Assembly (NCBI GenBank): GCA_000990355.1
Contig: LBSX01000008.1
Location: 40,316 to 104,315 of the forward strand
Reading direction: 5' to 3'
DNA length: 64,000 bases
Origin: Candidatus Magasanikbacteria bacterium GW2011_GWC2_37_14
Lineage (GTDB): Bacteria > Patescibacteriota > Patescibacteriia > Magasanikbacterales > UBA922
Shown here: positions 1-64,000 of the stretch, one piece after another
Position numbering within the stretch: position 1 is the stretch's first letter
How the letters are laid out: every line of letters begins with the position of its first letter
Notes under the pieces: generated by a model
Told to the model about the DNA's origin: nothing
What the model saw: only the letters and a program-made list of their open reading frames with translations
Database searches by the model: none
Position numbers and translations under genes: made by a program

Positions 1-1107
1 TATTTTGCTAGTTCTGTTTATAGTAAATATTTAAATCTTACTACTTCACAATTATTTTGGAGTGGTTTTATTGGTTTAATTTTAACTGGCTTAATGGTGT
101 GGATTACTGAATATTACACTTCTACCAAATACAACCCAGTAAAAAGTATTGCCAAAGCTAGTGAAACAGGACATGGTACCAATGTAATTGCTGGTTTGGC
201 AGTTTCCATGAAAGCTACAGCTTTGCCAGTTTTGTTTATTGCTGCTGCCATGCTTGGTGCTTATAGTATTGCTGGTCTTTATGGAGTAGCCATTGCGGCC
301 ATGGCCATGTTGTCCATGACTGGAATTGTCGTAACCATTGATGCTTACGGGCCCATTACCGACAATGCTGGTGGAATTGCCGAGATGGCAGAAATGGGCG
401 ATGAAGTGCGAGCTATTACCGATCCCTTGGACGCAGTTGGCAACACTACCAAAGCTGTTACCAAAGGGTATGCGATTGCCAGTGCTGCTTTGGCTGCTTT
501 AGTTTTATTTGCCGATTACACTCACAAATTATCGGCCAATGGCATTTCCACAATCTTTAGAATTGATGATCCAAAAGTTTTGGTTGGTTTATTTATTGGT
601 GGGTTATTACCTTATTTATTTGGTTCTTATTTAATGGAATCTGTGGGCAAAGTTGCTGGTAAAGTTGTGGAAGAAGTTCGCCATCAATTTAAAGAAATTC
701 CTGGTATTATGGAAGGTAATGCCAAACCAGATTATGCTAAATGTGTAGATATTGTAACCAAAGGTGCCATTGGTCAAATGGTTTTACCAGCTTTAATTCC
801 AATTGTTGCACCAATTTTGGTTGGACTACTTCTTGGTTCGGCTGCTCTTGGAGGATTACTTGTTGGCACTATTATCACTGGTTTGTTCGTGGCTATTTCC
901 ATGACTGCTGGTGGTGGCGCTTGGGACAATGCTAAAAAATATATTGAAAATGGTAATTATGGTGGTAAAGGATCTTTTGCCCATCAAGCCGCAGTGACTG
1001 GTGACACTGTTGGTGATCCTTACAAAGATACTGCTGGCCCAGCCATTAATCCAATGATTAAAGTGGCAAACATTGTAGCGTTGTTGATTGTTGGGTTGCT
1101 AAAGTAA
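1..1107 (+). CDS. hppA: Membrane-bound H+/Na+-translocating pyrophosphatase, C-terminal part; the 5' end lies outside the window
   Basis: Frame 1 is open from base 1. The translation has the V-PPase signature [22 protein letters not shown] and multiple TM helices. Confidence 0.9.
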
Positions 1108-1138
1108 GCCCCCAGATTTTGCAACACAGATAACACAA

Positions 1139-1170
1139 ATAAAAACCCCGGGTTTATCCCGGGGTTTTAT
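1139..1170. terminator. Rho-independent terminator hairpin (aaaaaccccgggtttatcccggggtttt)
   Basis: Perfect GC stem followed by a T-run directly after the hppA stop. Confidence 0.7.
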
Positions 1171-1295
1171 TATAAAACAAAAACTACTCGCCAAACTCCT
1201 TCCACTACTTTATATATTTACAAAGCAATGGGCGGATGCGAGTAGCATTTGAAAGCATCGCCCGGCGGTGAACGCGCCATTGGTTTTACCTCCCT

Positions 1296-1508
1296 TCAGG
1301 CGGTGATGCCAAGGAACTTCTTCAGCTCGGCCAAATGTTCAACAGTTTCACTTGCCGGAACTTGATGCTTCTGACACAAGGCCTCTACGAAGGCAATCGC
1401 CCTGTCCTTGTGCATGGTCCGCATTTCCGGATGGATCTGCGGATCGTCCCTCTTAAACCAAACGGTCAGTTCTCCATTTCCCCCGACCCAGAAATACATA
1501 AACTTCAT
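1296..1508 (-). CDS. Hypothetical 70-aa protein on a GC-rich (about 50%) islet
   Basis: ORF preceded by a GAGGGGG RBS on the minus strand. Local GC is far above the flanks. The plus-strand ORF 1335..1538 is treated as its shadow. Confidence 0.45.
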   Translation of the reverse strand: MKFMYFWVGGNGELTVWFKRDDPQIHPEMRTMHKDRAIAFVEALCQKHQVPASETVEHLAELKKFLGITA

Positions 1509-1674
1509 GGCCCCCTCGCCACGATGTGGTTCTACTAAGACTTTAACACTCTACAATAATAAGTCAAATTTTTAGATAACTTTCAAGAATATTTTTTTTA
1601 TGCTAAAATACTAATCATAAAAGCTTAAAAACACTAGAACATTAAAACACATACCAGTTAACACTACTGTTTTA

Positions 1675-4098
1675 ATGTTTTTATGCTTTAATGTTTTAAT
1701 GAATATGGGCAGACGTCGTTTAGAACCAGTTTACAATCCGCCAATTACCCGCGGAATTATTGCTATTCTTTTAGTTGTTTTGGCAATAATTATTACTTTA
1801 AGTTTTTTTAACAAAGCCGGAGTAGTAGGAGAAATTTTAAATAATTATGTTTTGAGTTTTTTGTTTGGCTCCATGCGCTTTATCACCCCAGTCATGATTA
1901 TTATTTTAGCTTGGTTTTTAATTAAAGACACAGAATACGATTACCGCTCTACACATGGCATTGGTTCTTTATTATTTTTCTTGGCTAGCTCTAGTTTAAT
2001 GCATCTTGGTTTTGCCACTAGTGAAATGTGGAACAAAGTGTTAATGATGGGACAAGGTGGGGGAATTTTTGGCATGCTTGCCTGGCCACTAAAAACTTAC
2101 TTGGGTAATGTCGCCAGTATAGTTTTGCTTATTGGTATTATCTTAATTTCTGTTTTTTTAATTTTCAACACAGCTTTTATTCATTTTGTACAATTAAACA
2201 AAAAACTTTTTTCTGGCTTGGGATTTTTGGGCAAAAGTTTACTTGGTCTTACTGGACTTTTTGTAAAAGAAAATCAACCAACTCTAAATTTAAAAAATAA
2301 TTATAATAAAGAAGAGGAAGAGGAGGAAGAAGAATACGAAGATGAAGAAAACGATGAAGAAGTTAATTTGGATCAAGAAGAAGATATAGGCAGTAGAAAA
2401 TTTCAAACCAAAAAAGTAAAAACCGAAACCGACGATGAAGAAGAAGACGATAGTGAAGATGACGACGACCCTTCGGCTAACGCTCAGGGCAAGTCAAAAA
2501 TTCCTTCGGCTTGGGACAAAAAAATAATTGTTAAAGATTTACCAGAATTAAATTTACTAACTACCAAAAAATCCAAACCTACTAGTGGCGACATCGAAGC
2601 CAATGCTGCAACTATAAAAAATACTTTGCATGAATTTGGTATTGATGTAGATATGGGCGAAGTTCGCGTTGGGCCAACGGTTACTCAATATTCTTTTAAA
2701 CCAGCCAAGGGTGTAAAACTTACTCGCATTACCACTTTAAGCAACGACTTATCTTTGGCTTTGGCTGCCCACCCAATTAGAATAGAAGCACCAATCCCAG
2801 GACAATCTTTGGTAGGTATAGAAGTACCAAATACCAAAGTAGCCATGGTAACTATAAAAGAATTAATTGAAAGTGAAGAATTTAAACACCGCCCTCACAA
2901 CATGATGATTGCTTTGGGTAAAGATGTGGCTGGTAAAGTTTGGTTTGCTGACTTACCAAAAATGCCTCACTTATTAGTTGCCGGTGCCACTGGATCTGGC
3001 AAAACTGTTTGTATCAACACTATTATCATGAGTTTGCTGTACCAAAATACTGCCGAAACTTTGCGGATGATTATGGTTGACCCCAAACGTGTAGAATTAA
3101 CTTTATACAACGGTATCCCACATTTATTAACACCGGTAATTACCAATGTCCAAAAAACTGTAAATGCTCTAAAATGGACCATTGGCGAAATGGATCGCCG
3201 TTTTGATGTTTTGGCTGCTCATGGTTGTCGTGATATCGGCTCTTACAATACTCGCTATCCAAAGGAAAAAATGCCCAACATTGTTTTTATTATTGATGAA
3301 TTGGCTGACTTAATGGCCGCAGCGGCAAGCGAAGTAGAAGCAGGAATTATTCGCTTAGCCCAAATGTCTCGCGCCATTGGTATCCATTTGGTGGTGGCTA
3401 CCCAAAGACCTAGTGTGGATATTATTACTGGCTTAATGAAAGCCAACATTCCTGCACGTATTGCTTTTTCTGTCGCTTCAATCATGGATTCACGGACAAT
3501 TTTGGACTGCCCAGGTGCCGACAAACTATTGGGTCGTGGTGATATGTTATATTTAACTGCCGAACTTTCCAAACCAAAACGTATCCAAGGTGCTTTTATT
3601 TCCGAAGAAGAAGTTGGCAATGTTGTGGAATATTTAAAAGAAGACGGTGAAGCTGAGTATGATTCCTCTATTATCGAAAAACCCACCAGTGGTACGGTAA
3701 ATATGTTTGGTGGAGCGAGTGATGATCAAGATCCACTGTTCAATGAAGCCCGTGAAGAAATAATTAAAGCTGGCAAAGCTAGTGCTTCATTTTTACAACG
3801 ACGCTTTAAAGTTGGTTATGCTCGAGCGGCCAGAATACTAGATGAATTAGAAGCTGCTGGAGTAATTGGCCCTGGCGAAGGAGCCAAAGCTCGTGAAATT
3901 TTGGCCACAGCAGTTCCCGAAACCATGAATGCTGGTGGAGAATTAAATGTTTTTGATAGTGTAGAAAAAGAAATTGAAGAGGAAGAGGAAATTGATGATG
4001 AAGAATCGTCCTCCGCCAAGGCTTCGGACGACACGGATGTTGAGGAGGAAAGCGAGGAAGAGAAAACAGAAGAGGAAAATACTGTTGAAAAATATTAA
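1675..4098 (+). CDS. ftsK: DNA translocase FtsK/SpoIIIE
   Basis: N-terminal TM segments, Walker A GATGSGKT, Walker B IIDELADLM, ATQRPSVD, and a C-terminal gamma winged-helix (RRFKVGYARAARILDELE). Two poly-acidic low-complexity linkers. Start could be the ATG at 1699 or 1705. Confidence 0.92.
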   Translation: MFLCFNVLMNMGRRRLEPVYNPPITRGIIAILLVVLAIIITLSFFNKAGVVGEILNNYVLSFLFGSMRFITPVMIIILAWFLIKDTEYDYRSTHGIGSLLFFLASSSLMHLGFATSEMWNKVLMMGQGGGIFGMLAWPLKTYLGNVASIVLLIGIILISVFLIFNTAFIHFVQLNKKLFSGLGFLGKSLLGLTGLFVKENQPTLNLKNNYNKEEEEEEEEYEDEENDEEVNLDQEEDIGSRKFQTKKVKTETDDEEEDDSEDDDDPSANAQGKSKIPSAWDKKIIVKDLPELNLLTTKKSKPTSGDIEANAATIKNTLHEFGIDVDMGEVRVGPTVTQYSFKPAKGVKLTRITTLSNDLSLALAAHPIRIEAPIPGQSLVGIEVPNTKVAMVTIKELIESEEFKHRPHNMMIALGKDVAGKVWFADLPKMPHLLVAGATGSGKTVCINTIIMSLLYQNTAETLRMIMVDPKRVELTLYNGIPHLLTPVITNVQKTVNALKWTIGEMDRRFDVLAAHGCRDIGSYNTRYPKEKMPNIVFIIDELADLMAAAASEVEAGIIRLAQMSRAIGIHLVVATQRPSVDIITGLMKANIPARIAFSVASIMDSRTILDCPGADKLLGRGDMLYLTAELSKPKRIQGAFISEEEVGNVVEYLKEDGEAEYDSSIIEKPTSGTVNMFGGASDDQDPLFNEAREEIIKAGKASASFLQRRFKVGYARAARILDELEAAGVIGPGEGAKAREILATAVPETMNAGGELNVFDSVEKEIEEEEEIDDEESSSAKASDDTDVEEESEEEKTEEENTVEKY

Positions 4099-4103
4099 AG
4101 AAT

Positions 4104-4190
4104 TTCCCTCCCCTTTATAAGGGGAGGGCAGGGAGGGGTATTAAACACCTACCCCCTCTTAATCTCCCCCTTATAAATGGGGAGAAAACC
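4104..4190. repeat. GC-rich palindromic repeat cluster (family A: C4-5 TTwwAA G4-5 hairpins)
   Basis: ccctcccctttataaggggagggcagggaggggta ... ctcccccttataaatggggag. The same unit recurs at 8950, 12205, 13150, 16480, 51900, 56316, 62150 and 62518. Confidence 0.8.
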
Positions 4191-4195
4191 ACCTT

Positions 4196-4888
4196 ATGAA
4201 TGCTTTTTTTTGCAAAAAACTAAATACTCCACCAAAGAGAGTTTGTTTGCGTCTAAAAGAATTGCGCGAAGAAAAAAAAATAACTTTAATAGAATTAGCT
4301 AATAAAACAAAAATCGATAAAAAATATTTAGAAGCTTTGGAAAAATGCCAGTTTGAAAAATTACCCAAAGCCTTGGTCTACCAAAAAAATATTGTCCGTC
4401 GTTATGTAGAAACTTTGGGATTAAAGCCCGATTCTTTTTTGGAACAATACTTAATTGAAGAAACCCACAAACAAAAAATCAAACATCCTCACACCGCTTT
4501 AAAAAATAATTATTGGAATCATTTACCAACATTTTTACGTTATGGCTTTTTAGCAATAATAATTTTAGCTATTGTATTTTATTTAGGCTGGCAAGTTAAA
4601 AATATTATTAAACCACCAAAATTAATTATTTATTCTCCAATCGAGGGCTATATTACCGAAAATGACCAACTACTCTTGGTTGGTGAAACCGAAAGAGAAG
4701 CCAAAGTAACGGTAAATGGCAAAGACATAAAAAATAATGAAAATGGACAATTTAAAGAAACAATTAATTTATCGGCTGGAATAAATACCATTACCATTAC
4801 CACCCAAAAAAAACACGGCAAAACTACCACCCAAGTTCGTCATATTGTTTACCGACCAATAGTTATTAACACCCAAAATAACAATTGA
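4196..4888 (+). CDS. HTH (XRE-like) plus single TM plus extracytoplasmic domain; RodZ-like cytoskeleton/morphogenesis protein
   Basis: N-terminal HTH (RLKELREEKKITLIELANKTKI), central TM (FLAIIILAIVFYLGW) and a C-terminal beta-rich domain, which is the RodZ architecture. Confidence 0.55.
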   Translation: MNAFFCKKLNTPPKRVCLRLKELREEKKITLIELANKTKIDKKYLEALEKCQFEKLPKALVYQKNIVRRYVETLGLKPDSFLEQYLIEETHKQKIKHPHTALKNNYWNHLPTFLRYGFLAIIILAIVFYLGWQVKNIIKPPKLIIYSPIEGYITENDQLLLVGETEREAKVTVNGKDIKNNENGQFKETINLSAGINTITITTQKKHGKTTTQVRHIVYRPIVINTQNNN

Positions 4889-4990
4889 CATAAAACCAAA
4901 AAACTATTATTCTACTACTTGAGGGCTTAACCTCTTTTTTTTACACTGTCATCCTCGCGAACGCGAGGATCCAGAATTTAAACAATCAAT

Positions 4991-6049
4991 ATGACAAAAA
5001 AAGAAATAATAAACGACAAATTAAAAGCCGCCCAACCAGCCATTGACCAAATTCGCGAACGCTACGGAGAAGGCGCAATTATGAAATTTGGCGAATCCCG
5101 TAGTATGGACGTAGATACTGTGCCTACTGGTTCAATTTCCTTAGACATTGCTTTGGGAGTAAAAGGTGTACCCCGAGGTCGTATTATAGAAATTTTTGGG
5201 CCCGAAGCCTCGGGAAAAACTACTTTGGCCCAACATATTGTAGCCGAAGTACAAAAAATGGGTGGGGTGGCTGCTTTTGTGGATGCCGAACACGCCCTAG
5301 ACCCTGATTATGCTCGTAAAATTGGGGTAGATGTGGATAATTTATTAATTTCTCAACCAGATACAGGTGAACAAGCTTTGGAAATTGTGGAAACTTTGGT
5401 TCGTTCCGATGCAGTAGATGTAATTGTAATTGACTCGGTAGCGGCCTTGGTACCCAAGGCCGAAATCGAAGGCGAAATGGGGGATTCACACATGGGTTTA
5501 CAAGCCAGACTTATGAGCCAGGCACTACGTAAACTCACTGGTATTATCAGTAAAACCAACACCGTAGTAATTTTTATTAACCAAATTCGTCACAAAATTG
5601 GTGTTTTCTTTGGAAATCCAGAGACCACCACTGGCGGTAATGCTTTAAAATTTTATTGTTCAGTTCGCATCGAAGTTCGCCGCGCGGCACAAATCAAACA
5701 AGGTGAAAAAATTATTGGTAATCGTGTAAAAGCCAAGGTGGTAAAAAACAAAGTGGCTGCACCTTTCCGTACTACGGAATTTGATATTATGTACAACGAG
5801 GGCATATCTGTTTCTGGAGATTTGTTGGACACTGGTGTTTTACATAAAGTAGTCAACAAATCAGGCAATAGTTATTCCTTTGGCGAAGAAAAGATTGGTG
5901 TGGGTCGCGAAAAAGCCAAACAATATTTAAGAGAAAATCCAGCACTCATGAAAAAAATCCGCACAGCAATTTGGGAAGCAGTAGAACGTGGTGAAGCCCC
6001 CGAAGAAAGCGAAGGCGACAATGGCCCTAAAGAATTATTTGAAGAGTAA
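4991..6049 (+). CDS. recA: Recombinase RecA
   Basis: [13 protein letters not shown] Walker A, and L2 loop and other motifs collinear with RecA over 352 aa. Confidence 0.97.
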
Positions 6050-6090
6050 AAAACAACCCTGTACCGTTCTGGTACAGGGTTGTTTTTTAA
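6050..6090. terminator. Terminator hairpin (aaccctgtaccgttctggtacagggttgtttttt)
   Basis: Palindrome plus T-run after recA. The same GTAC-core hairpin recurs at 29048 and 29207. Confidence 0.7.
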
Positions 6091-6128
6091 TATAGTTGGG
6101 GGTAAAATAAATATGCTTTTAATTTTTT

Positions 6129-6617
6129 ATGAAACTTAGACCCTCCACAGAAAAACATAAAGAGCTATTTAAAGAGTGGCAAAAAGAAGGGCAGATGGAA
6201 GAAATAACTTGCCGAGAAATTAAAAATGAAAAACCTTTTGTAGACCCTAAAGTTTTAGCTTTTTCATTTTTTGTAGAAAACATAAAAGAACCAATTGGAA
6301 AATTTAATTGTTTTAGTATAAACAAACGCAACAAATCATGCGAATGCGGGTATGCCGTTAACCCAAAATATAGAGGACAAGGATACGGTGAAATTATGAT
6401 AAGGTATTGCGTTAATTATTTATTCAATAACTTTAATTTTAATAAATTATATTGTCAAACAGGTTCTTTTAATAAATCCTCAGTGAAAATTTTAAAAAAA
6501 TCTGGTTTTCACCGTGATGGAGTATTGCGCGAACATCATGAACTAGACGGAAAACTTTGGGACGATTATATTTATAGTATTTTACGTGCTGAGTGGAAAA
6601 AGTGGAATAAATTTTAA
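6129..6617 (+). CDS. GNAT family N-acetyltransferase (RimJ/RimL-like)
   Basis: Acetyl-CoA binding motif R/Q-G-x-G-Y-G (RGQGYGEIMIRY) and a C-terminal KSSVKILKKSGF...GVLREH. Confidence 0.75.
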   Translation: MKLRPSTEKHKELFKEWQKEGQMEEITCREIKNEKPFVDPKVLAFSFFVENIKEPIGKFNCFSINKRNKSCECGYAVNPKYRGQGYGEIMIRYCVNYLFNNFNFNKLYCQTGSFNKSSVKILKKSGFHRDGVLREHHELDGKLWDDYIYSILRAEWKKWNKF

Positions 6618-6621
6618 TTTT

Positions 6622-7083
6622 ATGAACTACAAACACACCCAAATTGGTTATTTAATATTGGTTGTTACACTAGCAGTGCTAGCGCTCTTCGCCTGGGCTT
6701 ATATTACTGCCGCTGCCGAGCCCACCTCAGTAGATTCTGGCACAAATCTTCTCGTTACTACCACAATGGCATTAACTCTGTTTATTCTTGCTTCCTTTGG
6801 ATCACTTCAAGTAATTATTGACGAAGAATATTTACAAATCAAATTTGGCTATGGAATTTATAAAAAAAAGTTTTTGCTTAATGATATAGTATCCGCTAAA
6901 ACCGTAAAAAATCATTGGTATTATGGCTGGGGAATAAGAGGTTGGTTATGGCCCAAGATGTGTATTTACAATGTTTCTGGTTTTGACGCAGTTGAAATAA
7001 AACTGAAAAATGGTAAAACGTATAGAATAGGCACAGATGAAGCTACAAAATTAGAACAAGCAATTCTACATTCAATTAAATAA
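6622..7083 (+). CDS. Membrane protein with bacterial PH-like (bPH_2/DUF304-type) architecture
   Basis: Two N-terminal TM helices then a roughly 90-aa soluble domain. Start moved to the ATG at 6622 to avoid overlap with the GNAT gene. Confidence 0.45.
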   Translation: MNYKHTQIGYLILVVTLAVLALFAWAYITAAAEPTSVDSGTNLLVTTTMALTLFILASFGSLQVIIDEEYLQIKFGYGIYKKKFLLNDIVSAKTVKNHWYYGWGIRGWLWPKMCIYNVSGFDAVEIKLKNGKTYRIGTDEATKLEQAILHSIK

Positions 7084-7109
7084 TAAATCTAATTTCAATC
7101 ACAAATTCT

Positions 7110-7694
7110 ATGGACAAAAAATATCTAATTGTAGGAACAATCACAGCTTTGATTCTTGTAGGGGCTGCCTGCAACAAAACAACAAATAACATACCCGCAC
7201 CACAAACAACCAAACAAGAAACAACACAAAAAACTATCACAACTGAAAAACAAATAAACACCCCTGACAGTCAATTTGAAATAAGTGCAAATATCAAAAT
7301 CAATGACGATGTAAAAAATAAGGCTACAGTTTCGATTCCTGTTGCCAAACCAACACTTGTCAATAAAGGAGAAAATTCTGAAAATTGTTTGGATCAAAAA
7401 TGTTTTGAAAAAAAATTTACTAATTGTCAAAAAGCCACATTCTTGGCGAAAGTAGAAGGTTTTGAAGCCGAATATCTTTATACGATTACTGGCCCTAAAG
7501 ATGGAAAATGCGAAATGAAAACTAAATATACCAAAAATCCTGATCCCGAATGGACAAATAAAGAAATGATTTGTCTGTATGATAACCAAAAACCATTTTT
7601 AACAGCAACAGACGAATTAATGAATCAATTAATAATGCAAAAAAATAATTCTATTTGTTCGGGTGACTTAGCAAAAATCTTAACATCACTTTAA
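7110..7694 (+). CDS. Cys-rich lipoprotein, hypothetical
   Basis: Signal peptide with lipobox LVGAAC, and 8 Cys in the mature part. Confidence 0.6.
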   Translation: MDKKYLIVGTITALILVGAACNKTTNNIPAPQTTKQETTQKTITTEKQINTPDSQFEISANIKINDDVKNKATVSIPVAKPTLVNKGENSENCLDQKCFEKKFTNCQKATFLAKVEGFEAEYLYTITGPKDGKCEMKTKYTKNPDPEWTNKEMICLYDNQKPFLTATDELMNQLIMQKNNSICSGDLAKILTSL

Positions 7695-7789
7695 AAAAGT
7701 GTGTTAAACATCTTAAAACACAGACAGTCTACAGTAAGCTTTTACTTATAAATAATAATTTAAAAAAATACTCTGACAACAGAGTATTT

Positions 7790-8065
7790 TTATTTTACTT
7801 CATCCACCCCACCTTTACTCCATGGATTACAACGAAGAATGCGCCAAATAGTTTTGGGAATGCCAATAAGCAGGCCTCTTTTTTTTATTATTTGATAACC
7901 ATACTCACTGCAAGTTGGGTAAAATTTACAATACCCATGTGGGTGCAAAAATTTAAACCAACCATGGTCAGGGGAAAGGGTGTGTTGATAAATTCTTATC
8001 AAGAATAAGAAAGGAAAGCGGAGTAAGTAGATTACTTTTTTTATATAGTTTTTCACAATTTTCAA
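7790..8065 (-). CDS. yidD: Membrane protein insertion efficiency factor YidD
   Basis: CKFYPTCSEYGYQ motif (the C-x-F-x-P-x-C-S-x-Y hallmark). Confidence 0.85.
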   Translation of the reverse strand: MKIVKNYIKKVIYLLRFPFLFLIRIYQHTLSPDHGWFKFLHPHGYCKFYPTCSEYGYQIIKKRGLLIGIPKTIWRILRCNPWSKGGVDEVK

Positions 8066-8183
8066 TTTACATTTTTCAATTTACAATGAATTCCCAATTA
8101 AATAATTTTCAATATTACAATTGTATCTTGAAAATTGATAATTTATTGTAAATTGATTATTGGTAATTGTAAATTAAAACTAA

Positions 8184-8558
8184 TTATAAAACTCCAGACT
8201 TTCTTAGAACTTCCACCACACTCTTCTCAATCTCTCCATATTCTTTGCCGATCATTTCTTTTTTGGCAATTAGGAGAAGCATAAAACCAGTTTTTAATTT
8301 ATTATCTTTTAAAAGCAAACGTACAACTTCGCGCATTTGACGTTTAAGACGATTACGCACCACTGCGCGTTTATCTATTTTTAAACCAACCACAAAACCA
8401 ATTTTCAAATCATTGGTAGTATAAGCTCGACGAGGATATTTTTCTGGCACAATTTTCCAAACCTTGGCTTGCAATAATGATCCATTAACAAAATAGCCCT
8501 CTTTAAAGAGAATTTCAAAATCTTTCATGCGGGTAAGACGATTTTGTTGTTGAAGCAT
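8184..8558 (-). CDS. rnpA: Ribonuclease P protein component
   Basis: RLTRMKDFEILF ... VVRNRLKRQMRE motifs, size, and position between yidD and rpmH. Confidence 0.8.
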   Translation of the reverse strand: MLQQQNRLTRMKDFEILFKEGYFVNGSLLQAKVWKIVPEKYPRRAYTTNDLKIGFVVGLKIDKRAVVRNRLKRQMREVVRLLLKDNKLKTGFMLLLIAKKEMIGKEYGEIEKSVVEVLRKSGVL

Positions 8559-8707
8559 ACAAATATTGGCGTCACCCCCGCGAAAGCGGGGGTCTTACCA
8601 ACAGTTAAAGATTCCCACCTTCGCGGGAATGACGCTATAAGTAATAACAGTATACCAAACTATTCATTAATTAAAAACCCCGCCTTAGTGGCGGGGTTTT
8701 GGCTTAT

Positions 8708-8884
8708 TTATCGAGTTTTTCTGGTTCTTTTACCTTTTTTCTCATCACTGGTAGTTAATTTCTTTCTACCTTTGGCCCGGCGACGACTAAGCACTTTTTT
8801 GCCACCAACAGTGCTCATTTTTGCCAAAAAACCATGTGATTTAGATCGATGTTTTTTCTTTGGCTGATAGGTTCTTTTTGGCAT
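8708..8884 (-). CDS. rpmH: 50S ribosomal protein L34 (58 aa, C-terminally extended); absent from the ORF track because it is under 60 aa
   Basis: The reverse-strand translation is [58 protein letters not shown]. It sits immediately upstream of rnpA, as in the canonical origin cluster. Confidence 0.8.
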
Positions 8885-9020
8885 ATTTAAAACAAATTAT
8901 AAAATAATTACCCATACAGTATATCACATTATGAAGCTTTTGTCAAGAGTGACATTTTCCTCCCCCTACAAGGGGGAGGTGAGGAGGGGGTTTCGTTAGA
9001 AATCATACCAAATAACTACT

Positions 9021-9049
9021 TTATCCCCACTATCCACAATTTATCCCCA
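9021..9049. promoter_or_regulatory. Three phased DnaA-box-like 9-mers (TTATCCCCA / cTATCCACA / TTATCCCCA, 10-bp register) upstream of dnaA; candidate oriC or dnaA autoregulation element
   Basis: Direct reading of the sequence. The consensus is TTATCCACA. Confidence 0.6.
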
Positions 9050-9147
9050 TTCCATACACTTTTTAGCTAAATTAAGCCATTTTTTATTTACAATATATGT
9101 GCTAAAATTACCATAATTGCTTAAATTATTATCTTTTTCTCACTTTT

Positions 9148-10527
9148 ATGACTAATTACGAAATCTGGCAAGCTGTTTTGGCCGACTTTGAACTTAAAAT
9201 CTCCAAAGCTAACTTTACCACCTGGTTTAAAAGCACAGGAATTGCCTGTTATAATGCCGGACAAGTAACTATTTGTGTACCCAATACTTTTACCAAGAGT
9301 TGGTTAGAAAAAAAATATAATTCTGACATTATCAAAACCATTGAACGGGTAACCAATAAACCTATTAAAAAAATAGAATATCGGGTAGATAATTTAAAAG
9401 CCATTGAAGAAAAAGAATGCACTCTTACCGAAGAACCAGTTGTTTCCACTATCAATACCCCTGTTTATTCCAACCAGCCAAAAGTTTTGGGTGCTAAGTT
9501 TGGCCTTAATGCTAAATACACTTTTAATAGCTTTATTGTTGGCAAACACAATGAATTGGCTCATGCCGCTGCTCAAGCGGTTACCAACCGGCCTGGAGAA
9601 GCTTACAACCCTTTATTTATCTATGGTGGAGTGGGATTAGGCAAAACACACCTTTTACAAGCTGTGGGGCATGCCTTACTCGAAAAAAACCCTCTTACAA
9701 AAATTCTCTATGTTTCTTCAGAAAAATTTACCAATGAATTTGTTTCCGCTATTAAAGAGGGAAGAGGTAAAGAATTCAAAGATCGCTACCGCAATGTAGA
9801 TCTATTGTTAATCGACGATATCCAATTTATTGGTGGTAAAGAACAAACTCAAGAAGAATTTTTCCATACTTTCAACGAGCTACACCAACAAGGCAAACAA
9901 GTTATTCTAACTTCCGACCGCCCACCAAAGGCTATCCCAGCCTTAGAAGACCGCTTACGCTCACGTTTTGAATGGGGGATGATTGCCGACATCACCAACC
10001 CAGACTTTGAAACCCGAATAGCTATTTTACAAAGACGTTGTCAGGAAAACAATTTTCCTCTTTCCACTGATCTTGTTAGTCTAATTGCTACCACTGTCCA
10101 AAGCAATATTCGTGAGCTAGAGGGTGCTTTAAACAAAGTAATGGCTTATCACCAACTAAAAAACTGTGAACCAACCAGAGAGACAATAAAATCCTTGCTA
10201 GTTAGTTTTGAAGCCCAAAGCATGAAAAAAACCCTTACCCCAAAAGAGCTTATTGCCACTGTTTCCGAATTTTATGATGTACATATAGATGACATTGCCG
10301 GTAAAAGCCGAGAAAAACGACTAGCTACCCCCCGACAAATTATTATGTACTTACTTCGTGAAGAATTAAAAATGTCCTACCCAGCAATTGGCACCGAATT
10401 AGGTGGACGTGATCATACTACTGCCATGCACGCTCACACCAAAGTTGGCACTGATTTAGAAAACGAAGCAAAATTAAGACAAGAAATTAAAGCCATTAAA
10501 GAAAGATTATATATAAATAACATTTAA
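9148..10527 (+). CDS. dnaA: Chromosomal replication initiator DnaA
   Basis: AAA+ Walker A GGVGLGKTHLLQA, a sensor/Box VII region, and a C-terminal DNA-binding helix-turn-helix. Confidence 0.97.
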   Translation: MTNYEIWQAVLADFELKISKANFTTWFKSTGIACYNAGQVTICVPNTFTKSWLEKKYNSDIIKTIERVTNKPIKKIEYRVDNLKAIEEKECTLTEEPVVSTINTPVYSNQPKVLGAKFGLNAKYTFNSFIVGKHNELAHAAAQAVTNRPGEAYNPLFIYGGVGLGKTHLLQAVGHALLEKNPLTKILYVSSEKFTNEFVSAIKEGRGKEFKDRYRNVDLLLIDDIQFIGGKEQTQEEFFHTFNELHQQGKQVILTSDRPPKAIPALEDRLRSRFEWGMIADITNPDFETRIAILQRRCQENNFPLSTDLVSLIATTVQSNIRELEGALNKVMAYHQLKNCEPTRETIKSLLVSFEAQSMKKTLTPKELIATVSEFYDVHIDDIAGKSREKRLATPRQIIMYLLREELKMSYPAIGTELGGRDHTTAMHAHTKVGTDLENEAKLRQEIKAIKERLYINNI

Positions 10528-10718
10528 ACATTAATAAACTGTGGAAAAGTCTGTTAACAAACTATTAAGAAATAATTAAGCCTGTTATTAAACAACGAAA
10601 TTATTAAGAATTTATTAACAGACAAAAAAAATAAAATTAAATTTCACACAGTTTATTCCAAAAAACAAAACAGTTTAAACACAACACCAAAACCAAAATT
10701 CACCATCATATTTTACAA

Positions 10719-10727
10719 TTATCCACA
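10719..10727. promoter_or_regulatory. Perfect DnaA box TTATCCACA in the AT-rich dnaA-dnaN spacer
   Basis: Exact consensus match inside a 237-bp AT-rich intergenic region (10528-10764). Confidence 0.5.
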
Positions 10728-10764
10728 CTATACACAACACCTACTACAATTATCAATTAAATAT

Positions 10765-11889
10765 ATGAAATATACTTGTATAAAGGAGAACTTAGAAAAG
10801 GCACTTGATTTGGTAAGTGGTACAGCTGGCAAACAAGTTAATTTGCCAATTCTATTAAATATCTTAATTCAAGCCGAAGAATCAGGAGTAAAGTTAATTA
10901 GTACTAATTTAGAAATGGCTGTAAAGGTACAAGTAAGAGCCAAAGTAGAGAAAACTGGTTCTTTTACGGTGCCAGCCAAAACTTTAACCGACTTTGTTCA
11001 TCTTTTACCCGAAGAACAAGTAGAAATGGAATTAATTGAAAGTGAATTAGTTATTCGTTGTGGGAGTTCTTCTACCAAAATAAAAGGCATGTCTGCCGAT
11101 GAATTTCCAGTAGTGCCAGAAGTAGAAGAAAAACATGGCTATGTCTTAAAAGTAAATGATTTAAAACAAGCAATGTCGCAAACTGTCTTTGCTTGTGCCA
11201 AAAACGAAGTCCGTCCAGAATTAGCTGGGGTTTTTGTAGGCTTGTTTACCGAACGTTTTAAGGGTTTAATTATGGCGACTACCGATTCTTATCGTTTGGC
11301 CGAAAAAAAAGTACCAGTGGAACAAGGTGAAGATGAAATTAAAGTAATTGTGCCTTCTCGGACTGTTCATGAGATTATTAGATTATTAGCTTTGGCCAAA
11401 GAAGAACAAGGAGAAAGTAATGTGCGTTTGTGGATTAGTGAAAATCAAATAGCCATTCGCTATGATAGTTTTGAATTAACTTCTCGGTTAGTGAGTGGAC
11501 GTTATCCAGATTATACCCAGATAATTCCTACCAGTTTCAAAACCACGGCTTTGTTTTCTATTAGTGCTATGACCAAAAAAATCAAAGCCGCTAGTTTATT
11601 TACGACCATGGGAGTAAATGCTGTATCATTTGATCTTAATTCTAGTGAAAATTCTATTGCCATTTCTTCTACTTCTACCCAAACTGGTGAACATGCTTCG
11701 GAAATGGATGTAGAAATTTCTGGAGAAGAAAATTCTATTTTATTAAATCATCGTTATGTATTAGATGGTTTGCAAAATTTGGGCAGTGAAGAAGCAGAAT
11801 TTAAAATGAATGGCGCAGATTCACCCTGTTTATTCAAAGCCAAAGGTAATGAAGATTATTTGTATATTGTAATGCCAATAAGACAATAA
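10765..11889 (+). CDS. dnaN: DNA polymerase III beta sliding clamp
   Basis: 374 aa with the three-domain clamp pattern, sitting downstream of dnaA. Confidence 0.93.
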   Translation: MKYTCIKENLEKALDLVSGTAGKQVNLPILLNILIQAEESGVKLISTNLEMAVKVQVRAKVEKTGSFTVPAKTLTDFVHLLPEEQVEMELIESELVIRCGSSSTKIKGMSADEFPVVPEVEEKHGYVLKVNDLKQAMSQTVFACAKNEVRPELAGVFVGLFTERFKGLIMATTDSYRLAEKKVPVEQGEDEIKVIVPSRTVHEIIRLLALAKEEQGESNVRLWISENQIAIRYDSFELTSRLVSGRYPDYTQIIPTSFKTTALFSISAMTKKIKAASLFTTMGVNAVSFDLNSSENSIAISSTSTQTGEHASEMDVEISGEENSILLNHRYVLDGLQNLGSEEAEFKMNGADSPCLFKAKGNEDYLYIVMPIRQ

Positions 11890-11975
11890 GAGTAACTAGC
11901 CACAAGGGTGTCATTCCTGCGAAGGCAGGAATCTAGAAAATTGAAAAAATAAAATCCCGATTTAATCGGGATTTT

Positions 11976-12200
11976 TTATTCAACTTTGATTATTTTATTT
12001 TTGCTCGTTAAGCCTCTAATTATTTTAATTTTAGTTTTGGGAATTTTCCACTCAGAACTTAAAAATTTTATTAATTCTTCATTGGCCTTGCCATCAATTG
12101 GTGGGGCTTTTAGTTTTATTTTTATGGTACCGTCGCTTAATTCACCAACAATTTCATTTTTACTAGCTCGAGGAGTGATTTTTAGTTTGAAAGTGGTCAT
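11976..12200 (-). CDS. DUF167/YggU family protein (UPF0235)
   Basis: MTTFKLKITPRASKNEIVG...LKAPPIDGKANEELIKFLS matches the YggU family. The ORF-track N-terminus (12201-12284) is repeat-encoded, so the start was moved to Met29. Confidence 0.65.
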   Translation of the reverse strand: MTTFKLKITPRASKNEIVGELSDGTIKIKLKAPPIDGKANEELIKFLSSEWKIPKTKIKIIRGLTSKNKIIKVE

Positions 12201-12204
12201 AAAG

Positions 12205-12295
12205 TGTTTTCCTCCCCTTGGAAAGGGGAGGACAGGAGGGGTTGATTGTATTACTGTCAACCACCCCTCCCCCCTCCTTTCCAAGGAGGGGAAAC
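12205..12295. repeat. Family A GC-rich palindromic repeats (two inverted units)
   Basis: cctccccttggaaaggggagg ... cccctcccccctcctttccaaggagggg. Confidence 0.8.
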
Positions 12296-12303
12296 CAGAT
12301 TTG

Positions 12304-13086
12304 TTATTTAATACCCTTGGTCATTTTAACAATTTCATTGTGGATTAAGCCATTGCTAGCAAGCATGGTATCATCACTCATTTGCCAAGGCTGGCCTTGC
12401 CAGTTGGTTACTTTGCCACCAGCCTCCAAGATTATGCGAATGCCGGCAATCACGTCCCAGGGATGAATATTGGCCATTACGCAGGCTTCGGCATGACCAC
12501 TGGCGACTGCCGAGAGTTCAATCCCAGCACAAGAAAATTGACGAAAATGACCGACATCTTTGGTAAGCAATTTATTTAAAAATTTATGAAAACGGCGACG
12601 GCCAGCAGGGGAATGGCCACGGCAAATTAAAAACATACTGTTTTTTAGTTGACTGATTTTGGAAACTTTAATTTTTTGACCATTGCACCAAGCCCCTTTA
12701 TATATTTGCGCATAGTAAATTTCGTTCATCATTGGCAAACCAATTACTCCCACAGTAATTTCATCTTTGTCTTCCAATCCCAAACAAGTGGCAAATTCTG
12801 GATAGCCATAGGCAAAATTGGTGGTGCCATCTAGTGGGTCTACATGCCAAGTTTTGGTACTGGGGTTGTCAATTTTTTTGGCTTCTTCACTAACAATATC
12901 GTAGGTAGAGAAATTTTTTAAAAGCTGTGTGGTAATATGACGATTGGAAAGTAAATCAATACTAGTAACAATTTCGTCGTCTTTTTTAAATTTTATTTTT
13001 CGTGCTCCTGAACGTTGAAAATGTTTGTGTAATAATTGATTGGTTTCTTTGACAATTTTTGTAGCGATTAATAATTCATTTTTCAT
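12304..13086 (-). CDS. Inositol monophosphatase family protein (SuhB/IMPase-like)
   Basis: WHVDPLDGTTNFAYG and HPWDVIAG metal-binding motifs. Confidence 0.8.
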   Translation of the reverse strand: MKNELLIATKIVKETNQLLHKHFQRSGARKIKFKKDDEIVTSIDLLSNRHITTQLLKNFSTYDIVSEEAKKIDNPSTKTWHVDPLDGTTNFAYGYPEFATCLGLEDKDEITVGVIGLPMMNEIYYAQIYKGAWCNGQKIKVSKISQLKNSMFLICRGHSPAGRRRFHKFLNKLLTKDVGHFRQFSCAGIELSAVASGHAEACVMANIHPWDVIAGIRIILEAGGKVTNWQGQPWQMSDDTMLASNGLIHNEIVKMTKGIK

Positions 13087-13248
13087 AGTGGGATTATTAT
13101 AACAGATTTTGATAAATTAAAAAAACCAGTTTTTTAAGCTGGTTTTTTGGGCTAACCCCTTCGCCCTTTGGGGCACCTCCCCTTCGTAAGGGGAGGTCAG
13201 ACACTGCCCCCTCCTTACGAAGGAGGGGTGGCCGGAGGCCGGGGTGGT

Positions 13249-14580
13249 TTATTCGTGGTCGTGGTGGTGTTCGTGGATAATTCCTTCGGGAATCGGTTCA
13301 CCAAGGGCGGTAGCTTTTAGCCATTGCATTACTTTGCGGTTTTGCAAGGTCATGGAAATAGTATCTTTGACTTCTGGTTTTTTTAAATTTGCCAAATAAT
13401 CTTTGTTGTCTTTGTACATTTCTTCCATAACTTTAATTTCCTTTTGCAATTCTTCGTCGTGAACGTGTATACCTTGTTCGTTGGCCACTTGGCGAGAAAT
13501 AAGAGCCGCTTTGGCGCGTTTTTCGGCTTGGGCAGAAAAATCTTTAAACATTTCTTCTTGGGTTTTCTTTAAGTCTGCTAAATATTGTTCAATGTTAATT
13601 CCGTGTCGTTCTAAATCATGTTTTAATTCGTAAAATATTTTATGACGTTCCGCATCAATCAAAACTTCAGGAATTACTTCAAATTTGGCATCAGTAATTA
13701 ATTTTTCTAAAATTTCAATTTCAACTTGTTGATCGGCTTTTTCTTCGGCTTCGTGCAACAAATTAGCATTAATTAATTCACGTAACTTTGCTAAATCTTC
13801 TTGGCCGATTTTCTTGGCTAGTTCATCAGAAATTTCTGGTAATTGGCGTTCATAAATATCTTTTACTTTTACTTTAATTTGAACATTTTTGCCAGCCAAA
13901 TGTTTTTGATAATGGGTTGGAGGAAAGTCTAGTGAAAATTCCTTTTCTTCGCCTTGACCCAAACCAATAAGCTGGTCATTAAAACCAGGAATATAGTGTG
14001 GTTCGCTCAAATATACTTGATAATCTTTGGCCGCGCCGCCTTCTACGGGCACTTTATCCAAAAACATATCCATATCAATTATTAGTTTGTCTTCGGTGCT
14101 AGATTTTTTATCATTTTTTATTACTTCCACAGCCTGCATTTTGCGAATGGAATCAATTACTTCATCTATGTGCTTGTCTTCTATTTTTTTTACTTTTTTT
14201 TCTACTTTAATATTTTTTATATTTGGTAAAATTACTTTTGGCAAAAGTGAAACAGTTGCTTTGTAAGCAACATCATTACCTGGAGCTAGTTTGTCAATAG
14301 AAATTTTTGGCATGCCAATGGTATCCAATTTCTCACTTGTTACGGCTTCGTAATAACTTGTTTGCACAATATCTTCTAAAGCTTCTTGTAAAATTGCCAT
14401 TTCACCCACTTCTTTTTTCAAAACATCTAGTGGTACTTTGCCAGGACGAAAGCCTTTTATAGAGGCGCGTTCGGCCAATCTTTTTCCAGCAACTTCTAAA
14501 TATTTTTCATAATTTTCTGGAGAGACAGTAATAGTAAGTTCGATTTGTGAATTTTCTAATTTTTTTAGAATGTGTGGCAT
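13249..14580 (-). CDS. tig: Trigger factor
   Basis: N-terminal ribosome-binding domain with the GFRPGKVP motif, a PPIase-like middle domain, and a C-terminal chaperone domain. Has an unusual His-rich tail (HEHHHDHE). Confidence 0.9.
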   Translation of the reverse strand: MPHILKKLENSQIELTITVSPENYEKYLEVAGKRLAERASIKGFRPGKVPLDVLKKEVGEMAILQEALEDIVQTSYYEAVTSEKLDTIGMPKISIDKLAPGNDVAYKATVSLLPKVILPNIKNIKVEKKVKKIEDKHIDEVIDSIRKMQAVEVIKNDKKSSTEDKLIIDMDMFLDKVPVEGGAAKDYQVYLSEPHYIPGFNDQLIGLGQGEEKEFSLDFPPTHYQKHLAGKNVQIKVKVKDIYERQLPEISDELAKKIGQEDLAKLRELINANLLHEAEEKADQQVEIEILEKLITDAKFEVIPEVLIDAERHKIFYELKHDLERHGINIEQYLADLKKTQEEMFKDFSAQAEKRAKAALISRQVANEQGIHVHDEELQKEIKVMEEMYKDNKDYLANLKKPEVKDTISMTLQNRKVMQWLKATALGEPIPEGIIHEHHHDHE

Positions 14581-14684
14581 ATTGTTTAATTTAAGAATAA
14601 GTTCGCTTATTATGAGTGATTTTTAAGATTTTGTCAAGGTCTTGTTTTTAGAAAATAAAGTAATAATGTGGTATAATAAAATAG

Positions 14685-16469
14685 ATGAAAAATAAAAGTT
14701 TTCTAGGTTTTAGTTTAATAGAAGTCATGGTAGGCGTGGCTGTTTTTTCGTTAATCTTTGTGGGTATTTATTCGGGAGTGCAGTTAGTTTTTAAAGTTGT
14801 TTATCAATCACGTTTGCGAATTTTGGAAACTGGAGTATTAAATGAACAAGTAGAAATAATTCGTAATCTTCCTTTTGCTGATGTGGGTATTGTAAATGGT
14901 AGTCCAAGTGGGGTATTGGTGCGTACTGTTACAAGTACGCGCAATAATATTGATTTTTTGGTTACGCGTACAATTCGCAATATTGATGATTCTTTTGATG
15001 GATTAATTGGTGGAGTACCAAATGATACAGCACCAGCGGATTATAAATTAGTAGAAGTAGAAGTAACTTGTCCAAGTTGTGGACAAAGAGAACCAGCAAG
15101 ACTTTCTACTTATATTGCTCCAAAAAATTTAGAAGGTAATTTAAATCACGGAGCTTTGTTTGTAGAAGTCTTTGATTCCGAAGCTGAGCCCGTGCAAGGA
15201 GCTACAGTGCACATTGTGGCCACCTCTACCAATCCTCAATTAGATATGACCGATGTTACTGATAACGAAGGAATGCTCCGAATTGTAGATTTGGCTACAG
15301 GCACTGCTGCTTATGCAATTACTGTAAGCAAGGATGGTTATACTAGTGAACAAACAATGTTGCCAAGTGTTAGTGTGCCTAATCCAGTTAAATTGCCAAT
15401 TTCTGTAGCTGTCCAAATAGTAACAGAAATTAGTTTTTCTATTGATTTGGTTTCTTCATTGCAAATTCAAACTTTAAATAGTGTTTGTAGTGCTCTGGGC
15501 AGTGTGGGTTTAAGTGTTCTTGGCACCAAAGTAATTGGCATTGAACCAGACGTTTTAAAGGTTAATCAAAATATTACTACCAATGGTTCGGGAATTTATA
15601 ACTTAACAAATCTGGAATGGGACAATTATGGTTTAAAGCCTAGTGCTTATGATTTGGTTGGTTCTATTCCAGCCACACCAATAAATTTGTCCGCTGGAGT
15701 AGATCAACCAGTACAATTAATATTGGGGGCCAACACAGCCAATTCACTATTGGTGCAAGTAAAAGACAGTGTAACCGATCAGCCAGTTTCTGGTGCTCAG
15801 GTAAAAATTAGTAAAACTGGTTATGAACAAACAAAAATTACTGGTGTGGGTTATGTTCGTCAAACAGATTGGTCGGGTGGTACTGGTCAATTAAACATGA
15901 GTGACGAATCAAAATATTGGTCTGATGATGGAAAATTAGAAATTAATAGTCCGGCAGGTGATTTAAAACTTAGAGAATTAGGACAGTCCTATGTTTCGAG
16001 TGGTTATCTTGAATCATCTATTTTTGATTTGGGTACATTGGTAAATTTTGTGGATTTAATTTTTGAACCCTTGTCCCAACCAGCAGAAACTGGGGCAGAT
16101 TCTTTACATTTTCAAGTGGCAGTAAGTACTACTTCTACCCCCGTAAGCTGGAATTATCTTGGGCCAGATAATACTTCGGCTACTTATTATAATTCTACAA
16201 ATTATTCTTTAAATAATTTGCCAAACAACCAGCGTTATTTTCGTTATAAAGTATTTTTGCAAACTGTCGATAATAACTATACACCAATTCTTTCTGATTT
16301 AAATATTACTTATATTACTGCCTGCACTCCGCCTGGCCAAACTTATTTTGGTAATTTGTTGGCCGAAACTTATACGGTAGAAGTTAGCGCTAATGGTTAT
16401 CAAACAACTACCCAAACAGTAACTTTGAGTGGAGATGTAATTATGGGTATAGAATTAGCTGCTTCTTAA
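14685..16469 (+). CDS. Large type IV pilin-like protein (prepilin N-terminal cleavage/methylation motif)
   Basis: N-terminus KSFLGFSLIEVMVGVAV (G/FSLIE class III signal). The rest is beta-rich, probably adhesin or carboxypeptidase-regulatory-like. Confidence 0.65.
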   Translation: MKNKSFLGFSLIEVMVGVAVFSLIFVGIYSGVQLVFKVVYQSRLRILETGVLNEQVEIIRNLPFADVGIVNGSPSGVLVRTVTSTRNNIDFLVTRTIRNIDDSFDGLIGGVPNDTAPADYKLVEVEVTCPSCGQREPARLSTYIAPKNLEGNLNHGALFVEVFDSEAEPVQGATVHIVATSTNPQLDMTDVTDNEGMLRIVDLATGTAAYAITVSKDGYTSEQTMLPSVSVPNPVKLPISVAVQIVTEISFSIDLVSSLQIQTLNSVCSALGSVGLSVLGTKVIGIEPDVLKVNQNITTNGSGIYNLTNLEWDNYGLKPSAYDLVGSIPATPINLSAGVDQPVQLILGANTANSLLVQVKDSVTDQPVSGAQVKISKTGYEQTKITGVGYVRQTDWSGGTGQLNMSDESKYWSDDGKLEINSPAGDLKLRELGQSYVSSGYLESSIFDLGTLVNFVDLIFEPLSQPAETGADSLHFQVAVSTTSTPVSWNYLGPDNTSATYYNSTNYSLNNLPNNQRYFRYKVFLQTVDNNYTPILSDLNITYITACTPPGQTYFGNLLAETYTVEVSANGYQTTTQTVTLSGDVIMGIELAAS

Positions 16470-16518
16470 TTTTTATCCCCCTCTTCCCAAGAGAGGGCAG
16501 GGGGAGTTGCCGAAGCTT

Positions 16519-17160
16519 ATGATTAAAATAAAAAATAAAAAAGGCCTTGCCCTGTATCGTTCTGGTTCAGGGTTTACACTTCTAGAATTACTTGTTGCTA
16601 TGGGAATTTTTACTTTAATTTCCGGAGCTGTAACTTATTTAATTACCGATGGTTTGCGTTATAGTCGAATTATTTGGGACCAACTAGAAGGACAAAGTGA
16701 AGTGCGTAAAGTTTTGTCCGAAGTAGTAAATGATGTGCGCCGGGCCGAAACTTCTTCTACCGGCGCTTACCCAATAGAAAGTGCTTCCAAATATAGTTTG
16801 GTTTTTTATGCCAATATAGATGTCGACAGTTTTAGAGAAAAAGTACGTTATTATTTAGAAGGTACAAATTTAAAAAAAGGCGTAACCAAACCGAGTGGCA
16901 GCCCATTGATTTATAATTCGGGCAATGAAAAAATTGTGATTTTGGCACATAATGTCATAAATATTTCTAAAAATCAGCCAGTGTTTAGTTTTTATGCCGA
17001 AAGTTATCAAGGTACTGGTAATGCTTTGAGCGAACCAATCACCACTACAGACGTGCATGTAGTGCGAGTGCAATTAGAAATTGAACGTGATGCCAACAAA
17101 AGTCCAGTGCCAATTCGTGGTGAATCACTTACTCAAATTAGAAATTTAAAAACGAATTGA
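16519..17160 (+). CDS. Type IV pilin / pseudopilin-like protein
   Basis: N-terminus GSGFTLLELLVAMGIF (prepilin peptidase site). Start set to the ATG at 16519. Confidence 0.65.
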   Translation: MIKIKNKKGLALYRSGSGFTLLELLVAMGIFTLISGAVTYLITDGLRYSRIIWDQLEGQSEVRKVLSEVVNDVRRAETSSTGAYPIESASKYSLVFYANIDVDSFREKVRYYLEGTNLKKGVTKPSGSPLIYNSGNEKIVILAHNVINISKNQPVFSFYAESYQGTGNALSEPITTTDVHVVRVQLEIERDANKSPVPIRGESLTQIRNLKTN

Positions 17161-17161
17161 T

Positions 17162-18493
17162 ATGAAACAAAAGCGTGGCAGCATTTTAATGTTTAGTTTG
17201 GTGTTTGGTGCAATTGCCAGCTTAATTTTGATTACCGGTGTGGGTAGTTATGCTTTGTTTGAAAATAAAGCTTCCAATAAAAAATTAGATCGTGATTTAG
17301 CTTTTCATATTGCCGAAGCAGGAATTAATTATTATCGTTGGCATTTGGCGCATAACCAAACCGATTATACCGATGGTACAGGCCAGGCTGGTCCTTATGT
17401 ACATGAGTATAATGACATGAATGGAAATTTAATTGGTTATTTTTCTTTGGCTATTACTCCTCCGCTGGCTGGTAGCACAGTGGTAAAAGTAGAATCAACA
17501 GGTTGGGCTTTGACCTCACCAAATTCTCAACGCACAATTCGGATTCGTATGGGTGCTCCTTCGGTTACCAATTATACCTTTTTGTCTCATGCTGGGTTAT
17601 CTTTTAGTTTTACTACTGTGGTTCATGGGCAAGTACATGCCAATGGTGAAATTCGTTTTGACGCCGAAACTGATTCTTGGGTTAAGAGTGGTATAAGAGT
17701 ACAAGGTGGTGGACATCCAAAATCTTTTTGGGTTTATCCTGTTCCCACCATTGATTTTTACTCTGTAACTTCTGATTTAAAAGCAATCAAAGATTTGTCC
17801 GATGCCGGAGGAATTCATTTAACTTCTTCGGGAAAAGAAGGCTACCAAATAGTTTTTAATGGTAGTTCTTTTGCTTTGTATAAAGTAAATACCAAAGATT
17901 GCTATAATGGTGAAGGTCGTTGGCGCAAACGTTGGGGTGATTGGTATTGGGAAGGCACTACTTATTGTTTTGATGTAGGTACACACAGTTTTGTAAATAA
18001 TTATAATATACCGTCCAATGGAGCAATTTTTGTAGAAGATAATGTGTGGGTAGAGGGTACTGTAGATGGGCGAGTAACAATTGGTGTGGGTAAATTCCCA
18101 GTAAAATCTCCTTATAAAAATATTATTATTAATAATAATTTACGTTATACGGCGCAAGGAGGAGATGATGTAATTGGCTTAATGTCTCAGGGAGATATTG
18201 TAGTGCCTTTTGAAGTGCCAGATAACATGTATATTGACGCAGCTTTGCTTTCGCAATTTGGAAAAAATTACCGGCCATATTATGATGAAAATTTAAAAAC
18301 CAGTTTAACAATCAATGGTTCGCAAATGGCTTATGAGGGTGGTGGTTGGAAATATGTAAATGGTCTTGGCCATGTTATTTCTGGTTTTCATGATACTTAT
18401 CATAATTACGATGGTAATTTGCGTTATTACCCACCACCCGGGTTTCCCGTCGGCACCACTTATGAATTAATTAGTTGGGAAGAAGTGGAGTAG
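17162..18493 (+). CDS. PilX-like minor pilin / pilus assembly protein
   Basis: N-terminal KQKRGSILMFSLVFGAIASLILITGV hydrophobic segment typical of the PilX N-terminus. Translationally coupled to the upstream pilin gene. Confidence 0.5.
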   Translation: MKQKRGSILMFSLVFGAIASLILITGVGSYALFENKASNKKLDRDLAFHIAEAGINYYRWHLAHNQTDYTDGTGQAGPYVHEYNDMNGNLIGYFSLAITPPLAGSTVVKVESTGWALTSPNSQRTIRIRMGAPSVTNYTFLSHAGLSFSFTTVVHGQVHANGEIRFDAETDSWVKSGIRVQGGGHPKSFWVYPVPTIDFYSVTSDLKAIKDLSDAGGIHLTSSGKEGYQIVFNGSSFALYKVNTKDCYNGEGRWRKRWGDWYWEGTTYCFDVGTHSFVNNYNIPSNGAIFVEDNVWVEGTVDGRVTIGVGKFPVKSPYKNIIINNNLRYTAQGGDDVIGLMSQGDIVVPFEVPDNMYIDAALLSQFGKNYRPYYDENLKTSLTINGSQMAYEGGGWKYVNGLGHVISGFHDTYHNYDGNLRYYPPPGFPVGTTYELISWEEVE

Positions 18494-18530
18494 GCAGTTA
18501 ACAGTTACCAGATAGCAGATATCATTGTGT

Positions 18531-18899
18531 ATGAATGATGATGTGTATTTTAAAAAATTAAAGTTAAAAATCCATGCTTTTGTTTTGCTAACCTATAATA
18601 TCACCAATGATTTTCCAAGGTCAGAACTTTATGGAACTGTTTCACAATTAAGGAGGGCGGCTGTTTCCGTGATGTTAAATTTAGTGGAAGGTTTTGGAAG
18701 AAGGAAAGAAAAAGTAAAATTAAATTTCTTTGAAATATCATATGGTTCGGCAAGAGAGTGTAAATATTTAATATTTTTGGCTTTGGAGAAAAAATGGATT
18801 GATAAACAGGCATATGAAAAGATTTTTGTTTTGCTAGATGAAATATCAGCTATGTTATGGAGTATGATTGTTGGTTTGGAAAAAAATATTGAGGAATAA
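18531..18899 (+). CDS. Four-helix-bundle protein (TIGR02436 family, also known as the 23S rRNA intervening-sequence protein)
   Basis: Family signature SQLRRAAVSVMLNLVEGFGRR ... SARECKYLIFLALE. Start set to the ATG at 18531. The gene is bracketed by roughly 30-nt inverted repeats. Confidence 0.75.
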   Translation: MNDDVYFKKLKLKIHAFVLLTYNITNDFPRSELYGTVSQLRRAAVSVMLNLVEGFGRRKEKVKLNFFEISYGSARECKYLIFLALEKKWIDKQAYEKIFVLLDEISAMLWSMIVGLEKNIEE

Positions 18900-18976
18900 T
18901 TTTGCTATTTGCTATCTGTTAATTGTTATCTGAAAAAATTGGTTTTTAAAAAAGATTTCTGTTATAATATAGTCGT

Positions 18977-19837
18977 ATGAAAAATTCGACAGTTGTTCGT
19001 AAAGGAGTAATCGTGGCCGCGGGTTTGGGTACTCGTTTTTTGCCAGCCACCAAAGCCGTACCAAAAGAATTATTACCAGTTTTAGACAAACCAGTTATTC
19101 AGTATTTGGTAGAAGAAATGGCAAATAGTGGTATTACGGAAATTATTTTGGTAATTAACAAACAAAAAACTGCGATTATTGAACATTTTAAACGCGATAA
19201 AAATTTGGAAAATTTATTAAAAAAAGCTAATAAATATTCAGCCATTGAACCGCTGGTAAATTTAATTAAAAAAGTTAAATTTACTTATGTTTACCAAAAT
19301 CAACCTTTGGGTAATGGTCAGGCCTTGCTTTGTGCCAAAAAAGCTGTGGGCAATGTTCCTTTTGCTTTTTCTGATGGTGATTCAATAATTGATAGTGAAG
19401 AACCAGCCATTGGTCAGGTAATTAAAGCTTTTAAAAAAGTAAATAGTTCTATAATCGGCGTACAAAAAATAAAAGATAAACAAGCCATGACCAAGTATGG
19501 GAATGTTTATGTAGAGACGCATAATAATGCGTCTGTACCAAAAGTCTATAAAGTCCAAAAGATTGTGGAAAAACCAAGTGTTGCTGATGTGTCACCCGAG
19601 GGCTTAATTATTGGTGGAATGCGTTACGTGTTTACTTCAGAAATTTGGTCATATTTAGAAAAAACCAAAAAAGGTAAAGGTGGAGAAATTTGGGTGGCCG
19701 ATGCGGCCAATGATTTGGCCAAGCAAGGAAATTTTTTTGCTTATGAATATAAGGGCAAGTATTTTGATACTGGCAACAAAGAAGCCATGTTAAAAACTAC
19801 GGAACATTTTTATTTAAAACATTGTTATGAAAAGTAA
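18977..19837 (+). CDS. galU: UTP--glucose-1-phosphate uridylyltransferase
   Basis: N-terminal AAGLGTRFLPATKAVPKELLPV nucleotidyltransferase motif. Confidence 0.88.
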   Translation: MKNSTVVRKGVIVAAGLGTRFLPATKAVPKELLPVLDKPVIQYLVEEMANSGITEIILVINKQKTAIIEHFKRDKNLENLLKKANKYSAIEPLVNLIKKVKFTYVYQNQPLGNGQALLCAKKAVGNVPFAFSDGDSIIDSEEPAIGQVIKAFKKVNSSIIGVQKIKDKQAMTKYGNVYVETHNNASVPKVYKVQKIVEKPSVADVSPEGLIIGGMRYVFTSEIWSYLEKTKKGKGGEIWVADAANDLAKQGNFFAYEYKGKYFDTGNKEAMLKTTEHFYLKHCYEK

Positions 19838-20543
19838 ATTAATAGTTTTTTTAGCAATTTTGGCTTGGTTTTTACCCAGCAGTGTTTTGGCTAGCACTTT
19901 TTATTGTGCTTGCAAAGATGCCGAAACTGCTTATCGTCCTTGTAAAACTTTAACTGCTACTACTTTGGCTGGTGCAGAATTGGAATGTAAAGGCATGGAA
20001 GGGAATTTAGGTTGTGATGCTACTGGAGTGAGTTACCCAGACGGAGCTACTTGTCAGGAAATTAATGAGGGATATCAGGATTTTATTAATATGGTTGTTG
20101 GGGCAAATTATCCTACGCCCAAAGAATGTAAAAGTGGTGAACAACAACAGACCTGGAAGCAGTGCATTCTTGATGCACTTAAAGAGGCTGGTAAAAGTAC
20201 ATTAAGTGCTATAGATGTAGAAAATTGTACAGGGTTGTCTTGTTATGAAGCGCCAGTAGATAGTCCAGTGGTTGGTTTAGAAGGAAAAATAAAAGATTTA
20301 AATCAAATTGGCACTACTGATGCCAATAAAATGATTGGCCGGATTATTAAAGCTATAATGGGTTTAATGGGTACTGTGTCTTTGATTTTATTTGTTTATG
20401 GTGGAGTGTTGTGGATGACTGCAGCCGGGAATAGTGAACGCGCTGGTGAAGCTAGGAAAATACTTATTTGGACTTCTTTGGGTATGATGGTGATTTTGGG
20501 AAGTTATGGAATAGTAGATTTTATATTCAAAGCTTTCGAATAA
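19827..20543 (+). CDS. Secreted Cys-rich protein with a C-terminal TrbC/VirB2-like (T4SS-type pilin) two-helix hydrophobic domain; paralog 1 of 11
   Basis: Signal peptide, then about 130 aa with 12 Cys, then the conserved domain IGRIIKAIMGLMGTVSLILFVYGGVLWMTAAGNSERAGEARKILIWTSLGMMVILGSYGIVDFI. Confidence 0.6.
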   Translation: MKSKLIVFLAILAWFLPSSVLASTFYCACKDAETAYRPCKTLTATTLAGAELECKGMEGNLGCDATGVSYPDGATCQEINEGYQDFINMVVGANYPTPKECKSGEQQQTWKQCILDALKEAGKSTLSAIDVENCTGLSCYEAPVDSPVVGLEGKIKDLNQIGTTDANKMIGRIIKAIMGLMGTVSLILFVYGGVLWMTAAGNSERAGEARKILIWTSLGMMVILGSYGIVDFIFKAFE

Positions 20544-20650
20544 TAAATTTACAATTTACATTTTCCAATTTACAATAAATTTTCAATTTTACAATTGTAA
20601 ATTGTTAATTTGTTGAAAATTGTGAATTGATAATTGAAAATTAAATTTTT

Positions 20651-22024
20651 ATGTATAGAAAATTAATCACTCTTTCACTCTCAGTACTCGTTTTGCTCGT
20701 ACTTGGTTTTGGTTGTAAAGGTCTAAGTGCCACCGAACAAGCAGCTATTAAGCCTGTGTCTTTGGATTACTGGACAGTTTACAATGATGTAGATACTTTA
20801 AATAAATTTGCCACAGAATTTAAGCAAAAATATCCTTATGTAACAATCAATATTCGCCAAGTGCGCGAAGACCAATTTGCTAGTCTACTAACCAATGCTT
20901 TGGCCGATGATGTAGCGCCAGATATTATTTCTATAAGTAATCGTGAATTGCGTAAATATCAAGATCGGCTTATAGAAATGCCCAAGAGTGCTAGTTTGTC
21001 TACTATTACAGTTACGGGTAAATATTTTAAAAATACAGTAATTGGGTCCGAGACCATTACTTTGCCGACTGCTTTGGGAATAAAAACCAGTTTTGTAGAT
21101 ACCGTATACAATGATGTAGTTTTGGCAGGGAAAATTTTTGCACTACCCTTGGCCGTAGATAATATGGCGATTTATTACAACAAAGATTTATTGGACAAAG
21201 CTGGTATTCCCGAACCACCCAAAACTTGGGATGAGTTTATGGAAGATGTTAAAAAAATAACGATTTTTAATAAAGATGGTAGTATTATTCAATCTGGGGT
21301 GGCACTTGGCACGGGCAATAATATTACTCGGGCTTTTGACATTTTGTCGCTCCTCATGATGCAAAGCGGGGTGGTAATGGCTCGGGGCCAGGCAGTTACT
21401 TTTGCCGACGGGGTAGAACAAGCTGGTGTGCGCCATCCAGCTTTGGCTGCTTTGCGTTTTTATACAGATTTTGCCAGAAGTGATAAAGAAGTTTATACTT
21501 GGAATGAAAAAATGAAAGGCGATTTGCAGAATTTTATTAGTGGCAAAAGCGCTTTTTATTTGGGTTTTGCTTATGATTACAAACGAATCAAAAACAGTGC
21601 TCCCCAATTAAATTTGGAAATTATTCCCATGTTGCAATTAAGTGAAAACAAGCCCGCCAATGTGGCTAATTATTGGCTAGAAGGGGTAACCAAAAAATCC
21701 CGGCACAAAAACGAAGCTTGGGGCTTTTTGGGTTTTATTACTACTCCCGAAAAAATTAAAGAATATACCAAAGCTGCTCGCTACCCTACACCTTTGCGGG
21801 CGCAAATAAACGAACAAAAAAAAGATCCTGTACTTAGCCCATTTGTGGCGCAAACTCTACAAGCCGAAAATTGGTATCGGGGCAAAGATGGCGCGGGAGT
21901 GGAAAAAGCTTTTAAAAGCTTAATTACTAATTATTTAAAACCTTATGCGAGTGAAGAAGAGGCTACTGCGCGTGATATTAATTTGTTAAAATATACTAGT
22001 GAATTAGTACAACAGACGATGTAG
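20651..22024 (+). CDS. ABC transporter extracellular solute-binding lipoprotein (family 1, sugar/maltodextrin-type)
   Basis: Lipobox LGFGC, and family-1 SBP architecture over 457 aa. Sits inside the pilin-like array. Confidence 0.7.
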   Translation: MYRKLITLSLSVLVLLVLGFGCKGLSATEQAAIKPVSLDYWTVYNDVDTLNKFATEFKQKYPYVTINIRQVREDQFASLLTNALADDVAPDIISISNRELRKYQDRLIEMPKSASLSTITVTGKYFKNTVIGSETITLPTALGIKTSFVDTVYNDVVLAGKIFALPLAVDNMAIYYNKDLLDKAGIPEPPKTWDEFMEDVKKITIFNKDGSIIQSGVALGTGNNITRAFDILSLLMMQSGVVMARGQAVTFADGVEQAGVRHPALAALRFYTDFARSDKEVYTWNEKMKGDLQNFISGKSAFYLGFAYDYKRIKNSAPQLNLEIIPMLQLSENKPANVANYWLEGVTKKSRHKNEAWGFLGFITTPEKIKEYTKAARYPTPLRAQINEQKKDPVLSPFVAQTLQAENWYRGKDGAGVEKAFKSLITNYLKPYASEEEATARDINLLKYTSELVQQTM

Positions 22025-22079
22025 TTGTTAGAGGAATTAGAGGTTTTAGTTATTAGTAAATGAATTAAAATTTAAAGAT

Positions 22080-23213
22080 ATGCCAAAAAATAAATTTCTC
22101 CTTATCTTTTCTATAATATTTTTAGTGAGTTTGTTTTTTGGTTTAAAAGAGGTTGAGGCAGTGGATTATCAATGCTGTGTGTTTACCCATGGCGGGATAT
22201 CGGAATGTGCTTTGGATGATCCTTGTCCAGCAACTAAACAAGTAGTTGTTGGTTCGGAAGAAACAGGTATGAGTGGTTATAAAACGGTTACAGAAAATGC
22301 CATTGGCAAAGCACAATCTTGTACTGATGTTGATATTTGTTTAAAACCAGCTTTTGAAGTAACTTGGACTGATGGACCAAAACAAGAGTTAACAGTAGGT
22401 GAAGTAATTAAAGCACAAACTGAAGCAAAAGTAATTTTTAGGCGTACAAGTCAACCAGTTGATGTTGTTTTGTCTTGTACTAATTGTGATGTGGAGGTGA
22501 CAACAGTTTTGGTTACTGGTAATATCATTCAGTTTACTTTGGATACAGGAAAATTTTTAAATAAGAATAAAGGTATAAACCCTTATTATGAAATAGTTGC
22601 CAAGTTAAATGATAAAGAATTAGGTAGACATACTTTAAATTTAGAATTAAAAAGGTTTGAATGTAAAAATTATAAACCACCTTGTACAGATAATTCGCAG
22701 TGTTTCCCTTTTGGGGCTGATTGCTTTTCTAAAATAGATGATACAATTTGCAGAAAATTGGACTCTCGACCAGATTTGTGTGGTCAGCAGGCAGATGGTC
22801 CTACTCTTGGTAGCACTGCTTGTTTTTGGGATGCTACGACAAAACAATGTAAAACTGGTATGGAAAAGGGTATTAGTAACAAGTATCCGGTGCCCGATGG
22901 TTATGCCGAGGGTGGCGGAGTTTTGCCTCCTTGTGCTTTTTCGGGATCTTGTCGTAAAGTAAATGATTTATTGGAATTAATTATAAATTTGGGTAGGGCA
23001 AATTTTGGTATTATTGGTACTTTTGCTTTTGTATTTTTTATTTATGGTGGTTTTACCATGATTACCTCTTTTGGCAGTGCCGAAAAAGTTAAAAAGGGCC
23101 GGGATATTTTGTTGGCAGCCGTGGTCGGTATGATTATTGCTTTTTCTGCTTATTTATTAATTAATTTTATAATAAGTGCTTTGGGAGTAGCAGATAGTTT
23201 TAAAGTAATATGA
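22080..23213 (+). CDS. Secreted Cys-rich protein with a C-terminal TrbC/VirB2-like domain; paralog 2
   Basis: Signal peptide, about 290 aa with more than 20 Cys, then GRANFGIIGTFAFVFFIYGGFTMITSFGSAEKVKKGRDILLAAVVGMIIAFSAYLLINFI. Confidence 0.6.
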   Translation: MPKNKFLLIFSIIFLVSLFFGLKEVEAVDYQCCVFTHGGISECALDDPCPATKQVVVGSEETGMSGYKTVTENAIGKAQSCTDVDICLKPAFEVTWTDGPKQELTVGEVIKAQTEAKVIFRRTSQPVDVVLSCTNCDVEVTTVLVTGNIIQFTLDTGKFLNKNKGINPYYEIVAKLNDKELGRHTLNLELKRFECKNYKPPCTDNSQCFPFGADCFSKIDDTICRKLDSRPDLCGQQADGPTLGSTACFWDATTKQCKTGMEKGISNKYPVPDGYAEGGGVLPPCAFSGSCRKVNDLLELIINLGRANFGIIGTFAFVFFIYGGFTMITSFGSAEKVKKGRDILLAAVVGMIIAFSAYLLINFIISALGVADSFKVI

Positions 23214-23845
23214 AAAAAATTATCCTAACAATTTTATTAGCAATAATTTTTTCTTTGCCAATGTGGATTGCCCCGGTTTTTGCTGTGGATGATCCTAGCA
23301 GTGAAACAGTTAAGTTGGATAATCCGTTGGGAGAGAGAAATGATATGCGGCAAATTTTGGGGCAGATTATTGATTATTCTATGGGTATTATGGGAGCGAT
23401 TACTCTCTTGGTTTTTGTGTTTGGGGGCGGTATGTGGCTAACTTCTATGGGTAATGCGGAAAAGGTAAAAACTGGCACTCAAGCCATGATTTGGGCAGCA
23501 ATTGGACTGTTTATTATTTTTGGCAGTTATGCTATACTGAACCTAGTAATAAAAGGTTTAACTGGTGGAGTTGCGAGTACTAGTTTACAAGTACCAAGCA
23601 GTGAAGAAAAAAATCCAGAAACTAGTTGTGTTTCTCCAAGTTTCTGTAACACGGCTGATAACTATTGTGGGTGTACAGCAGATTGTGCCAAAGACGATAA
23701 ACTTTGTTTTACCAATTGTGGAGAGATGTGCACAAATTTTTCTGGAGCGTGCGCTACAGATGAAGAAAAAAAGGGCTTGTTTGTAACTTGTGTGGTTGCC
23801 TCTGGTGGGGGAGAATTGGATTGCAAACAAACTATTTGTGAATAA
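23210..23845 (+). CDS. TrbC/VirB2-like domain protein with a C-terminal Cys-rich module; paralog 3, domain order inverted
   Basis: Signal peptide, then MRQILGQIIDYSMGIMGAITLLVFVFGGGMWLTSMGNAEKVKTGTQAMIWAAIGLFIIFGSYAILNLV, then an 80-aa tail with 14 Cys. Confidence 0.6.
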   Translation: MKKIILTILLAIIFSLPMWIAPVFAVDDPSSETVKLDNPLGERNDMRQILGQIIDYSMGIMGAITLLVFVFGGGMWLTSMGNAEKVKTGTQAMIWAAIGLFIIFGSYAILNLVIKGLTGGVASTSLQVPSSEEKNPETSCVSPSFCNTADNYCGCTADCAKDDKLCFTNCGEMCTNFSGACATDEEKKGLFVTCVVASGGGELDCKQTICE

Positions 23846-23912
23846 TAAAAGGTTTAACAGGTAAATAATTATTACGTATGAAGGTATTTCAACAAAGGAA
23901 GGGGGTGAAAAC

Positions 23913-24431
23913 ATGATTAAATTAATGAAAGCTTTAAATAATAAATTAGTAGTATTAGCTGTAGTAACTTTGGCTTTTGGTTTATTGCTTTTGCCAGGTT
24001 TAGCTTATGCAGAGATTGATGCTGCCTGTGCCGATGATACTGAATGTGACGCGGGTGAAATTTGTGGAGTAGATGAAACTTGCGTGGCCGACCCTTCTAC
24101 CTCAGGTTCAGACGCCAAAGACCCATTTGGAATAAATTATGGTGCTAAAACTGGTTTAGGTTCCAGAGATATTCGCGATACCATTGGTAGCATTATTAAT
24201 GTAGCTTTGGGTTTACTCGGCATTGTGGCCGTAGTAATCGTCTTGGCTGGTGGTTTTAAATGGATGACCTCTGGTGGTAATGAAGAAAAATCTACCGAAG
24301 CTCGCAAATTGATTTTTGCTGGTATTATTGGTTTGGCAATTATTTTGTCTGCCTATGCAATTTCTAGATTTGTCTTAACACAATTGTATACCGCAACAAG
24401 TACAAGTGGTACAGCTACCTATGGAGTATAA
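23913..24431 (+). CDS. TrbC/VirB2-like pilin-family protein; paralog 4
   Basis: Signal peptide, a short Cys/acidic segment, then IRDTIGSIINVALGLLGIVAVVIVLAGGFKWMTSGGNEEKSTEARKLIFAGIIGLAIILSAYAISRFV. Confidence 0.6.
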   Translation: MIKLMKALNNKLVVLAVVTLAFGLLLLPGLAYAEIDAACADDTECDAGEICGVDETCVADPSTSGSDAKDPFGINYGAKTGLGSRDIRDTIGSIINVALGLLGIVAVVIVLAGGFKWMTSGGNEEKSTEARKLIFAGIIGLAIILSAYAISRFVLTQLYTATSTSGTATYGV

Positions 24432-24559
24432 GTAGCATTTACATAGTCTCTTAAGTTAGGAGAAAATATAATGTTAACAAAAGGAATTATTACCCCCGAC
24501 AGATTGTCGGGGGTAATAATGGCCTTGATTGTAGGTTGTTATTTGTTATCAAGCTGTCA

Positions 24560-24645
24560 TTCCTTAGCGTCATTCCCGCGCAGGCGGGAATCTTACACTA
24601 GTTAAAAAGATTCCCGCCTGCGCGGGAATGACGCACGAAGAAAGG
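24560..24645. repeat. Family B palindromic repeat pair (GTCATTCCCGCGCAGGCGGGAAT ... ATTCCCGCCTGCGCGGGAATGACGC)
   Basis: Two inverted copies. Relatives occur at 4930, 8566, 11905, 52068 and 62226. Confidence 0.8.
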
Positions 24646-24693
24646 TGGCAATGACAAATTGATACTGAGTAATAAATTACAATAATTATATAT

Positions 24694-25095
24694 ATGAAAA
24701 AAGCATTTTTATTTTTAAGTCTAATGTTTGTTTTGTTATTTGGATTTTTTTGCACTTTTAAACCAGTTTTGGCACAAGGTCCTTATTTAGGTTTGGAATA
24801 TGGAGCCGACACTGGACTTTCTACCAAAGACATTCGTTTTACTACCGCCAGAATTATCAATACGGTGCTTGGCCTTTTGGGCATGGTTTCGGTAGTAATT
24901 ATTATTTATGCTGGTTTTAAATGGATGACTGCCGGTGGTAATGAAGAAAATGCCACTTCGGCCAGAAAAATTTTATTTTCGGCAGTAATCGGTTTGGTAA
25001 TAATTCTTAGTGCTTATTCTATTGCTCGTTATGTAAATACTAGTTTATACAAAGCGACTACTGGCTATGACTATGAGTCAATGATTATTGAATAG
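24694..25095 (+). CDS. TrbC/VirB2-like pilin-family protein; paralog 5
   Basis: IRFTTARIINTVLGLLGMVSVVIIIYAGFKWMTAGGNEENATSARKILFSAVIGLVIILSAYSIARYV. Confidence 0.6.
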   Translation: MKKAFLFLSLMFVLLFGFFCTFKPVLAQGPYLGLEYGADTGLSTKDIRFTTARIINTVLGLLGMVSVVIIIYAGFKWMTAGGNEENATSARKILFSAVIGLVIILSAYSIARYVNTSLYKATTGYDYESMIIE

Positions 25096-25100
25096 TATAT

Positions 25101-25622
25101 ATGAAAAAAATATTATTTTTATTAGTTGGTTTGGTAATAGTTTTTTCTCCAGTTTTGGCAATGGCGGAAGATTCTTATGGTTTGGAAACAACGGCTGGAG
25201 CTGCCAAATTAAAAAGTGATAAAGATTTGCCCACTTTGGTTGGTAATGTGGCTGGTACTGCACTTTCTTTGGTAGGTGTAATATTTTTTGCTTTAATGAT
25301 TTATGCTGGTTTTTTGTGGATGACTGCCCAAGGTAAAGAAGAACAAGCCAAAAAAGCTTTGGACACAATTATTGCCTGTATTATTGGTTTAATAATCATT
25401 TTGGCCGCTTATGCGATTACTAGATTTATTTTTAATAGTGCGGGGGTGGGAGGAAGTGGTACAGTGCCTCAAGAAAAACAGTGTGATGCTACATCTGTTG
25501 CTTCGTGTAAATCTAAACCTGAGAGTACTACAGCTTGTACTGAAACAGCAGGTGGGGTAACTACTAATGGGTTTTGTCATTTTGTAAACCCACAGTCAAA
25601 GAGTTGTAGTTGTGGAAATTAG
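25101..25622 (+). CDS. TrbC/VirB2-like pilin-family protein with a C-terminal Cys-rich tail; paralog 6
   Basis: Conserved domain LVGNVAGTALSLVGVIFFALMIYAGFLWMTAQGKEEQAKKALDTIIACIIGLIIILAAYAITRFI, then a 9-Cys tail. Confidence 0.6.
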   Translation: MKKILFLLVGLVIVFSPVLAMAEDSYGLETTAGAAKLKSDKDLPTLVGNVAGTALSLVGVIFFALMIYAGFLWMTAQGKEEQAKKALDTIIACIIGLIIILAAYAITRFIFNSAGVGGSGTVPQEKQCDATSVASCKSKPESTTACTETAGGVTTNGFCHFVNPQSKSCSCGN

Positions 25623-25632
25623 AATATTTATT

Positions 25633-26340
25633 ATGTTTTTTGGTTATAAAAAAATAATTTTAATTTTAGCAGTATTTTTGAATATATTTTTTTTTGGAAA
25701 CCAAGCTTTGGCAGCTTACACTTTTGATGACACTGGCCTGATGCTTGGTAAAGCCGCGGAGCCAACAGGAATGTTGGATACCAAAGTCACTGGGTCTTTG
25801 CCAGTAGTTTTGGGTTTTTGGGCCACAGTAGCATTTTCATTAGTAAGCATTGTCTTTTTTATTTTAATGTTTTATGCTGGTTTTTTGTGGATGACAGCGC
25901 GTGGTTCGGAAGAAGTGGTAACCAAAGCCAAGGGCATAATTACTATGGCCATAATTGGTTTGTTTGTACTCGTAGCCTCGTATGCAATTACCACCTTTAT
26001 TACTAGCAGTTTAGTTCCTGGTGTGGCTGGTAATAAAGCCGCTGGTACTGGTAATTTGGAAGTTGGGCCAAATAATCCCGAAGGTTGTTGTGTGGATTGG
26101 GTAGCCACCGATAGTCAGTGGTTTGGCGCAGTTGGTACCTTAAAAAAAGATAATGACGGTGGTTTTGTGGGAGTAAGTGCTTGCCGGATAACTACAAAGT
26201 CTGATTGTGAATTACAAGGTACAACAGAAACGGAAAGTGATGTGTTGGCTGGCCCCGAAGGTGTTGGTTATTGGGTATTTGATGAAGCTATAAAAGAAAA
26301 AGAGGCTTGTCAAAGTGCTTATTGTAAATTAGCAAATTAA
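25633..26340 (+). CDS. TrbC/VirB2-like pilin-family protein with a C-terminal Cys-rich domain; paralog 7
   Basis: Start moved to the ATG at 25633 because the track start is a GTG. Conserved domain, then a roughly 110-aa tail with 7 Cys. Confidence 0.55.
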   Translation: MFFGYKKIILILAVFLNIFFFGNQALAAYTFDDTGLMLGKAAEPTGMLDTKVTGSLPVVLGFWATVAFSLVSIVFFILMFYAGFLWMTARGSEEVVTKAKGIITMAIIGLFVLVASYAITTFITSSLVPGVAGNKAAGTGNLEVGPNNPEGCCVDWVATDSQWFGAVGTLKKDNDGGFVGVSACRITTKSDCELQGTTETESDVLAGPEGVGYWVFDEAIKEKEACQSAYCKLAN

Positions 26341-26349
26341 TAAAAAATT

Positions 26350-26715
26350 ATGAAAAAAATATTTATAACTCTGGCATTATTTACAATTTTGTTAACACCA
26401 GTTTTTGTTTTTTCTGCCAATACTGGTTTGGGTGCCTTAACAAAAAATTTAAGTGATACTGGCAAAGCCGCAGAAATAAGTGAAACTGGTACTTTGCAAG
26501 ATATTGTTGGTACAGGAATTGGAGCGGCCCTTACTTTGGTTGGATTAATTTTTATGATTTTAATGGTTTATGGTGGATATTTGTGGATGGTTGCGAGAGG
26601 TGCCGAAGAAATGATCACCAAGGCCAAGGGAATTATTACTGCTGCGATTATCGGTTTGGTAGTAGTAATTAGCGCCTATGCCATAACAGTATTTATTACA
26701 GGTAGGTTTCAGTAA
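26350..26715 (+). CDS. TrbC/VirB2-like pilin-family protein; paralog 8 (minimal form)
   Basis: Signal peptide plus a short linker plus the conserved domain only (121 aa). Confidence 0.6.
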   Translation: MKKIFITLALFTILLTPVFVFSANTGLGALTKNLSDTGKAAEISETGTLQDIVGTGIGAALTLVGLIFMILMVYGGYLWMVARGAEEMITKAKGIITAAIIGLVVVISAYAITVFITGRFQ

Positions 26716-26735
26716 TTAGTTTTATTTTAAATGAT

Positions 26736-27122
26736 ATGAATATAAAGAAAATAATTTTAATAGCCATCTTTAGTTTATTATTGTGTACCCCAGTATTGGC
26801 GAAATTAAATTTGGGCACAGGAATTGCTGGGCAGGCGGCGGTAAAAGCTGGTTATGAAGGAAATACTAGTGAAATAACTTTTTCGCAAAATATTGGTACA
26901 GTAATTAATGCCGCACTTTCGCTAGTGGGTGTAATATTTTTGGTTTTAATGGTTTATGCGGGATATTTGTGGATGACAGCACGTGGTTCGGAAGAAGAAA
27001 TTACCAAAGCCAAAGGAATTATTATTGCGGCCATGATTGGTTTAATTTTGGTGGTAGGTGCTTATAGTATTACTACTTTTGTGGTACCACGTATTTTGGC
27101 TAGTGGCGTCAAAACTCCCTAA
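26736..27122 (+). CDS. TrbC/VirB2-like pilin-family protein; paralog 9
   Basis: IGTVINAALSLVGVIFLVLMVYAGYLWMTARGSEEEITKAKGIIIAAMIGLILVVGAYSITTFV. About 75% identical to paralog 7 within this domain. Confidence 0.6.
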   Translation: MNIKKIILIAIFSLLLCTPVLAKLNLGTGIAGQAAVKAGYEGNTSEITFSQNIGTVINAALSLVGVIFLVLMVYAGYLWMTARGSEEEITKAKGIIIAAMIGLILVVGAYSITTFVVPRILASGVKTP

Positions 27123-27123
27123 T

Positions 27124-27531
27124 ATGAAAAAAATTGTTTTGTTAATAATTTTATTTGTTAGTCTAGGGTTATTCCCTTTGGCCTTGCAGGCTCAAGTAAA
27201 TAAAACTACGGGTGAAAAAATTATGGGGCAAGTAGGTGCTAGTGCCGAAAAGGCCGAAATTGGGGCGCCAGCAGATTTTAGAGTAGTTGTTACCAGAACC
27301 ATAAAAACTCTTCTTGAGACAGTTGGTGCAGTATTTATTATTTTAATAGTTTATGGCGGTTATACTTTTATTACTGCTGAGGGCGAAGAAGAAAAAGTAA
27401 CCAAAGGTTTAAATATAATCAAGCCAGCAATTATTGGTTTAATAATCATTTTGGCGGCTTATGGTATTACTTTGTATGTGGGCATACGGTTTACCCAAGC
27501 AGTAACTGAAGGGGCCACAATAATGCGTTAA
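27124..27531 (+). CDS. TrbC/VirB2-like pilin-family protein; paralog 10
   Basis: Start moved to the ATG at 27124 (MKKIVLLIIL). Conserved domain is present. Confidence 0.55.
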   Translation: MKKIVLLIILFVSLGLFPLALQAQVNKTTGEKIMGQVGASAEKAEIGAPADFRVVVTRTIKTLLETVGAVFIILIVYGGYTFITAEGEEEKVTKGLNIIKPAIIGLIIILAAYGITLYVGIRFTQAVTEGATIMR

Positions 27532-27536
27532 AATTT

Positions 27537-28046
27537 ATGAAAAAGTTCTTATATCTTATTTTGCTAGCCGTTTTTTTAAGTGGTTTATTTACTTTTGTCC
27601 AAGTTAAGGCAGCTGATTATCGTGCTGATACCATGAATCAACTTTCCGCTACCGCTGGTGCCAATGGAGCCAACTATGGCACAGCGCGTGATCCACGAGC
27701 AATTGTGGCCCAAGTAATAAAAATTTTTTTGGGTACAGTAGGAATATTGTTTGTGGCTTACACGGTTTATGCTGGGTTTATAATACTAACTTCTGGTGGT
27801 AATGAAGAAAAAGTTGGAAAAGCCAAAAAAATGATTTTTTATGCGACCATAGGTATTATAATTACTCTCTCTGCTTATGGGATAGTTTTGTTTGTACAAA
27901 GATATTTTGTAGGAGATACTGGCGGTTTAAATGGCAGTGCTAGTTATGGGCCGTGGTATGTAGAAGGAAGTTTAAACGTGGATGAGAGTAATAGTCAATT
28001 TTATTCTCCAGATCCCTTGGAACAAGATACACTTATTTATCACTAA
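27537..28046 (+). CDS. TrbC/VirB2-like pilin-family protein; paralog 11
   Basis: VAQVIKIFLGTVGILFVAYTVYAGFIILTSGGNEEKVGKAKKMIFYATIGIIITLSAYGIVLFV, followed by a terminator hairpin (catccgcctcatcggcggatg plus T-run). Confidence 0.6.
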   Translation: MKKFLYLILLAVFLSGLFTFVQVKAADYRADTMNQLSATAGANGANYGTARDPRAIVAQVIKIFLGTVGILFVAYTVYAGFIILTSGGNEEKVGKAKKMIFYATIGIIITLSAYGIVLFVQRYFVGDTGGLNGSASYGPWYVEGSLNVDESNSQFYSPDPLEQDTLIYH

Positions 28047-28107
28047 TAATAAAAATAAAACATCCGCCTCATCGGCGGATGTTTTTTAATTTCTAGAGAT
28101 ACAAAGG

Positions 28108-28180
28108 GGTGGCCAACGAGAATTGAACTCGTATTGTCGGTTCCACAAACCGAAGTAATAACCATTATACCATGGCCACC
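28108..28180 (-). tRNA. tRNA-His (anticodon GTG) with an encoded G-1
   Basis: Hand-folded: acceptor GTGGCCA/TGGCCAC, anticodon stem TCGGT/ACCGA with loop TTGTGGA, T-arm ACGAG-TTCAATT-CTCGT, and an extra 5' G characteristic of tRNA-His. No encoded CCA. Confidence 0.8.
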
Positions 28181-28245
28181 ACTCTATATCCCTAACACAG
28201 AGCAGATGGTAGCCATTATATTTGAAAAACGTCTTTTTGTCAACT

Positions 28246-28983
28246 TTATTTGTCGCCAATCTTTTCAAAAGCCCGTAAAACTTCTAGTGGTATAGCAAAA
28301 ATTACTGTGTTTGATTGATCCGAAGAAATGTCGTTGATAGAGTTGAGAGTACGTAAATGCAGGGCTCCGGGAGCAGCAGAAAGCATAGTAGCCGCTTTGG
28401 CCAAATTTTCGGCAGCAATTACTTCACCACCAGACTTAATAATTACGGCTCGGCGTTCACGTTCGGCCTCTGCTTGTTTGGCAATTACGCGTTGCATGTC
28501 TTCGGGTAATTGAATATCTTTTAATTCTACACTTTCTACTTTTATACCCCAGTTTTCAGTAGCCCCATCAACAATAATTTTGATTTTTTCGGCTGCAGAT
28601 TCACGATTAGCCAGAAGTTCGTCCAATTCCATTTGGCCAATTACATTTCTCATGGTGGTTTGGGCCAATTGCGACACGGCGTACCAAAAATTTTCTACTT
28701 CCAAAGTGGCTTTGGCCACATCGCTTACTTTGTAATAAATTACTGCATTAACTTTGGCCGAAACATTATCTTTGGTAATGGCTTCTTGGAGTGGTACATC
28801 CACGGCTTTAATACGAATGTCGACTTTGGTTAAACTTTGAATAACAGGGAAGACCAAGCGCCAGCCGGGTTCAACAATTTTGGTAAATTTACCAAGTTGA
28901 AATTTTACCCCGCGCTGGTATTGGTTTACTTGGCGGATGCTAATGAAGATTAGCACTAGTACTAAGATTGCTAGTTGCCACAT
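28246..28983 (-). CDS. SPFH/band-7 (stomatin/HflK-like) membrane protein
   Basis: N-terminal TM, then the SPFH domain pattern (QYQRGVKFQLGKF ... VDIRIKAVDVP ... AVIYYKV), then a coiled-coil C-terminus. Confidence 0.8.
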   Translation of the reverse strand: MWQLAILVLVLIFISIRQVNQYQRGVKFQLGKFTKIVEPGWRLVFPVIQSLTKVDIRIKAVDVPLQEAITKDNVSAKVNAVIYYKVSDVAKATLEVENFWYAVSQLAQTTMRNVIGQMELDELLANRESAAEKIKIIVDGATENWGIKVESVELKDIQLPEDMQRVIAKQAEAERERRAVIIKSGGEVIAAENLAKAATMLSAAPGALHLRTLNSINDISSDQSNTVIFAIPLEVLRAFEKIGDK

Positions 28984-29082
28984 AGAGTTTGAGTTAAGAA
29001 TTATTACTTATAGCTTAATAGTACTATCTTTTGCTTTTTTGGTCAATAAAAATCCTGTACCAGATTGGTACAGGGTTTTTTG

Positions 29083-29154
29083 TGACCCCGCTTGGAATCG
29101 AACCAAGATCTAAAGCTTAGAAGGCTTCTATTCTATCCATTGAACTACGAGGCC
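29083..29154 (-). tRNA. tRNA-Arg (anticodon TCT)
   Basis: Hand-folded: acceptor GGCCTCG/CGGGGTC with two G-U pairs, anticodon loop CTTCTAA, T-arm CTTGG-TTCGATT-CCAAG, discriminator A. Confidence 0.7.
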
Positions 29155-29231
29155 AATAGCTAATTGTGAGACAATCTTACAATAAAAATTAGTGTTTGTC
29201 AACCATGCACCAGAACGGTACAGGGTAAACC

Positions 29232-30182
29232 TTACTCATTCTTCTTGCCATGAAATTTTTTGTAAATATTTTTTAGTTCTTTGTCGGTAATGTGGGTATA
29301 AATTTGGGTGGTGGTAATTGAAGAATGGCCAAGCATAGTTTGTACACTGCGAATGTCGGCGCCATTTTGCAATAAATCTGTTGCATAAGAATGGCGTAAG
29401 GTATGTGGAGTAACCAGTTTGGTAATACCAGCAGCTTTGGCATATTTTTGTACCAAACGTTGCACCGAGCGAGTGGTTAAGGATTCATCTTTACTGTTTT
29501 TTTCTTTTTTACTTTTTAAATCATGACAAATAAATAAAAAAGGATTAAGATCCTTGCGAACTTCTAAATATTTTTTTAACCAATATTTAGCTTGGTCGGA
29601 CAAAAAGACTACACGGGATTTCCGGCCTTTACCGGTAACCGTAAATTCTTCGCGAGCAAGATTAATACTATCTTTCTTTAAATTAACTAATTCGGATACA
29701 CGGAGGCCAGTAGAGAATAGCATTTCCAAAATTGCTTTGTCACGGTATTTGATTAAGCCACTAGAATTTTCATTTAACTCTGCTTGTTTAAGTGGAGCTT
29801 CTAAAAGACGACTCAGGTCACTACCTTCCAAAAAAGAAACTTCACGGTCGGGCATTTTCATTAATTCTATTTTTTCGGCTGATAAAGTTTTTACATCACG
29901 TTTGGCTAAATATTTTAAAAAGGAGCGCAAGGCGATTAAATGATAATTTTGGGTGTTCTTTTTTAAAGGTTCACCATGAACATCTGCTAAGCGATTAAGC
30001 CACAAGCGAAATTGGCGAACTTTTTCGGCGTCAATATTTTCGGCTTTATTTTCTGGACCAAACCAAGTGGTAAACCTTTTTAAATAAAAATCATAATTGC
30101 GTAAAGTTTTATCACTACGGTTGCGTTCAATTTCCAGGTATTCTAAATATTCGATTAAGTATTTTGAAATATTTGTTGGCAT
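29232..30182 (-). CDS. Tyrosine site-specific recombinase, XerC/XerD family
   Basis: C-terminal catalytic motif HTLRHSYATDLLQNGADIRSVQTMLGHSSITTTQIYTHI (R-H-R-Y tetrad present) and an N-terminal core-binding domain. Start set to Met35 (MPTNISKY). Confidence 0.85.
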   Translation of the reverse strand: MPTNISKYLIEYLEYLEIERNRSDKTLRNYDFYLKRFTTWFGPENKAENIDAEKVRQFRLWLNRLADVHGEPLKKNTQNYHLIALRSFLKYLAKRDVKTLSAEKIELMKMPDREVSFLEGSDLSRLLEAPLKQAELNENSSGLIKYRDKAILEMLFSTGLRVSELVNLKKDSINLAREEFTVTGKGRKSRVVFLSDQAKYWLKKYLEVRKDLNPFLFICHDLKSKKEKNSKDESLTTRSVQRLVQKYAKAAGITKLVTPHTLRHSYATDLLQNGADIRSVQTMLGHSSITTTQIYTHITDKELKNIYKKFHGKKNE

Positions 30183-30660
30183 AGTAGTCTTTAAAATTTG
30201 CTTTATTATATTGTACGACACTATTGACCCTTCTGTCAAAATCAGGGTCAAGTTGAGCCGGGCCGAAACTTGACAAAAGGTCAATTTTGTGGTATACTAA
30301 ATACATAAAATTAACAAATATAAATTTTTTCATGCCAAAATCCTTAACAGTCGCAGATTGTTGGACATTTCAAAAATTTATATTTGTTAATTTAAAAATC
30401 ATGTAGAGCTTTTTGGGCCACGTGATAAGCAAAAACAAATACAAAAATAAATATGCAAAACCAAAATTGGGGAGCGGTCAACCCACAACAAGCCGCAGAT
30501 TCTTTGGTATATTATTATCTCTTGGCCGGTATCTCTGTTTTGGTAGCGGTTTTTTTGTTCCTACCAAAAAGTTCAACAGGGTGAAATAAAAGTACAATTT
30601 ATTTAGGAGGAAATTTTGCCACCTTGAAAGGGTGGCTTTTATGGCGTATAATATAATTAT

Positions 30661-31362
30661 ATGCACCATCCACAAGTAAAACATACAATTGAGATTTTTA
30701 AAAAATTGTTTGCCAATTTGCCACCCTTGGTGCCACCAGAAGTGGCCAATGAAATGGAACATGCTCTTATTCACTTACAAAGTGATTATTTGTTGACACC
30801 AGAAGAAATGGATAATATGGTAATTGCTTTTGGTAAAAAAATTTGGCCATATTGGAAAGCTTTTGAAGAATTTTATGCTTTGTATCAAGGCAAGTTGGGA
30901 GAAAAATTTTTACTAGGCAAATTAAGTACTGGTGTAAAAAAGCATTATATTTTATTTAAAGACCATGGCGCTGATTACAAAGATTTGCGAATGGGCAAAG
31001 GTGCAGAATTTTTTTCTTTGGAAGAAAGAATGGAATTTAAAGGTGCTTTGGTAGAGATAGACAATGAGTTAAGAAAATATGTACAACAAGAAGTGCTGTC
31101 GGTTGAAAGAACAAAATACGAAGATTTAATAATTAGTTTTCAAACTATTTTTGAGGATATTGAAAAAAGATTGGGTACTTTGCGCTTAATGGCCGAAGAC
31201 GAAGCCGAACACCCTCAAATTGCTTCGGAAATAAGAGAACAGGTAAAAGCTTTTGAATTTGGTTTATGTTTGCTGGGGCCTCATAGTCGGCTAAGTGAGC
31301 TGGTAGAATTTGAAGATTATTACCTGGAAAGAAAAATGACTAAAAAAATATTAGGAAAATAA
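30661..31362 (+). CDS. Hypothetical all-alpha protein (233 aa)
   Basis: Long ORF with a sigma70-like promoter upstream (TTGACA-17-TATACT at 30268-30296). No recognisable motif. Confidence 0.5.
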   Translation: MHHPQVKHTIEIFKKLFANLPPLVPPEVANEMEHALIHLQSDYLLTPEEMDNMVIAFGKKIWPYWKAFEEFYALYQGKLGEKFLLGKLSTGVKKHYILFKDHGADYKDLRMGKGAEFFSLEERMEFKGALVEIDNELRKYVQQEVLSVERTKYEDLIISFQTIFEDIEKRLGTLRLMAEDEAEHPQIASEIREQVKAFEFGLCLLGPHSRLSELVEFEDYYLERKMTKKILGK

Positions 31363-31365
31363 AAC

Positions 31366-31470
31366 CCCCCCAGCTCCACTACGTTGCGCCGGGCAGGCTA
31401 GTAAACTTTGTTAAAAAGATAGTCTAGCTTGCCAGGCGCAGTGAAACGGAGACTGGGGGGGGATTGTTTT
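31366..31470. repeat. Family C 95-nt long-hairpin element, copy 1 (cccccc-arm-loop-arm-gggggg)
   Basis: Identical, apart from one loop base, to 62564-62665. Lies between convergent genes. Confidence 0.85.
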
Positions 31471-32445
31471 TTAGATTAATTTAGGTTTTATATTTGAATT
31501 TTTATTAATCAATTTTGTTATTTGATTTTTATTTAATAGTCCTGCTTGGGCGCCGATTTTGGATATAACACCAGCTGCATTGGCTGTACCCCAGCACATG
31601 GCTTGGTATAAATCTTCATTGTAATGCCAACTTGCTAAAAAGCCACTGGCGTAAGCATCGCCGGCACCGGTTTTTTCTACCAAAGTTGTGGGGTAAAGTG
31701 CCATTTTGTATAACTCTTGGCCATTGGAAGCATAAGAACCATTGGTACTGTCAGTCAAAACAATGTTTTTTACTCCTAGTTTGTGTAGTCTTTTTATTAG
31801 CTCTGTTATTTTGCCATTATTGCCAGTAATTTTTTCTGCTTCTTCTTTATTTACAAATAATAAATCAGTAAATTTTAAAATCTTTTTAAAATTATTTAAA
31901 CTGTTTTTTAATTGTAAAGATCCAGGGTTTACTGCTAATTTGGTATTTGGGTATTTTGCCAAATATTTAATAATTTTTTCTTGTACTCGTGTAAAGTTTT
32001 GTCCCAAAGAAGTGTAATACAGCCATTGGCTTTGGGGAATAGTAGCGTTTTGGTAAGTTTTTTTGGTGTAATAAGACAAAGTGGTGCGTTCGCCTAAATA
32101 ATTTAAAACAATGGAATAACGAGTTTCTTGGTTCGGCAACATTTTTACATATTCGGTATTCACATTTGTTTTTTCCAAACCCTCTTTAATTACTAGACCA
32201 TTCAAATCATCCCCCAGTTCGGTTAGTAAAGCAGTTTTTAAACCAAGTTTTTGTGTGCCAACGGCGACATTGCAAGCATTGCCACCCAAAGCTTGGTCAG
32301 TTTTTTTTACGGGAATTTTGTCGGCATAATTTAAACAAAGCAAACAATGTTCTCTTTTTATGTCGCATTGTAATTTTGCTTCTTCATGGTCAATAACCAC
32401 AAAAGTATCGACCATTGAGTCACCAATAGTAGTAATGTTAAACAT
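31471..32445 (-). CDS. PfkB-family carbohydrate kinase (ribokinase-like)
   Basis: N-terminal GDSMVDTF and C-terminal GAGDAYASGFLASW anion-hole motifs. Confidence 0.75.
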   Translation of the reverse strand: MFNITTIGDSMVDTFVVIDHEEAKLQCDIKREHCLLCLNYADKIPVKKTDQALGGNACNVAVGTQKLGLKTALLTELGDDLNGLVIKEGLEKTNVNTEYVKMLPNQETRYSIVLNYLGERTTLSYYTKKTYQNATIPQSQWLYYTSLGQNFTRVQEKIIKYLAKYPNTKLAVNPGSLQLKNSLNNFKKILKFTDLLFVNKEEAEKITGNNGKITELIKRLHKLGVKNIVLTDSTNGSYASNGQELYKMALYPTTLVEKTGAGDAYASGFLASWHYNEDLYQAMCWGTANAAGVISKIGAQAGLLNKNQITKLINKNSNIKPKLI

Positions 32446-32449
32446 ATAT

Positions 32450-32791
32450 TTATTTCATTCTTTTATATCTTTTTAAATCTTCCGGGCTGTGTTTGTGAAG
32501 CCCAACATAAATTTCGATAAATTCTACAGTCGAGGCAATAAAAAATCCGAGCATAACAATGGCAAATAAATTACTATCTATGTAGAGTGCGTAAACAAAC
32601 AAGGCGTAAGCGCCAACGGCAAAAACCAAATCTTGGCGTCGTTCTAATTCCAAAAATACTCCGTAAACAATCATAATTCCGCCCAAAGCACCAACCACAT
32701 CAAAAGCCAATTGCCCAAGAGAAATTGGTAAATTGGGTATTAAAGTTTGTAAAAACATAATATTTAAATTAAGTACGTGGGTATTATACAA
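32450..32791 (-). CDS. Small integral membrane protein, hypothetical
   Basis: Three or four predicted TM helices. No recognisable family. Confidence 0.4.
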   Translation of the reverse strand: MYNTHVLNLNIMFLQTLIPNLPISLGQLAFDVVGALGGIMIVYGVFLELERRQDLVFAVGAYALFVYALYIDSNLFAIVMLGFFIASTVEFIEIYVGLHKHSPEDLKRYKRMK

Positions 32792-32853
32792 GAATTTGCT
32801 TTTTCTGGTAAGAGGGTAAGAAAAAACCTGCTTATTTAGCAGGTTTTAATATT

Positions 32854-33810
32854 TTATTCTTCCTTCCACTTATTTATATATTCAATCGCACTCAAGGCGG
32901 CAATTACACCTTGTCCAGCAGAAACGGCAATTTGTTTGTAAGGAATGTTGGTAACATCACCGGCAGCAAAAATTCCGGGAAGTGAAGTGCGACATTTTTG
33001 GTCAATTTCAATTTGGTTGCCACCATCTTTTTTTATTTCTACAAATTGAGAGTTTGGTAAATTCCCAACGTGAATCATTACTCCCTGAACATTAATTATT
33101 TTTTCTTCGTCAGTAGTTTTGTCTTTTAATTTTAGACCAGTAACAAAATTATCTACCACAAACTCTTTACTTTCTACATTATAAATAATTTCTATGTTTG
33201 GTAAGGCTTTAACTTTGGTGATCAAAATATCTTCACCTTTGGGAAAACCACCTTTATTAGCTTCATCATTGGGGTATTTGGTAATTAAATAAACTTTGCT
33301 CGCAATACCACTCATCATCAAGGCTGATTCCAAAGCAGCATTTCCGGCGCCAACCGTAGCAGTAATTTTTCCACGGTAAAGCGGGCCATCACAAACTGTA
33401 CAATAAGTAACACCTTTTCCACGCAAATTTTCTTCATTGGGCAAACTCAAGAGACGTGGGTGAATACCACTGGCGATAATTACAGTTTTGGTTTCGTAAG
33501 TTTTTTCTTCGCCACTATAATTTTTGGCGGTTACTGTATAATAATTTTTTTCTTGGCTAATTTTGGTGACTTCAAAACCCAAGTCCATTGGCACATTGTA
33601 GGATTTTACATGATTGGTAAAATCTTGGGCAAGCTTAAAGCCATTGGTGGCAATAATTCCAGGCCAATTATTTACTTCTCCGGAAAGAGCTACTTCGCCA
33701 CCACTGTCTTTGCTAACAATTATGGTATTAAGATTGCGGCGAGCGGCATAAATAGCAGCCGAAGAGCCAGCTGCGGCGGCGCCAATGATTACAAGATCGT
33801 ACATAGACAA
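32854..33810 (-). CDS. trxB: Thioredoxin-disulfide reductase
   Basis: FAD site GAAAAGSSAAIYAARR, redox-active CTVCDG, and NADPH site GAGNAALESA. Confidence 0.9.
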   Translation of the reverse strand: MSMYDLVIIGAAAAGSSAAIYAARRNLNTIIVSKDSGGEVALSGEVNNWPGIIATNGFKLAQDFTNHVKSYNVPMDLGFEVTKISQEKNYYTVTAKNYSGEEKTYETKTVIIASGIHPRLLSLPNEENLRGKGVTYCTVCDGPLYRGKITATVGAGNAALESALMMSGIASKVYLITKYPNDEANKGGFPKGEDILITKVKALPNIEIIYNVESKEFVVDNFVTGLKLKDKTTDEEKIINVQGVMIHVGNLPNSQFVEIKKDGGNQIEIDQKCRTSLPGIFAAGDVTNIPYKQIAVSAGQGVIAALSAIEYINKWKEE

Positions 33811-33821
33811 ATAACATTAAG

Positions 33822-33866
33822 CAGATAACAGATAGCATAAATTGTTATTTGCTATCTGTTAACTGA
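33822..33866. promoter_or_regulatory. Family D palindrome CAGATAACAGATAGCA-(12)-TGCTATCTGTTAACTG
   Basis: Near-perfect 16-bp inverted repeat in the trxB/rpe spacer. Relatives flank the four-helix-bundle gene (18494-18523 and 18901-18930) and occur at 58895-58985. Confidence 0.7.
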
Positions 33867-33879
33867 TGATAAACTAGTT

Positions 33880-34527
33880 TTAAGTAATAGTCAATTTGTG
33901 GATTATTTCCGTAAACTTTTTCAAGTTTTCTTCTGGTGAAAAATTGTTTTTAAAAATAGCACTACCTGGGCAAACTGCTTGTATACTACTTTCATAGATA
34001 TCTGGCAAAGTATCTTCGTTTACACCGCCATCCCATTCGGTAAAAAGTGTGGGGTAAGTAGCGTTTAATTCTAGAGCTTTGTGTAAAACTTCTGGTATAA
34101 GTTTTTGTCCTTGTTTACCGGGTACGATTCCCATAAACATTACCGTATCAATTTTTTCTAAATATTTTTCTAAATTTTCAATATTTGTTTCGGGATTTAA
34201 AACTAAACCTACTTGCCAATTATTTTTTTTGGCAAAAATAATCGCTTGGTCAACATTTTTGCTTTCTAGATGAATTAAAACTCGATTGACTGGTGAACAA
34301 TTAACCCAGCGTTGTAATTCTTTTAAAGGTTCTTCAACCATTAAATGAAGTTCTACCGCAATTTTACAAATTTTTTGTACTACTTCTGGTTCGGCCCAAG
34401 TAGTGCTTGGGACAAATTTACCGTCGGCAATATCTAGCTGTACTTGGTTTAAAACATTTTGCACGCTGTTTATTTGTGAAGTAAATTCTTCTTCGCTGGT
34501 AACTAAAATAGAAGGAATAATTTGCAT
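33880..34527 (-). CDS. rpe: Ribulose-phosphate 3-epimerase
   Basis: IIPSIL ... LDIADGKFVP ... HLMVEEP pattern of Rpe TIM barrels, and operon with rpiB. Confidence 0.75.
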   Translation of the reverse strand: MQIIPSILVTSEEEFTSQINSVQNVLNQVQLDIADGKFVPSTTWAEPEVVQKICKIAVELHLMVEEPLKELQRWVNCSPVNRVLIHLESKNVDQAIIFAKKNNWQVGLVLNPETNIENLEKYLEKIDTVMFMGIVPGKQGQKLIPEVLHKALELNATYPTLFTEWDGGVNEDTLPDIYESSIQAVCPGSAIFKNNFSPEENLKKFTEIIHKLTIT

Positions 34528-34528
34528 A

Positions 34529-35002
34529 TTATTTTTTATTCTCCAATTTTTCTAGTTTTTTATTTCTTCTTTCATATTTACCGCCCAAAAATTCTTCGGT
34601 TTCTAGCCATTTTTTTACAATAGCCATTGCATGATCTTCGGATAATACCCGGCCACCCAGACATAAACCATTACTGTTGTTGTGTAAACGTGAAAGTCTT
34701 GCTGATTCTATGTTATATGCTAAAGCAGCACGCATACCTTTTACTTTGTTGGCAGCCATGCACACACCTGTTCCAGAGCCACAGATAAAAATTCCTCGGC
34801 CATTAGTTTTTACAGTTTTTTTGGCTGCGGGAATAATGAAATCAGGGTAGTCATCCTGTTCATTATAGGTTTTAGCGCCTAAATCAATGAATTTAATTTT
34901 TAATTCATTTTTTAGATATCTGGCCAAACGTTTTTTTAATTGGTAACCGCCGTGGTCGGCAGCTAAATATAGGGGTCTTTTGTCCCAAGATTTGATTGTC
35001 AT
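34529..35002 (-). CDS. rpiB: Ribose-5-phosphate isomerase B
   Basis: YLAADHGGYQLK ... CGSGTGVCMAANK active-site motifs. Confidence 0.85.
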   Translation of the reverse strand: MTIKSWDKRPLYLAADHGGYQLKKRLARYLKNELKIKFIDLGAKTYNEQDDYPDFIIPAAKKTVKTNGRGIFICGSGTGVCMAANKVKGMRAALAYNIESARLSRLHNNSNGLCLGGRVLSEDHAMAIVKKWLETEEFLGGKYERRNKKLEKLENKK

Positions 35003-35248
35003 ATAAAAAATGTTAATAAACCAATTATAGCATTTTTTTAAATTTCAACAAAAAAACAACACCGCCCACTACTTTAACAATCCAAATATGTATCTCATAT
35101 TATTCATATTAAAACAAAAGACTCCGACATACTCCTTGCTGATGGTTTCAATTTTGCAACAATCAGCAGGGGGTCGGAGTCAATTGTGGCCATTGTTTAC
35201 CCCCTCGAAAAACAATGGCAAGGAACAAAGGGTGGAGTGTGCCTAGAA

Positions 35249-35560
35249 CTAGGCGGTGGGCTGGATGAGCGGCTGGGCGGTGTGGTACGCGCTTTGGAGC
35301 AAGACCAGGATTTCTAGGGTAGCCTGTCCAGGAGTGGCCTGCAGGTTGACGCGAGTCCAGAGTCTGGGATCGCCCAGGGTGAACAACGGTTCCTGCACGT
35401 GACGATGTTCATTGAGATCACCGAGCAACGCGAGCGCAAGTTGCTCACGTAGTGCGTGGATGCGCTTCTCGTCCCCTGGGAGGGAGTGGATCGAGAACAA
35501 ATTTTCCAGGGCGTCCTTGTGCGCCAAGTAGTCCAGCACTTTTTCGATGGTCGTGAACAT
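35249..35560 (-). CDS. Hypothetical 103-aa protein on a GC-rich (about 58%) islet
   Basis: ORF inside a roughly 480-bp block whose GC differs strongly from the flanks. A long inverted repeat (gactccgac...gtcggagtc) lies downstream. Confidence 0.4.
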   Translation of the reverse strand: MFTTIEKVLDYLAHKDALENLFSIHSLPGDEKRIHALREQLALALLGDLNEHRHVQEPLFTLGDPRLWTRVNLQATPGQATLEILVLLQSAYHTAQPLIQPTA

Positions 35561-35645
35561 TGGATGTCCCCAAGTTGGTGGTCAGTGGTATTTTAGTGTA
35601 ATTTAGCGATTTGTCAAATCTTCTTTGGTTGGGCTTAGTTTAAAC

Positions 35646-35673
35646 TTGACAAACTCTAGTTTTGTGCTATAAT
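35646..35673 (+). promoter_or_regulatory. Sigma70-like promoter of rpsO (TTGACA-16-TATAAT)
   Basis: cttgacaaactctagttttgtgctataat. Confidence 0.6.
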
Positions 35674-35742
35674 GTGTAAGCCTGTGACCAAAATGGACCC
35701 ATACCCGTTTTGGCCTCATACTAATATTTAACACAGACCCGT

Positions 35743-36093
35743 ATGTTGGACAAAGCAAAAAAGCTAAAAATAATTAAAAAATTTCAAACCCACGAGGGTG
35801 ATACTGGCTCTTCGGAAGTGCAAATTGCCATTCTCACAGCAGAAATAGAGGAGCTTTCGGAACATTTAAAAGTTCATGCCAAAGACCATTCTTCTCGTCG
35901 GGGCTTACTTCGCAAAGTTGGTGAACGTCGCAGATTGCTACGTTATTTGCAAAAAGAAAATCCTACTTCTTACGAAGAATTAGGCAAGAAATTAAAATTA
36001 AAACACGTAAAAAATTTAATTAAGGCTCAGACTGGTGCTACCTCGGAAGAGACAGAAGATAATGTTGATGACGATGCTATTCAAGAAGAATAA
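35743..36093 (+). CDS. rpsO: 30S ribosomal protein S15 with a roughly 27-aa K-rich/acidic C-terminal extension
   Basis: [51 protein letters not shown] matches S15. Confidence 0.9.
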
Positions 36094-36631
36094 AACTAAG
36101 AATCCACTTAAACACCCCGAACAACGCGTAGGGGTGTTTATTGATGTACAGAATCTTTATTATAGTGCCAAAAATTTATATGCACGTAAAGTTAATTTTG
36201 GTAATATTGTAGAAGATGCAGTTGCAGGTAGAAAAAAGATTCGGGTAATTGCCTATGTAGTAAGCACCGAATCCAAAGACGAAAAACCTTTTTTTGATGC
36301 TTTAAATAATTTGGGTATTGAAACTAGAGAAAAAGATTTACAGATTTTTTCTACGGGCATGAAAAAAGCTGATTGGGATGTGGGTTTGGCTGTAGACGCT
36401 ATTCGCTTGGCTCCTAGTTTGGATGCGGTGGTAATTGTTTCGGGCGATGGTGATTATTTGCCTTTGGTAGAATATTTACAAAAAAGTAGTGGCAAACAAG
36501 TAGAAGTAGTAGCTTTTGGTGAAACTGCTTCGCATTATATTTTGGACGAGGCCGACGACTTTTTGGATTTAAGTAAAAATAAAGATCGCTATTTAATGAA
36601 TGAAGTTTGGATAAATAAAAAAAATAAATAA
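36062..36631 (+). CDS. NYN/LabA-like (PIN-type) nuclease domain protein
   Basis: [14 protein letters not shown] ... [14 protein letters not shown] ... [17 protein letters not shown]. Start is uncertain (ATG at 36062, 36068 or 36074) and the CDS overlaps the rpsO 3' end by 20-32 nt. Confidence 0.7.
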
Positions 36632-36716
36632 TTAATTTAAGAGAAGTGGTTTTTGGACATCGAGGCCTTAAGCAGAGGTCTTTAGCCTAAAAATCACTTC
36701 CAAGAAAGAAAAATAT

Positions 36717-38945
36717 ATGGAAAACAAAAGTTGGTCGCTCAATTGGGGCGGCAGAGAACTTACCGTAGAGGTAGGTAAATTAGCATTGTTAACTAATGGG
36801 TCTTGTACTGTGCGCTATGGCGACACGGTAGTTTTGGCCACAGTGGTAAAAAGTAAAAAGGAAAAAGATGCAGATTATTTTCCACTATCTGTGGAATTTG
36901 AAGAAAAATTGTATGCCGCTGGCAAAATAAAAGGCAGTCGGTTTATTAAAAAAGAAGGTCGACCATCCGACGCAGCAATTTTGTCTGGTCGTTTAATTGA
37001 TCGCGCCATTCGTCCTCTTTTTGATGATCGGGTAAGAAATGAAGTTCAAGTAGTAGTAACTCCTTTGTCTGTAGATCAAGAAAATGATGCTGCCATTACC
37101 GCTTTTATTGCGGCCTCGGTAGTTGTTTCTATTTCCAATATTCCTTGGAATGGTCCGGTAGCAGCTGCCAGAATTGGTAGAGTAAATGGTGAATTAATTT
37201 TGAATGTTACTGGCAGTCAATTGGAAAGTGCAGAAAATGATTTGAATTTGGTAGTGGCTGGTACTCCAGAAAAATTGATTATGGTAGAAGCTGGCGCCAA
37301 AGAAGTGAGTGAAAAGGATATGCTTGAAGCTATGCAATGGGGTTTAAAACAATTACAACCAGTGATTGAATTTATTAATAAAATTAAAAAAGAAATTGGT
37401 TTGCCAAAAGATGTAACCCCAGAAAAAATTGCTTCGGTCGAAGAAGCTGGTGATGATATTAAAGAAAAAGTAAAACAATTAGTAAGAAAATTTGTTTTGG
37501 ATAATAGTGAAAAAATGGTTTTTGATAAAGCCAAAATTTCTCGTACCGAAAGAATTGAAATGTTGAATAATCTTGAAACTAGTGCTAAAGAATTTTTAGT
37601 GGCTCAAGGTGTTGTTGAAGAAGACATGTTGTCTGGTTTACAAAATATAAAACTTTATGTAGAAGAAGTAATTACCAAAAAGATTTTGGACAAAGAACAA
37701 AGATTGGATGGACGCAAATTAGATGAGGTCCGGGCTTTGAGCACCGAAGTTGATTTGTTGCCACGTGTGCATGGTTCGGCACTTTTTCAACGCGGTGATA
37801 CTCAAGTATTATCAATTGTTACTCTTGGTGCTCCTGGAGATAAACAAACTTTGGATGGTATGGAAGAAGATGGCACCAAACGTTATATGCACCATTACAA
37901 TGATGCTCCATACACTTATGGAGAAACTGGCCGTGTAGGTGGACCAGGACGTCGGGCTATTGGTCATGGAGCTTTGGCCGAACGGGCACTAGAACCAGTA
38001 TTACCAGCCGAAACTGATTTCCCTTATACTATTCGTGTTGTTTCCGAAGTGTTGGGTTCTAATGGTTCTTCTTCAATGGCCTCTACCTGTGGTTCCACAA
38101 TGTCCCTGATGGCAGCCGGAGTACCAATTAAAAAACCAGTAGTGGGTGTAGCCATGGGTTTGGCTTCCGAAAGTGATGAAAATGGCAAAATAAAACGTTT
38201 TAAAGTTTTAACTGATTTGCAAGATGTAGAAGATGGTCCTGGGGGAATGGATTTTAAAATTACTGGAACTGCCGACGGTATTACTGCTATGCAAATGGAT
38301 ACCAAGACTACTGGTTTAACTTGGGAGATTGTGGAAAAAACAATTAAACAAAATAAAGAAGCCCGCGAAGTGATTATGAAAAAAGTAGTAGAAGCAATTG
38401 CTACTCCTCGTGCCGAACTTTCTCCTTATGCACCTCGGATTGAAACAATCCAGATTAATCCAGAAAAAATTGGTGATCTTATTGGTCCTGGCGGTAAAAC
38501 AATCAAGAAAATTACCGAGGAAACTGGTGTATCAATTGATATTGAACAAGACGGTCGCGTATTAATTACTTCGGTAGATGCCGAAGCCATGAAAAAGGCT
38601 ATCCAATATGTAAAAGATTTAACTCACGAAGTAACTGCTGGTGAAACTTATGATGGTACAGTGGTACGTTTGGAAGATTTTGGGGCTTTTATAAATATTT
38701 TGCCTAGTCAAGATGGTTTGGTACACGTATCGGAAATTTCTTGGAACCGTGTTGGCAAGCCTAGTGATGTCTTGAAAATTGGCGATAAAGTAAAAGTATT
38801 GGTAAAAGAAATTGATAATCTAGGTAGAACTAATTTATCAATTAAAGCCTTAATTGCCAAACCCGAAGGTTATGTGGCTCCTGCACCATTTGTGCGCGAC
38901 AACGGTGGTCAAAAAAGAGGTGGGTTTGTAAAGCGAGATCACTAA
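36717..38945 (+). CDS. pnp: Polyribonucleotide nucleotidyltransferase (PNPase)
   Basis: Two RNase PH domains, a KH domain (GPGGKTIKKITEETG) and an S1 domain, over 742 aa. Confidence 0.95.
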   Translation: MENKSWSLNWGGRELTVEVGKLALLTNGSCTVRYGDTVVLATVVKSKKEKDADYFPLSVEFEEKLYAAGKIKGSRFIKKEGRPSDAAILSGRLIDRAIRPLFDDRVRNEVQVVVTPLSVDQENDAAITAFIAASVVVSISNIPWNGPVAAARIGRVNGELILNVTGSQLESAENDLNLVVAGTPEKLIMVEAGAKEVSEKDMLEAMQWGLKQLQPVIEFINKIKKEIGLPKDVTPEKIASVEEAGDDIKEKVKQLVRKFVLDNSEKMVFDKAKISRTERIEMLNNLETSAKEFLVAQGVVEEDMLSGLQNIKLYVEEVITKKILDKEQRLDGRKLDEVRALSTEVDLLPRVHGSALFQRGDTQVLSIVTLGAPGDKQTLDGMEEDGTKRYMHHYNDAPYTYGETGRVGGPGRRAIGHGALAERALEPVLPAETDFPYTIRVVSEVLGSNGSSSMASTCGSTMSLMAAGVPIKKPVVGVAMGLASESDENGKIKRFKVLTDLQDVEDGPGGMDFKITGTADGITAMQMDTKTTGLTWEIVEKTIKQNKEAREVIMKKVVEAIATPRAELSPYAPRIETIQINPEKIGDLIGPGGKTIKKITEETGVSIDIEQDGRVLITSVDAEAMKKAIQYVKDLTHEVTAGETYDGTVVRLEDFGAFINILPSQDGLVHVSEISWNRVGKPSDVLKIGDKVKVLVKEIDNLGRTNLSIKALIAKPEGYVAPAPFVRDNGGQKRGGFVKRDH

Positions 38946-38961
38946 TTAGTTTGTATAAAGT

Positions 38962-38993
38962 AAAAGAATCCCCCCCTAAGGGATTCTTTTTTT
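38962..38993. terminator. Terminator hairpin after pnp (aaaagaatccccccctaagggattcttttttt)
   Basis: Perfect stem plus T-run. Confidence 0.7.
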
Positions 38994-39153
38994 ATCCACA
39001 GTATTGTTTGACACTAATTATTTATCTGGTAAACTAAAATTAGTATGAATAAAATTTTCTTAACTACAACCACTACTACAATCTTTTTCTCTTATTGAGG
39101 TAGTGTTTATTTTTTAAGAAAAGATAATAATCCTCAAGAAGAGGATTTTTTTT

Positions 39154-39909
39154 ATGAATAATAAAATTGATAAAATATATTTTGATTTTGATAGCACCCT
39201 AATTAAGGCGGAAAGCTTGGATTTGTTGGGAATAAGGCGAGGGGTAGGAAAAAATGTTTCTGCTATGACAAAACGTTCAATGAACGGCGAAGTGGCATTC
39301 TCTGATATTTTTTTAGAAAAAATGCAATTAATTTCTCCGACAAAAAATGATCTCGATGTTGTAGCACAAGAGTGTGTTGGTTTGTTGGTAGCTGGTGTGC
39401 TGGAAACAATGAAATTATTGCGTGCTTTGGATAAGCAGGTATATATTCTGTCAGCTAATTTTTATCCAATGATTTTGCCGGTGGCGAAAAAACTTGGGTT
39501 AGACGAGAATAACATTATTGCCAATGAGATATTTTTTGATGGGGATGAAAATTTTTTGAATTTTAATACTAGTTCGTTGTTGGCTCAGGATTATGGCAAA
39601 GCAAGAGTGTTACAGCAAGAAAAACAAAAAGGTGGAAGATTAGCATTGGTAGGAGATAGTGTAGCCGACTTGGAGGCAGCAAGTGAGGTGGATGTTTTTG
39701 TTGGTTTTGGTGGAGTTGTACAACGAGAAAAAGTATTTAAGGAGTCAAAACATTTTGTTTCCTCACCATCATTATTGCCATCTTTAAATTTCTTGTTATC
39801 GGATGATGAGATAAATAAATTGAAAATTATTGGTTTTGAAAAAATAGTAAATGAAATTCAAAAATTGACTACCATTACTACAACCGGGACAGGGCCGGTT
39901 GCTTGGTAG
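39154..39909 (+). CDS. HAD-superfamily hydrolase (phosphoserine phosphatase-like)
   Basis: Motif I FDFDSTL and motif IV GDSVADLEA. The C-terminal tail runs into the GC-rich block. Confidence 0.7.
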   Translation: MNNKIDKIYFDFDSTLIKAESLDLLGIRRGVGKNVSAMTKRSMNGEVAFSDIFLEKMQLISPTKNDLDVVAQECVGLLVAGVLETMKLLRALDKQVYILSANFYPMILPVAKKLGLDENNIIANEIFFDGDENFLNFNTSSLLAQDYGKARVLQQEKQKGGRLALVGDSVADLEAASEVDVFVGFGGVVQREKVFKESKHFVSSPSLLPSLNFLLSDDEINKLKIIGFEKIVNEIQKLTTITTTGTGPVAW

Positions 39910-39983
39910 TGGTATTAGTTTTTGAACAAAATACTCGCCAAGGCTGGCGGGTATTTTTGTTTAAAAAAGCGGGAGGAGGAAAT

Positions 39984-41297
39984 ATGCGAGAGGGTGCGTT
40001 GCTTTTGCCTGAGTTTAGTTCGTTGTATCGATTTCGTGAGCCAGACGTGAGGCAGTATCAACAGCAGAAGGGAGTGGAACAGATCAAGCAGGAGAATGAT
40101 CTGTTTACAGACCCAATTAATGGATGTGATTGTGTCTTTACCTCTCACCGAATTGGAACAGTGCTTGTGGCGCCACGATCTCAGTGTTTGACGCGTTTTC
40201 CTGGGCACAGCTTGCCTGGTCCTGGTGGTAATTGCCAGATTAACACCGGAGCTTTGGAGTGGAATCGTTTTCAGGAACTCGCCAAATTCGCAGGGATTCC
40301 AGTGCTCGGAGATTGTCAGTTGGTATCGACGGTAGCAGAGCCGAAATTGCCGTCGTGGGATTGGTTGGGTGTGGCTGAGCCGGATATATTTGTCTTGAGT
40401 CCCATCATTGTCCAAACGTTGCCGTGGGGTGAGGCTGAATGGCAGATGTATGTTGAAGGGTTGCGACATAGTCTGCGTCAGGTGCACAATTGTAGCATGG
40501 CGAAGATTCTGTCGTTGGCACGCCAGGCTTGGGACCAACACGGTAAAATGATCTATGACAGCGATGCACTCCTGTGGGCAGAGAAAATTATGTGCGTCGT
40601 GGGCAAAGAGAATTGTGATTTGAATGCGATTTTCGAGTTGGAAGCGGCGGTTAGCTGTCGACAGTACTCTCGCGATCTCCGTATTCATAGTCGGGGTGTT
40701 TACCGCGGCATGTGGATCGAGGTTGGAGAAGTTGGACTCGCTTCCATCAAGGCAACGGAGTTGGTTATGCCAGTGCGTATTATTCAAGAGCTCCAGAGTC
40801 TGTACAAGAACGGTTTTGCTCCCATCGTGGTGAATGAGTATGGGTGCAATACGGATGGTAGTCATCGTCATACGACTGCCTGGCTCTGGAATTTGCTCAA
40901 GGCTATTGGATCGTTCAATTCGGGAGTGCTCCAATCGCGTGTCACCGAATTCGTCGTGAAGCATTGTCTGGCCATGGGTCCGATCATCACCCGTGAAGTA
41001 TTGCGTGTGTTGTCCGAATTGTTGGCTAATCACCGCCAACTCTTGTTCGAAGAAATCATGCCACAAGTGCAGAGATATAATCCGATTGCTACTTTGCCGG
41101 TCATACTGCTCAATGAGTATTCGGCTGGCACGGTTGTGAAGAAGGAATATGATGAAGGCACGGCAGTGCGGCGTGTTGATCCTGAGACGTATCGGTTGCT
41201 TGCCAATAACCCTTCCTTCACCCTTCCGGCACGTGGTCCCTATCACCGTACGGACCGATCGATCCTTCCCTGGTTTCAAATTCTGGAAAAGGAGTAG
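39984..41297 (+). CDS. Unknown 437-aa protein encoded on a GC-rich (about 52%) island with atypical codon usage
   Basis: Strong RBS GGAGGAGG-4-ATG. The plus-strand translation is complex and protein-like, with conserved Cys/His clusters (CDC, NEYGCNTDGSHRH). The equal-length minus-strand ORF is low-complexity R/S-rich and judged to be a shadow. Confidence 0.55.
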   Translation: MREGALLLPEFSSLYRFREPDVRQYQQQKGVEQIKQENDLFTDPINGCDCVFTSHRIGTVLVAPRSQCLTRFPGHSLPGPGGNCQINTGALEWNRFQELAKFAGIPVLGDCQLVSTVAEPKLPSWDWLGVAEPDIFVLSPIIVQTLPWGEAEWQMYVEGLRHSLRQVHNCSMAKILSLARQAWDQHGKMIYDSDALLWAEKIMCVVGKENCDLNAIFELEAAVSCRQYSRDLRIHSRGVYRGMWIEVGEVGLASIKATELVMPVRIIQELQSLYKNGFAPIVVNEYGCNTDGSHRHTTAWLWNLLKAIGSFNSGVLQSRVTEFVVKHCLAMGPIITREVLRVLSELLANHRQLLFEEIMPQVQRYNPIATLPVILLNEYSAGTVVKKEYDEGTAVRRVDPETYRLLANNPSFTLPARGPYHRTDRSILPWFQILEKE

Positions 41298-41481
41298 GTG
41301 TTCTTTCTTGGCCTGTCCCTCGGCTATTCAATAGAGGTGATAGTGAGCCGGCATTTTCTCCGGCAATTCACTTTGTCGACAAACAAAACTAAATAACTAC
41401 TGTTTTATTGCAGTAGTTTTTAGTTGACCTTTTCGATTATTTGTAGTTTAATATTGGTATTCACATAATGCTTATGTGTTC

Positions 41482-42144
41482 ATGAAACCTTTAAATAAAG
41501 TTAAAATAGAATGGTCGCCAAAATTTGCGTATGCTATTGGTTTGATAGTGACTGATGGAAATTTATCTGGTGATGGAAGACATATTTCTTTCACTTCAAA
41601 AGACTATGATTTAGCATTTTTATACAAGGAATGTCTTGAATTAGATAATATTGTTGGTAAAAAATCTAGAGTGGCCGGTGCAGAAAAAATATACAGTATA
41701 GTTCAGTTTGGCGATGTAAGTTTTTATAAATTTTTATTGTCCATCGGGTTAACACCAAACAAATCAAAAACTATTGGCAAACTTAAAGTACCAAGAAAAT
41801 ATTTTTATCACTTTTTGCGTGGTTGTTTTGATGGAGATGGTAATATAAATGAGTTTAAACATCGAGAAAGTCAACACACACAGTTAAGAGTTAGATTTTT
41901 TTCTGCAAGTAAGAAGTTTGTTGATTGGCTAAGGGGAAATACTATTAAAAATGGGATAAAAGGCTATTATGGAAGTGTAGGGAAAAAGAAAAGTGTTTAT
42001 GTTTTGGAATTTGCTAAAGCCGATTCAATAAAGTTATTAAACTTGATTTATAAAGAAAATTGTGGTATCTTCTTAGAAAGAAAGTATTTAGTAGCTAAAA
42101 AATATTTGCTGGCGTGGCGGAATTGGTATACGCGCTTGCCTTAG
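41482..42144 (+). CDS. LAGLIDADG-family homing endonuclease (two-motif, monomeric type)
   Basis: Motif 1 FAYAIGLIVTDGNLS and motif 2 FLRGCFDGDGNIN. Start taken as the ATG at 41482. The 3' end overlaps tRNA-Leu by 37 nt. Confidence 0.8.
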   Translation: MKPLNKVKIEWSPKFAYAIGLIVTDGNLSGDGRHISFTSKDYDLAFLYKECLELDNIVGKKSRVAGAEKIYSIVQFGDVSFYKFLLSIGLTPNKSKTIGKLKVPRKYFYHFLRGCFDGDGNINEFKHRESQHTQLRVRFFSASKKFVDWLRGNTIKNGIKGYYGSVGKKKSVYVLEFAKADSIKLLNLIYKENCGIFLERKYLVAKKYLLAWRNWYTRLP

Positions 42145-42191
42145 AAGCATGTTCCCGAAAGGGATTGAGAGTTCGAGTCTCTCCGCCAGCA
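42108..42191 (+). tRNA. tRNA-Leu (anticodon TAG), class II with a long variable arm
   Basis: Hand-folded: acceptor GCTGGCG/CGCCAGC, D-loop with GG, anticodon loop CTTAGAA, variable arm CCC-GAAA-GGG, T-arm GAGAG-TTCGAGT-CTCTC, discriminator A. Confidence 0.75.
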
Positions 42192-42194
42192 CAC

Positions 42195-42461
42195 ATGAAT
42201 AACTTAGAAGCTAAAATCTTTGCCGCTGAATTGGGTGCAGAAATGCCCGAATTAGATTTACATGGATTTTATCCAAATGAAGCCCTAGAAAAACTAGAGG
42301 TTTTTTTATTTAAAAACTCGCAAAATAAGGAGCAGATGGTTAGAGTAATTTATGGCTTTGGCACGGGAAAATTGGCTAATGAAGTTTTGAATTATTTAAA
42401 AAAACACACGTTGGTTGAAGCTGTTATAGAAAAAGAAGGAAGTTGTATTGTAGTTCTTTAA
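42195..42461 (+). CDS. Smr-domain protein (small MutS-related nicking endonuclease domain)
   Basis: LDLHG ... VIYGFGTGKL Smr motifs. Start set to the ATG at 42195, right after the tRNA. Confidence 0.7.
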   Translation: MNNLEAKIFAAELGAEMPELDLHGFYPNEALEKLEVFLFKNSQNKEQMVRVIYGFGTGKLANEVLNYLKKHTLVEAVIEKEGSCIVVL

Positions 42462-42486
42462 TTTTGCTGATTTATTCAAAATAGCC

Positions 42487-42515
42487 TTGACAAAAGGCTG
42501 TTTTTTTATTATAAT
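42487..42515 (+). promoter_or_regulatory. Sigma70-like promoter TTGACA-17-TATAAT
   Basis: ccttgacaaaaggctgtttttttattataatc, upstream of the ATP-grasp gene. Confidence 0.65.
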
Positions 42516-42552
42516 CTTGGCTTATAAAATAGTGTATTACTTATTTATTATT

Positions 42553-43809
42553 ATGAATAATTTAAAAGGAAAAGTTATTTTATTAGTTAATGCTACTTCA
42601 CCCAATAAAGTTTTTATTTTAAAAAAAATAAAATCACTGGGTGTAAAAATTGTTTGTTTGGATAGAAGTATTAGAGATTTTGCCAAACCATATGTTGATG
42701 AGTGGCTGGTTGCAGATTTAAATAATTATTCCAAATGTTTCGCCGTAGTGGAAGATTTTGTTAGAAAGGGTAATAAAATTGATGGAGTTTTAACCTTTTG
42801 GGAAGAATGTGTAGTTTTGGTTTCTAAATTAGCGGAAAATTATCACTTGCCGGGTATTCCTAGCAAAGTTTCTAAGATTGTAAAAAATAAATATTTATTT
42901 AGACTTGATTGTTTTAAAAAAAATATCCCTGCACCCGCAAGCCGGCTTTTGGTAAATAAAAGAGATTTGGATTTTGTGAAGAAAAATTTTATATTTCCAA
43001 TTATTGTAAAGCCCGTTTATGGTGCTTCAAGTGCTTTTGTAATTAAAATAGAAAGAGTGGAAGAATTGGAAAAAGGTTATAATTATGTGAAGAAAAATGT
43101 TCATTCTTTTGTATTGGCTCCAGAGTGGGAGAGTTTGGAAATAGTAGCTGAAGAATATATAACTGGCAAAGAGGTTGATATTGATGTTTTGGTACAAAAT
43201 AGCGAAATTAAGTATTTGGTTATTAATGATAATAAAAAAACAAAAGAGCCATTTTTTGTAGAATTAGGGCAATGGTCTCCTTCTGTTTTGCCCAACAAAG
43301 CTTTGGAAGTTTTGCATAAGATGGCCCTTGAGTCACTCGCAAAATTGGGAGTTAGTAATGGTTGTGTTCATTTTGAGGCTAAGTATGGTAGAAATGGAGC
43401 CGTGCCGATTGAAATAAATTTACGTATGGGTGGTGGACATGTATATTTATTTTCTAAAAATGTTTGGGGTGTGGATTTAGTAGAGAATGCTGTTAAAATT
43501 GCTCTTGGTGTATCTGTCAAAATAAATAAACCAAATAAACCCTACAAATATTTGGTAGGTGGCCAATTGTTGCCAAGAAAAACCGGAGTAATTACCGAAA
43601 TTAAAATTGATAAGAGTTTGGAAAAGAAACCATATTTTGTAAGTATGTATTTTGAAAAGAAAGTTGGGGATACTTTTTTGTGTCCACCAGAAGGTTATGA
43701 TGGTTCGGTTGGCAGACTTTTGGTAGAGAGCGGTAAAAGTATTAAACATGCTAAGAAGTTGTTGGTAGAGGGCTCTAAGTTAATAAAGTTTAAAGTTAAG
43801 AGTTTGTAG
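42553..43809 (+). CDS. ATP-grasp domain protein (carboxylate-amine ligase type)
   Basis: ATP-grasp fold pattern (IIVKPVYGASSAFV ... EEYITGKEVDIDVLV ... IEINLRMGGG). Start set to the ATG at 42553. Confidence 0.7.
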   Translation: MNNLKGKVILLVNATSPNKVFILKKIKSLGVKIVCLDRSIRDFAKPYVDEWLVADLNNYSKCFAVVEDFVRKGNKIDGVLTFWEECVVLVSKLAENYHLPGIPSKVSKIVKNKYLFRLDCFKKNIPAPASRLLVNKRDLDFVKKNFIFPIIVKPVYGASSAFVIKIERVEELEKGYNYVKKNVHSFVLAPEWESLEIVAEEYITGKEVDIDVLVQNSEIKYLVINDNKKTKEPFFVELGQWSPSVLPNKALEVLHKMALESLAKLGVSNGCVHFEAKYGRNGAVPIEINLRMGGGHVYLFSKNVWGVDLVENAVKIALGVSVKINKPNKPYKYLVGGQLLPRKTGVITEIKIDKSLEKKPYFVSMYFEKKVGDTFLCPPEGYDGSVGRLLVESGKSIKHAKKLLVEGSKLIKFKVKSL

Positions 43810-43866
43810 TTGTTGTTATAGGTACTCCCCTTAAATAGGGGAGTTTTTTTATCCACAACTTTACTC

Positions 43867-43895
43867 TTGACCTATACCTGGGGTGGAGGTATACT
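43867..43895 (+). promoter_or_regulatory. Promoter TTGACC-17-TATACT with an embedded CsoR-type operator (ATACCT-GGGGTGG-AGGTAT)
   Basis: GC-rich pseudo-palindrome between the -35 and -10 elements, directly upstream of csoR. A TTATCCACA box lies at 43849-43857. Confidence 0.65.
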
Positions 43896-43952
43896 ATAAA
43901 TAATTTACAATTATCAATTTACAATTTTCAAATAATTTTTAAACAAGAAAAT

Positions 43953-44228
43953 ATGATTGAACCATATACTGGTAAAATAAAAATTAATTTAAAAAAGGTG
44001 CATGGGCAATTGGCCTTAATTGATAAAATGATTGTCGAAAATAGATATTGTTTGGATATTGCCCAGCAAGTAAATGCGGCTATTGGGATACTCAAACAAG
44101 TAAATAATCACATTTTGGAAAGTCATTTGCTTTCTTGCGGAACCAATAAATTGGAATCTAAAAGTGAAAAAGTGCGTTTGGAATTTGTAAAAGAATTAAT
44201 GAAAGTTTTTGATCAAACTAAAAAATAA
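43953..44228 (+). CDS. csoR: CsoR/RcnR-family metal-sensing transcriptional repressor
   Basis: DUF156 pattern: HGQLALIDKMIVENRYCLDIAQQVNAAIGIL with conserved Cys/His/Cys ligands. Confidence 0.8.
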   Translation: MIEPYTGKIKINLKKVHGQLALIDKMIVENRYCLDIAQQVNAAIGILKQVNNHILESHLLSCGTNKLESKSEKVRLEFVKELMKVFDQTKK

Positions 44229-44232
44229 TTAT

Positions 44233-45555
44233 ATGCAAAAATTACTAATTCCGATAAAAGGCATGCATTGTAAATCTTGTGAAATTTTGGTTGGTAATAA
44301 TTTAAAAAAATTGCCAGACGTAAAAGAGGTCTTTGTGGATTCCAAAATTGGTGAAGCAAAATTATCTTTTGAAAATCAACCACCAGCTGAAGCCTTAATT
44401 AATCAAGCTGTTGCCGACGCTGGTTATAGTGTTGGCAAAGAAGACAAAAAATCATTACTCTCCAAAGATAAAAATGATTATCTAAATTTATTAAAAAGTT
44501 TGGTAATTTTGCTAATACTATTTTTTTTGTGGAAAATGTTGGGTCTTGGGAATTTGGGTGCTAGTTTGGGTGATAGTGCAGGTTTGGGAGCGGCCCTCCT
44601 TATTGGTTTGGTGGCCGGGGTTTCTACTTGTATGGCAATTATTGGCGGTTTGGTTTTAAGTTTGTCCGCTCGCCACGCCGAATTACATCCCGAAGCATCT
44701 GCATGGCAGAAATTTCGGCCCCATTTATTTTTTAATTTAGGAAGAATTGGCGGTTTTTTTATCCTTGGTGGAATAATTGGTTGGCTTGGCTCAGCTTTTA
44801 AATTATCAAATAATTTTTTAGTTTTTTTAACATTAGCCGTTAGTCTGGTAATGATTTTTTTGGGGTTAAAGTTGTTAAATATTTTTCCTTTTTTGCAAAA
44901 TAAAAATATTTCTTTACCAAAGTCTATTAGTAAAAAATTAGGTATTGGTAATGACACTAAAGAATATAGTCATCGTGGCGCAATGCTTTCTGGGGCACTC
45001 ACTTTCTTTTTGCCTTGTGGCTTTACTCAAGCCATGCAATTGTATGCTGTTTCCACTGGTAGCTTTTTTCTTGGTGGATTAAGTTTGGCAATATTTGCTT
45101 TTGGTACAAGTTTTGGTTTGTTGGGTATTGGCGTACTTAGTTCTGTTTTCCGGGGTAAAAAAGCAAAAGTATTTTTTAGTGTAGCGGGTCTAATTGTAAT
45201 TGTTTTGGGTTTGTTTAATATAAATAATTCCCTAAATTTATTTTCTGCCAAAGTAGATAAAACCCCACTAACTGCTGGGGCAATTACTGATGAAGTGCAA
45301 ATTGTAAATATGACTCAAGATTATTCTGGTTACAGTCCAAATGTTCTAACTGTAAAAAAAGGTGTTCCCGTGCGTTGGGTGATTAATTCTACTAATCCGT
45401 ATACTTGTGCCTCTTCACTAGTAATGAGAAAGTATAATATTAGTCGAAGTTTACAAAAAGGGGAAAATATTATTGAATTTACTCCCACCGAAGCGGGTGA
45501 AATCCCTTTTTCTTGCAGTATGGGAATGTATCGTGGAAAGTTTATTGTCCAGTAA
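44233..45555 (+). CDS. HMA-domain polytopic membrane protein (DsbD/TauE-like core) with a C-terminal Cys/Met-rich soluble domain; putative copper-handling protein
   Basis: N-terminal GMHCKSC metal-binding motif, at least 6 TM helices with conserved Cys pairs, and a C-terminal tail ending SCSMGMYRG. Confidence 0.6.
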   Translation: MQKLLIPIKGMHCKSCEILVGNNLKKLPDVKEVFVDSKIGEAKLSFENQPPAEALINQAVADAGYSVGKEDKKSLLSKDKNDYLNLLKSLVILLILFFLWKMLGLGNLGASLGDSAGLGAALLIGLVAGVSTCMAIIGGLVLSLSARHAELHPEASAWQKFRPHLFFNLGRIGGFFILGGIIGWLGSAFKLSNNFLVFLTLAVSLVMIFLGLKLLNIFPFLQNKNISLPKSISKKLGIGNDTKEYSHRGAMLSGALTFFLPCGFTQAMQLYAVSTGSFFLGGLSLAIFAFGTSFGLLGIGVLSSVFRGKKAKVFFSVAGLIVIVLGLFNINNSLNLFSAKVDKTPLTAGAITDEVQIVNMTQDYSGYSPNVLTVKKGVPVRWVINSTNPYTCASSLVMRKYNISRSLQKGENIIEFTPTEAGEIPFSCSMGMYRGKFIVQ

Positions 45556-45663
45556 TTCCGAACCCACAGGTGAGGAATCCCTTTTAAAAAATATTAAAAA
45601 AGTATAATTAATAAAGCGAAGTTAAACCCAAAGAAAAGGGATCTCTCGCTGTGGCTCGAGATT

Positions 45664-47844
45664 ATGACAATAAATAAACAACAATACAATATACATGGCA
45701 TGCATTGTGCTTCTTGTGCATTAGTTATTGAGGGTGCTTTAAAAAAAATACCAGGTATTAAAAGTGCAAACGTAAATTATGCCAATGAAAAAGCGATTGT
45801 TGAAGGTGAAATTGATGCTAATGAAGTTGTTGAAATAATTAAAAATACCGGTTATCGGGCAGAAGTAGTTGGGAGTGAAATGCCACATACCGAGCATGAC
45901 CATCAAAAAATGTTGCAAACATCAGAAATTAAAAAAGAACGAAATTATTTTTTGTTTAGTTTGGTTTTGTCATTGCCAATTTTTGTTTTAAGTATGATTT
46001 TGGCAAACAAGACTTTGATTAGTTTAATAGTGCAATCAATTTTGGCTGGAGTTATCCAATTTTTTATTGGCTACAGATTTTACCGAGGTACTTGGTATGG
46101 AATTAAAAATAAAACTGCTAATATGGATACTTTGGTGGCAGTGGGTACTAGTGGGGCTTATTTTTATAGTTTATTTACAACTTATTTTGTGGGTGGGGAA
46201 GCCTTTTATGAGACTTCTTCACTTCTAATTACTTTTGTGATTTTGGGCAAATGGTTGGAAGCCAAAACCAAAGGAAAAACCGGGGAAGCAATAAAAAAAC
46301 TAATGGGTTTGCAAGCCAAAACTGCGCGCGTCCTTCGACAAGCTCAGGATAAATTTATAGAGGTTGATATTCAAATAGAGCAAGTGGTGGTTGGGGATAC
46401 AGTAATTGTGCGACCTGGTGAAAAAATTCCCGTGGATGGAGAAATTGTTGAAGGTTATTCTAGTATTGATGAATCAATGATTACCGGAGAAAGTATTCCT
46501 GTGGAAAAAAAAGTTGGGGATTTTGTAATTGGAGCCACAATTAATAAAACTGGTAGTTTTAAATTTAAAACTACCAAAATTGGCAAGGATACCATGTTGG
46601 CCCAGATTATAAAAATTGTTGAAGAAGCCCAAGGGTCCAAAGCCCCAATTCAAAAATTTGCTGATCGGGTTTCGAGTATTTTTGTGCCCGTGGTAATGCT
46701 AATTTCAATAATTACTTTTTTAATTTGGTTTTTTGTGGTGGGAGCAAGTTTTGTAATTTCTTTAATGGCAGGTATAGCAGTGCTAGTAATTGCTTGTCCT
46801 TGTGCTTTGGGTTTGGCCACGCCCACAGCGATTATGGTGGGCACTGGCAAAGGAGCAGAAAATGGCATTTTAATTAAAAATGCCGAAGCCTTGGAAATTG
46901 CTGGCAAGATAAATGTGGTGGTGTTTGATAAAACTGGTACCTTAACAGAAGGCAAACCAGAAGTAGTTAATATTGTGGAAAGTAAAAAATATACCTCAAA
47001 AAATATTTTACAAAAAATTGCATCAGTGGAAAATAAATCAGAACATCCTTTGGCTGAAGCGATTGTGAAAAAAGCCAAAGAATTAAATTTGGAATTTTTA
47101 TCAGTTGAAAATTTTTCTGCAGAAGTTGGTAGAGGTGTGAAGGCTAAAGTTGCCGGTCAGGAAATTTTAATTGGTAATGGAGCACTTTTAAAAGAAAACA
47201 ATATTAGTTATGAAGAGTTAAGAGAGGAAATGATTGTTGAAGAGGAAAAAGGTAGGACAGTTTTAATGGTAGTTGTAGCTGGGACTATGGTAGGTTTTGT
47301 TTCGGTGGCTGATAAATTAAAAGCGAGTAGCAGAGAAGCAATAAAAATGTTAGAAAAATTAGGTTTGGAACCAGTAATGGCGACTGGAGATAATAATAAA
47401 ACTGCCGAAGCAATTGCCAATGAAGTTGGGATTAAAAATTGGCGAGGTAGAGTACAACCCCAAGATAAATTAGAAATTATAAAAGAATATCAAGCAAAAG
47501 GAGGAAAAGTAGTTATGGTCGGTGATGGTATAAATGACGCCCCTGCTTTGGCACAAGCTGACTTGGGTATTGCTATGGGAACAGGAACTGACGTGGCTAT
47601 GGAAACCGGAGGAATAATTTTAGTAAAAAATGATTTATGTGATGTAGCCAAAGCCATTAAATTGAGTCGACTTGCCATGAACAAAATAAAGCAAAATATG
47701 TTTTGGGCCTTGTTTTACAATAGTATAGGAATTCCTATTGCTGCATTTGGTTTGTTAAAAGCCGAATATGCTGGTTTGGCCATGGCCATGAGCTCTGTTT
47801 CTGTAGTGCTTAATTCATTGTTATTAAAGCGTAAAAAACTTTGA
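45664..47844 (+). CDS. copA: Copper-translocating P1B-type ATPase
   Basis: [11 protein letters not shown] domain, CPC motif ([12 protein letters not shown]), DKTGTLT phosphorylation site, GDGINDAP. Confidence 0.93.
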
Positions 47845-47933
47845 TTTTTACCCACAAACTATCCACAATGTACCAGAACTTCCTCAGGGAAGTACGGTAC
47901 ATTGCAGGCAGTTTTTATCCACACCTTAGACAC

Positions 47934-47962
47934 TTGACAATAGTTTGAGAAAGTTGTAAAAT
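47934..47962 (+). promoter_or_regulatory. rRNA promoter TTGACA-17-TAAAAT
   Basis: cacttgacaatagtttgagaaagttgtaaaat, preceded by TTATCCACA at 47915-47923. Confidence 0.6.
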
Positions 47963-48409
47963 TGTCAGGCATTCATAAATGAATTGCACCACGTCCGCAT
48001 ACGTTTGGACCTCTGGGTATAACAATAAAGTTAAACGACAATGTTTACTTACATAAAATTATACTTAGATTAACCAGGCGTGGCAATTGACTTTTCTGTT
48101 AAATTGATCGCTTGAAGGCGATCTTTTTTTCCACGAAAAGTGGCGTAATGAAATAAGCCACTTGGAGTAGGAACCGCGTGATGAGCAAAGCGAATTTTAC
48201 GCGGTAAACACGGTGCCACATCGTGGCAGGCTCTCAGATCACAGACAGCGTAGATAAAAATCTAAATTGTCTGTGGCAAGAGATTTAGGGATAGAACTTT
48301 GACAATTCAAATTAAAAATATTAAATAGGTCAATTCAAAAATAAGCGGTCTTATTAAAGATTTAATAAGATAAAAAGAAAGCACAATTGTGTGTTTTCGT
48401 AGTATGCAT

Positions 48410-51690
<3,281 letters not shown>

Positions 51691-51748
51691 GCACAGAGTT
51701 GTGCTGATCTATAAAATTAATATTTTTTCAATTCAAACTGAGTACAGA

Positions 51749-51858
51749 GTCTAGGTGTCATGAGCGAGAGGGTCACACCCGATCCCATCCCGAACTCGGC
51801 AGTTAAGCCTCTCAGCGTCGATGATAGCGGCAACGCAAAAGTAGACCGACGCCTGGAC
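51749..51858 (+). rRNA. rrf: 5S ribosomal RNA
   Basis: Helix I GTCTAGGTG/CGCCTGGAC closes. Internal CCCGAACTCGGCAGTTAAGC and GTAGACCGACGCC blocks match 5S. Confidence 0.8.
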
Positions 51859-51894
51859 CTTGTACTCAGTTTTTTTATTTTAAAAATATCGCTA

Positions 51895-52340
51895 ATGGCG
51901 GTGTTTTTTTTGTCTCCTCCTTACGAAGGAGGAGTACCCCGACGTCGCAGTCGGGGGGAGGTGGTTAGCAAATCCCCTCTAGAGAGGGGTGTCGCGTCAG
52001 AAGCGACGGGGTGTGTTGGTTTCCCTCCCCTACGAGGGGAGGATTAGGGTGGGGTTTCGTCACCGTCGTCTGTCATTCCTGCGCAGGCAAGAATCCACCC
52101 GCCTGCCATCGCTATGCTCTAGCATTAGCGGGCAGGGAAATCGTCCAATTACTCTTACCTCCATGGAGCAAAAACTTCGCGCTAAACAAACACTGCGGAA
52201 AATTTAGGACTCGTCATTCGTTTTTGCTCGTGCGAGCCTAAAGAGGCTCTAGACGAGCAAATCCTTCTTCGCTATAGAGCTCCGAAGGAACACTCTTCCT
52301 CGCCTCTAAATTTTTACCTTGTGTTTGTGCGCGCGTGAGT
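51895..52340. repeat. Dense cluster of GC-rich hairpin repeats (families A and B plus further palindromes) downstream of 5S
   Basis: ctcctccttacgaaggaggag, ccccgacgtcgcagtcgggg, cccctctagagagggg, tccctcccctacgaggggagga, gtcattcctgcgcaggcaagaat, tttgctcgt...acgagcaaa, and GTTTGTGCGCGCGTGA (also present at 62487). Confidence 0.75.
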
Positions 52341-52347
52341 GTTGTAA

Positions 52348-53121
52348 TTATTTTTGTTTTATACTTTTGGACTGTCCCCAAATAATTTCAAACTGCTGTT
52401 TCATCATCTCTGCCATTTCCGGGCTTTCAATTAAGAATCCGTAATTTTCTTTTTGTGAAGAAATAAAACGCACAGTGTTGGCATAAATTGTATAGCCCAA
52501 AGAAAAATCAATATTTTTTGGAGCAATACGAATTTCTCTTTTTAATTCTACATCATTTTTAAAAAAATCATACTTAGTTTTAGCGGTTGCTTGCATCTGT
52601 GGCCAAATTACTTTAATTTGAATATTTCTTTCAGCACGCTTTTTGTGGAATTCTTGGTAAAATTCGCTACCCAATAATTTAATAATTTTTTCTACTGGCC
52701 AAAGCACATAAGCAGTGGTGTCGCGATAAAGCAACATGTCTTTCATCATGTGTTGTAGTTCTTCTCGTCCTTCAAATAATTGTAAACGCGGTTTGGTGGG
52801 GCTGTTTTTTTTGTAGTAAGTATTTTTTAATTCTGCTAAAGTACTTTTAGCCGTTAAAATGTTTTTTTGTTTTTCTTCAATTAATAACTCAATAATTTCT
52901 GGCTTTTGTATTGTAAAAATTTTAATATTATTTTTTTGTGACTCAACTATTAAGCCTGTCTTGGTTAGATTTTCTAATAAATCATAAATAGCTGTGCGCT
53001 TAACTCCAGCTTTTTGAGCCAGGGTAGTAGCACCAGTTGGCCCACTTTCTAAGGCAACTAAAAATATTTCTTTTTCTAAAGGTTGTAAATTAAACAAGTC
53101 CAAAATTTTGTTTATTTGCAT
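52348..53121 (-). CDS. TrmB-family transcriptional regulator
   Basis: N-terminal wHTH (LEKEIFLVALESGPTGATTLAQKAGVKRTAIYDLLENLTKTGLI) and a C-terminal sugar-sensing domain. Divergent from the ABC transporter operon. Confidence 0.7.
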   Translation of the reverse strand: MQINKILDLFNLQPLEKEIFLVALESGPTGATTLAQKAGVKRTAIYDLLENLTKTGLIVESQKNNIKIFTIQKPEIIELLIEEKQKNILTAKSTLAELKNTYYKKNSPTKPRLQLFEGREELQHMMKDMLLYRDTTAYVLWPVEKIIKLLGSEFYQEFHKKRAERNIQIKVIWPQMQATAKTKYDFFKNDVELKREIRIAPKNIDFSLGYTIYANTVRFISSQKENYGFLIESPEMAEMMKQQFEIIWGQSKSIKQK

Positions 53122-53211
53122 ATTGTTGTGGTTTTGTCACGACACTGTATACAATACTCTGATTTGAGAGTATTGTCAAGACAGGTTAATTAATTTTTAA
53201 TTTTTTAAAAT

Positions 53212-54261
53212 ATGGCAATTCATATTTTCAAAAAACATTTTAAAAAAATGTTTAATACTAAAATTTTGATTTTAGTGATGGTTGTAAGTTTTTCAGTAGT
53301 TGCATTAGCTGGCTGTTCAGTGAATCAAAATGTTGCCGAACCAACATCTGTTTTACCAGTTGTCCAAACAGTCAGAACTGCTTATATGCCAATTACAGCC
53401 AATTTATCTCTTTTTGTAGCGTTAGAGCAAGGATTTTTTAAACAAAATGGCCTTAATATTGAAGCTTCTGAGGCCACTACACCCAATGATATTGTGGCTG
53501 CTTTAGTGTCTGGTAAAATTGATTTTGCCCCAGTTTTGGCATATACCATTGTTTTTCCATCTGCTATACAATATCCGAATACTTTTAAAATATTTTCTTC
53601 CACCGAAGAAACAGAAACTAATTATACTGCCAGCATTATTGCCAAAAAAGATTCCCCTATCAACTCTTATCAAGATTTACGTGGTAAAAAAATTGGGGTT
53701 TATGGAGGGTTGGTTCAAGTAAATTTTCTTAAAGCCATACTTACTGGCATGAAAATAAGCCTAGCTGAAGTTGAAATTATTGAAATTAATCCAAAACTTC
53801 AAATTCAAGGACTTTTGGCTGGCGAATATGATGCCTTATCAACTACTGAACCAACTTCTAATATTGCCTTGTTTAGTGGTCAAACTAAATTGGTATCTAA
53901 CAACCCTCGGGTTAAATACATTATGTCGCCATTCCCATCAACGGCAGCAGTACTGGCTACTAAATTTATAAATGAAAATAAAGTTGCGGCTCAGGCCGTG
54001 GTAAAATCACTCAATCAGGCAATTGATTTTATAAACAATAACCCGGCCGAAGCTAAAAAGGCCATGTTAAAATATACACCGATTCCAGTAGAATCGGCTG
54101 ACAAAGTTCTTGCCGATCTAAAATTATTTCATTATGCGAAATTGGGTGAGGAAAATCGTACCCAAGTTCAAAAATTTGCTGACTATCTGTATGATAATAA
54201 ATTGCTTAAAACTAAAGTAGAGGTTAATTCCTTATTTGGTGATGGATTATTAGAGCTATAA
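53212..54261 (+). CDS. ABC transporter substrate-binding lipoprotein (NMT1/SsuA/TauA-like)
   Basis: Lipobox LAGCS, and NMT1-type periplasmic binding fold over 349 aa. Confidence 0.7.
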   Translation: MAIHIFKKHFKKMFNTKILILVMVVSFSVVALAGCSVNQNVAEPTSVLPVVQTVRTAYMPITANLSLFVALEQGFFKQNGLNIEASEATTPNDIVAALVSGKIDFAPVLAYTIVFPSAIQYPNTFKIFSSTEETETNYTASIIAKKDSPINSYQDLRGKKIGVYGGLVQVNFLKAILTGMKISLAEVEIIEINPKLQIQGLLAGEYDALSTTEPTSNIALFSGQTKLVSNNPRVKYIMSPFPSTAAVLATKFINENKVAAQAVVKSLNQAIDFINNNPAEAKKAMLKYTPIPVESADKVLADLKLFHYAKLGEENRTQVQKFADYLYDNKLLKTKVEVNSLFGDGLLEL

Positions 54262-54263
54262 AC

Positions 54264-55034
54264 ATGCCAAATCTTGCTATAACAAATCTTACCAAAATTT
54301 ATAACGCACAAAGTAAAAATCCACAGTTAGTGTTTGATAATTTTTCTTTAGAAATTAAATCTAACATTATTGTGGCAGTAGTTGGAGTAAATGGCTGTGG
54401 CAAAACTACCCTGCTTAATTGTTTGGCCGACTTAATACCATTCGAATTGGGACGTATTAAAATTGATGATAAAGATAATCAAAATACTAAGATTGGTTTT
54501 GTTTTTCAAAATTATCGTGAGTCATTACTGCCATGGTTAAAAAATATTGATAATGTCGCTTGTACTCTGGAACAATCAACGTTGTCTAAACTTGAAAAGC
54601 ATGTTTATATTAAAAATTGGGCCGTTGAACGTAATATTGTATTGCCGTGGGGATCTTACCCCTATCAGTGTAGTGGTGGACAACAGCAGTTATTAGCGCT
54701 TGTGCGTGAATTTATCAATCAGCCAAAATTACTTTTAATGGATGAACCATTTACAGCGCTTGATTATGAAAAAAGATTGGCTTGGCGGCAACAACTTGAG
54801 TTGCTGTGGCAAAAATGTCCTACTACAATAATTTTAGTTTCGCATGATATAGAAGAAGCCATTTATCTTGCTGATGAAGTGATAGTACTTGGGAATCAGC
54901 CTACTAAAATTTTTGGACATTATACAATTGATTTGCCTCGTCCTCGTGTGCCGGTTTTGCTTCAGAGCGAAAAGTTTTCTGAATTGTATCGTAAGGTGTC
55001 ACAATCATTTTTGCAAACTATTCCTGTGCTATGA
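54264..55034 (+). CDS. ABC transporter ATP-binding protein (SsuB/TauB-like)
   Basis: Walker A GVNGCGKTT, signature SGGQQQ, Walker B LLLMDEPF, H-loop SHD. Confidence 0.85.
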   Translation: MPNLAITNLTKIYNAQSKNPQLVFDNFSLEIKSNIIVAVVGVNGCGKTTLLNCLADLIPFELGRIKIDDKDNQNTKIGFVFQNYRESLLPWLKNIDNVACTLEQSTLSKLEKHVYIKNWAVERNIVLPWGSYPYQCSGGQQQLLALVREFINQPKLLLMDEPFTALDYEKRLAWRQQLELLWQKCPTTIILVSHDIEEAIYLADEVIVLGNQPTKIFGHYTIDLPRPRVPVLLQSEKFSELYRKVSQSFLQTIPVL

Positions 55035-55771
55035 AATTTAATATTCTTGGTATTTTAATTATATTTTTAGTTTGGGAATTATTATCTTTGTTTGTAAATA
55101 GATTATTTTTACCTTCGCCTGTGGCAGTAATAAATAATTTGTTTGCGTTATTAGATACACCAGAATTGTATGGTGATATTTGGGCTACTTTTAAGCGAAC
55201 TATTGTTGGTTTATCAATGGGTACAATTATTGGGGTGATAATTGGGATTTTGTTAGGTTTTTTCCGTCCGCTCTACAAAACTTTACGTTTGCCTATGGAT
55301 TTTATTCGTTCTATCCCCACCACAGCATTGTTTCCTCTTTTTATTGTGCTTTTTGGTTTAGGAGATTTAGTTAAAATATTTGTGTCGGCTTGGGCGGCAT
55401 GTTTAATAGTACTTGTTAATACTCTTTATGGTTTCCAAAATATTTCACAAATACGGCTGCTAGTAGGCAAATTAAAAAAGTTTTCTTTTAGGAAAACAGT
55501 TTGTTTGATTATTTTGCCTTCTACACTTTCATATATTGCCGCTGGTATTCGCGTTAGTCTTTCCTTTTCTCTAATTGTTGAGTTGGTGGCGGAAATGTTT
55601 TTAGGTTCGCAAAATGGTTTGGGGCATAGAATTTTTGCCGCTTCTAGTGTTTTGGCAATGGAAGAAGTTTATGTAGGAATTTTGTTAATAGGATTTTTGG
55701 GGTATGTTTTAAATAGTTTGATGCTGTTCTTAGAACATAAAATAATTCATTGGTCAGGGCAAACATCGTGA
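55031..55771 (+). CDS. ABC transporter permease (SsuC/TauC-like)
   Basis: Six TM helices and the EAA-like loop typical of the BPD_transp_1 family. Overlaps the ATPase stop by 4 nt. Confidence 0.8.
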   Translation: MKFNILGILIIFLVWELLSLFVNRLFLPSPVAVINNLFALLDTPELYGDIWATFKRTIVGLSMGTIIGVIIGILLGFFRPLYKTLRLPMDFIRSIPTTALFPLFIVLFGLGDLVKIFVSAWAACLIVLVNTLYGFQNISQIRLLVGKLKKFSFRKTVCLIILPSTLSYIAAGIRVSLSFSLIVELVAEMFLGSQNGLGHRIFAASSVLAMEEVYVGILLIGFLGYVLNSLMLFLEHKIIHWSGQTS

Positions 55772-55859
55772 TTTAAAGTGATTTTTATTAAAACAAAAAA
55801 AGAATTAAATTTTTTCGCGCCAAAATCTAATAGTCGCAGACAGTGGCCGCTTCAAAAAT

Positions 55860-56735
55860 CTAATTCTTTTTTTGTTTTAAAATATTTATAAAATATATTA
55901 TTCCCCACACAACAAACGGCACACTCAACCATTGCCCGGTGGTTAAGCCAAAATAAGTTGGAAATTCTTTAACAAATTCAATTATAAAACGAGAAGAAAA
56001 ATAGAGTATTAAAAATAAATGAAAGATAAAAAGATTTGGTAGTTTTTCTTTGTCGCGTAAAGTTACACCACGCGACACGTATTTTTTATAACTAAAATAT
56101 AGAATTATAAATATTATAAGTAACGCCAGTGCTTCGTAGAGCTGTGCAGGGTGGCGTAGGACAGGGTTTAACTCGTAATTGGGGAAATATACACCCCAGG
56201 GTAAATTAGTGGCTCTGCCGACAATTTCCGAGTTAAAGAAATTTCCAATCCTAATAAACATTGCCAAAAGTGGGATAGGAATGATAAGGATGTCCAGAAT
56301 TTTACGCCAATCTAATAACCCCCCCCGCCCCCCTTTTTCAAGGGGGGTAACGTCGTTTTTCCCCCTTAATAAAGGGGGATTAAGGGGGTTGTTGGCTTTT
56401 ATTTTGATGAATAAAAAAAATGTTAATAACAAACCAATTGTCATACCATGGCTAGAAAGCCCACCATGATTAATCATAATCATTTCTAGCGGATGGGTAA
56501 AATAAAAAGTAGGCTCGTAAAATAAAATTTCTCCTAGTCGAGCGCCAATTAGTCCGCCAACTATTAGCCAAGTACATAAATCATAAGCCAAATTTATTGG
56601 ATATTTTTTTTGTTTAAATAATTTAGCAATAATATAAATTGCTATTCCGACACCGAGAGCCAAAAAAAGACCGTACCAGCGGATGGTGATAAAACTGTAT
56701 TGGAATAGGATTGGATTAAGATTATTAGTAATCAT
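55860..56735 (-). CDS. lgt: Prolipoprotein diacylglyceryl transferase carrying an in-frame, repeat-encoded 25-aa insertion
   Basis: Lgt signature FIRIGNFFNSEIVGRATNLPWGVYFP and an N-terminal WYGLFLALGVGIAIYI. The residues NPLNPPLLRGKNDVTPLEKGGRGG are encoded by a family A repeat at 56316-56390. Confidence 0.8.
   Translation of the reverse strand: MITNNLNPILFQYSFITIRWYGLFLALGVGIAIYIIAKLFKQKKYPINLAYDLCTWLIVGGLIGARLGEILFYEPTFYFTHPLEMIMINHGGLSSHGMTIGLLLTFFLFIKIKANNPLNPPLLRGKNDVTPLEKGGRGGLLDWRKILDILIIPIPLLAMFIRIGNFFNSEIVGRATNLPWGVYFPNYELNPVLRHPAQLYEALALLIIFIILYFSYKKYVSRGVTLRDKEKLPNLFIFHLFLILYFSSRFIIEFVKEFPTYFGLTTGQWLSVPFVVWGIIYFINILKQKKN
56316..56390. repeat. Family A GC-rich palindromic repeat located inside the lgt coding sequence
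   Basis: cccccctttttcaaggggggtaacgtcgtttttcccccttaataaagggggattaagggggtt. Compare 62518-62552, cctcccctttataaggggaggattaaggaggggt. Confidence 0.8.
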
Positions 56736-56811
56736 AGGTTACTGGACATTATTGTATTTTTGTGTTTAAATAGTTCCAAACGACCCAAGTGGGTTTTTTG
56801 GGAGGGACGAT

Positions 56812-57132
56812 ATGCCATCGGTTTTGGTAGTGCGGGAAGAGGATCTCAAGCGGTGTCCGAAGGCCTTTCGGGATTACGTGAGCGAGTTCTTCGCGAGGTA
56901 CATGATCTGGGGCGTGCGAGTTCGTTATGCCGCTACCTATTCCTTCGAGCCCAGTGGCGGTTACCGCAAGGGTCACGCACCTTCGCACAGCGTGGAGCTC
57001 GCCAGGTTCACCGAGGGGCTGGCTGGTCAGTCTCTAAATAGCTGGATGAACCAGGCGGCGAGACAGGACATCGTTCTCCATATACCTGTCGGTCAACACG
57101 CAAGTGGTTCATCGTGGGCCGATGACGACTAA
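56812..57132 (+). CDS. Hypothetical 106-aa protein on a GC-rich (about 58%) islet
   Basis: RBS GGGAGGG-6-ATG. Followed by a long imperfect hairpin (aatcgacttgccaccatgt...acatggaggttttgcaagtcgatt) at 57150-57235. Confidence 0.45.
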   Translation: MPSVLVVREEDLKRCPKAFRDYVSEFFARYMIWGVRVRYAATYSFEPSGGYRKGHAPSHSVELARFTEGLAGQSLNSWMNQAARQDIVLHIPVGQHASGSSWADDD

Positions 57133-57262
57133 TGGAGGTTAGAAGAATGAAGTGTCGTGCACCGCCGAAAGGACATGGTTGGGATGAGAATCGACTTGCC
57201 ACCATGTTTTTCTCTAAAGTTTTTTAGTGAAAGACATGGAGGTTTTGCAAGTCGATTTTTGT

Positions 57263-58036
57263 TTACTCTAACAGTAACAACGCCATCATTACTGCCACAC
57301 CCAAAATAGAAATTACAAGTTGTAAAGCAGATTTTTTAGCATTGGTTTCTTTGTGAAGTTCTGGTACCAAGTCCGAGCCAGCAATATAAATAAAACTGCC
57401 GGCGGCAAAAGGAATTAAAAAAGATGTAATATGGGGAATAAATTGGCTAACTAAAATAGCAATTATTGCGCCAAGTATAGCTGTTAAGCCAGTAATAAAA
57501 TTTAAAAATAAAGCGCGTTTTCTGTTGTAACCGCCATGCAGTAATATACCAAAATCACCGATTTCTTGAGGAATTTCGTGTAGAATTACCGCAAAAGTAG
57601 TGGCAAGCCCAAGTGGAATATTTACCAAATAACTGCCGCCAATAATTAAGCCATCAATAAAATTATGTACCGTGTCGCCAATTAAATTCATTTTGGCAAA
57701 AGGAGCTACTTGCACGTGGTCGTGATGTTCTTCCAAACATTCGGTAGAATGGGTGTGGTGACAATGATGCCAGTGAATAATTTTTTCCATGACAAAAGAC
57801 AAGCCAATACCTAGTAAAACGTATAAAGAAACTTGTAAAGTAAATCCAGATTCTTCTACTGCTTCTGGCAAAAGATGAATAAAAGCATCGGCGAGCAAAG
57901 CACCAGCCGAAAAACTTACTAAGTAAATTAAAATTTTGCGTAGTTTTTCTTCTTTAATGGAAATTGAAGCTAGCCCAATTAGGGAAATTAAGCTGACGAT
58001 GGTAACGCTTAAAATTGAATAAATTATTGCGGTCAT
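57263..58036 (-). CDS. ZIP-family divalent metal (zinc) transporter, ZupT-like
   Basis: HEIPQEIGDFGILL signature, a His-rich loop (HWHHCHHTHSTECLEEHHDH), and 8 TM helices. Confidence 0.8.
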   Translation of the reverse strand: MTAIIYSILSVTIVSLISLIGLASISIKEEKLRKILIYLVSFSAGALLADAFIHLLPEAVEESGFTLQVSLYVLLGIGLSFVMEKIIHWHHCHHTHSTECLEEHHDHVQVAPFAKMNLIGDTVHNFIDGLIIGGSYLVNIPLGLATTFAVILHEIPQEIGDFGILLHGGYNRKRALFLNFITGLTAILGAIIAILVSQFIPHITSFLIPFAAGSFIYIAGSDLVPELHKETNAKKSALQLVISILGVAVMMALLLLE

Positions 58037-58887
58037 AAATTTATTTTAATCATTATGGGACAGTGGTCAGAACCAACCACTTGGTCCATAATTGTAGCAT
58101 CTTTTAAATATTTTTTCAAGAGTTTGCTAATAACAAAATAATCAATCCGCCAGCCAATATTTCGACGACGGGCGCCAAAGCGGTAAGTCCACCAAGTATA
58201 TTTTATGTCTTTGGGGTGAAGTTCACGAAAAGTATCAATCATTTTATTCTTTAAAAATTTATCAAAACTCGTGCGTTCTTCAATAGTAAAGCCAGCATTT
58301 TTTTCATTTTCTTTTGGATTGGCCAGATCAATTTCTGTATGAGCTACGTTAAAATCCCCAGTAAAAATAACAGGTTTTACTTGCCCTGAGCTAGCCGAAG
58401 GGGTTTGTTCCAAATTTTTAATATGTTTAAATATTTTATTATTAAATTCAATTTTAAAATCAAGGCGCGATAAATCATGGCGAGTGTTGGGGAAATATGC
58501 ATTTACAAAATAAAATTTTTCAAATTCAATTGTTTGTACTCGGCCCTCGCTATCGAATTTATCTAGTCCTAAGCCATTAATAACAGCAATATCTTTTTTA
58601 TTTTCTCGCTGTGGGTTCGCTCCGCTAGGTCCTCGCTTCGAAAATAAAAAAGCTATTGTTGTATCCTTAATCAAGATCGCCGTGCCGGCATAACCTGGTC
58701 GTTCGGCCGAATTCCAGAATTCTGTATAGCCCGGAAAATCTAATTTAGCGTCAAAGCGATCCTTCTCGGCAATTTTAACTTCTTGTAAAGCTAAAATATC
58801 TGGTTGATATTTTTTTAAGACATCTAAAAAGCCATTACGCAAACAGGCGCGAATACCATTTACATTCCAGCTCATTAAAGTGATCAT
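58033..58887 (-). CDS. xth: Exodeoxyribonuclease III / AP endonuclease
   Basis: MSWNVNGIR ... LALQEVK ... a C-terminal DHCP motif. Start moved to the ATG of MITLMSWNVNG because the track start is a TTG. Carries a possible roughly 20-aa insertion (SKRGPSGANPQRENKKDIAV) encoded by a GC-richer segment at 58600-58660. Confidence 0.8.
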   Translation of the reverse strand: MITLMSWNVNGIRACLRNGFLDVLKKYQPDILALQEVKIAEKDRFDAKLDFPGYTEFWNSAERPGYAGTAILIKDTTIAFLFSKRGPSGANPQRENKKDIAVINGLGLDKFDSEGRVQTIEFEKFYFVNAYFPNTRHDLSRLDFKIEFNNKIFKHIKNLEQTPSASSGQVKPVIFTGDFNVAHTEIDLANPKENEKNAGFTIEERTSFDKFLKNKMIDTFRELHPKDIKYTWWTYRFGARRRNIGWRIDYFVISKLLKKYLKDATIMDQVVGSDHCPIMIKINL

Positions 58888-59066
58888 ATTAGCAGATAAC
58901 AAATAGCAGTTATCATATGACAATGATAAAACAAAAATTTGTTTTTGGCAAATTGTTATCTGCTATCTGCTATCTGCATCATGACAATTGTCCACAGGCA
59001 CCTACTCTTGCCAAATTGCTTTATTCTTGGTATATTTTTTTTATTAAAATTATAAGTAAATACTAT

Positions 59067-59453
59067 ATGGCAAAAGATCGTTACCTGGAAATTAAAGAAT
59101 CAGTTTTGGATCACATTCAGACTTTGTTTGATGAAATGGAAGAAGAAATGGCTATGAGTCATCAAGAAAAATATGCTTTATTAGAAGATTCTTTTGAGAA
59201 TGCTACGGATGAGGACGAATTAAAAGTAGCCTTTGAACAATGGTATGCCGAACACAGTGAAGATTTGAATTTGGATTTTAAAGTAGATGAATTGTGGGAC
59301 AAAGCAGTGGGTGGTGAATTAAGTTATGATAATTTGAAAGATACCGAAGATGAAGAAGAAACCAGTGAAGATTTTTTGGGTTTAAAAGAAGAAGACGAAG
59401 ATGATGAAAAAAAACACAAAAATGAATATAGTGATGGGAATGATGAGTACTAA
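59067..59453 (+). CDS. Hypothetical acidic protein (128 aa; D/E-rich C-terminus)
   Basis: Start moved to the ATG at 59067, downstream of a TTGCCA-17-TATATT promoter. The upstream part of the track ORF covers family D repeat copies. Confidence 0.45.
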   Translation: MAKDRYLEIKESVLDHIQTLFDEMEEEMAMSHQEKYALLEDSFENATDEDELKVAFEQWYAEHSEDLNLDFKVDELWDKAVGGELSYDNLKDTEDEEETSEDFLGLKEEDEDDEKKHKNEYSDGNDEY

Positions 59454-59578
59454 TAATGTACGAAATACGAAAAGTCCGAAATTACGAAACACAAAATCTG
59501 CCAAATTGGTGGGTTTTTTTATGTCTTGAATATTTTTTTTGCCAGTGCTATATTACTTGGCAGTAATAATAATTTTTT

Positions 59579-60766
59579 ATGGAAAATGAAACTTTTAATG
59601 CTTTGATTGCCCAGGGTGGAGGGCCAACGGCCGTGATTAATCAAAGCTTGGTAGGGGCTATTTTGGAGTTAAAAAAACAGCCAAGTGTTGGCCGGATTTT
59701 TGGTTCGCATTTTGGAGTAAAAGGAATTTTAAAAGAAGACTTTATTGATCTAACAAATTTGGCCGAAGTAGATTTGGAAGCCATTGCCAAAACTCCAGGT
59801 TCGGCTTTGGGTTCTACCCGTGACAAACCAGATGCCGAATATTGTGCAAAAATGTTTGAAGTAATGAAAAAAAACCAGATTAAATATTTTTTCTATATTG
59901 GTGGTAATGATTCGGCCGATACTTGTAAAATTGTTAATGAAGAAGCCAAAAAAGTTAAATACGAATTACATACTATTCATATTCCCAAAACCATTGATAA
60001 TGATTTGATGGTGACCGATCATTGTCCAGGTTTTGGTTCAGCAGCTAAATTTGTGGCCCAGGCTTTTATGGGAGTAAATTTAGATAATGCTTCTTTGCCC
60101 GGAATTTATTTGGGAATTGTGATGGGTCGGCACGCCGGTTTTCTTACTGCCAGTTCGGTTTTGGCCAAACAAAATTCCGAAGATGGCCCGCATTTAATTT
60201 ATACTTCCGAACGGCCGTTCAATATTCATTATTTTGTACGTGATGTAAAAGCAGTGTATGAAAAATATGGCCGTTGCGTGGTAGCAATTTCCGAAGGGAT
60301 TATTGATGAAGAGGGCACACCTATAGCTTCCAAACTTGCCAAACAAGTAGAACATGATGCGCATGGTAATGTACAATTATCTGGTAATGGTATTTTAGGA
60401 GATTTATTGGCCGACACCGTAAAAAGTCATACCGGGATTTCACGGGTACGAGTAGACACTTTTGGTTATTTACAACGTTCTTTTGCTGGTTGTGTCAGCG
60501 AAGTTGACGCCAAAGAAGCGCGCGAGGTTGGTGTAAAAGCAGTGCAATTTACTTTTTCCGGTGATGTTGATGGTTCAGTAGTAATTAAGCGCGAGGGCGA
60601 GTATAATGTGAGTTATGCTTTGGTAGATTTGGCAGAAGTAAATGCTAAAACCAAAAAAATGCCACCAGAATTTTTTGCTTCCGACAATATGGTGAGTCAA
60701 AAATTTATTGATTATGTTAAACCATTGGTAGGTGAATTGCCAATTATTAAAAAATTAATTAATTAA
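59579..60766 (+). CDS. 6-phosphofructokinase, probably pyrophosphate-dependent (PfkA family)
   Basis: N-terminal QGGGPTAVINQS, FFYIGGNDSADT, and a PKTIDNDL catalytic block. Confidence 0.8.
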   Translation: MENETFNALIAQGGGPTAVINQSLVGAILELKKQPSVGRIFGSHFGVKGILKEDFIDLTNLAEVDLEAIAKTPGSALGSTRDKPDAEYCAKMFEVMKKNQIKYFFYIGGNDSADTCKIVNEEAKKVKYELHTIHIPKTIDNDLMVTDHCPGFGSAAKFVAQAFMGVNLDNASLPGIYLGIVMGRHAGFLTASSVLAKQNSEDGPHLIYTSERPFNIHYFVRDVKAVYEKYGRCVVAISEGIIDEEGTPIASKLAKQVEHDAHGNVQLSGNGILGDLLADTVKSHTGISRVRVDTFGYLQRSFAGCVSEVDAKEAREVGVKAVQFTFSGDVDGSVVIKREGEYNVSYALVDLAEVNAKTKKMPPEFFASDNMVSQKFIDYVKPLVGELPIIKKLIN

Positions 60767-60777
60767 AATATTTTTAT

Positions 60778-61770
60778 ATGAGTGAATTAAATAATATTGC
60801 AAAACAAATGGTTGCCCCAGGCAAGGGTATTTTGGCTGCCGATGAAAGTACCCCAACAATTGGTAAACGCTTCGCCAAAATTGAAGTAGAAAATAATGAA
60901 GATAATCGTCGTGGTTATCGTGAATTACTCTTTACTGCACCAAACATGGGTGAATATATTAGTGGAGTAATTATGTATGACGAAACTATCCGTCAACGTG
61001 CGAGTGACGGTCATACTTTTGTGACAGTTTTGGAAAAGCAAAACGTATTGAGTGGAATAAAAGTAGATGAAGGAACAGAAAGTTTGGTAGATTCGCCAGA
61101 AGAAGTAGTTACCAAGGGTTTGGAAAATTTACCAGCTCGTTTGCCAGAATATGTAAATATGGGAGCTAAATTTTGTAAGTGGCGCGGGGTAATAAAAATT
61201 GGCGAAAATTTGCCAACTGCCAATTGTGTACAAATGAATGCTGAGCGTTTGGCCAAGTATGCAAAATTGTGCCAAGAAAATAACTTGGTCCCAATTGTGG
61301 AACCAGAAGTTTTAATGGACGGTGGTCATACAATAGAAAAATGTTATGAAGTAACAAAGAATGTTTTAGATGTTACTTTTGTTGAATTAAAAAAAGCTGG
61401 AGTAGAATTGGGTGGAATTATTTTAAAACCAAATATGGTTATTTCTGGTTCCACTTGCGAAACTCAAGCTAGCGCCAAAGAAATTGCCGAACTTACCGTA
61501 AAATGTTTAAAAGAAACTGTGCCTGCCGAAGTATCAGGAATTGCCTTTTTGTCTGGCGGACAAAGTGAAGAATTGGCAGCCGAAACTTTGAATGAAATAA
61601 ACAAAATAGCAGTTGATTGTCCTTGGCAATTATCCTTTTCTTATGGTCGGGCTTTACAAGCTTCTACTTTAAAAGCTTGGGCTGGTAAATCGGAAAATAT
61701 TGTAACTGCACAAGAAACATTTTTAATGCAAGCTAAAAAAACTAGTTTAGCTAGAGATGGCAGGCTTTAA
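60778..61770 (+). CDS. Fructose-bisphosphate aldolase, class I
   Basis: GKGILAADES hallmark, and a Schiff-base lysine region (LEGTLLKPNMV-like IILKPNMV). Confidence 0.85.
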   Translation: MSELNNIAKQMVAPGKGILAADESTPTIGKRFAKIEVENNEDNRRGYRELLFTAPNMGEYISGVIMYDETIRQRASDGHTFVTVLEKQNVLSGIKVDEGTESLVDSPEEVVTKGLENLPARLPEYVNMGAKFCKWRGVIKIGENLPTANCVQMNAERLAKYAKLCQENNLVPIVEPEVLMDGGHTIEKCYEVTKNVLDVTFVELKKAGVELGGIILKPNMVISGSTCETQASAKEIAELTVKCLKETVPAEVSGIAFLSGGQSEELAAETLNEINKIAVDCPWQLSFSYGRALQASTLKAWAGKSENIVTAQETFLMQAKKTSLARDGRL

Positions 61771-61778
61771 TTTTAAAT

Positions 61779-62147
61779 ATGTTAATAAAAAAATTTGCCA
61801 ATCAAAAAGAAATTATTGCTGGAGACAATTGTCTTTTAAGGGAGTTTATTAACGTGGAACATGGTGATAAAGTAGACTGTCGTTATAGTTTGGCTTGGTC
61901 CAAGATGCCTGTTACAAAAAAAACCTGGAAGCACACCATGAAAACTTCGGAAGTATATTTTATTTTAAAAGGCAAAGGCAAAATGTATATAAATGATGAA
62001 GCAGAAGAGGTTGGTGTATATGATACAGTTTATATTCCACCTAATGCTACTCAATATATAGAAAATATTGGTGAAGAAGATTTAGAATTTATTTGTATTG
62101 TTGACCCGGCTTGGAGAAAAGAAGACGAAGTTGTTTTGGAGAGTTAG
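61779..62147 (+). CDS. Cupin-domain protein
   Basis: Cupin motifs 1 and 2 (G(X)5HXH-like region ...KHTMKTSEVYFILKGKGKM... and a PPNATQYIEN region), 122 aa. Confidence 0.55.
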   Translation: MLIKKFANQKEIIAGDNCLLREFINVEHGDKVDCRYSLAWSKMPVTKKTWKHTMKTSEVYFILKGKGKMYINDEAEEVGVYDTVYIPPNATQYIENIGEEDLEFICIVDPAWRKEDEVVLES

Positions 62148-62149
62148 GC

Positions 62150-62290
62150 CGTCATCCCCCTCTTGACCTCGAGGGGGTAGGCCTGCCCGACATGCCGTCA
62201 AGGCAGGCGGGGGGAGTTTGCCGGAGCTGTTTGTCATTCCTGTCCCGTAACCTGGTACGGGATAAACTCCGGCAGGAATCCAGAAATCGT
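62150..62290. repeat. Family A plus family B palindromic repeats
   Basis: ccccctcttgacctcgagggggtaggcctgcc...ggcaggcggggggag, and gtcattcctgtcccgtaacctggtacgggataaactccggcaggaatcc. Confidence 0.75.
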
Positions 62291-62563
62291 CTAATAAAAT
62301 CAAAACTACTTTTCAGTAGTTTTTGTTTTATATTCATTTTACTTTTTGTCACCAAAAAGTAACAAAAAGTGCCGGGGTAAAAAACTCGCGCCTTCAACTA
62401 AAGATTAAAGTATTATCTATTCAAGCCCTGGGCGCTCAAACAGTTTTACCCCTGGACCCCAGGTTTTTTCTGTGGTGTGTAAATGTTTGTGCGCGCGTGA
62501 TTGAGTGTTTCTTTTTCCTCCCCTTTATAAGGGGAGGATTAAGGAGGGGTATTTTACAAACAA

Positions 62564-62665
62564 AAAATCCCCCAGCTCCACTACGTTGCGCCGGGCAGGC
62601 TAGTAAACTTTATTAAAAAGATAGTCTAGCTTGCCAGGCGCAGTGAAACGGAGACTGGGGATTTT
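62564..62665. repeat. Family C 95-nt long-hairpin element, copy 2
   Basis: cccccagctccactacgttgcgccgggcaggctagtaaactttattaaaaagatagtctagcttgccaggcgcagtgaaacggagactgggg. One mismatch relative to copy 1. Confidence 0.85.
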
Positions 62666-62820
62666 TTATTTTCAACTATTTACAAAATAATTTTATAAAC
62701 ACTTGAGTCACCCTTGGTCCTCCAAGGCCAAGGTGCTCCTTCTTGTGAAAGGAAAAGATCGATAAAGAATGTGGGTTTTTTGCCCCGGAGCTGGGGCGGG
62801 TGGTGGGGTGGGGTAGCAGT

Positions 62821-63879
62821 TTAGCGGGGCTCCGGCGTGGTGGGGATGTCGCCACCGCTGAAGAACTTGTTCGGGTCGGCGAGCATCGCCTGGGTCGGTG
62901 GCGTTGTGGGGTGAAGTTCGTACTCCACCACGACCTCATTGCCGACGCGTTTCCAGGTGATGTGTCTCTTGTCCAGGACGTGGTTCACGGCGAAGGGGAA
63001 CTTCGGGTTCATCCACACCATCACCTCGTCGCCCTCCTTGAGCTGCTCGCCCCGTTCGCCCGGCTTGTGGATGTAGACGACTGTCGACATGCTCGGCATG
63101 TTCACCACGGCCACCAGGCGTTCCGTGCTCTCGATGGTGCGGGCCTGGAGCTTGATGAAGCACCAGCCCGCGTCTTCCATGCGACGGCGGAGGGACATGT
63201 ACCAGCTCACCTGGTGGACGTTCGACGGCCACTCCACGAAGTCGTTCTGGAGCGGCAACATCTCGAATTTCGGCGGGAACCGGTAGGGCTCTCCACCCAG
63301 CATGGCCCAGCGCAGGGCGCAGGGTATGGTGAGCGGGTAGTTCCTGGACCAGAGGTGCCGTCGGAAGCATTCCTTCTTGCTTCCGTCGCCGTCGGCCAGA
63401 CCCTTGAGTCCCTGGACGATCAGGGGGATCGTCCGCCAGGTGGGCACGAGGCGGAGCGAGAGCCCCACCTGAAGGCTCTGGGGCAGGTTGAGACGACGGA
63501 GAACTTCGATCGTTTGCGAGTTGACGACGCTCTCCAACCGATCCACCGCCCGGATGGCGATCGGCCAGGCATCGTGGTTGCCCAGCGAGGCGCGGATGTG
63601 CTCATAGATGATGAGCACCTTCTCGGGCTGTACCGAGGCGATCTCGAGGAGCATGTGCACCAGGTCGGAAAAACCGAATTTGGCCCAGGCCAGCGCGTTT
63701 TCCAGGAAGGCGCGCTGGAACTCGCGGCAGCAGGGCTCGTCGCCGAGACACGCCCTTCTGATCGTTTCGTCGTTCGCACCCGCTTCGATCAGCCAGCTGA
63801 AGACCTGGTGGATGTCCATCCCTTCTTCGGTCTCGAGCTTGGCCCACATCTCGCGCAGGAGCTCGGGCTGGATGGCCAT
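62821..63879 (-). CDS. Unknown 352-aa protein on a high-GC (about 62%) island
   Basis: RBS GAGGAGG-5-ATG on the minus strand. The translation is complex and W/R-rich. All plus-strand ORFs in this block are Arg/His/Gly-rich antisense shadows. Confidence 0.55.
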   Translation of the reverse strand: MAIQPELLREMWAKLETEEGMDIHQVFSWLIEAGANDETIRRACLGDEPCCREFQRAFLENALAWAKFGFSDLVHMLLEIASVQPEKVLIIYEHIRASLGNHDAWPIAIRAVDRLESVVNSQTIEVLRRLNLPQSLQVGLSLRLVPTWRTIPLIVQGLKGLADGDGSKKECFRRHLWSRNYPLTIPCALRWAMLGGEPYRFPPKFEMLPLQNDFVEWPSNVHQVSWYMSLRRRMEDAGWCFIKLQARTIESTERLVAVVNMPSMSTVVYIHKPGERGEQLKEGDEVMVWMNPKFPFAVNHVLDKRHITWKRVGNEVVVEYELHPTTPPTQAMLADPNKFFSGGDIPTTPEPR

Positions 63880-64000
63880 GTTGGCCTCCTCTCAGCAACC
63901 AAGGGCTTCTGTTCCCAGGGTTGCAAAGCAAAAATTGAGCAGTCGGACACCCTTGTGCCAACCGCAGGTTCTTTAACTAAACGTTATTTTCGCAAATAAC

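Follow-up and report, generated by a model that had tools for sequence, protein, structure and literature searches.

A four-helix-bundle gene between mirror-image heptamer arrays: a probable counterpart, outside rRNA, of ORF-bearing 23S rRNA intervening sequences

The S23p cassette and its surroundings

The window, by which we mean the whole 64-kb stretch of DNA that was analysed (64,000 nucleotides), carries a small gene for a four-helix-bundle (S23p) protein, with a pilus-like gene before it and a galU-like gene after it. The gene is enclosed by two arms that are inverted repeats of one another and are each built of tandem heptamers, and two palindromes of the same heptamer family, both without a gene, lie elsewhere in the window. 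The features are as follows.

18494-18524, plus strand: 5' arm, tandem heptamers CAGTTAA CAGTTAC CAGATAG CAGATAT, then CA
18531-18899, plus strand: four-helix-bundle (S23p) gene, 369 nt, 122 codons, PF05635 / TIGR02436
18903-18932, plus strand: 3' arm, inverted heptamers TG CTATTTG CTATCTG TTAATTG TTATCTG
18964-18969, plus strand: TATAAT box of the NTP-transferase (galU-like) gene, 7 nt ahead of its ATG; element boundary, outside the cassette
33821-33866, no strand assigned: gene-less palindrome of the same heptamer family, 17-nt arms with 12 nt between them
58892-58977, no strand assigned: second gene-less palindrome of this family, its arms about 45 nt apart; it lies 5 nt ahead of the xth start codon

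A preliminary description of this DNA had placed arms of about 80% complementarity over about 30 nt at 18494-18930, around a 369-nt gene of family TIGR02436. The measured complementarity is 83% over 30 nt (18495-18524 against 18903-18932, with 378 nt between them), and the enclosed ORF indeed matches TIGR02436 (E 6.5e-27, 93.9 bits, curated cutoff 24) as well as PF05635 (E 2e-27, 95.9 bits, curated cutoff 33.8). What that description had missed is that every arm is a tandem heptamer array, here of four units per arm with the consensus CAGWTAN. The arms fit closely between the genes: the 5' arm begins 1 nt past the stop of the pilus-like gene before it and reaches to 6 nt short of the ATG, and the 3' arm starts 3 nt past the S23p stop codon. 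The neighbourhood comprises genes for trigger factor, three pilus-like proteins, the NTP-transferase, a pilin and a solute-binding protein (SBP), and is alike in relatives. The sequence CTGYTATAAT before the galU-like gene is also kept in the relatives L002 and L004, and the galU-like gene therefore has its own start signal past the cassette. The left arm itself includes a promoter-like TTAACA-N16-TATCAT, 5 nt ahead of the ATG of the S23p gene. The stems of all three loci are A+T-rich and lack a T-run; no terminator-like site was found over the cassette arms (18494-18932) or the palindrome at 58892-58977, and the arms were rejected as intrinsic terminators for want of a G+C-rich stem followed by a T-run at either place.

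The AF2 monomer model of the encoded protein (pLDDT 95.8) comprises four helices, formed by residues 3-27, 30-55, 60-86 and 92-121. Foldseek places 2GSC (TM 0.85) and 2RLD (TM 0.8 to about 0.85) at the top, followed by the Avd structures 4DWL and 8UB7, and phmmer finds a sequence match to 2GSC (1.2e-8). Five chains are present in each of 2GSC, 2RLD and 4DWL, and 2GSC is a homopentamer (PMC4990558). An identity as the Avd protein of a diversity-generating retroelement (DGR) was rejected: the scores stay below the cutoffs of NF033474 (26.1 bits, cutoff 80) and PF22296 (bAvd; 26, cutoff 40), and the neighbouring genes, in the window as in the relatives, include neither a reverse transcriptase nor a template/variable repeat. 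PADLOC gave no defence-system match for the cassette. With dN/dS of 0.07-0.18 against its orthologs, at dS above 1.1, the window's S23p gene is functional and under purifying selection, and the arms keep the CAGATAG unit between these orthologs despite that divergence. Furthermore, at least six related genomes have the orthologous cassette site filled. The cassette of the window is thus an old, vertically inherited resident and not a recent insertion, and gives no sign of current mobility.

We also searched the window for related sequences and for the presumed processing enzyme. Its 23S gene (48400-51687) was rejected as the site of an intervening sequence (IVS), as it contains no S23p ORF and has no more than a 7-nt extension at the helix-45 loop; its length exceeds that of the model by 363 nt, the excess being made up of several short expansions. 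We likewise rejected a further four-helix-bundle remnant behind the 5S gene, since the region of the weak tblastn match at 52064-52141 (E 0.014) has no credible ORF; this region is taken up by clustered G+C-rich palindromes. The signature motif of an RNase III gene was not found within the 64-kb window.

Gene-less palindromes and relatives of the cassette

Between trxB and rpe, where a 16-bp inverted repeat with a 12-nt gap had been described, we find GCAGATAACAGATAGCA at 33821-33837, which recurs in inverted form at 33850-33866, so that the arms measure 17 nt. This palindrome fills the gap from the rpe stop to the trxB start, both genes lying on the minus strand. The related pair by xth, described as about 50 nt apart, has its arms at 58892-58908 and 58954-58977. 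The identities of the neighbours were confirmed as trxB-like, rpe and xth-like. The 17-mer, with at most three mismatches allowed, has 10 matches in the window, all at the three loci, as against a mean of 0.09 and a maximum of 1 in shuffled sequences. The folds of both short palindromes are also much more stable than those of shuffled sequences (z -3.9 to -5.4). The interior of the palindrome at 58892-58977 (ATCATATGACA... / ...TTTTTGGCAAATTGTTATCTGC) agrees with the sequence on either side of the ORF in the cassette of L002, so that this palindrome resembles a deletion derivative. The data support that both palindromes are gene-less versions of the cassette and not untouched target sites.

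The 64 kb thus hold three dispersed copies with terminal inverted repeats, one cassette and two gene-less. Further gene-less families are present in the window, one of ACAATTT heptamers (8052-8179 and 20543-20640) and another of AACATTAA octamers (1613-1702), and gene-less palindromes outnumber cassettes there. The CAGATAG-type heptamer palindrome was also found in 27 metagenomic contigs; these AT-rich palindromes occur in contigs of 0.5-0.67 GC, and their handedness is consistent (27 vs 3).

Comparison of orthologous intergenic sites shows that elements are gained and lost there. At the site between pil217 and pil443 the window has no element, three relatives (L002, L004 and L016) have a gene-less CAGATAG hairpin and two (L015 and L052) a full cassette. 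The site between the pilin and SBP genes is occupied in L002, L008 and L054, while the window has a gene-less palindrome of another heptamer at this place. Moreover, the closest homolog of the S23p gene (75% identity) lies at a different site with the same arms. The earlier idea of one cassette caught at empty and occupied stages is hence borne out insofar as absence, gene-less hairpin and cassette are all met at one orthologous site, but not for the palindromes of the window, which are no untouched targets. Likewise, turnover across species speaks for a mobile cassette, whereas the age of the window's own insertion does not. No target-site duplication was definable from the cross-species comparison of empty and filled sites, and no transposase is encoded within or beside the cassette.

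We surveyed the flanks of 83 non-redundant relatives of the S23p gene, mostly from Patescibacteria. The flank inverted-repeat score has a median of 16.5 in these relatives and of 8 in 169 other genes, and 81% of the relatives exceed the 95th percentile of the controls (Mann-Whitney p 6e-29). At least three tandem units of 7 or 8 nt stand on both flanks in 71 of 83 relatives, compared with 17 of 209 controls; an array of this kind on one or both flanks occurs in about half of the control genes. The period of the arms is 7, 8 or 14 and the mode is 4-5 units per arm; CATATTAA is an example of the unit in another clade. The median distance from arm to codon is 4 nt at the start and 4.5 nt at the stop, with start and stop codons in phase with the repeat units in only about 5-8 of the 83 cassettes. 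Both flanks show a 16-fold enrichment of a shared AACAT/TAACA core, which is inverted between them and recurs at a strict spacing of 7-8 nt. As the protein diverges, so does the arm unit (Spearman -0.32; Mantel 0 of 500). Several cassettes have unit variants that differ between their two arms; measured against a null of what shared units alone would give, the order of variants is mirrored between the arms, with 35 cassettes above the null median and 8 below (Wilcoxon 6e-6).

The S23p gene is co-oriented with both neighbours in 70 of 72 cases. Arms acting as promoters were considered and rejected, since neither full promoter-like sites (5/83 cassettes, 27/395 controls) nor -10 boxes alone (7/83, 69/399) are commoner beside the ATG; an own promoter is not a general feature of these cassettes. 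Cassettes are also present in two contigs that are not Patescibacteria-like (L206 and L198) and in one viral contig (L209), whose arms are of CTGGTCA type. Phage carriage was rejected, as 2.9 million viral contigs yielded a single distant relative. None of 80 related loci has 23S homology. In the literature on PF05635, TIGR02436 or S23 genes with flanking repeats, we found this architecture only for the Coxiella IVS (PMC4990558). With the same packaging around most relatives and gene-less copies besides, this kind of cassette is widespread and largely undescribed.

Processed stem, binding sites or generic palindromes

We read 18494-18932 as a complete S23p cassette, an element of the IVS kind that sits between protein genes and has a stem processed by RNase III, and assign this reading a probability of about 0.6. 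That the cassette is the non-rRNA counterpart of an ORF-bearing 23S rRNA intervening sequence is well supported; such a cassette outside rRNA had been suggested before, and it is seen in an S23p gene held in the loop of an inverted repeat, with heptamers nearly identical to those of Coxiella (PMC4990558). Homology with the rRNA elements suggests that transcription of the upstream genes would read through into the cassette, that the arms would pair in the transcript as a stem of about 30 bp, and that RNase III would cut this stem. The cut would free a nearly leaderless four-helix-bundle mRNA and part it from the flanking messages, so that, as we propose, insertion into an operon or an rRNA may do little harm. 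The palindromes at 33821-33866 and 58892-58977 are the same element minus its gene. The periodic arms, with their typical 4-5 units of 7-8 nt, may be bound by the ring protein.

Folding of 18490-18935 had been put forward as a check on long-range pairing, and its outcome is divided. In the minimum-free-energy fold of 18485-18945 the two arms do pair with each other, but the energy of the whole 461-nt RNA is unexceptional (z -1.5), which speaks against an explanation by the RNA stem. The mismatches between arms also speak against a role as stem only: G-U (60) is not favoured over A-C (69), a bias to be expected if a sense-strand RNA helix were under selection, and the commonest mismatch is A-A, which recurs systematically in one clade (5' CATGAAA vs 3' CTTGAAA), besides the cassettes with differing variants in their two arms. 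Furthermore, a stem alone leaves unexplained both the 7/8-nt periodicity and the conservation of the units at saturated synonymous divergence.

A role of the arms at the level of DNA is possible in our judgement though somewhat unlikely; they would then be tandem binding-site arrays like iterons or the subterminal repeats of transposons, and RNA pairing would be incidental. Either the four-helix-bundle ring protein itself or some protein of the host would bind these arrays. The element would be a cassette that propagates itself, and the gene-less palindromes its MITE-like non-autonomous copies. Unbiased mismatches, units conserved between orthologs at dS > 1 and the inverted AACAT/TAACA core repeated every 7-8 nt on both flanks all agree with DNA-level action, as do the basic nature of the family proteins (median pI 9.3), the modal 4-5 units per arm alongside solved relatives that crystallise with five chains, the AT-rich CAGATAG palindromes of consistent handedness in contigs of 0.5-0.67 GC, and the turnover of elements at orthologous sites. 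Co-divergence of arm units and protein agrees as well, yet simple co-inheritance also predicts it. On the other hand, S23p proteins have no known DNA-binding or recombination activity, the cassette encodes no nuclease or recombinase, and target-site duplications were not seen. The co-orientation with neighbours (70/72) fits a dependence on host transcription better than free insertion, and the mirrored order of unit variants favours pairing or hairpin-templated repair.

A further step, which we regard as doubtful, would be that S23p proteins bind their own arms sequence-specifically, with about one ring subunit per unit, and form with them a hitherto unrecognised class of self-propagating palindromic cassettes that lack a canonical transposase. 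If so, the gene-less palindromes, including those in high-GC soil bacteria, would be non-autonomous forms of this class, and the ORF-bearing rRNA intervening sequences its rRNA-resident forms.

It seems improbable that tandem-repeat palindromes come first, as generic mRNA-end stabilisers, processing sites or REP-like hairpins, and that genes entered their loops secondarily. This would accord with the surplus of gene-less palindromes over cassettes in the window, with palindrome families that have no gene at all, with the exact filling of stop-to-start gaps and with the arrays of at least three 7/8-nt units on one or both flanks of about half of the controls. However, arms and protein co-diverge, and a cassette at another site retains its arms; in most of the 83 relatives the arms come within about 4 nt of the ORF on both sides; gene-less hairpins keep sequence from the interior ends of a cassette; and the same design exists inside rRNA. 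The stems have no T-run behind them, and one orthologous site is without any element, so the operon does not need the hairpin. Very improbable indeed is the shared palindromic operator of the preliminary description, by which a transcription factor would co-regulate three promoters: sigma-70-like hexamers do lie on or beside each of the three loci (TTAACA-N16-TATCAT within the left arm, TATCAT boxes by the others), but half-sites spaced by 12, 45 and 378 nt are unlike operator geometry, two of the three sites sit between the stop and the next start of co-directional genes, promoter-like sites by the ATG show no excess over controls, and the arrangement tracks the four-helix-bundle gene across phyla while the repeat units change.

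To return to the S23p cassette with a processed stem, a package of one gene and mirror-image arms of 7-8-nt repeats set against both codon ends surrounds most of the surveyed family members outside rRNA, and gene-less palindromes of these repeats are scattered over the genomes of several phyla. Together with the co-divergence, package and palindromes make what was an isolated oddity of rRNA into a class of genetic elements that can be defined. This class predicts that RNase III cuts the arms, that the ring protein binds its cognate repeats and that each palindrome family has a cognate gene in the same genome. As a practical gain, it accounts for intergenic palindromes and for the 'hypothetical' 120-residue genes that clutter Patescibacteria annotations.

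Comparison with known systems

The S23p family is the parent of the DGR protein Avd, with which the window's protein shares the four-helix-bundle fold and superfamily as well as its basic character. Avd is a pentamer that binds reverse transcriptase and RNA; in the fold matches, sequence identity to Avd is only 10-13%.

Among short intergenic elements with inverted repeats that are transcribed with their neighbours, the Correia/NEMIS elements of Neisseria, REP/BIME, ERIC and RUP resemble the gene-less palindromes, and Correia hairpins are RNase III substrates. Here, in contrast, the arms consist of tandem 7-8-nt units, the full-length form bears a gene for a four-helix-bundle protein and not for a transposase, and no target-site duplication was identified. 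The RAYT/REPIN system also has one small gene between inverted repeat copies that stand alone as palindromes elsewhere; unlike RAYT, however, the protein described here is not an HUH/tyrosine transposase, and its repeats are tandem heptamers or octamers instead of REP hairpins with a GTAG head. The cyanobacterial STRR heptanucleotide repeats (CCCCAGT, TTGGTCA, CAACAGT) are likewise intergenic tandem heptamers, and the CTGGTCA-type arms of the viral-contig cassette are similar to them, which we take as a lead only.

The closest comparison is that with the intervening sequences of rRNA. Intervening sequences of rRNA that bear an ORF have been known since 1993, and in 23S rRNA they occur at helix 25 or 45, with hosts that include Leptospira, Coxiella burnetii, Brucella and Xanthomonas. 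To our knowledge, it is not understood what the S23p protein does or where these elements come from. In the Coxiella 23S IVS, the S23p ORF follows a tandem array of GACAGAT heptamers, 3-4 depending on the strain; the repeats lie in the stem of a 28-bp terminal inverted repeat, and RNase III cuts at the first of them (PMC4990558). In that element as in the window's cassette, a long terminal inverted repeat thus encloses an S23p/PF05635 gene in its loop, with heptamers just before the ATG (GACAGAT in Coxiella, CAGATAG/CAGATAA in the window) and with little or no leader or Shine-Dalgarno sequence. The window's cassette differs in that it is not in rRNA, in that its genome has gene-less copies elsewhere, and in that purifying selection acts on its gene; the ORF of Coxiella, in contrast, is reported to be decaying and probably untranslated.

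Arms of the four-helix-bundle cassette

In the window, a gene for a four-helix-bundle protein (4HB; S23p) lies between two arms directly behind a pilus-like gene, in the following arrangement.

17162-18493: upstream pilus-like gene, 443 residues, without Pfam match, TAG stop at 18491-18493
18494-18524: left arm of the cassette, GCAGTTAACAGTTACCAGATAGCAGATATCA, beginning one base past the upstream TAG
18531-18899: 122-codon open reading frame, ATG at 18531, TAA ending at 18899
18903-18932: right arm of the cassette, TGCTATTTGCTATCTGTTAATTGTTATCTG

The preliminary description had reported arms around this gene and two related palindromes, and the sequence is as described. A repeat finder recovered the arms as inverted copies of 30 nt with 83% complementarity and 378 nt between them, and the motif GCAGATAACAGATAGCA (up to three mismatches) has 10 matches in the window, all within three loci (18494-18926, 33821-33866 and 58892-58977), versus 0.09 in shuffled sequence. 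One feature that description did not state is that each cassette arm consists of heptamers in tandem (CAGTTAA CAGTTAC CAGATAG CAGATAT); a two-heptamer pattern search of the window matches solely at the same three loci. Both arms pair in the predicted minimum free energy fold of 18485-18945, in line with the long-range pairing raised earlier, although the total energy of this fold is ordinary (z -1.5). For the short palindromes 33821-33866 and 58892-58977, folding is far more stable than in shuffled sequence (z -3.9 to -5.4). Downstream of the cassette, the galU-like gene appears to have its own start signal (18960-18979). Only 7 nt separate its ATG from a TATAAT box, and a Shine-Dalgarno sequence is missing; this suggests a leaderless mRNA, and CTGYTATAAT is kept at this position in two relatives (L002 and L004).

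Further palindromes occur in the window. A second heptamer family, ACAATTT/AAATTGT, has no gene inside (8052-8179, 20543-20640, 43899-43933); one copy is located in the rnpA-yidD interval, another fills the gap between the pilin and SBP genes, and the third, seemingly a lone left arm, lies 5' of a CsoR-like repressor gene. A tandem-octamer palindrome at 1613-1702 (AACATTAA / TGTTTTAA) is found directly 5' of an 807-codon ORF, and its unit type also brackets 4HB genes in other Patescibacteria, e.g. on contigs L045 and L035. Unrelated to the heptamer family are G+C-rich palindromes in this A+T-rich genome (4103-4188, 12205-12297, 13171-13233, 24567-24634, 51900-52330). Among them are CCTCCCC...GGGGAGG types and one perfect palindrome of 28 nt, GCGTCATTCCCGCGCAGGCGGGAATCTT; a dense cluster lies immediately 3' of the 5S rRNA gene.

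The encoded protein and its flanks among relatives

The window protein scores 95.9 bits against PF05635 (23S_rRNA_IVP) and 93.9 bits against TIGR02436. An identical protein is recorded for Candidatus Magasanikbacteria GW2011_GWC2_37_14, which places the DNA in Patescibacteria (CPR). Its AlphaFold model (pLDDT 95.8) shows four long helices and matches best 2GSC (Xanthomonas Xcc0516) and 2RLD (Bacteroides S23 family), followed by the Avd structures 4DWL and 8UB7, all crystallised or imaged with five chains each. An identity as DGR Avd is rejected, as the protein scores below the cutoffs of both Avd models and no reverse transcriptase is found near the gene; nor is there any match to defence-system models. 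The 4HB proteins are basic (median pI 9.3), and S23p of Xanthomonas is a homopentameric ring (PMC4990558).

Relatives were sampled as 80 loci, one genome per species, plus contigs of the closest homologs; they are mostly Patescibacteria with few records labelled otherwise, a sample skewed toward Patescibacteria and toward kin of this one protein. Among the 83 non-redundant 4HB genes having both flanks, the best inverted match of 5' against 3' flank has a median score of 16.5, versus 8 for 169 other genes of the same loci, and 81% score above the 95th percentile of these controls (Mann-Whitney p 6e-29). Both flanks carry three or more tandem units at 71 of the 83, versus 17 of 209 control genes. 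The arm period is 7, 8 or 14 with no others, RRCA cores being spaced by 7 nt 96 times and by 8 nt 142 times; an arm most often holds 4-5 units, and the median distance from array end to codon is 4 nt for the start and 4.5 nt for the stop. Enrichment of AACAT/TAACA reaches about 16-fold, both in the 5' flank and in the reverse-complemented 3' flank. The unit itself varies among cassettes (CATATTAA, CGCATAA, CATGAAA, GTATTAA, CAGATAG and others) and changes along with the protein phylogeny: protein distance and arm 6-mer sharing correlate at Spearman -0.32 (Mantel, 0 of 500). Arms may extend into coding sequence: the last codons of the 4HB gene on contig L015 (4340-4400, ATATCTGCTATCTGA) belong to the 3' arm, and the gene start in L002 (6001-6015, ATGACAGATAAG) continues the heptamer.

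The design extends beyond Patescibacteria-like DNA, to contig L206 (GC 0.47, CAAATAA arms) and contig L198, where two genes carry ATTTACGA octamer arms. On viral contig L209 (IMGVR_UViG_3300029249_000148, 2900-3480), a 4HB gene lies between inverted CTGGTCA/GACCAGT-type heptamers, which we take to be reminiscent of cyanobacterial STRR repeats; since this is the sole viral relative found among 2.9 million viral contigs, phage cargo is rejected.

Site history and gene-less palindromes

Magasanikbacteria keep the gene order pil594, pil217, pil443, [4HB], galU-like, pilin, [ ], SBP, where brackets mark cassette sites. The pil443-galU site carries a 4HB gene in the window, L002, L004, L014, L016, L018 and L054; in L054 (1600-2150) the gene is seemingly disrupted by a frameshift and both arms persist. 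Because the site is occupied by orthologs whose protein identities are close to those of adjoining genes, with dN/dS of 0.07-0.18 at saturated dS (>1.1) and arms still CAGATAG/CAAATAG, the window cassette is an old, selected resident rather than a recent insertion.

The closest homolog (75% identity) has arms of the same family and occupies the pilin-SBP site of a different genome, which is evidence of a putative relocation. In L002, the occupant of this site is another paralog, with octamer arms of AGTAATAC; the window has a gene-less ACAATTT palindrome there, and L004 a gene-less palindrome of another unit. We infer mobility from such differences in site occupancy across species. Indeed, part of the earlier suggestion of empty and occupied sites stands, as the pil217-pil443 site occurs in three states: genes abutting (window), a gene-less CAGATAG hairpin (L002, L004, L016) and a full cassette (L015, L052). 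Two gene-less hairpins, however, retain cassette sequence: 58892-58977 keeps ATCATATGACA... and ...TTTTTGGCAAATTGTTATCTGC, matching ORF-flanking sequences of the L002 cassette, and the L004 hairpin aligns with the final codons of the L015 4HB gene. The short palindromes are thus best read as probable cassettes minus the gene, or miniature copies, and not as virgin targets.

Scanning metagenomes for three CARATAR units in a row yielded 27 palindromes of the window's heptamer, nearly all gene-less and of consistent handedness (27 vs 3), on contigs whose GC has a median of 0.53 and reaches 0.67. A+T-rich gene-less CAGATAG/CAAATAG palindromes were seen in contigs of 0.53-0.67 GC (L107, L129, L132, L139, L145, L148, L174, L178), apparently from soil bacteria. 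An A+T-rich repeat in GC-rich contigs points to maintenance or import of the repeat sequence itself. With regard to a figure legend in PMC10910872, we consider that tandem 7-8-nt repeats beside 4HB genes might add to array-like signals; alternatively, cassettes may insert into such array-like loci.

Proposed working and relation to 23S rRNA intervening sequences

In 70 of 72 cases the 4HB gene points the same way as its two neighbours (adjacent-pair baseline in these loci, 88%), cassettes take up the intergenic gap, leaving about 40 nt at either end, and promoter-like sites are not enriched near 4HB genes. Hence, read-through is the most likely way in which the cassette is transcribed. Going by the homologous rRNA elements, pairing of the arms in the transcript would follow, and RNase III would cut the stem, freeing a nearly leaderless 4HB mRNA and separating the flanking messages, which could be why insertion is tolerated in operons and rRNA alike. 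Unit variants follow a mirrored order in the two arms beyond the shared-unit expectation (35 vs 8, Wilcoxon 6e-6), which fits arm pairing.

A role at the DNA level or in protein recognition, with the arms as candidate arrays of sites bound by the basic ring protein, is still a serious alternative to this pairing, or a complement to it. Several observations speak against a purely RNA-level role: G-U is not preferred among arm mismatches (60 G-U vs 69 A-C), A-A is the most frequent mismatch, and in one clade the 5' arm systematically reads CATGAAA where the 3' arm has CTTGAAA; moreover, a stem alone does not explain the strict 7/8-nt periodicity, the conserved unit sequence and the common AACAT core. 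The palindromic operator shared by three promoters, at first offered as an alternative, is rejected on its half-site spacing of 12-378 nt and the location of two of the three sites within stop-to-start gaps. Arms acting as promoter or intrinsic terminator are dismissed by the lacking promoter enrichment and by stems without a T-run, respectively.

The helix-45 loop is the classical intervening sequence (IVS) site of 23S rRNA. Besides a 5S gene, the window holds a 23S gene (48400-51687) of 3288 nt, 363 nt longer than the 2925-nt Rfam model; the extra length consists of several short expansions, e.g. one of 74 nt around model position 228 and one of about 60 nt around 283. An IVS in this gene is rejected, as no S23p ORF was found inside it and its helix-45 loop has just 7 extra bases. 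Likewise, no 23S rRNA sequence occurs in the 4HB loci compared. What ties the window element decisively to such sequences is published work: the 23S IVS of Coxiella burnetii contains an S23p ORF and, directly before its ATG, three tandem GACAGAT heptamers plus a degenerate fourth, in copy numbers that vary among strains; these heptamers lie within a 28-bp terminal inverted-repeat stem, which RNase III cuts at the first repeat (PMC4990558). Shifted in register, GACAGAT reads CAGATGA, 1-2 bases off the window's CAGATAG/CAGATAA. The earlier view of an IVS-like cassette outside rRNA therefore holds for gene, stem and heptamer, and finds no counterpart insert in the window's 23S gene.

Earlier work has described IVS elements, the S23p family and the Coxiella heptamers. 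Mirror-image tandem 7-8-nt packaging around most family members outside rRNA, an arm unit co-diverging with the protein, and gene-less palindromes of the same repeats, high-GC bacteria included, appear undescribed in the searchable literature. Altogether, judging from the published Coxiella anatomy, the window element has gene, stem and heptamer in common with the canonical IVS, yet resides outside rRNA.

Follow-up and report, generated by a model that had tools for sequence, protein, structure and literature searches.

A predicted two-operon array of eleven VirB2-like pilin paralogs in Candidatus Magasanikbacteria GW2011_GWC2_37_14

The groundwater genome of Candidatus Magasanikbacteria GW2011_GWC2_37_14 (CPR, class ABY1) carries eleven clustered members of the VirB2-like pilin family of Patescibacteria (PF18895), paralogs of ancient divergence whose array has the signals expected of two operons. 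On balance, we favour the view that the locus encodes the subunits of a T4SS-dependent surface fibre, in which decorated minor pilins would be added to a plain shaft. The eleven open reading frames occupy the plus strand at 19827-28046 of the 64-kb window (the whole stretch of DNA analysed), on the leading strand and about 9 kb from dnaN. A six-frame HMM scan of the 64 kb recovered exactly eleven pilin copies and no pilin remnants beyond them. As the preliminary description had stated, the array is interrupted only by a sugar-binding lipoprotein gene and a repeat: these correspond to an SBP_bac_1 gene (20651-22024), whose N-terminal sequence ...LVLGFGC suggests a lipoprotein, and to the palindrome at 24567..24634 in a 262-nt structured spacer (24432-24693; fold of -127 kcal/mol, z = -14.9). 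The features are as follows.

18977..19837, plus strand: GalU-like nucleotidyl transferase gene (Pfam NTP_transferase, 3e-31), its 3' end overlapping the pilin 1 start by 11 nt
19827..20543, plus strand: pilin 1, KKQ27547.1, 238 aa (29.3 bits to PF18895, whose gathering score is 26.6); a signal peptide is followed by an N-terminal 10-Cys module, and the pilin hairpin is C-terminal (residues 159-237)
20651..22024, plus strand: solute-binding protein gene within the array (Pfam SBP_bac_1, 5e-27)
22080..23213, plus strand: pilin 2, KKQ27549.1, 377 aa (18 Cys in total); signal peptide, then a disordered linker containing Cys, an Ig-like beta-sandwich (~92-191), a small Cys-rich alpha/beta domain (~208-268) and the hairpin (H294-329 / H334-367)
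23210..23845, plus strand: pilin 3, 211 aa (PF18895 29.7 bits), its start overlapping the pilin 2 end by 4 nt; signal peptide, hairpin, C-terminal 12-Cys module
23913..24431, plus strand: pilin 4, 172 aa, inferred to be KKQ27551.1 (PF18895 37.9 bits; TrbC 17.1 bits); signal peptide, short N-terminal C-x5-C-x5-C-x5-C motif, hairpin; alone among the array genes in having a strong Shine-Dalgarno, AAGGAAGGGGGTGA
24486..24520, no strand: terminator-like G+C hairpin after pilin 4, 16 bp stem, part of the spacer fold
24567..24634, no strand: perfect palindrome with a 28-bp stem, two inverted copies of the dispersed REP-like unit ATTCCCGCGCAGGCGGGAAT (5 copies in the window against 0 expected)
24659..24686, plus strand: promoter-like site TTGATA-16-AATAAT, a consensus match only, whose end lies 8 nt upstream of the pilin 5 start
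24694..25095, plus strand: pilin 5, 133 aa (PF18895 42.4 bits; TrbC 24.2 bits, E 3.8e-5); signal peptide and hairpin, nothing else
25101..25622, plus strand: pilin 6, 173 aa, inferred to be KKQ27553.1 (PF18895 39.3 bits); hairpin, then a C-terminal 6-Cys module
25612..26340, plus strand: pilin 7, G0065, 242 aa as annotated (GTG start, 25612) or 235 aa (ATG, 25633) (PF18895 28.9 bits); hairpin, then a C-terminal 6-Cys alpha/beta module, CCVDW...C...RITT..DC, kept in 19 related loci
26350..26715, plus strand: pilin 8, 121 aa (PF18895 31.9 bits); signal peptide and hairpin only, zero Cys
26736..27122, plus strand: pilin 9, KKQ27556.1, 128 aa (PF18895 37.9 bits); signal peptide and hairpin, no module
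27124..27531, plus strand: pilin 10, 135 aa (PF18895 34.1 bits), taken from ATG 27124 (the mechanical ORF begins at 27058; the 135 aa gene call also occurs in L001); signal peptide and hairpin alone
27537..28046, plus strand: pilin 11, 169 aa (PF18895 30.4 bits); hairpin, then a Cys-free 45-aa C-terminal tail kept in 7 related loci
28057..28085, no strand: bidirectional terminator-like hairpin at the array end

The terminators and the promoter-like site would divide the array into two units, the promoter-like site suggesting a second, possibly leaderless, transcription unit that begins at pilin 5. The neighbourhood is conserved too: the GalU-like gene immediately precedes the array in 42 related loci, and the solute-binding gene holds the same place in 44, either between pilins 1 and 2 or just before the array. 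Three genes just upstream of the array contain an N_methyl motif.

All eleven proteins exceed the gathering score of PF18895 (T4SS_pilin), and their independent Pfam E-values (1e-6 to 7e-11) exclude a chance match. Four of them give sub-threshold matches to TrbC (PF04956; best E 3.8e-5) and none of the eleven reaches its gathering score in the Pfam search. The N-methylation motif of type IV (PilA) pilins was absent from all eleven by Pfam. Taken together, these three results support the original assignment of the proteins to T4SS-type (VirB2/TrbC-like) rather than type IV pilins. The NCBIfam Mbov_0395 pilin-like conjugal transfer model (NF045849) is also matched by every paralog (best E 6.3e-9), pilin 1 scoring 24.3 bits, under the curated cut-off of 40, and PF18895 and PF04956 are both present in the close homologues P0065 and P0066. 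Mbov_0395 genes, which are found in Mycoplasma ICEs and Gram-positive conjugation clusters, are single-copy members of mobile conjugation modules, whereas the present array is chromosomal and multi-gene. In a tblastn search pilin 5 gave a weak match to an annotated pilin-like gene in a Pontibacillus plasmid, which adjoins genes for a VirB6-like protein and a CD1110-type VirB4.

A signal peptide had been claimed for each protein, and a K/R-rich n-region, a hydrophobic h-region and an AXA-type site at residues 20-33 (judged by the simple -3/-1 rule, not SignalP) were indeed found in 11/11. Equally general is the two-helix motif first noticed by eye, comprising two more hydrophobic helices with YGGFxWMTAxGxEExxTKA between them and AYxI after, in which five columns (G, G, E, G, Y) are invariant. 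The AF2 models are long helical hairpins with pLDDT of ~90 (74.6 for pilin 7). Each product would be exported by Sec, with the signal peptide probably cut at the AXA site, and the two long hydrophobic helices would insert as a hairpin that leaves both termini outside the cell and the short acidic/basic loop (G-x-EE-x3-KAK) on the cytoplasmic side. The array pilins share a long signal peptide, two hydrophobic helices, a short charged loop and predicted external termini with VirB2, TrbC and TraA (Agrobacterium T-pilus, RP4, F pilus; PF04956), and hhalign places the W-M motif before the loop against ISWMFGR of VirB2. They differ from these classical pilins in lying below the PF04956 gathering score, in an hhalign probability of just 18.7% against bona fide VirB2 and in the lack of any T4SS pilin among the fold-search matches; a PDB sequence search likewise returned no real match. 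They are further set apart by a monoderm host, by the absence of an adjacent VirB5, VirB6 or VirB4 gene, and by ectodomains of 40-270 aa on six paralogs, which to our knowledge are never found on classical T4SS pilins.

External termini would allow extra modules at either end of the hairpin, and this is the arrangement seen. Cys-rich modules are N-terminal in pilins 1, 2 and 4 and C-terminal in pilins 3, 6 and 7. The preliminary description had given each paralog such a module, with 7 to more than 20 cysteines; this was too generous, since only 6/11 have one and the modules contain 10, 18, 12, 4, 6 and 6 (whole-protein totals for pilins 1 to 11 are 10, 18, 12, 4, 1, 7, 6, 0, 1, 0, 0). The sole Cys of pilin 5 and that of pilin 9 sit in the signal peptide. 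An even number of Cys residues was counted in 310/334 extension modules from the window and 80 related loci, as expected of ectodomains that would be disulfide-bonded outside the cell, and a fold search assigned an Ig-like fold to part of the N-terminal module of pilin 2. No similarity could be detected between the variable parts of different paralogs, which had rightly been called completely different. The five bare-hairpin paralogs (pilins 5 and 8-11) are candidate shaft subunits. For the six with ectodomains we propose a role as minor subunits that decorate the surface or form the tip and may contact a host cell. Conceptually, such a fusion of pilin and module resembles the bimodular type IV pilins PilB and PilC of Streptococcus sanguinis, where a polymerisation module is joined to a functional or adhesive one and the fibre carries the binding domain. 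Type IV pili, with their class III signal peptide and N-methylated N-terminus, nonetheless represent an unrelated pilin superfamily and assembly machine, and the N-methylation motif is missing from the array proteins. In solved conjugative pili we know of no VirB2-type subunit with an ectodomain of 100-270 aa, and domains of this size might not fit into a tightly packed helix.

Homologous arrays were found in 80 species-level genomes, with up to 15-16 genes in related Magasanikbacteria. Together with the independent Pfam matches of all eleven genes, the identical proteins in public databases and an independently assembled contig of 99.9% identity to the locus, they refute the notion of chance open frames or mis-assembled repeats, to which we attach practically no credence. 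Gene-by-gene collinearity of the array, within a syntenic neighbourhood, extends to at least 34 related species, which indicates an old array and not a repertoire that has lately expanded. Core identity between paralogs averages 34% and peaks at 62%, and nothing among the cores points to recent duplication or gene conversion. Orthologous cores from the closest species are 53-86% identical, above the paralog mean, which places the origin of the copies before speciation and implies that all of them have been retained; pilin 4 has the most conserved core (74-86% identity to orthologues), although many orthologue pairs from more distant species reach only 30-45% identity. The Cys-rich modules of the closest species are 16-33% identical, and by this measure divergence is much faster in the ectodomains than in the hairpin; for the modules of pilins 1, 3 and 6, virtually no counterpart could be detected in the 80 related loci.

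This rapid turnover, with the divergence of the paralogs and the mutual dissimilarity of their ectodomains, might be taken to mean that the genes are interchangeable versions of one pilin, of which one or a few are expressed at once to alter antigenicity or host range, as proposed by Quinonero-Coronel et al. (PMC12102498) and in the preliminary description. We consider this improbable, and the least likely of the biological readings. An orthologue of every paralog occupies the matching position in 34 species, the copies being older than speciation and all retained without trace of recent duplication or conversion (maximum core identity 62%), and architecture is tied to position, with N-terminal modules at 1-2, C-terminal modules at 6-7 and no module at positions 5 and 8-11. 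Co-transcription is suggested by the close packing of the genes, some of which overlap, and by the presence of no more than two terminators, and the homologous pilin array of Ca. Southlakia epibionticum is reported to be essential as a whole (PMC10633639; PMC12857230), which argues weakly against redundancy. Tandem VirB2-type genes with a proposed host-interface role are likewise known in Bartonella and Anaplasma phagocytophilum (PMC12102498). Those arrays are read as antigenic-variation sets, whereas the one described here is ancient and positionally orthologous, with differing domain architectures. Of the hypervariable surface fibre or adhesin repertoire first envisaged, a role at the cell surface or as adhesins is plausible given modules predicted to be extracytoplasmic, their even Cys counts, one Ig-like fold and fast evolution; 'hypervariable', however, does not suit an array of old paralogs collinear across 34 species.

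No VirB4, VirB6, VirD4 or VirB11 domain was found in the sizeable ORFs of the 64-kb window, nor any T4SS component up to 10 kb away from the array in the 80 related loci, in line with the earlier remark that no VirB4/VirB6/VirD4 machinery is visible nearby. That remark does not make the locus T4SS-independent, because a survey that includes GW2011_GWC2_37_14 lists TrsD (KKQ27996) and VirB4 (KKQ27997) elsewhere in the genome (PMC12102498), ~335 genes away from the array. Under the fibre reading, this Patescibacteria-type T4SS would most likely polymerise the membrane pool of pilins. The lack of linkage here and in 80/80 related loci, and the solute-binding gene conserved with the array in 44, could instead indicate that the PF18895 hairpin is a mere membrane anchor for non-polymerising, T4SS-independent proteins, which would serve Cys-rich display or small membrane complexes and act in adhesion or nutrient capture with the embedded solute-binding lipoprotein. 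Such an anchor would have nothing to hold in the 5/11 paralogs that lack an ectodomain, and conservation is greatest in the hairpin rather than the ectodomain, which points to a constrained assembly interface. Among Patescibacteria assemblies with VirB4 and a VirB2-like pilin, moreover, 1135/1948 have the pilin gene near virB4, so that the same Pfam family adjoins virB4 in other classes of the phylum (PMC12102498), and the S. epibionticum pilin genes lie within an essential T4SS cluster (PMC10633639). We regard simple anchoring as unlikely, though it deserves somewhat more weight than the variation set. In its favour, monoderm T4SSs are normally without pili (PMC12102498; PMC12857230), the large ectodomains seem an awkward fit for a VirB2-type helical lattice (AF2 models), and similarity to proven pilins is marginal (PDB search, fold search, hhalign). 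Against the fibre reading stand that weak similarity, the missing linkage to T4SS genes and the fact that no pilus has so far been observed in Patescibacteria, where reviews treat one as a mere possibility (PMC12857230).

The idea of such an array is not new, as VirB2-like pilin arrays of 2-11 genes are known in Patescibacteria (Wang et al. 2023, Cell, PMC10633639; Quinonero-Coronel et al. 2025, Microb Genom, PMC12102498), and 2/11 genes of the present one appear for this genome in Table S3 of the latter study (PMC12102498). The published arrays share its Pfam family and phylum, its location close to dnaA and outside a recognisable conjugation module, and its low paralog identity (25% on average (PMC12102498), compared with 34% for the cores here). 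They are described as most abundant in Microgenomatia and Saccharimonadia, whereas this one belongs to class ABY1 and stands at the published maximum of eleven; the S. epibionticum array is inside its T4SS cluster, in contrast to the ~335 genes that separate the present one from TrsD/VirB4. Position-by-position collinearity and N- or C-terminal Cys-rich or Ig-like ectodomains are unmentioned in the published array descriptions (PMC10633639, PMC12102498). We conclude that the locus is an unusually large and modular example of a VirB2-like pilin array rather than a new kind of system. To the published arrays it adds collinearity, ectodomains at either terminus with a nearly always even number of Cys, an Ig-like fold and unequal rates of divergence, and a surface fibre built from its products would serve an epibiotic lifestyle.

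The array at 19827-28046 comprises eleven plus-strand ORFs of 121–377 aa (pilins 1 to 11), and a six-frame search of the 64 kb with an HMM of their conserved core recovered exactly eleven copies and no degraded ones. The eleven-paralog array of the preliminary description is therefore real, and we regard an artefactual origin as excluded. The aligned proteins share only an N-terminal signal-like segment and a core of about 80 residues (consensus ...LGLVG..F..L.VYGGF.WMTA.G.EE..TKA..II..A.IGL.IIL.AY.I..FV.; five invariant columns), across which paralogs are on average 34% and at most 62% identical (pilin 4 versus pilin 5). Exact look-ups assign the window to contig US42_C0008 (190 kb) of Candidatus Magasanikbacteria bacterium GW2011_GWC2_37_14 (GCA_000990355.1, class ABY1). 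Elements of the array and its flanks are listed here.

Features of the array and its surroundings (window coordinates)
8611-8630, 11913-11932, 24572-24591, 24610-24629 and 52075-52094: copies of the palindromic unit ATTCCCGCGCAGGCGGGAAT
14685-16469: type IV pilus-like gene, 594 aa, with N_methyl (PF07963) and CarboxypepD_reg/SpaA-like domains
16507-17160: type IV pilus-like gene, 217 aa, with N_methyl (PF07963)
20651-22024: solute-binding-protein (SBP) gene interrupting the array (SBP_bac_1, E 5e-27)
Between pilins 4 and 5: spacer of 262 nt, folding with z = -14.9
24486-24520: terminator-like hairpin in that spacer
24567-634: perfect palindrome with a 28-bp stem in the same spacer
Ending 8 nt upstream of the pilin 5 start: promoter-like site
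28057-85: second terminator-like hairpin, at the array end
Accessions by exact look-up: pilin 1, KKQ27547.1; pilin 2, KKQ27549.1; pilin 7, G0065; pilin 9, KKQ27556.1

All eleven proteins belong to the Pfam family T4SS_pilin (PF18895), scoring 29.3, 32.1, 29.7, 37.9, 42.4, 39.3, 28.9, 31.9, 37.9, 34.1 and 30.4 bits for pilins 1 to 11 against a curated whole-protein gathering score of 26.6 bits. None matches N_methyl (PF07963), the domain of type IV (PilA-type) pilins, which bears out the earlier view that these are T4SS-type rather than PilA-type pilins. The profile comparison proposed at that stage succeeded for PF18895 but failed for TrbC/VirB2 (PF04956), whose gathering score of 27.9 bits is reached by none of the eleven; four match it at E < 0.1, the best being pilin 5 (24.2 bits, E 3.8e-5). 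The NCBIfam model NF045849 (Mbov_0395 pilin-like conjugal transfer) matches every paralog, with a best E-value of 6.3e-9, and pilin 1, the one protein for which a bit score is given (24.3), falls short of its 40-bit cut-off. Close homologues of pilin 7 in public data carry PF18895 and PF04956 together, several relatives are named 'pilin' by NCBI, and pilin 5 has a weak tblastn match (E 7e-3) to a plasmid gene of Pontibacillus, annotated as Mbov_0395-family pilin-like, whose neighbours are a CD1110-type VirB4 and a TrbL/VirB6-like protein. An hhalign comparison of the eleven-core alignment with four annotated VirB2/TrbC proteins (pTi, pSymA, Komagataeibacter and Acetobacter) aligned 57 columns in topological register, a weak match (probability 18.7%, E 1.3e-3) to a shallow VirB2 alignment (Neff 1.9). 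Fold searches with the hairpin part returned generic helical hairpins and no solved conjugative pilin. Core-profile matches in the PDB were limited to designed 'Pizza' repeat proteins and were rejected as spurious sums of weak repeats. As far as profiles can tell, membership of PF18895 is solid, while homology to classical VirB2 is plausible.

Each protein opens with two K/R residues in its first eight positions, followed by an uncharged stretch of 15–25 residues and one or more AXA-type sites within residues 20–33, such that cleavage is predicted by the simple -3/-1 rule (applied here in place of SignalP). Two hydrophobic segments flank a G-x-EE...KAK loop in all eleven. Hydrophobicity segments, n/h/c regions and AF2 models give a predicted topology of a signal peptide and then two hydrophobic helices that form a hairpin around a short polar loop; in the AF2 models the predicted hairpin helices span residues 294–329 and 334–367 of pilin 2 and 63–95 and 100–139 of pilin 7. 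In the pilin 7 model (pLDDT 74.6) a short additional helix accompanies the hairpin and what is predicted to be a small alpha/beta C-terminal domain; a Foldseek search of the PDB gave no match below E 0.4 to either that module or the hairpin. A Cys-rich module had been ascribed to every paralog, but just six possess one, at the N-terminus in pilins 1, 2 and 4 and at the C-terminus in pilins 3, 6 and 7 (module Cys counts 10, 18, 12, 4, 6 and 6; whole-protein counts for pilins 1 to 11 of 10, 18, 12, 4, 1, 7, 6, 0, 1, 0 and 0). The other five, pilins 5 and 8–11, are bare hairpins, pilin 11 having a 45-aa Cys-free tail. The dissimilarity of the variable parts was correctly noted, as phmmer detects no similarity between the modules of the window.

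Within each half of the array the genes overlap or are separated by 2–108 nt. Judged from consensus matches alone, the simplest reading would be two transcription units, galU-pilin 1-SBP-pilins 2, 3 and 4, and pilins 5 to 11. Pilin 4 alone among the array genes has a strong Shine-Dalgarno sequence, such sequences being rare in the genome; most genes of the window lack one, the few exceptions including pilin 4, rnpA and the 217-aa type IV pilus-like gene. Several genes have a TATAAT-like box at most about 15 nt from the start codon (for example at 14664-14684, 18956-18976 and 30640-30660), and this proximity suggests that leaderless or very-short-leader mRNAs may be widespread in the window. 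The 20-nt unit ATTCCCGCGCAGGCGGGAAT occurs in five dispersed copies against none expected, all of them intergenic and 3' of genes (rnpA region, dnaN, pilin 4 and 5S rRNA), and the 28-bp hairpin inside the array consists of two inverted copies; the unit looks like a REP-like element.

The array lies in a replication-origin neighbourhood, with the housekeeping genes rnpA, dnaA (at 9148), dnaN, ftsK and recA identified by Pfam and the cumulative GC-skew minimum at 8–10 kb. Three type IV pilus-like genes (14685-18493) precede the array, as do a 23S-IVP-family gene and galU, and it is followed by tRNA-His, a Band 7 gene, tRNA-Arg and a tyrosine recombinase. The third type IV pilus-like protein, of 443 aa, has no Pfam match, and as many related genomes keep these three genes in synteny with the T4SS-type array, two different pilin systems stand side by side near the origin. 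The integrase at tRNA-Arg was considered as the mark of an array-bearing island and rejected, because 25 related genomes share the synteny of this gene and its neighbours. A 6-kb contig from an independent assembly (Logan SRR3309152; contig L001) is 99.9% identical to window 24564-29154 and departs from it right after tRNA-Arg (contig 4592-6152; window 29155 onward), where it carries a twelfth pilin (183 aa, with a C-terminal 7-Cys module) and rpsO in place of the tyrosine recombinase; the difference reflects either rearrangement between strains at the tRNA or a chimeric assembly. In some related genomes the last pilin lies directly 5' of rpsO-NYN-pnp, and no twelfth pilin or pseudogene preceding rpsO was found in the window.

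Elsewhere in the window, 62200-64000 has a G+C content of 54% against about 37% in the remainder and contains long overlapping ORFs (399 aa on the plus strand, 352 aa on the minus strand); the plus-strand ORF has no Pfam match, the region has no Rfam match at gathering thresholds, and either foreign DNA or a mis-join at the window edge could account for it. At 39903-41297 a 464-aa ORF with a TTG start (G+C 44%) is opposed by a 454-aa antisense ORF and has no Pfam match or RNA family. A LAGLIDADG_3 ORF lies 3' of it (41476-42144), its end overlapping tRNA-Leu (42108-42192), the only hit in an Rfam scan of 39–42.6 kb. The 23S and 5S rRNA genes occupy 48400-51857, the 23S rRNA having an insertion of about 360 nt (3288 nt against a 2925-position model); no 16S gene occurs in the 64 kb, which makes this a split rRNA operon. 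At 44209-47844 a protein that fuses HMA, DsbD_2 (CcdA-like thiol-disulfide transporter) and cupredoxin domains adjoins a copper-type P-type ATPase. No other thiol-redox membrane protein was noticed in the window, and the fusion may be relevant to extracellular disulfide handling but looks more metal-related.

A pattern scan that started from the four closest paralogs and covered one genome for each GTDB species identified 80 related loci, mostly in Magasanikbacteria; the best is 79% identical, and the window's own genome is absent from the set. The core HMM found 733 pilin ORFs in these loci, and the 24 arrays with conserved flanking genes on both sides have 9–15 pilin genes. The syntenic order is three type IV pilus-like genes, galU, pilin 1, SBP, the remaining pilins, often a convergent MGDG-synthase-like glycosyltransferase, Band 7 and the recombinase. 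The glycosyltransferase (MGDG_synth, E 3e-28) lies 2–700 nt past the last pilin in 34 related arrays (for example at 2088-3194 of locus L052 and 11561-12667 of locus L005, both on the minus strand); no homologue was found anywhere in the window, and together with the upstream galU it hints at a glycolipid or sugar link.

Among the 34 genomes with at least eleven pilins, the best match of the paralog at a given rank is almost always the gene of the same rank. The cores are 53–86% identical to their orthologues in the closest species (against the 34% paralog mean), pilin 4 being the best conserved of the eleven at 74–86%, and many orthologue pairs from more distant species are only 30–45% identical. 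Given the positional matches and the excess of orthologue over paralog identity, the array is old and each member has been individually retained. Architecture likewise follows position, with N-terminal Cys-rich modules at positions 1–2, C-terminal ones at 6–7, none at 5 and 8–11, and position 3 variable. The Cys-rich modules are only 16–33% identical to those of the closest species, with many gaps; counterparts are recognisable for pilin 2 in 24 loci, pilin 4 in 20, pilin 7 in 19 and pilin 11 in 7, and essentially nowhere in the related loci for the modules of pilins 1, 3 and 6. Extensions of at least 50 aa occur in 281 of the 733 pilins (38%), 259 of them with at least four Cys. The number of Cys is even in 310 of 334 extension modules with at least three, and in 191 of 193 C-terminal ones, counts that are not phylogenetically independent; a bias of this sort would be expected of disulfide-bonded domains outside the cytoplasm.

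The preliminary description had read the locus as a hypervariable cell-surface fibre or adhesin repertoire. On a variation reading, the paralogs would serve as alternative versions of one pilin. Fast turnover of the modules between species is the main support for this, but antigenic variation of the Bartonella/Anaplasma type would call for recently duplicated, interchangeable copies without one-to-one orthologues in related species. Here the orthologues are one-to-one and positional, the architecture is fixed by position, the core identities show no recent duplication, and the operon layout also speaks against this reading; we consider a variation repertoire improbable.

The absence of VirB4, VirB6 and VirD4 near the array, as first described, holds for the whole window, where Pfam searches of about 56 ORFs found no VirB4, VirB6, VirB8, VirB11, VirD4 or relaxase domain. 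Nor were T4SS genes found within 10 kb of the array in related loci; the large unassigned ORFs around the 80 arrays contain no T4SS ATPase and instead encode PilB-type T2SSE, FtsH, glycosyltransferases, PBP1A and similar proteins. The genome-wide search for VirB4 that had been suggested is answered by published tables, which record the protein away from the array (PMC12102498 Tables S1, S3): TrsD (KKQ27996) adjoins VirB4 (KKQ27997) at CDS 801-802, and the genome also has VirB1, two VirB4-like proteins and T4CP-like matches (PMC12102498 Table S3). The array itself is CDS 457-468, about 335 genes from this T4SS core, and is thus unlinked to it. By contrast, in Ca. Southlakia epibionticum an essential series of predicted pilins sits inside the T4SS cluster (Wang et al. 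2023; PMC10633639).

In a survey of 3,035 Patescibacteria genomes, Quinonero-Coronel et al. (2025) defined a pilin array as at least two pilin genes in tandem, or one non-pilin gene apart, in a genome with VirB4; their arrays average 25% identity, and T4SS genes are often close to dnaA (PMC12102498). With eleven genes, one SBP interruption and VirB4 in the genome, the present locus fits that definition. The survey lists just three VirB2 entries for GCA_000990355.1 (KKQ27551.1, KKQ27553.1 and KKQ27636.1), the first two caught via the MPF-T VirB2 profile only and not PF18895 (PMC12102498 Table S3). By consecutive numbering these two would be pilins 4 and 6, and the third lies outside the window. 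Capture of two of the eleven genes is possibly due to the older model PF18895.3 and, coming as it did through the MPF-T VirB2 profile only, leads us to suspect that pilin arrays of the class ABY1 may have been systematically under-counted.

In conjugative F and T pili the pilin subunits expose both termini at the outside of the filament, with the loop between the helices turned to the lumen. In the array proteins, an N-terminal signal, cleaved or not, followed by two membrane helices would place both the pre-hairpin segment and the C-terminus outside the cell, which would account for modules being found at either end and behaving like disulfide-bonded ectodomains. If the hairpins polymerise as in F and T pili, the modules would decorate the surface or tip of a fibre. 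Large modules being more plausible on sparse minor subunits, the bare hairpins are proposed to form the shaft and the module-bearing paralogs to be minor components; pilin 4, with the sole strong Shine-Dalgarno sequence of the array and the most conserved core, may, at low confidence, be a major subunit. The remote TrsD-VirB4 system would be needed for assembly. Our inferences in this scheme are polymerisation, T4SS dependence, disulfides and host binding.

A more far-reaching interpretation, which we hold with well under even confidence, is a heteropolymeric modular T4SS pilus, in which 9–16 positionally conserved VirB2-like pilins would co-assemble and several would have built-in disulfide-bonded adhesin domains, of Ig-like and other folds, at either terminus, depending on which one points outwards. 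A rival reading, in our judgement unlikely, is that the hairpins simply anchor surface proteins that never polymerise. The lack of a linked T4SS gene in the Magasanikbacteria lineage and the conserved SBP gene inside the array are in keeping with such anchors, and a Patescibacteria T4SS pilus has never been observed, a 2025 review calling it an 'intriguing possibility' (PMC12857230). Yet five members lack any domain that would need an anchor, constraint falls on the hairpin, and other classes have genes of this family within T4SS clusters.

This kind of system is already described (PMC10633639, PMC12102498), and no new kind is established here. What is new relative to those descriptions is the size of the array and its under-detection in ABY1, its gene-for-gene conservation across species, and the modular fusions of pilins to ectodomains, the Ig-like fold of the pilin 2 module among them. 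The Patescibacteria T4SS is essential in the one species tested (PMC10633639), and the locus bears on its function, namely what moves through it and whether it builds a pilus. In ABY1, a second large class, the pilin set is larger than the survey recognised (2 of 11 recorded), and its gene-for-gene conservation favours non-redundant subunits over a variation repertoire. If the modular-pilus interpretation is true, the pilins of this kind of array would be the first of the T4SS type to double as modular adhesins, with genes located away from those of the secretion machine. Roughly one in three of the lineage's pilins is fused to fast-evolving, disulfide-rich ectodomains, which are candidate determinants of host recognition and concrete targets for proteomics, binder design and heterologous display; their rapid turnover would, on the same premise, track host-surface specificity.

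Follow-up and report, generated by a model that had tools for sequence, protein, structure and literature searches.

Cysteine-rich modules at either end of a conserved pilin-type hairpin in a patescibacterial array of VirB2-like genes

Background

The question raised by this locus is why a family of neighbouring genes presents the same helical hairpin sometimes before and sometimes after a cysteine-rich module. The genes, designated P1 to P11, occupy positions 19827-28046 of the 64-kb stretch of DNA that was analysed (hereafter the window), all on the + strand, with a single non-pilin gene located between P1 and P2. The P2 product is 100% identical to US42_C0008G0060 of a Candidatus Magasanikbacteria bacterium. 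Much of bacterial diversity belongs to the Patescibacteria, which live attached to the cells of a host. An earlier note, made from the window's letters, read the arrangement as domain-order shuffling within a recently duplicated array. The analyses reported here rather point to unrelated or hyper-diverged modules carried by an old and conserved hairpin.

An array of VirB2-like pilin genes next to housekeeping genes

All 11 paralogs match the T4SS_pilin family PF18895 (VirB2/TrbC-like) with 28.9-42.4 bits, the Pfam gathering score of 26.6 bits being used as cut-off, and P5 additionally reaches 24.2 bits with TrbC (PF04956), slightly below the 27.9-bit cut-off. PF18895 is linked in Pfam to the VirB2/TrbC-like superfamily. 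Every product carries a Sec-type signal peptide, in which AxA-like cleavage sites are readable by inspection, and a conserved 78-residue helical hairpin; hydropathy segments indicate two hydrophobic helices with a short charged loop between them, downstream of the cleavable signal peptide. Seven paralogs have an additional, extracytoplasmic module, which separates the hairpin from the signal peptide in P1, P2 and P4 and is C-terminal to the hairpin in P3, P6, P7 and P11. In six of these seven it is Cys-rich, always with an even number of Cys (Table 1). P8 to P11 had been described as hairpin-only, which holds for P8, P9 and P10 but not for P11, while P5 is bare as well.

Table 1. Pilin genes and other features of the array region (positions in the window)
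Feature	Position	Strand	Description
23S_rRNA_IVP/bAvd-like gene	18525-18899		upstream of the array
P1	19827-20543	+	signal peptide followed by a module with 10 Cys; T4SS_pilin hairpin at the C-terminus (nt 20301-20534)
SBP_bac_1 gene	20651-22024	+	solute-binding (lipoprotein-like); splits the array between P1 and P2
P2	22080-23213	+	signal peptide, then an 18-Cys ectodomain of 262 aa ahead of the hairpin (nt 22947-23180)
P3	23210-23845	+	211 aa; signal peptide, hairpin (nt 23324-23557), 92-aa 12-Cys C-terminal tail
Direct repeat, copy 1	23547-23566	+	TAATAAAAGGTTTAACTGGT; translates to ..V I K G L T G at the end of the hairpin
Insert-like segment	23567-23842	+	276 nt (92 codons); codes for the entire Cys-rich tail of P3
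Direct repeat, copy 2, and AAATAA	23843-23868	+	19/20 identical to copy 1
P4	23913-24431	+	signal peptide, short 4-Cys N-terminal module, hairpin (nt 24150-24383)
P5	24694-25095	+	bare pilin, hairpin (nt 24811-25044)
P6	25101-25622	+	173 aa; hairpin (nt 25206-25439), 60-aa 6-Cys tail
P7	25633-26340	+	235 aa from ATG; hairpin (nt 25777-26010), 109-aa 6-Cys tail
P8	26350-26715	+	bare pilin, hairpin (nt 26473-26706)
P9	26736-27122	+	bare pilin, hairpin (nt 26859-27092)
P10	27124-27531	+	bare pilin, hairpin (nt 27256-27489)
P11	27537-28046	+	hairpin (nt 27672-27905), 46-aa Cys-free tail
Terminator-like hairpin	28057-28085		downstream of P11
Tyrosine recombinase, XerC/D type	29232-30284	-	ca. 1.2 kb downstream of the array

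The array starts ca. 10 kb downstream of dnaA (9148-10527) and its neighbours are housekeeping genes. The start of P1 shares 11 nt with an upstream NTP-transferase gene, the ATG of P10 lies 1 nt past the P9 stop, and an SBP_bac_1 gene is also found upstream of the P2 ortholog in three related loci (L001, L003 and L005). Overlaps between adjacent genes had been taken as a sign of recent duplication. The ATGA shared by P2 and P3 (23210-23213) was recovered and is the sole true overlap in 23210-26340; the second one, at 25612/25622, requires an unlikely GTG start at 25612, where the P7 frame opens, while from its ATG P7 begins 10 nt past the P6 stop. ATGA is the usual mark of translational coupling and indicates operon coupling, not recent duplication; in the orthologs it is missing, with gaps of 47 and 105 nt.

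Such arrays are of an already described kind, the patescibacterial (CPR) VirB2-like pilin arrays, 441 of which have been reported with 2-11 genes, low paralog identity (mean 25%, maximum 54%) and a location often near dnaA (PMC12102498, Quinonero-Coronel et al. 2025). The definition given there, two or more pilin genes that lie in tandem or one non-pilin gene apart (PMC12102498), fits the 11 genes found here, the top of the published range, with their single SBP gene in between; their hairpin-only identity is 22-62%. The likeness thus extends to tandem PF18895 genes, one interruption, low paralog identity, a chromosomal site near dnaA and a CPR host, whereas the scanned ORFs of the 64 kb studied here include no T4SS machinery. 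In the accessible parts of the published texts on these arrays, where members are treated as small pilins, no mention was found of N- or C-terminal Cys-rich ectodomains, of their conservation per position or of their turnover. The arrays themselves were described in 2025; their decoration by modules and the turnover of these modules are apparently new.

The hairpins are homologous at both positions

The open reading frames that the earlier note gave for P3, P6 and P7 are those of Table 1, and residue positions agree with its description of domain order. The hairpin directly follows the signal peptide in P3 (residues 39-116), P6 (36-113) and P7 (49-126), and is C-terminal in P1 (159-236 of 238), P2 (290-367 of 377) and P4 (80-157 of 172). 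The hairpins of all paralogs align without gaps, and every pair is significant in BLASTP. This includes N-proximal versus C-terminal hairpins (E of 1e-8 to 1e-20; for instance 8e-20 for P1-P3, 3e-14 for P2-P3 and 4e-11 for P4-P6), so that the homology on which the shuffling proposal depended is confirmed. AlphaFold2 predicted two helices of ca. 33-36 residues each, at 46-78 and 83-117 in P3 and at 294-329 and 334-368 in P2, with a pLDDT of about 85-92; among solved structures, none is detectably similar by sequence. Comparison of the window with the related loci L001 and L006 gave hairpin dN/dS values of 0.08-0.19, from which the hairpin is judged to be under strong purifying selection; dS ranged from 0.7 to 2.5, near saturation, and positive selection is not demonstrable.

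No single cysteine-rich domain underlies the two orders

Homologous hairpins at both positions are what would be expected if the same two modules had been reordered by recombination among paralogs, in an array shaped by recent tandem duplication and gene conversion. Likewise, the most similar hairpins belong to neighbours (62% for P4-P5, 59% for P8-P9 and 54% for P7-P8). P4-P5 is the only pair that aligns outside the signal peptide and hairpin. Sequence comparison of the modules themselves speaks against such a scenario. No mutual similarity was detected among the Cys-rich modules of P1, P2, P3, P4, P6 and P7, the best BLASTP E-value being 0.035 in a tiny database and the pairwise shuffle test giving z-scores of at most 2.4. 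Across 509 pilins, a match to a C-side module was found for only one of the 84 N-side modules, whereas 39 of these 84 match a further N-side module and 81 of the 155 on the C side match a further C-side one. Since no similarity is detectable among them, the modules of the window do not represent one module in two orders, and their sequences mark them as mutually unrelated or hyper-diverged. The one case in which a module has been found on both sides concerns a small 4-Cys module (WCLx5C..GGGPC..EEC) located N-terminally in two related pilins and C-terminally in five, with 0.1 and 0.25 expected in the shuffle test.

Nor is recent duplication apparent in the window. Hairpin codons share at most 64% nucleotide identity between paralogs, with third positions at 33-54%, and pairwise alignment of the hairpin-coding segments, as proposed in the earlier note, yielded no convincing conversion tract: the longest exact runs (25-26 nt) do not reach significance once all 55 pairs are corrected for. 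A screen for repeats with at least 85% identity over 100 nt came up empty in the window's array but returned tracts of 85-99% in 14 related loci, in which recent duplication or conversion has taken place. The comparison with orthologous loci also suggested there gave an identical pattern of N-decorated, C-decorated and bare genes at every orthologous position of L003 and L006. The housekeeping neighbours there share only 64-65% protein identity with those of the window; since the pattern is maintained nonetheless, the sequence comparisons indicate that the array and its position-specific architectures are old and conserved among orthologous arrays. P8 has a counterpart in L006 and none in L003. 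For this window the reordering scenario is largely refuted, and we consider it very improbable.

Modules change faster than the hairpin that carries them

Judged from the same alignments, the modules evolve several-fold faster than the hairpins, in three ways. The first is divergence in place on largely retained Cys spacing: between the window and L006 the P6 tail shows a dN of 0.89 and 32% amino acid identity with similar Cys spacing, versus 87% identity for the hairpin. The N-terminal modules of P2 and P4 have a dN of about 0.5 (window versus L001/L006). The second is replacement beyond recognition, the modules of P1, P3 and P6 being unrecognisable in L003 (z at most 1.4), whereas those of P2, P4, P7 and P11 are conserved. 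Indeed, the P7 tail is kept with 82% identity in L006 and 39% in L003, and the P11 tail is kept in orthologs with 64% identity (z=30). The third is outright gain or loss, and is illustrated by P3.

The P3 tail is flanked by a 20-nt direct repeat that sits exactly at the module boundary, and the tail segment is missing in the L001 ortholog. Translated in another frame, the second repeat copy gives I-K-G-L-T-G-K-stop and so matches the C-terminal end of the L001 protein, which has no tail; the two differ at synonymous third positions only. The P3 stop codon is the first TAA of this copy. The pattern looks like an insertion footprint: a tail-coding segment of 276 nt would have entered at the end of the hairpin, duplicating a 20-nt target and displacing an older ...KGLTGK-stop terminus. 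No more than 20-26 nt speak to the direction of the event, an insertion here as opposed to an exact deletion in L001. Across orthologs the P3 tail measures 0 aa in L001, 73 aa in L003, 85 aa in L002 and about 380 aa in L005, against 97 aa in the window, while the hairpins beneath stay similar, with 87% identity between the window and L001 and 91% between P0004 and P0005. This agrees with another proposal of the earlier note, in which an anchor or polymerisation unit, conserved in this case, is joined to varying displayed ectodomains.

A repeat so placed, together with wholly different tails on hairpins that are 85-93% identical in some relatives, could also suggest programmed diversification, the tails being cassettes moved by site-specific recombination, retroelement (DGR) mutagenesis or silent-cassette antigenic variation through the nearby tyrosine recombinase or bAvd-like gene. 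Genes of the latter type are recurrent within and beside orthologous arrays. However, the footprint is a single outlier among 164 tail-bearing genes, and its 20-mer, a repeat that chance would not be expected to produce, has no further occurrence in the window or in 85 loci. The integrase looks like an ordinary XerC/D enzyme and is separated from the array by two tRNA genes and one Band_7 gene, and neither a template-like nor a silent module copy was found in the 64-kb window. We give such a programme hardly any credence. A diversity-generating retroelement target was rejected as a candidate: no second module copy and, among the scanned ORFs of the window, no reverse transcriptase was found, the bAvd-like gene being the only associated feature.

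A probable set of variable heads on a conserved stalk

We consider it likely that the array encodes surface heads that vary while their stalk is conserved, the stalk acting in a T4SS-type pilus or as a membrane anchor. The two ends of an antiparallel hairpin would lie side by side, and sequence order would be topologically neutral because a module fused to either end would be presented at the same place. In conjugative pilins the termini are indeed adjacent, and they are cyclised in TrhA and TrbC (PMC12037004, PMC13434634); in TrhA they are peptide-bonded and the loop faces the lumen (PMC12037004). N- and C-decorated genes are mixed in 29 of 72 related arrays. Even Cys numbers prevail over odd ones in the tails of 498 relatives (126 versus 3), and MdbA-like disulfide oxidoreductases are enriched in CPR genomes (10.1101/335083). 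The heads probably serve adhesion or host recognition. An adhesin role is a guess, since the tails model poorly (AlphaFold2 pLDDT below 50) and the beta-sandwich predicted at residues 93-187 of P2, ahead of Cys-rich segments, has only weak and generic Ig/PKD/cadherin-like matches (E at least 0.01).

If the stalk polymerises into a T4SS-type pilus, the bare P5 and P8-P10 would be bulk subunits and the decorated products minor ones; alternatively, the stalk would anchor the heads in the membrane. A head of 100-380 aa on every subunit may be too bulky for a tightly packed conjugative-type pilus, and a pilus of such subunits has not yet been shown for any patescibacterium (PMC12857230). Gene context here does not support pilus assembly, since the ORFs scanned over the 64 kb of the window include no gene for VirB3, VirB4, VirB6, VirD4 or other T4SS machinery, and no T4SS ATPase, channel or other T4SS gene turned up in a sample of 10 large ORFs located up to 10 kb from related arrays. 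This is in line with a stricter alternative, in which the proteins are not pilus subunits at all: the hairpin would simply cross the membrane twice, its two ends lying outside, and anchor small secreted disulfide-rich domains to the surface of a cell devoid of outer membrane, and the bare paralogs would have another function as small membrane proteins. Signal peptide and hairpin topology do place both termini outside, and the housekeeping setting, with P1 translationally coupled to a sugar-nucleotidyltransferase gene, fits as well. Yet a simple anchor would have no need of 78 residues conserved at a dN/dS of about 0.1 and including Gly, Glu and Tyr at invariant positions, the helices are longer than a bilayer requires, and four of the 11 genes have nothing to anchor. 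Homology to VirB2/TrbC pilins also argues against it, as does the array of Southlakia epibionticum, the one patescibacterial species tested genetically, which is essential and lies inside a T4SS cluster (Wang et al. 2023, PMC10633639); moreover, a pilin gene is near virB4 in 1135 of 1948 assemblies (PMC12102498). We regard this alternative as doubtful.

Comparison with known pilins

The stalk-and-head reading would set these proteins apart from classical pilins, which measure about 70-120 aa and have no extra domain. With VirB2, TrbC, TraA and TrhA (F, T, RP4 and H pili) they share a signal peptide and a helical hairpin with charged residues in the loop, but they carry heads of up to 262 aa here and of about 380-470 aa in orthologs, and their host, unlike those of classical conjugative pilins, has no outer membrane. 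The VirB2-type pilin would then extend from a bare protein of ca. 70-120 residues to a carrier of domains with up to several hundred residues at either terminus. A broader proposal, which we put forward as a rather unlikely conjecture, is that the CPR VirB2-type hairpin is a general display scaffold whose two co-located termini both accept foreign disulfide-rich heads, forming a combinatorial and rapidly renewed host-recognition set that is carried along a T4SS pilus or sits at its tip, in a bacterium lacking an outer membrane. Heads would be gained by insertion of short cassettes at the hairpin boundary, possibly through homology-facilitated illegitimate recombination of DNA that was taken up from relatives, and the P3 footprint offers a concrete, testable case of such acquisition. 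If variation lies mostly in heads on a conserved stalk, the arrays are candidate host-range determinants and the heads obvious targets for binding and host-specificity work. Multiple divergent pilins in tandem are likewise encoded by the virB2 paralogs of Bartonella and Anaplasma, which are thought to widen host or receptor range or to evade recognition (PMC12102498). In these, as in scaffold-plus-hypervariable-loop families, variation occurs within the pilin, whereas here it lies mainly in appended disulfide-rich modules while the hairpin is conserved.

Organization of the pilin array

Eleven small genes, P1 to P11 in gene order, were called on the same strand (see Table), and all eleven products exceed the curated cut-off of the Pfam model PF18895 (Type IV secretion system pilin); P5 falls just short of the classical TrbC/VirB2 model, with 24.2 bits for a cut-off of 27.9 bits. 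Each protein has a signal-peptide-like start and two long hydrophobic helices, which AlphaFold2 models as an antiparallel hairpin in P3 (helices 46-78/83-117) and in P2 (helices 294-329/334-368), with a pLDDT of about 85-92. The pilin genes are tightly spaced (-4, 67, 262, 5, 10, 9, 20, 1 and 5 nt), as expected of an operon. Patescibacteria were reported in 2025 to carry arrays of 2-11 divergent VirB2-like genes, frequently close to dnaA (PMC12102498); the window array fits that description and its source genome may well be included in that data set. The window (37% G+C) is otherwise ordinary chromosome, with FtsK, RecA, dnaA, dnaN, trigger factor, type IV pilus-like N_methyl genes, a sugar-nucleotidyltransferase, Band_7, a XerC/D-type recombinase and rRNA and tRNA genes; in an Rfam scan of the array the single match was the tRNA after P11.

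P1 overlaps the stop region of the GalU-like sugar-nucleotidyltransferase gene by 11 nt, and its ortholog in the related locus L003 overlaps the corresponding gene by 4 nt. Given this overlap in both genomes, translation of the first pilin seems to be coupled to that of a housekeeping gene. The gene interrupting the array encodes a lipoprotein-like solute-binding protein (SBP_bac_1); it directly precedes the P2 ortholog in four loci (53-85% identity), separating P1 from P2 in the window and in L003, and no transporter partner adjoins it. Type IV pilus genes also occur near these arrays, as N_methyl pseudopilin-like genes upstream in the window and as a PilB-type T2SSE ATPase ca. 5 kb downstream of the array in locus L010, which may be a coincidence or a functional link.

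Table. Coordinates of the pilin array and of other features in the window and in related loci
Feature	Locus	Position	Strand
dnaA	window	9148	
N_methyl pseudopilin-like genes	window	14685-18493	
GalU-like sugar-nucleotidyltransferase gene	window	18977-19837	
Nucleotidyltransferase gene	L003	107-982	
Pilin array, P1 to P11	window	19827-28046	+
P1	window	19827-20543	+
P1' (ortholog of P1)	L003	979-1536	
SBP_bac_1 gene	window	20651-22024	+
SBP_bac_1 gene	L001	5-589	
SBP_bac_1 gene	L003	1958-3394	
SBP_bac_1 gene	L005	7223-8659	
PilB-type T2SSE ATPase	L010	15108-16868	
ATGA overlap	window	23210-23213	
P3 repeat, copy 1	window	23547-23566	
P3 tail-coding segment	window	23567-23842	
P3 repeat, copy 2	window	23843-23862	
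Palindrome, 16-bp stem	window	24486-24520	
20-nt palindrome, inverted copies	window	24572-24591, 24610-24629	
20-nt palindrome, third copy	window	8611-8630	
23S_rRNA_IVP/bAvd-like gene	window	18525-18899	
23S_rRNA_IVP/bAvd-like gene	L001	3692-4060	
23S_rRNA_IVP/bAvd-like gene	L002	197-583	
23S_rRNA_IVP/bAvd-like genes	L003	1589-1957, 7723-8112	
ORF, 464 aa	window	39903-41297	+
ORF, 454 aa	window	39915-41279	-
LAGLIDADG endonuclease ORF	window	41476-42144	
23S rRNA match	window	48400-51687	

A homologous hairpin carrying dissimilar modules

The hairpins of all eleven proteins (78 residues) align without gaps; they share 22-62% identity and have Gly, Glu and Tyr positions that do not vary, and BLASTP is significant for every pair including those of opposite architectures (P1-P3, 8e-20; P2-P3, 3e-14; P4-P6, 4e-11). 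N-proximal and C-terminal hairpins are thus homologous, so the earlier note's observation, which non-homology of the two would have undone, is not refuted. Its description is also borne out for P3, P6 and P7, in which a signal peptide is followed by the hairpin and a Cys-rich tail, and for P1, P2 and P4, in which the Cys-rich segment precedes a C-terminal hairpin. Of the genes it listed as hairpin-only (P8-P11), P8-P10 are so, P11 has a conserved, Cys-free tail of 46 residues, and P5 has to be added as a further bare pilin, i.e. a hairpin without module. A sequence search of the PDB with the hairpin profile gave nothing but spurious matches to designed repeat proteins.

The hairpin family comprises 74,810 cluster representatives at E 0.001 or better, and its top-scoring relatives (P0050-P0199, e.g. 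P0050, P0061 and P0062) have 2 to 17 hairpins per chain. P0050, with 6 hairpins and no internal signal peptides, is a true poly-hairpin protein; other multi-hairpin relatives (P0099) resemble adjacent genes fused by read-through.

The proposal that a single Cys-rich module had been shuffled around the hairpin is contradicted by the modules of P1, P2, P3, P4, P6 and P7, which are mutually dissimilar: the best BLASTP match among them has an E-value of 0.035 (ten-sequence database, no composition correction), Smith-Waterman scores against composition-preserving shuffles give z ≤2.4 for every module pair within the window, and none of these modules matches a further Pfam domain. A 26-nt similarity between the segments preceding the P6 hairpin and following the P7 hairpin (repeat family D6) was weak and judged to be chance. 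The P3 tail is modelled with a pLDDT below 50, and Foldseek with the P3 model returned only non-significant helical hairpins, an Aeropyrum pernix conjugation pilin ranking 9th (E 1.6). The head of P2 has a predicted beta-sandwich at residues 93-187 (AlphaFold2, pLDDT 70-87), and its ectodomain gave weak, generic Ig/PKD/cadherin-like matches, none at E 0.001 or better.

For a family-wide view, ORFs were called in 80 metagenomic loci retrieved by searching with the hairpin of P6-P9 and in loci from protein look-ups, and a hairpin HMM search of these yielded 509 pilins including the window genes. The 498 unique ORFs from outside the window divide into 273 bare pilins, 144 with a C-terminal module, 74 with an N-terminal module and 7 with modules at both ends. 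N- and C-decorated genes are mixed in 29 of 72 arrays, so that the mixed pattern belongs to the family as a whole rather than to the window. Matches to another module of the same side were found for 39/84 N-side and 81/155 C-side modules, and only 1/84 N-side modules matches any C-side module; by similarity, the two sides behave as almost separate pools. This one case is real: a 4-Cys unit of ca. 30 residues (WCLx5C..GGGPC..EEC) lies N-terminal to the hairpin in 2 proteins and C-terminal to it in 5 (0.1 and 0.25 expected from shuffles, respectively). Transfer between the two hairpin ends therefore does occur in the family, but rarely, and the window genes are not involved. Cys counts are even in all six Cys-bearing modules of the window (the seventh module, that of P11, is Cys-free), and related C-terminal tails have an even count in 126 cases and an odd one in 3, a pattern that fits disulfide-bonded extracytoplasmic domains. 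MdbA-like oxidoreductases are enriched in CPR genomes (10.1101/335083).

Conserved architecture and fast module turnover in orthologous arrays

Shuffling is further contradicted by the comparison with orthologous arrays. L003 (GCA_964531615.1), which contains the NTP-transferase, P1', the SBP gene, P2'-P7' and P9'-P11', has the same architecture class as the window at every compared position, and L006 (P5'-P11'), L001 (SBP, P2'-P5') and L005 (SBP, P2''-P4''), like L003 itself, are syntenic with the window. Architecture is fixed by array position. Between the window and L003, identity is 65% for the SBP, 64% for the NTP-transferase and 53-87% for the hairpins; the modules of P2 (39%, z=65), P4 (52%, z=6.5), P7 (39%, z=23) and P11 (64%, z=30) are conserved, and those of P1, P3 and P6 are beyond recognition (z ≤1.4). 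Against the closer L001 and L006, hairpin dN/dS is 0.08-0.19, and dN reaches about 0.5 in the N-terminal modules of P2 and P4 and 0.89 in the P6 tail, which is 32% identical next to a hairpin 87% identical; since dS is at least 0.7, selection above neutrality cannot be claimed. Cys spacing is kept similar between the P6 tails. The hairpin is hence conserved and strongly constrained, and the modules, on either end, are variable and turn over fast. Other recent switches occur among relatives; in L046, for example, a Cys-rich tail of 334 aa sits on a hairpin that shares 93% identity with bare paralogs (L046 compared with L045).

L004 and L005, two public MAG contigs with orthologous arrays, bear the title "uncultured Gammaproteobacteria bacterium", probably a mislabel because their gene content is clearly patescibacterial.

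The copies are not recent

Recent tandem duplication had been suggested from gene overlaps at 23210/23213 and 25612/25622. The former is real (ATGA) and is the only overlap within the span concerned, the ATG of P7 lying 10 nt past the P6 stop; it is absent from the orthologs, where the gaps are 47 and 105 nt. Codon-aligned hairpins share at most 64% nucleotide identity (33-54% at third positions), which does not agree with recent copying, and alignment revealed no gene-conversion tract in the window: the longest exact runs (25-26 nt) fall on the most conserved motifs, and the smallest p in a run-length permutation (0.0015) is not significant after correction for 55 pairs. Self-BLAST (≥85% identity over ≥100 nt) gave 0 pairs in the window and 17 across 14 related loci, such as a 1172-nt duplicate at 92% in L045, so that the positive controls worked. 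Both gene conversion and recent duplication in the window were rejected on these grounds.

Diversity-generating retroelements or silent cassettes were likewise rejected, as BLAST of each module segment against the whole window gave chance matches only (≤40 nt).

A repeat footprint at the P3 tail

The earlier note's idea of modular recombination held in part: the modules are mutually dissimilar rather than one permuted unit, and the P3 tail varies in length among orthologs and bears a repeat footprint. Tails at this position measure 0 aa in L001, 73 aa in L003, 85 aa in L002 (protein P0004), 97 aa in the window and about 380 aa in L005. The cores remain similar, with 87% between the window and L001 and 91% between P0004 and P0005, although the tails of the latter two are barely alignable. 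The tail-coding segment in the window, 276 nt or exactly 92 codons, is flanked by a 20-nt direct repeat (19/20 identical). Copy 2 is followed by AAATAA and reads I-K-G-L-T-G-K-stop in the hairpin frame, just as the L001 ortholog, which has no tail, ends; the first TAA of copy 2, in the tail frame, is the P3 stop codon. No further copy of the 20-mer was found in the window (0.03 expected by chance) or in the 85 loci. A precise deletion in L001 may have occurred instead of an insertion here. Copy 2 is nearer to copy 1 (one difference) than to the L001 terminus (five, all synonymous third positions), and for this reason we take the duplication, judged over 20-26 nt, to be younger than the L001 split and to reflect insertion into a bare terminus.

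Only one homologous tail was found for P3, that of P0004 (z=7.3, 0/500 shuffles). There is no sign of an L002-like donor for a flank of the insert because the hairpin resembles L001 most as far as the junction (80% vs 68% nucleotide identity). A boundary footprint as a general trait of tail-bearing genes was rejected, as window P3 alone has one among 164 (runner-up 16 nt, control maximum 14).

A putative repertoire of surface heads

The loop of the VirB2-type hairpin points into the pilus lumen, and the N and C termini of the pilin lie next to each other; a peptide bond links them in TrhA and TrbC (PMC12037004; PMC13434634). A head on either terminus would then occupy the same location, so that both gene orders would be viable and neither need derive from the other. 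The array may encode a set of different surface heads borne by a shared stalk, the bare paralogs being possible bulk subunits. The stalk could merely anchor the heads, and caution is called for because ORF scans found no VirB4, VirB6 or VirD4 across the 64-kb window and no T4SS genes adjoin the sampled related arrays; against this, the degree and extent of hairpin conservation, the occurrence of four bare paralogs and the S. epibionticum array, which is essential and embedded in a T4SS cluster, speak for polymerisation into a pilus. Term searches of the accessible texts found no mention of heads on either terminus, of their conservation by position, of their turnover or of the insertion footprint, so the decoration and its turnover apparently had not been described before. 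These data provide a useful refinement of known pilin arrays and a source of testable host-recognition candidates rather than a new system.

Other features of the region

Small four-helix-bundle genes of the 23S_rRNA_IVP/bAvd-like type lie within or beside the orthologous pilin arrays at differing positions, as if inserted independently; neither a reverse transcriptase nor a template repeat was found near them. Further downstream in the window, two near full-length ORFs on opposite strands of one stretch (G+C raised to 0.44), which have no Pfam or Rfam match, are followed by a LAGLIDADG endonuclease ORF and a tRNA. The 23S rRNA gene probably carries insertions, since its match of 3288 nt exceeds the 2925-position model; it is followed by a 5S rRNA gene, with no linked 16S rRNA gene within the window. 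Finally, the 262-nt gap between P4 and P5 contains a palindrome with a 16-bp stem and two inverted copies of the 20-nt palindrome ATTCCCGCSYRSGCGGGAAT, whose third copy lies elsewhere in the window, where none is expected by chance. The corresponding stretch of L006 is about 100 nt shorter, so that the gap may hold either a regulatory hairpin or a small, mobile palindromic element.

Follow-up and report, generated by a model that had tools for sequence, protein, structure and literature searches.

A palindromic repeat at probable terminators of a Magasanikbacteria genome resembles a small selfish DNA element and has a diverged relative in a 23S rRNA gene

Rickettsia palindromic elements (RPEs) are imperfect palindromes of ~100 nt found in small, AT-rich, host-dependent genomes. 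They have no transposase of their own and lie both in intergenic DNA and inside functional genes, RNA genes included. ERIC (IRU) and Correia (CREE) elements are imperfect palindromes of ~100-150 nt. They occupy transcribed intergenic regions and give rise to long RNA hairpins. Those of the Correia type are bounded by defined terminal inverted repeats, duplicate a TA target, are substrates of RNase III and are able to terminate transcription. The mitochondrial GC clusters of yeast and others are mobile, GC-rich palindromes of 30-50 nt in an AT-rich genome. These occur in intergenic spacers and also in variable regions of rRNA genes, where they are optional inserts. Intervening sequences (IVSs) are located in helix tips of 23S rRNA, classically in helices 9, 25 and 45. 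RNase III cuts them out of the precursor and the ends are not religated, which leaves a fragmented 23S rRNA. Finally, the stem of a typical intrinsic terminator has roughly 5 to 14 pairs, and its loop 3-8 nt. The genomes of CPR/Patescibacteria are usually called streamlined, and among the matches listed in the literature that we searched there was no description of small palindromic repeats in these bacteria.

We analysed a 64-kb stretch of DNA, hereafter the window, from Ca. Magasanikbacteria GW2011_GWC2_37_14, a groundwater member of the CPR/Patescibacteria with a GC content of ~36%. Proteins encoded beside Family C, the repeat described below, are 100% identical to proteins of this organism. 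The window holds several palindrome families. Some form intergenic arrays and others are found in frame in two housekeeping genes. Here, we describe one intergenic palindrome, Family C, whose properties suggest a small selfish DNA element and not a novel type of system. RPEs, ERIC and Correia elements, and mitochondrial GC clusters appear to be its closest counterparts in behaviour. One copy, in a 23S rRNA gene, seems closest to IVSs.

Family C resembles RPEs in its size and imperfect palindromy, in the small, AT-rich and host-dependent genome that carries it, and in having no transposase of its own. In addition, other GC-rich palindromes of the same lineage are inserted in frame in lgt (window positions 56309-56398) and in PrmC (metagenome locus L011), and a Family C homologue lies in a 23S rRNA gene. 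Unlike RPEs, with which it has no sequence similarity, Family C is terminator-bound, was never seen in an ORF and has an apparently low copy number. With ERIC and Correia elements, it shares the imperfect palindrome, the placement in transcribed intergenic regions and the long RNA hairpin. However, those elements are from another phylum and have no sequence similarity to Family C, which also lacks a consistent duplication of the Correia type. Mitochondrial GC clusters are likewise GC-rich palindromes in an AT-rich genome, but they are organellar, shorter and unrelated in sequence. The rRNA homologue is a long near-perfect hairpin on a 23S helix tip, as IVSs are, but is inserted in helix 63. 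Only this copy has an rRNA location; the window copies are intergenic. Intrinsic terminators share with Family C the A-tract, the GC-rich stem, the T-tract and the position between convergent genes. The difference is one of scale and repetition: Family C has ~30 bp, a 22-nt loop and a folding energy of -55 to -68 kcal/mol, with the same sequence at unrelated loci.

REP/BIME repeats were also considered and rejected. These are short palindromes (20-40 nt) that carry a conserved GTAG head, occur in hundreds of copies and are associated with a RAYT (Y1 transposase) gene. Family C is 91 nt long and occurs twice in 64 kb. A GTAG motif is present inside the minus-strand arm, not at the head.

Table 1. 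Positions of the Family C copies, their surroundings and related loci (window coordinates unless a contig is named)
Feature	Position or contig	Strand	Remarks
Copy 1 with A-tract and T-tract	31363..31470	+	Occupies the entire intergenic gap, convergent stop codon to stop codon
Copy 1 core	31368..31458	+	5' arm 31368-31401, loop 31402-31423, 3' arm 31424-31458
Copy 1 stem-base extension	extra C 31365-31367, extra G 31459-31462	+	Outside the 91-nt core
Conserved hypothetical gene, 233 aa	30661..31362	+	Stop codon 31360-31362, 2 nt before the copy 1 C-run
PfkB-family kinase gene	31471..32445	-	Converges on copy 1; stop codon 31471-31473 overlaps the T-tract
Copy 2 with tracts	62558..62673	+	A-tract 62558-62568, T-tract 62661-62673
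Copy 2 inverted repeat I2	arms 62558-62603 and 62626-62671	+	From inverted-repeat search
Copy 2 core	62570..62660	+	5' arm 62570-62603, loop 62604-62625, 3' arm 62626-62660
Cupin gene	61779..62147	+	Upstream side of copy 2
GC-rich ORFan, 352 aa	62821..63879	-	Converges on copy 2
Conserved 3' flank of GC-rich gene cassette	62661..62813	-	Directly adjoins copy 2; 85.7% identity with L010
Helix-63 hairpin of the window's own 23S rRNA	50277..50292	+	CCCCAC-GCAA-GTGGGG, 16 nt; unoccupied counterpart of the L006 site
L010	Ga0076113_111		Core identical to copy 1
L011	Ga0209211_10007091		Core identical to copy 2
L012	Ga0076113_109		92 nt; one extra base and point changes in the loop and 3' arm

The initial annotation described two near-identical elements that differ at one loop position. 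Both were found, at the positions given in Table 1. The conserved core, CCCCAGCTCC...GGAGACTGGGG, is 91 nt long, and the sole mismatch between the copies is a loop base (G at 31410, A at 62612). The order of parts given by the annotation was roughly right. From 5' to 3', each copy consists of an A-rich tract, a C-run, an arm, a loop, a complementary arm, a G-run and a T-rich tract. The sizes needed correction; the arms are 34 nt, not ~40 nt, and the loop is 22 nt, not 19 nt. This loop is AT-rich and contains a 4-bp inner stem. A bulged A and a G/A mismatch make the hairpin imperfect. At the base of the stem, copy 1 has runs of 7 C and 8 G while copy 2 has 5 C and 4 G. Beyond the A-tract and T-tract, the flanks of the two copies are unrelated. 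Hence, the window copies are not products of a segmental duplication, a simple explanation that had been raised for them.

When 16-19-mers from Family C were compared with the window they matched only in the two copies, a 16-mer matching both arms. The shuffle expectation for the same oligomers was 0.00-0.04. Hence, chance can be excluded as the source of the likeness. Stop codons can be read from the sequence in 6 of 6 frames, which accounts for the absence of Family C from ORFs, unlike the sibling families.

Each copy was predicted to fold into a stable hairpin on both strands. For copy 1, the energies were -68.4 kcal/mol on the plus strand and -56.6 kcal/mol on the minus strand (z -9.8 and -8.1). 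For copy 2, they were -55.2 and -55.4 kcal/mol (z -9.1 and -7.5). None of 200 shuffles folded as stably. The hairpin has ~30 base pairs, with ~20 stacked pairs in the upper stem. The stronger plus-strand fold of copy 1 is due to three G-U pairs; the corresponding positions of the opposite strand are C-A mismatches. Folded as DNA, the element has an energy of about -28 to -33 kcal/mol on either strand. No Rfam family reached its gathering threshold in one gathering search and two permissive searches. The sole matches, all below threshold, were to generic microRNA-precursor models of long hairpins, with a best score of 40.8 bits against a threshold of 100.

Copy 1 lies between two genes that leave it no spare room (Table 1). 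The 233-aa protein on one side has 114 homologues in Magasanikbacteria. With a stop codon on each side, there is no space for a promoter outside coding sequence. Hence, a free-standing small RNA gene, one of the possibilities raised initially, is unlikely at this site. The surroundings of copy 2 contain only weak promoter-like matches, and we rejected an independent small RNA gene as an explanation. The ~420 nt between the cupin gene and copy 2 are filled with other GC-rich hairpin repeats. For the GC-rich ORF on the opposite side, a search of 5.8 billion proteins gave no homologue and hence no clue to function. In the same population, short-read assemblies are interrupted at 62200/62214 and at 62711. 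Evidence for contiguity over copy 2 therefore comes from the assembly of the window itself and from the homologous arrangement at L010. Short-read assemblies are broken inside or beside Family C, one of them inside it. Repeats break short-read assemblies, so these breaks fit the behaviour of a repeat. As a practical point, it is at the GC-rich repeats that short-read assembly of this population fails.

A pattern scan of metagenome contigs identified three further loci, L010, L011 and L012 (Table 1). The five intergenic copies are identical or differ at few positions, and their similarity ends abruptly at the C-run on one side and the G-run on the other. Depending on the copy, the runs have 4 to 8 residues. 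We note that five is a count of loci and not of genomes, and that one rRNA copy is added to it. All five intergenic copies are between convergent genes, the functions of which are unrelated. The neighbours encode a P-type ATPase and a zinc-finger protein at L012, and PrmC and a DUF3048 protein at L011. At L010, there is an ORF without assigned function and a GC-rich ORF. No orthologous genes common to the window and the metagenome loci were found. Copy 2 and L010 are homologous loci; hence, there are four independent contexts and not five. One strain in the metagenome Ga0209211 is 99.86% identical to the window, so L011 may derive from the same species.

The density of Family C is low; the window holds 2 copies in 64 kb, and the scans of genome and metagenome collections brought the intergenic total to at least 5. 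We built a covariance model from these five copies. Copy 1 scored 120.9 bits on the plus strand and 60 on the minus strand; copy 2 scored 121.4 bits. Run on the window and ~200 kb of related loci, the model returned no further copies except the rRNA locus described below (L006) and one weak match. The weak match, at 24553-24649, is a different long hairpin.

In all five copies, A-rich and T-rich tracts accompany the stem. The 12 nt upstream contain 9, 9, 9, 5 and 9 A residues. The 12 nt downstream contain 8, 10, 9, 8 and 9 T residues. On both strands, a GC-rich stem is followed after 0-3 nt by a U-tract. Ordinary terminators in this genome, for example at 6047-6089 and 29041-29087, likewise consist of an A-tract, a stem and a T-tract. 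Together with the convergent placement, these properties bear out the suggestion of a bidirectional-terminator-like hairpin. Judged by its sequence, Family C is probably an oversized bidirectional terminator that stops transcription arriving from either side. The hairpin is far larger than termination needs. A consensus terminator scan of the window did not flag Family C, because the 22-nt loop falls outside the 3-8 nt rule of the tool.

We compared the copy 1 site with orthologous sites in relatives. In L019 and L020, which encode a PfkB protein 70% identical to that in the window, the gene is followed by CAAAAATCCGTCCC-AACTCAAT-CGGGACGGATTTTTT, a second AT-rich hairpin and the converging end of the 233-aa gene (...YLERKMTKKIL*). 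In L018 (PfkB 81% identical), PfkB is followed by AATCCCGGG-TTCA-TCCCGGGATTTTTT, also written AAAAAAAATTAATCCCGGG-TTCA-TCCCGGGATTTTTTAT. L014 encodes an 82% identical orthologue of the 233-aa protein and has the second hairpin, as in L019. Family C was absent from the orthologous sites in L014, L018, L019 and L020. Instead, a small terminator made of an A-tract, a GC-rich stem and a T-tract marks the PfkB end in L018 and in L019/L020, the converging 233-aa end being seen in L019/L020. Read in the PfkB direction, the window has an A-tract, C8, the Family C body, G7 and a T-tract. Since relatives keep the gene pair with a small terminator and without Family C, its presence in the window is the derived state, by insertion or replacement. 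By this comparison, the convergent PfkB/233-aa pair ancestrally had a small bidirectional terminator. The exchange was not a clean insertion; ~130 nt were replaced by 108 nt. More distant orthologues, at ~60% identity (L015 and L016), were uninformative as empty sites because 3-5 extra genes separate the two flanking genes.

A further comparison was possible between copy 2 and L010. These loci have a module of ~258 nt in common. Hence, for this pair, the proposal of a duplicated segment is partly correct. However, the two parts of the module differ in conservation. The element is identical at 90 of 91 positions and the adjoining flank at 132 of 154 (85.7%). Such a contrast has a probability of ~1e-5 if both parts evolved at the rate of the flank. 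Together with the orthologous site of two relatives, which has a small terminator only, this contrast supports the recent mobility proposed in the initial annotation.

The same annotation had offered a MITE as one identity for the element. The palindromic arms and the presence/absence differences agree with this. Terminal inverted repeats are present in a trivial sense, the whole element being an imperfect palindrome with 34-nt arms. Orthologous sites in L018 and L019/L020 are without the element. The comparison breaks down at target-site duplication. No consistent target-site duplication was found in the five copies, AT or ATAT being readable in 2 of 5 only. With an A-rich 5' side and a T-rich 3' side, the flanks are inverted and not direct repeats. 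Hence, with no direct target duplication, Family C is a MITE in a loose sense only and not in the strict sense. No transposase with matching ends was found in the 64-kb window. Isolated Family C termini, allowing 3 mismatches, were absent from the window and from 200 kb of loci. Two viral-contig scans and BLAST searches against phages and plasmids gave no match to a phage or plasmid source.

A scan with 19-mer seeds, using one genome per species, returned nine loci. Eight were rejected as chance, there being nothing alike beyond the 19-21-nt seed. The ninth, L006, is a 23S rRNA gene (Rfam LSU, 1538.7 bits). The metagenome-assembled genome is labelled Gammaproteobacteria. However, this 23S gene is 82% identical to that of the window and only 73% identical to that of E. 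coli; the host is a CPR-like bacterium other than the window organism. The seed lies within a 108-nt hairpin (-98.5 kcal/mol) with a perfect central stem of 22 bp. Beyond the seed, likeness to Family C extends through CCCC.GCT.CACT in the 5' arm and CTAGC.TGCC.GGCGCAG in the 3' arm, and further out through AGTGAA...CGGAG.C.GGGG. Similarity outside the seed was 18 upstream and 28 downstream, compared with at most 12 and at most 14 at the eight seed-sharing control loci. The covariance model scored L006 at 49.7 bits (E 8e-11). On this evidence, the L006 hairpin is a diverged homologue of Family C. In the basal stem, the two differ by one compensatory change, A-U to G-C, and by one one-sided change, C-G to U-G. 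One U-G pair is common to both. L006 has an additional helical segment on both arms, and its loop differs from that of Family C. Hence, the loop sequence is not conserved in the wider family.

The L006 hairpin takes the place of the tip of a variable helix (E. coli positions 1701-1772), which corresponds to helix 63 of domain IV. In the 23S rRNA of the window, the same helix ends in a short hairpin (Table 1). Helix 63 therefore provides a second filled/empty pair, L006 against the window, and the body is again placed between a C-run and a G-run. The 22-bp perfect stem would be compatible with excision by RNase III. The window's own 23S has no sequence in common with the window's intergenic hairpins, and its extra length is a group-I-intron-like insert. 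Inserts are widespread in such genes. Tsurumaki et al. 2024 found them in 82% of CPR 23S genes (PMC11270868). Many are short (<200 bp) and unclassified, and some have been suggested to be IVSs (PMC11270868).

Several explanations could account for these observations. The sequence itself might matter, Family C being a functional cis-acting RNA in 3' UTRs that is maintained by selection as a stabiliser of mRNA ends, an RNase III site or a protein binder. Selection of this kind would suit a 22-nt loop that is almost invariant among copies, as well as an element better conserved than its flank at copy 2 and L010. The three G-U pairs that strengthen the plus-strand fold of copy 1 point the same way, as do the U-G pair in common with the rRNA copy and the compensatory change that keeps the basal stem. 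However, a strand asymmetry inherited from one master copy amounts to a single observation, and copy 2 folds equally on both strands. The loop of the rRNA homologue is different, and no Rfam family scores above threshold. Moreover, the neighbouring genes have no common function, and relatives manage without Family C at the orthologous sites. We think a selected cis-acting RNA rather unlikely. Alternatively, the family could have originated in rRNA, as a helix-63 expansion or IVS of a CPR lineage, with the intergenic copies as captured descendants. The L006 version is the longest and most perfect palindrome, and the strand on which the G-U pairs work is the rRNA sense strand. By comparison, the intergenic copies seem decayed and shortened, with three substitutions in the 3' arm (two C to T, one C to A) and without one helical segment on both arms. 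Short uncharacterised inserts also abound in CPR 23S genes (PMC11270868). Against such an origin, the hairpin alone is in common, with no flanking rRNA sequence, and the window's own 23S gene has no insert. The perfection of the L006 palindrome argues for a recent event at the DNA level in L006, not for an old rRNA feature. There is a single rRNA example, and spread to at least 4 unrelated intergenic sites would still need mobility. Hence, on balance, we regard an rRNA origin as quite improbable.

If Family C were a recombination site at the end of GC-rich gene cassettes, either an integron attC or another att site, this would explain why copy 2 and L010 are at cassette 3' ends. These two loci have a promoter (TTGACA-17-TATAAT) and a 3' flank in common but unrelated GC-rich ORFs, and the L011 copy adjoins a small GC-rich ORF. 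The bulged A and the G/A mismatch also recall the imperfect hairpins of attC. Yet copy 1 and L012 have no cassette, and the rRNA copy cannot serve cassettes. In attC, the 5' end carries R'' (RYYYAAC) and the 3' end R' (GTTRRRY), and an integron integrase is located close by. Family C has GTT in the 5' arm and AAC in the 3' arm, the reverse order, and no integron integrase is nearby. The sole tyrosine recombinase in the vicinity (29232-30284) is a syntenic Xer-type enzyme that is also present in a relative without Family C. We rejected attC on these grounds and consider an att site of any kind highly improbable.

The interpretation that we favour, with some reservation, is that Family C is a non-autonomous selfish palindrome. 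It would live in the tips of terminator hairpins, have arrived by insertion or replacement and still terminate transcription both ways. This interpretation accommodates the oversized body as well as the empty sites, the sharpness of the boundaries and the relative in rRNA. Briefly, a Family C body of 83-91 nt would sit at the tip of an otherwise ordinary bidirectional intrinsic terminator. RNA from either converging gene would form a hairpin of ~30 bp, with a base of G and C runs and a U-tract within 0-3 nt, so that termination would most likely still occur in both directions. The ~20 stacked pairs of the upper stem would be a plausible RNase III substrate. To reach its present sites, the element would have inserted into terminator hairpins that were already there, or have replaced them. 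The repetition, the sharp boundaries, the fold, the convergent placement, the A and T tracts, the empty orthologous sites and the rRNA homology were observed; termination, RNase III cleavage and the route of insertion, with the enzyme that would drive it, are inferences. A diverged relative would have taken the helix-63 tip of a 23S rRNA gene, where it may behave as an IVS or expansion segment. Hence, in this model, the selfish palindrome would persist where added helix length is tolerated, at terminator tips and at the tips of peripheral rRNA helices.

More tentatively, Family C, and perhaps other GC-rich palindromes of its lineage, might insert specifically into the apical loops of stem-loops with a C-run and a G-run at the base. 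We consider this possible but doubtful. Both filled/empty pairs, the terminator (window against L018/L019) and helix 63 (L006 against the window), fit insertion into a loop. If true, one process would generate giant terminators and also new segments on rRNA helix tips. Intervening sequences and expansion segments of CPR rRNA would then have a tangible origin at the DNA level. Should the rRNA link be borne out by more genomes, selfish intergenic hairpins, as a rule treated as a separate subject, would be tied to the unexplained short inserts that set CPR rRNA genes apart.

Intergenic regions of the window are filled with arrays of short GC-rich hairpins, repeats that fall into several families. 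Example motifs are TTTCCTCCCCTT..AAGGGGAGG, GTCATTCC.GCG...GC.GGAATC and CCTCCTTACGAAGGAGG. The same arrays are the break points in short-read assemblies of this population. Separately, a repeated non-coding element of ~175 nt is found at window positions 52164-52338 (also 62470-62500). This has 92% identity between the window and L011, a metagenome locus with a further copy of the Family C hairpin. The motif TGTTTGTGCGCGCGTGA.TGAGTGTT lies within the element and also upstream of Family C copy 2.

Coordinates of repeats and genes in the window and in L011
Feature	Sequence	Positions	Strand	Length
Short GC-rich hairpin arrays	Window	51900-52140, 62150-62560, 12205-12300, 13170-13240, 4103-4188, 8955-8995		
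Repeated non-coding element (2 occurrences)	L011	2996-3172, 13807-13888		~175 nt
ORF of GC-rich cassette	Window	62821-63879	minus	352 aa
lgt ORF with palindrome insert	Window	55860-56735	minus	
Second family of long hairpins	Window	24553-24649, 8569-8635		
23S rRNA gene	Window	48400-51687		3288 nt

Palindromes also occur inside genes. The lgt gene, encoding prolipoprotein diacylglyceryl transferase, carries a GC-rich palindromic repeat in-frame (56309-56398), and the protein gains ...NPLNPPLLRGKNDVTPLEKGGRGGL... as a result. In-frame insertion into genes is a known behaviour of Rickettsia palindromic elements, and the lgt palindrome behaves in the same way. Short GC-rich palindromes are likewise inserted in-frame in the PrmC/HemK methyltransferase gene of L011 (1371-2435). 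These belong to families TTTCCTCCCC...GGGGAGG and are located at ~1820-1890 and ~2040-2126.

A second family of long hairpins is present in the window. These are inverted duplications of the short repeat GTCATTCCCGCG..., and one has a perfect 28-bp stem (24567-24634). The loop motif (A)GTTAAA(AA)GAT is common to this family and Family C. The exact 11-mer GTTAAAAAGAT occurs in the window at positions 24601 and 31410 only. Positions 24216-27887 contain eight paralogous units in tandem, whose starts are 386-696 nt apart and which share 60-71% identity over 150 nt. The products of this array are probably small proteins, either secreted or pilin-like; T4SS_pilin genes are present in the syntenic region of L016, a locus from a relative with ~60% protein identity.

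The 23S rRNA gene of the window owes most of its extra length to a group-I-intron-like insert at 50983-51295 (Rfam RF00028, 41.6 bits, E 1.9e-8, below the gathering score of 50). No 16S rRNA gene adjoining the 23S-5S pair was found within the window. The diverged Family C homologue at the helix-63 tip of a 23S rRNA gene (L006) is on an rRNA contig, CAYFPJ010000027.1, from a MAG labelled uncultured Gammaproteobacteria. Because its 23S identity is only 73% to E. coli, versus 82% to Magasanikbacteria, either the binning of this contig or the label of the MAG is probably wrong.

Beside Family C copy 2 is a discrete GC-rich cassette, spanning 62790-64000 and the 34 nt past the window end seen in locus L017. 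Its GC content is 54%, versus 36% for the genome. The enclosed 352-aa ORF uses GC3-rich codons and is preceded by the ribosome-binding site AGGAGG, and a perfect TTGACA-17-TATAAT promoter lies just beyond the window end. The ORF had zero matches in Pfam, and no homologue was found among 5.8 billion proteins searched. In L010, the metagenome locus homologous to that of copy 2, the promoter and 3' flank are the same but enclose an unrelated, GC-rich lipoprotein-like ORF. A small GC-rich ORF of 68 aa adjoins the Family C copy of L011. The GC-rich cassettes of the window, L010 and L011 resemble morons: they look like expression cassettes whose cargo varies.
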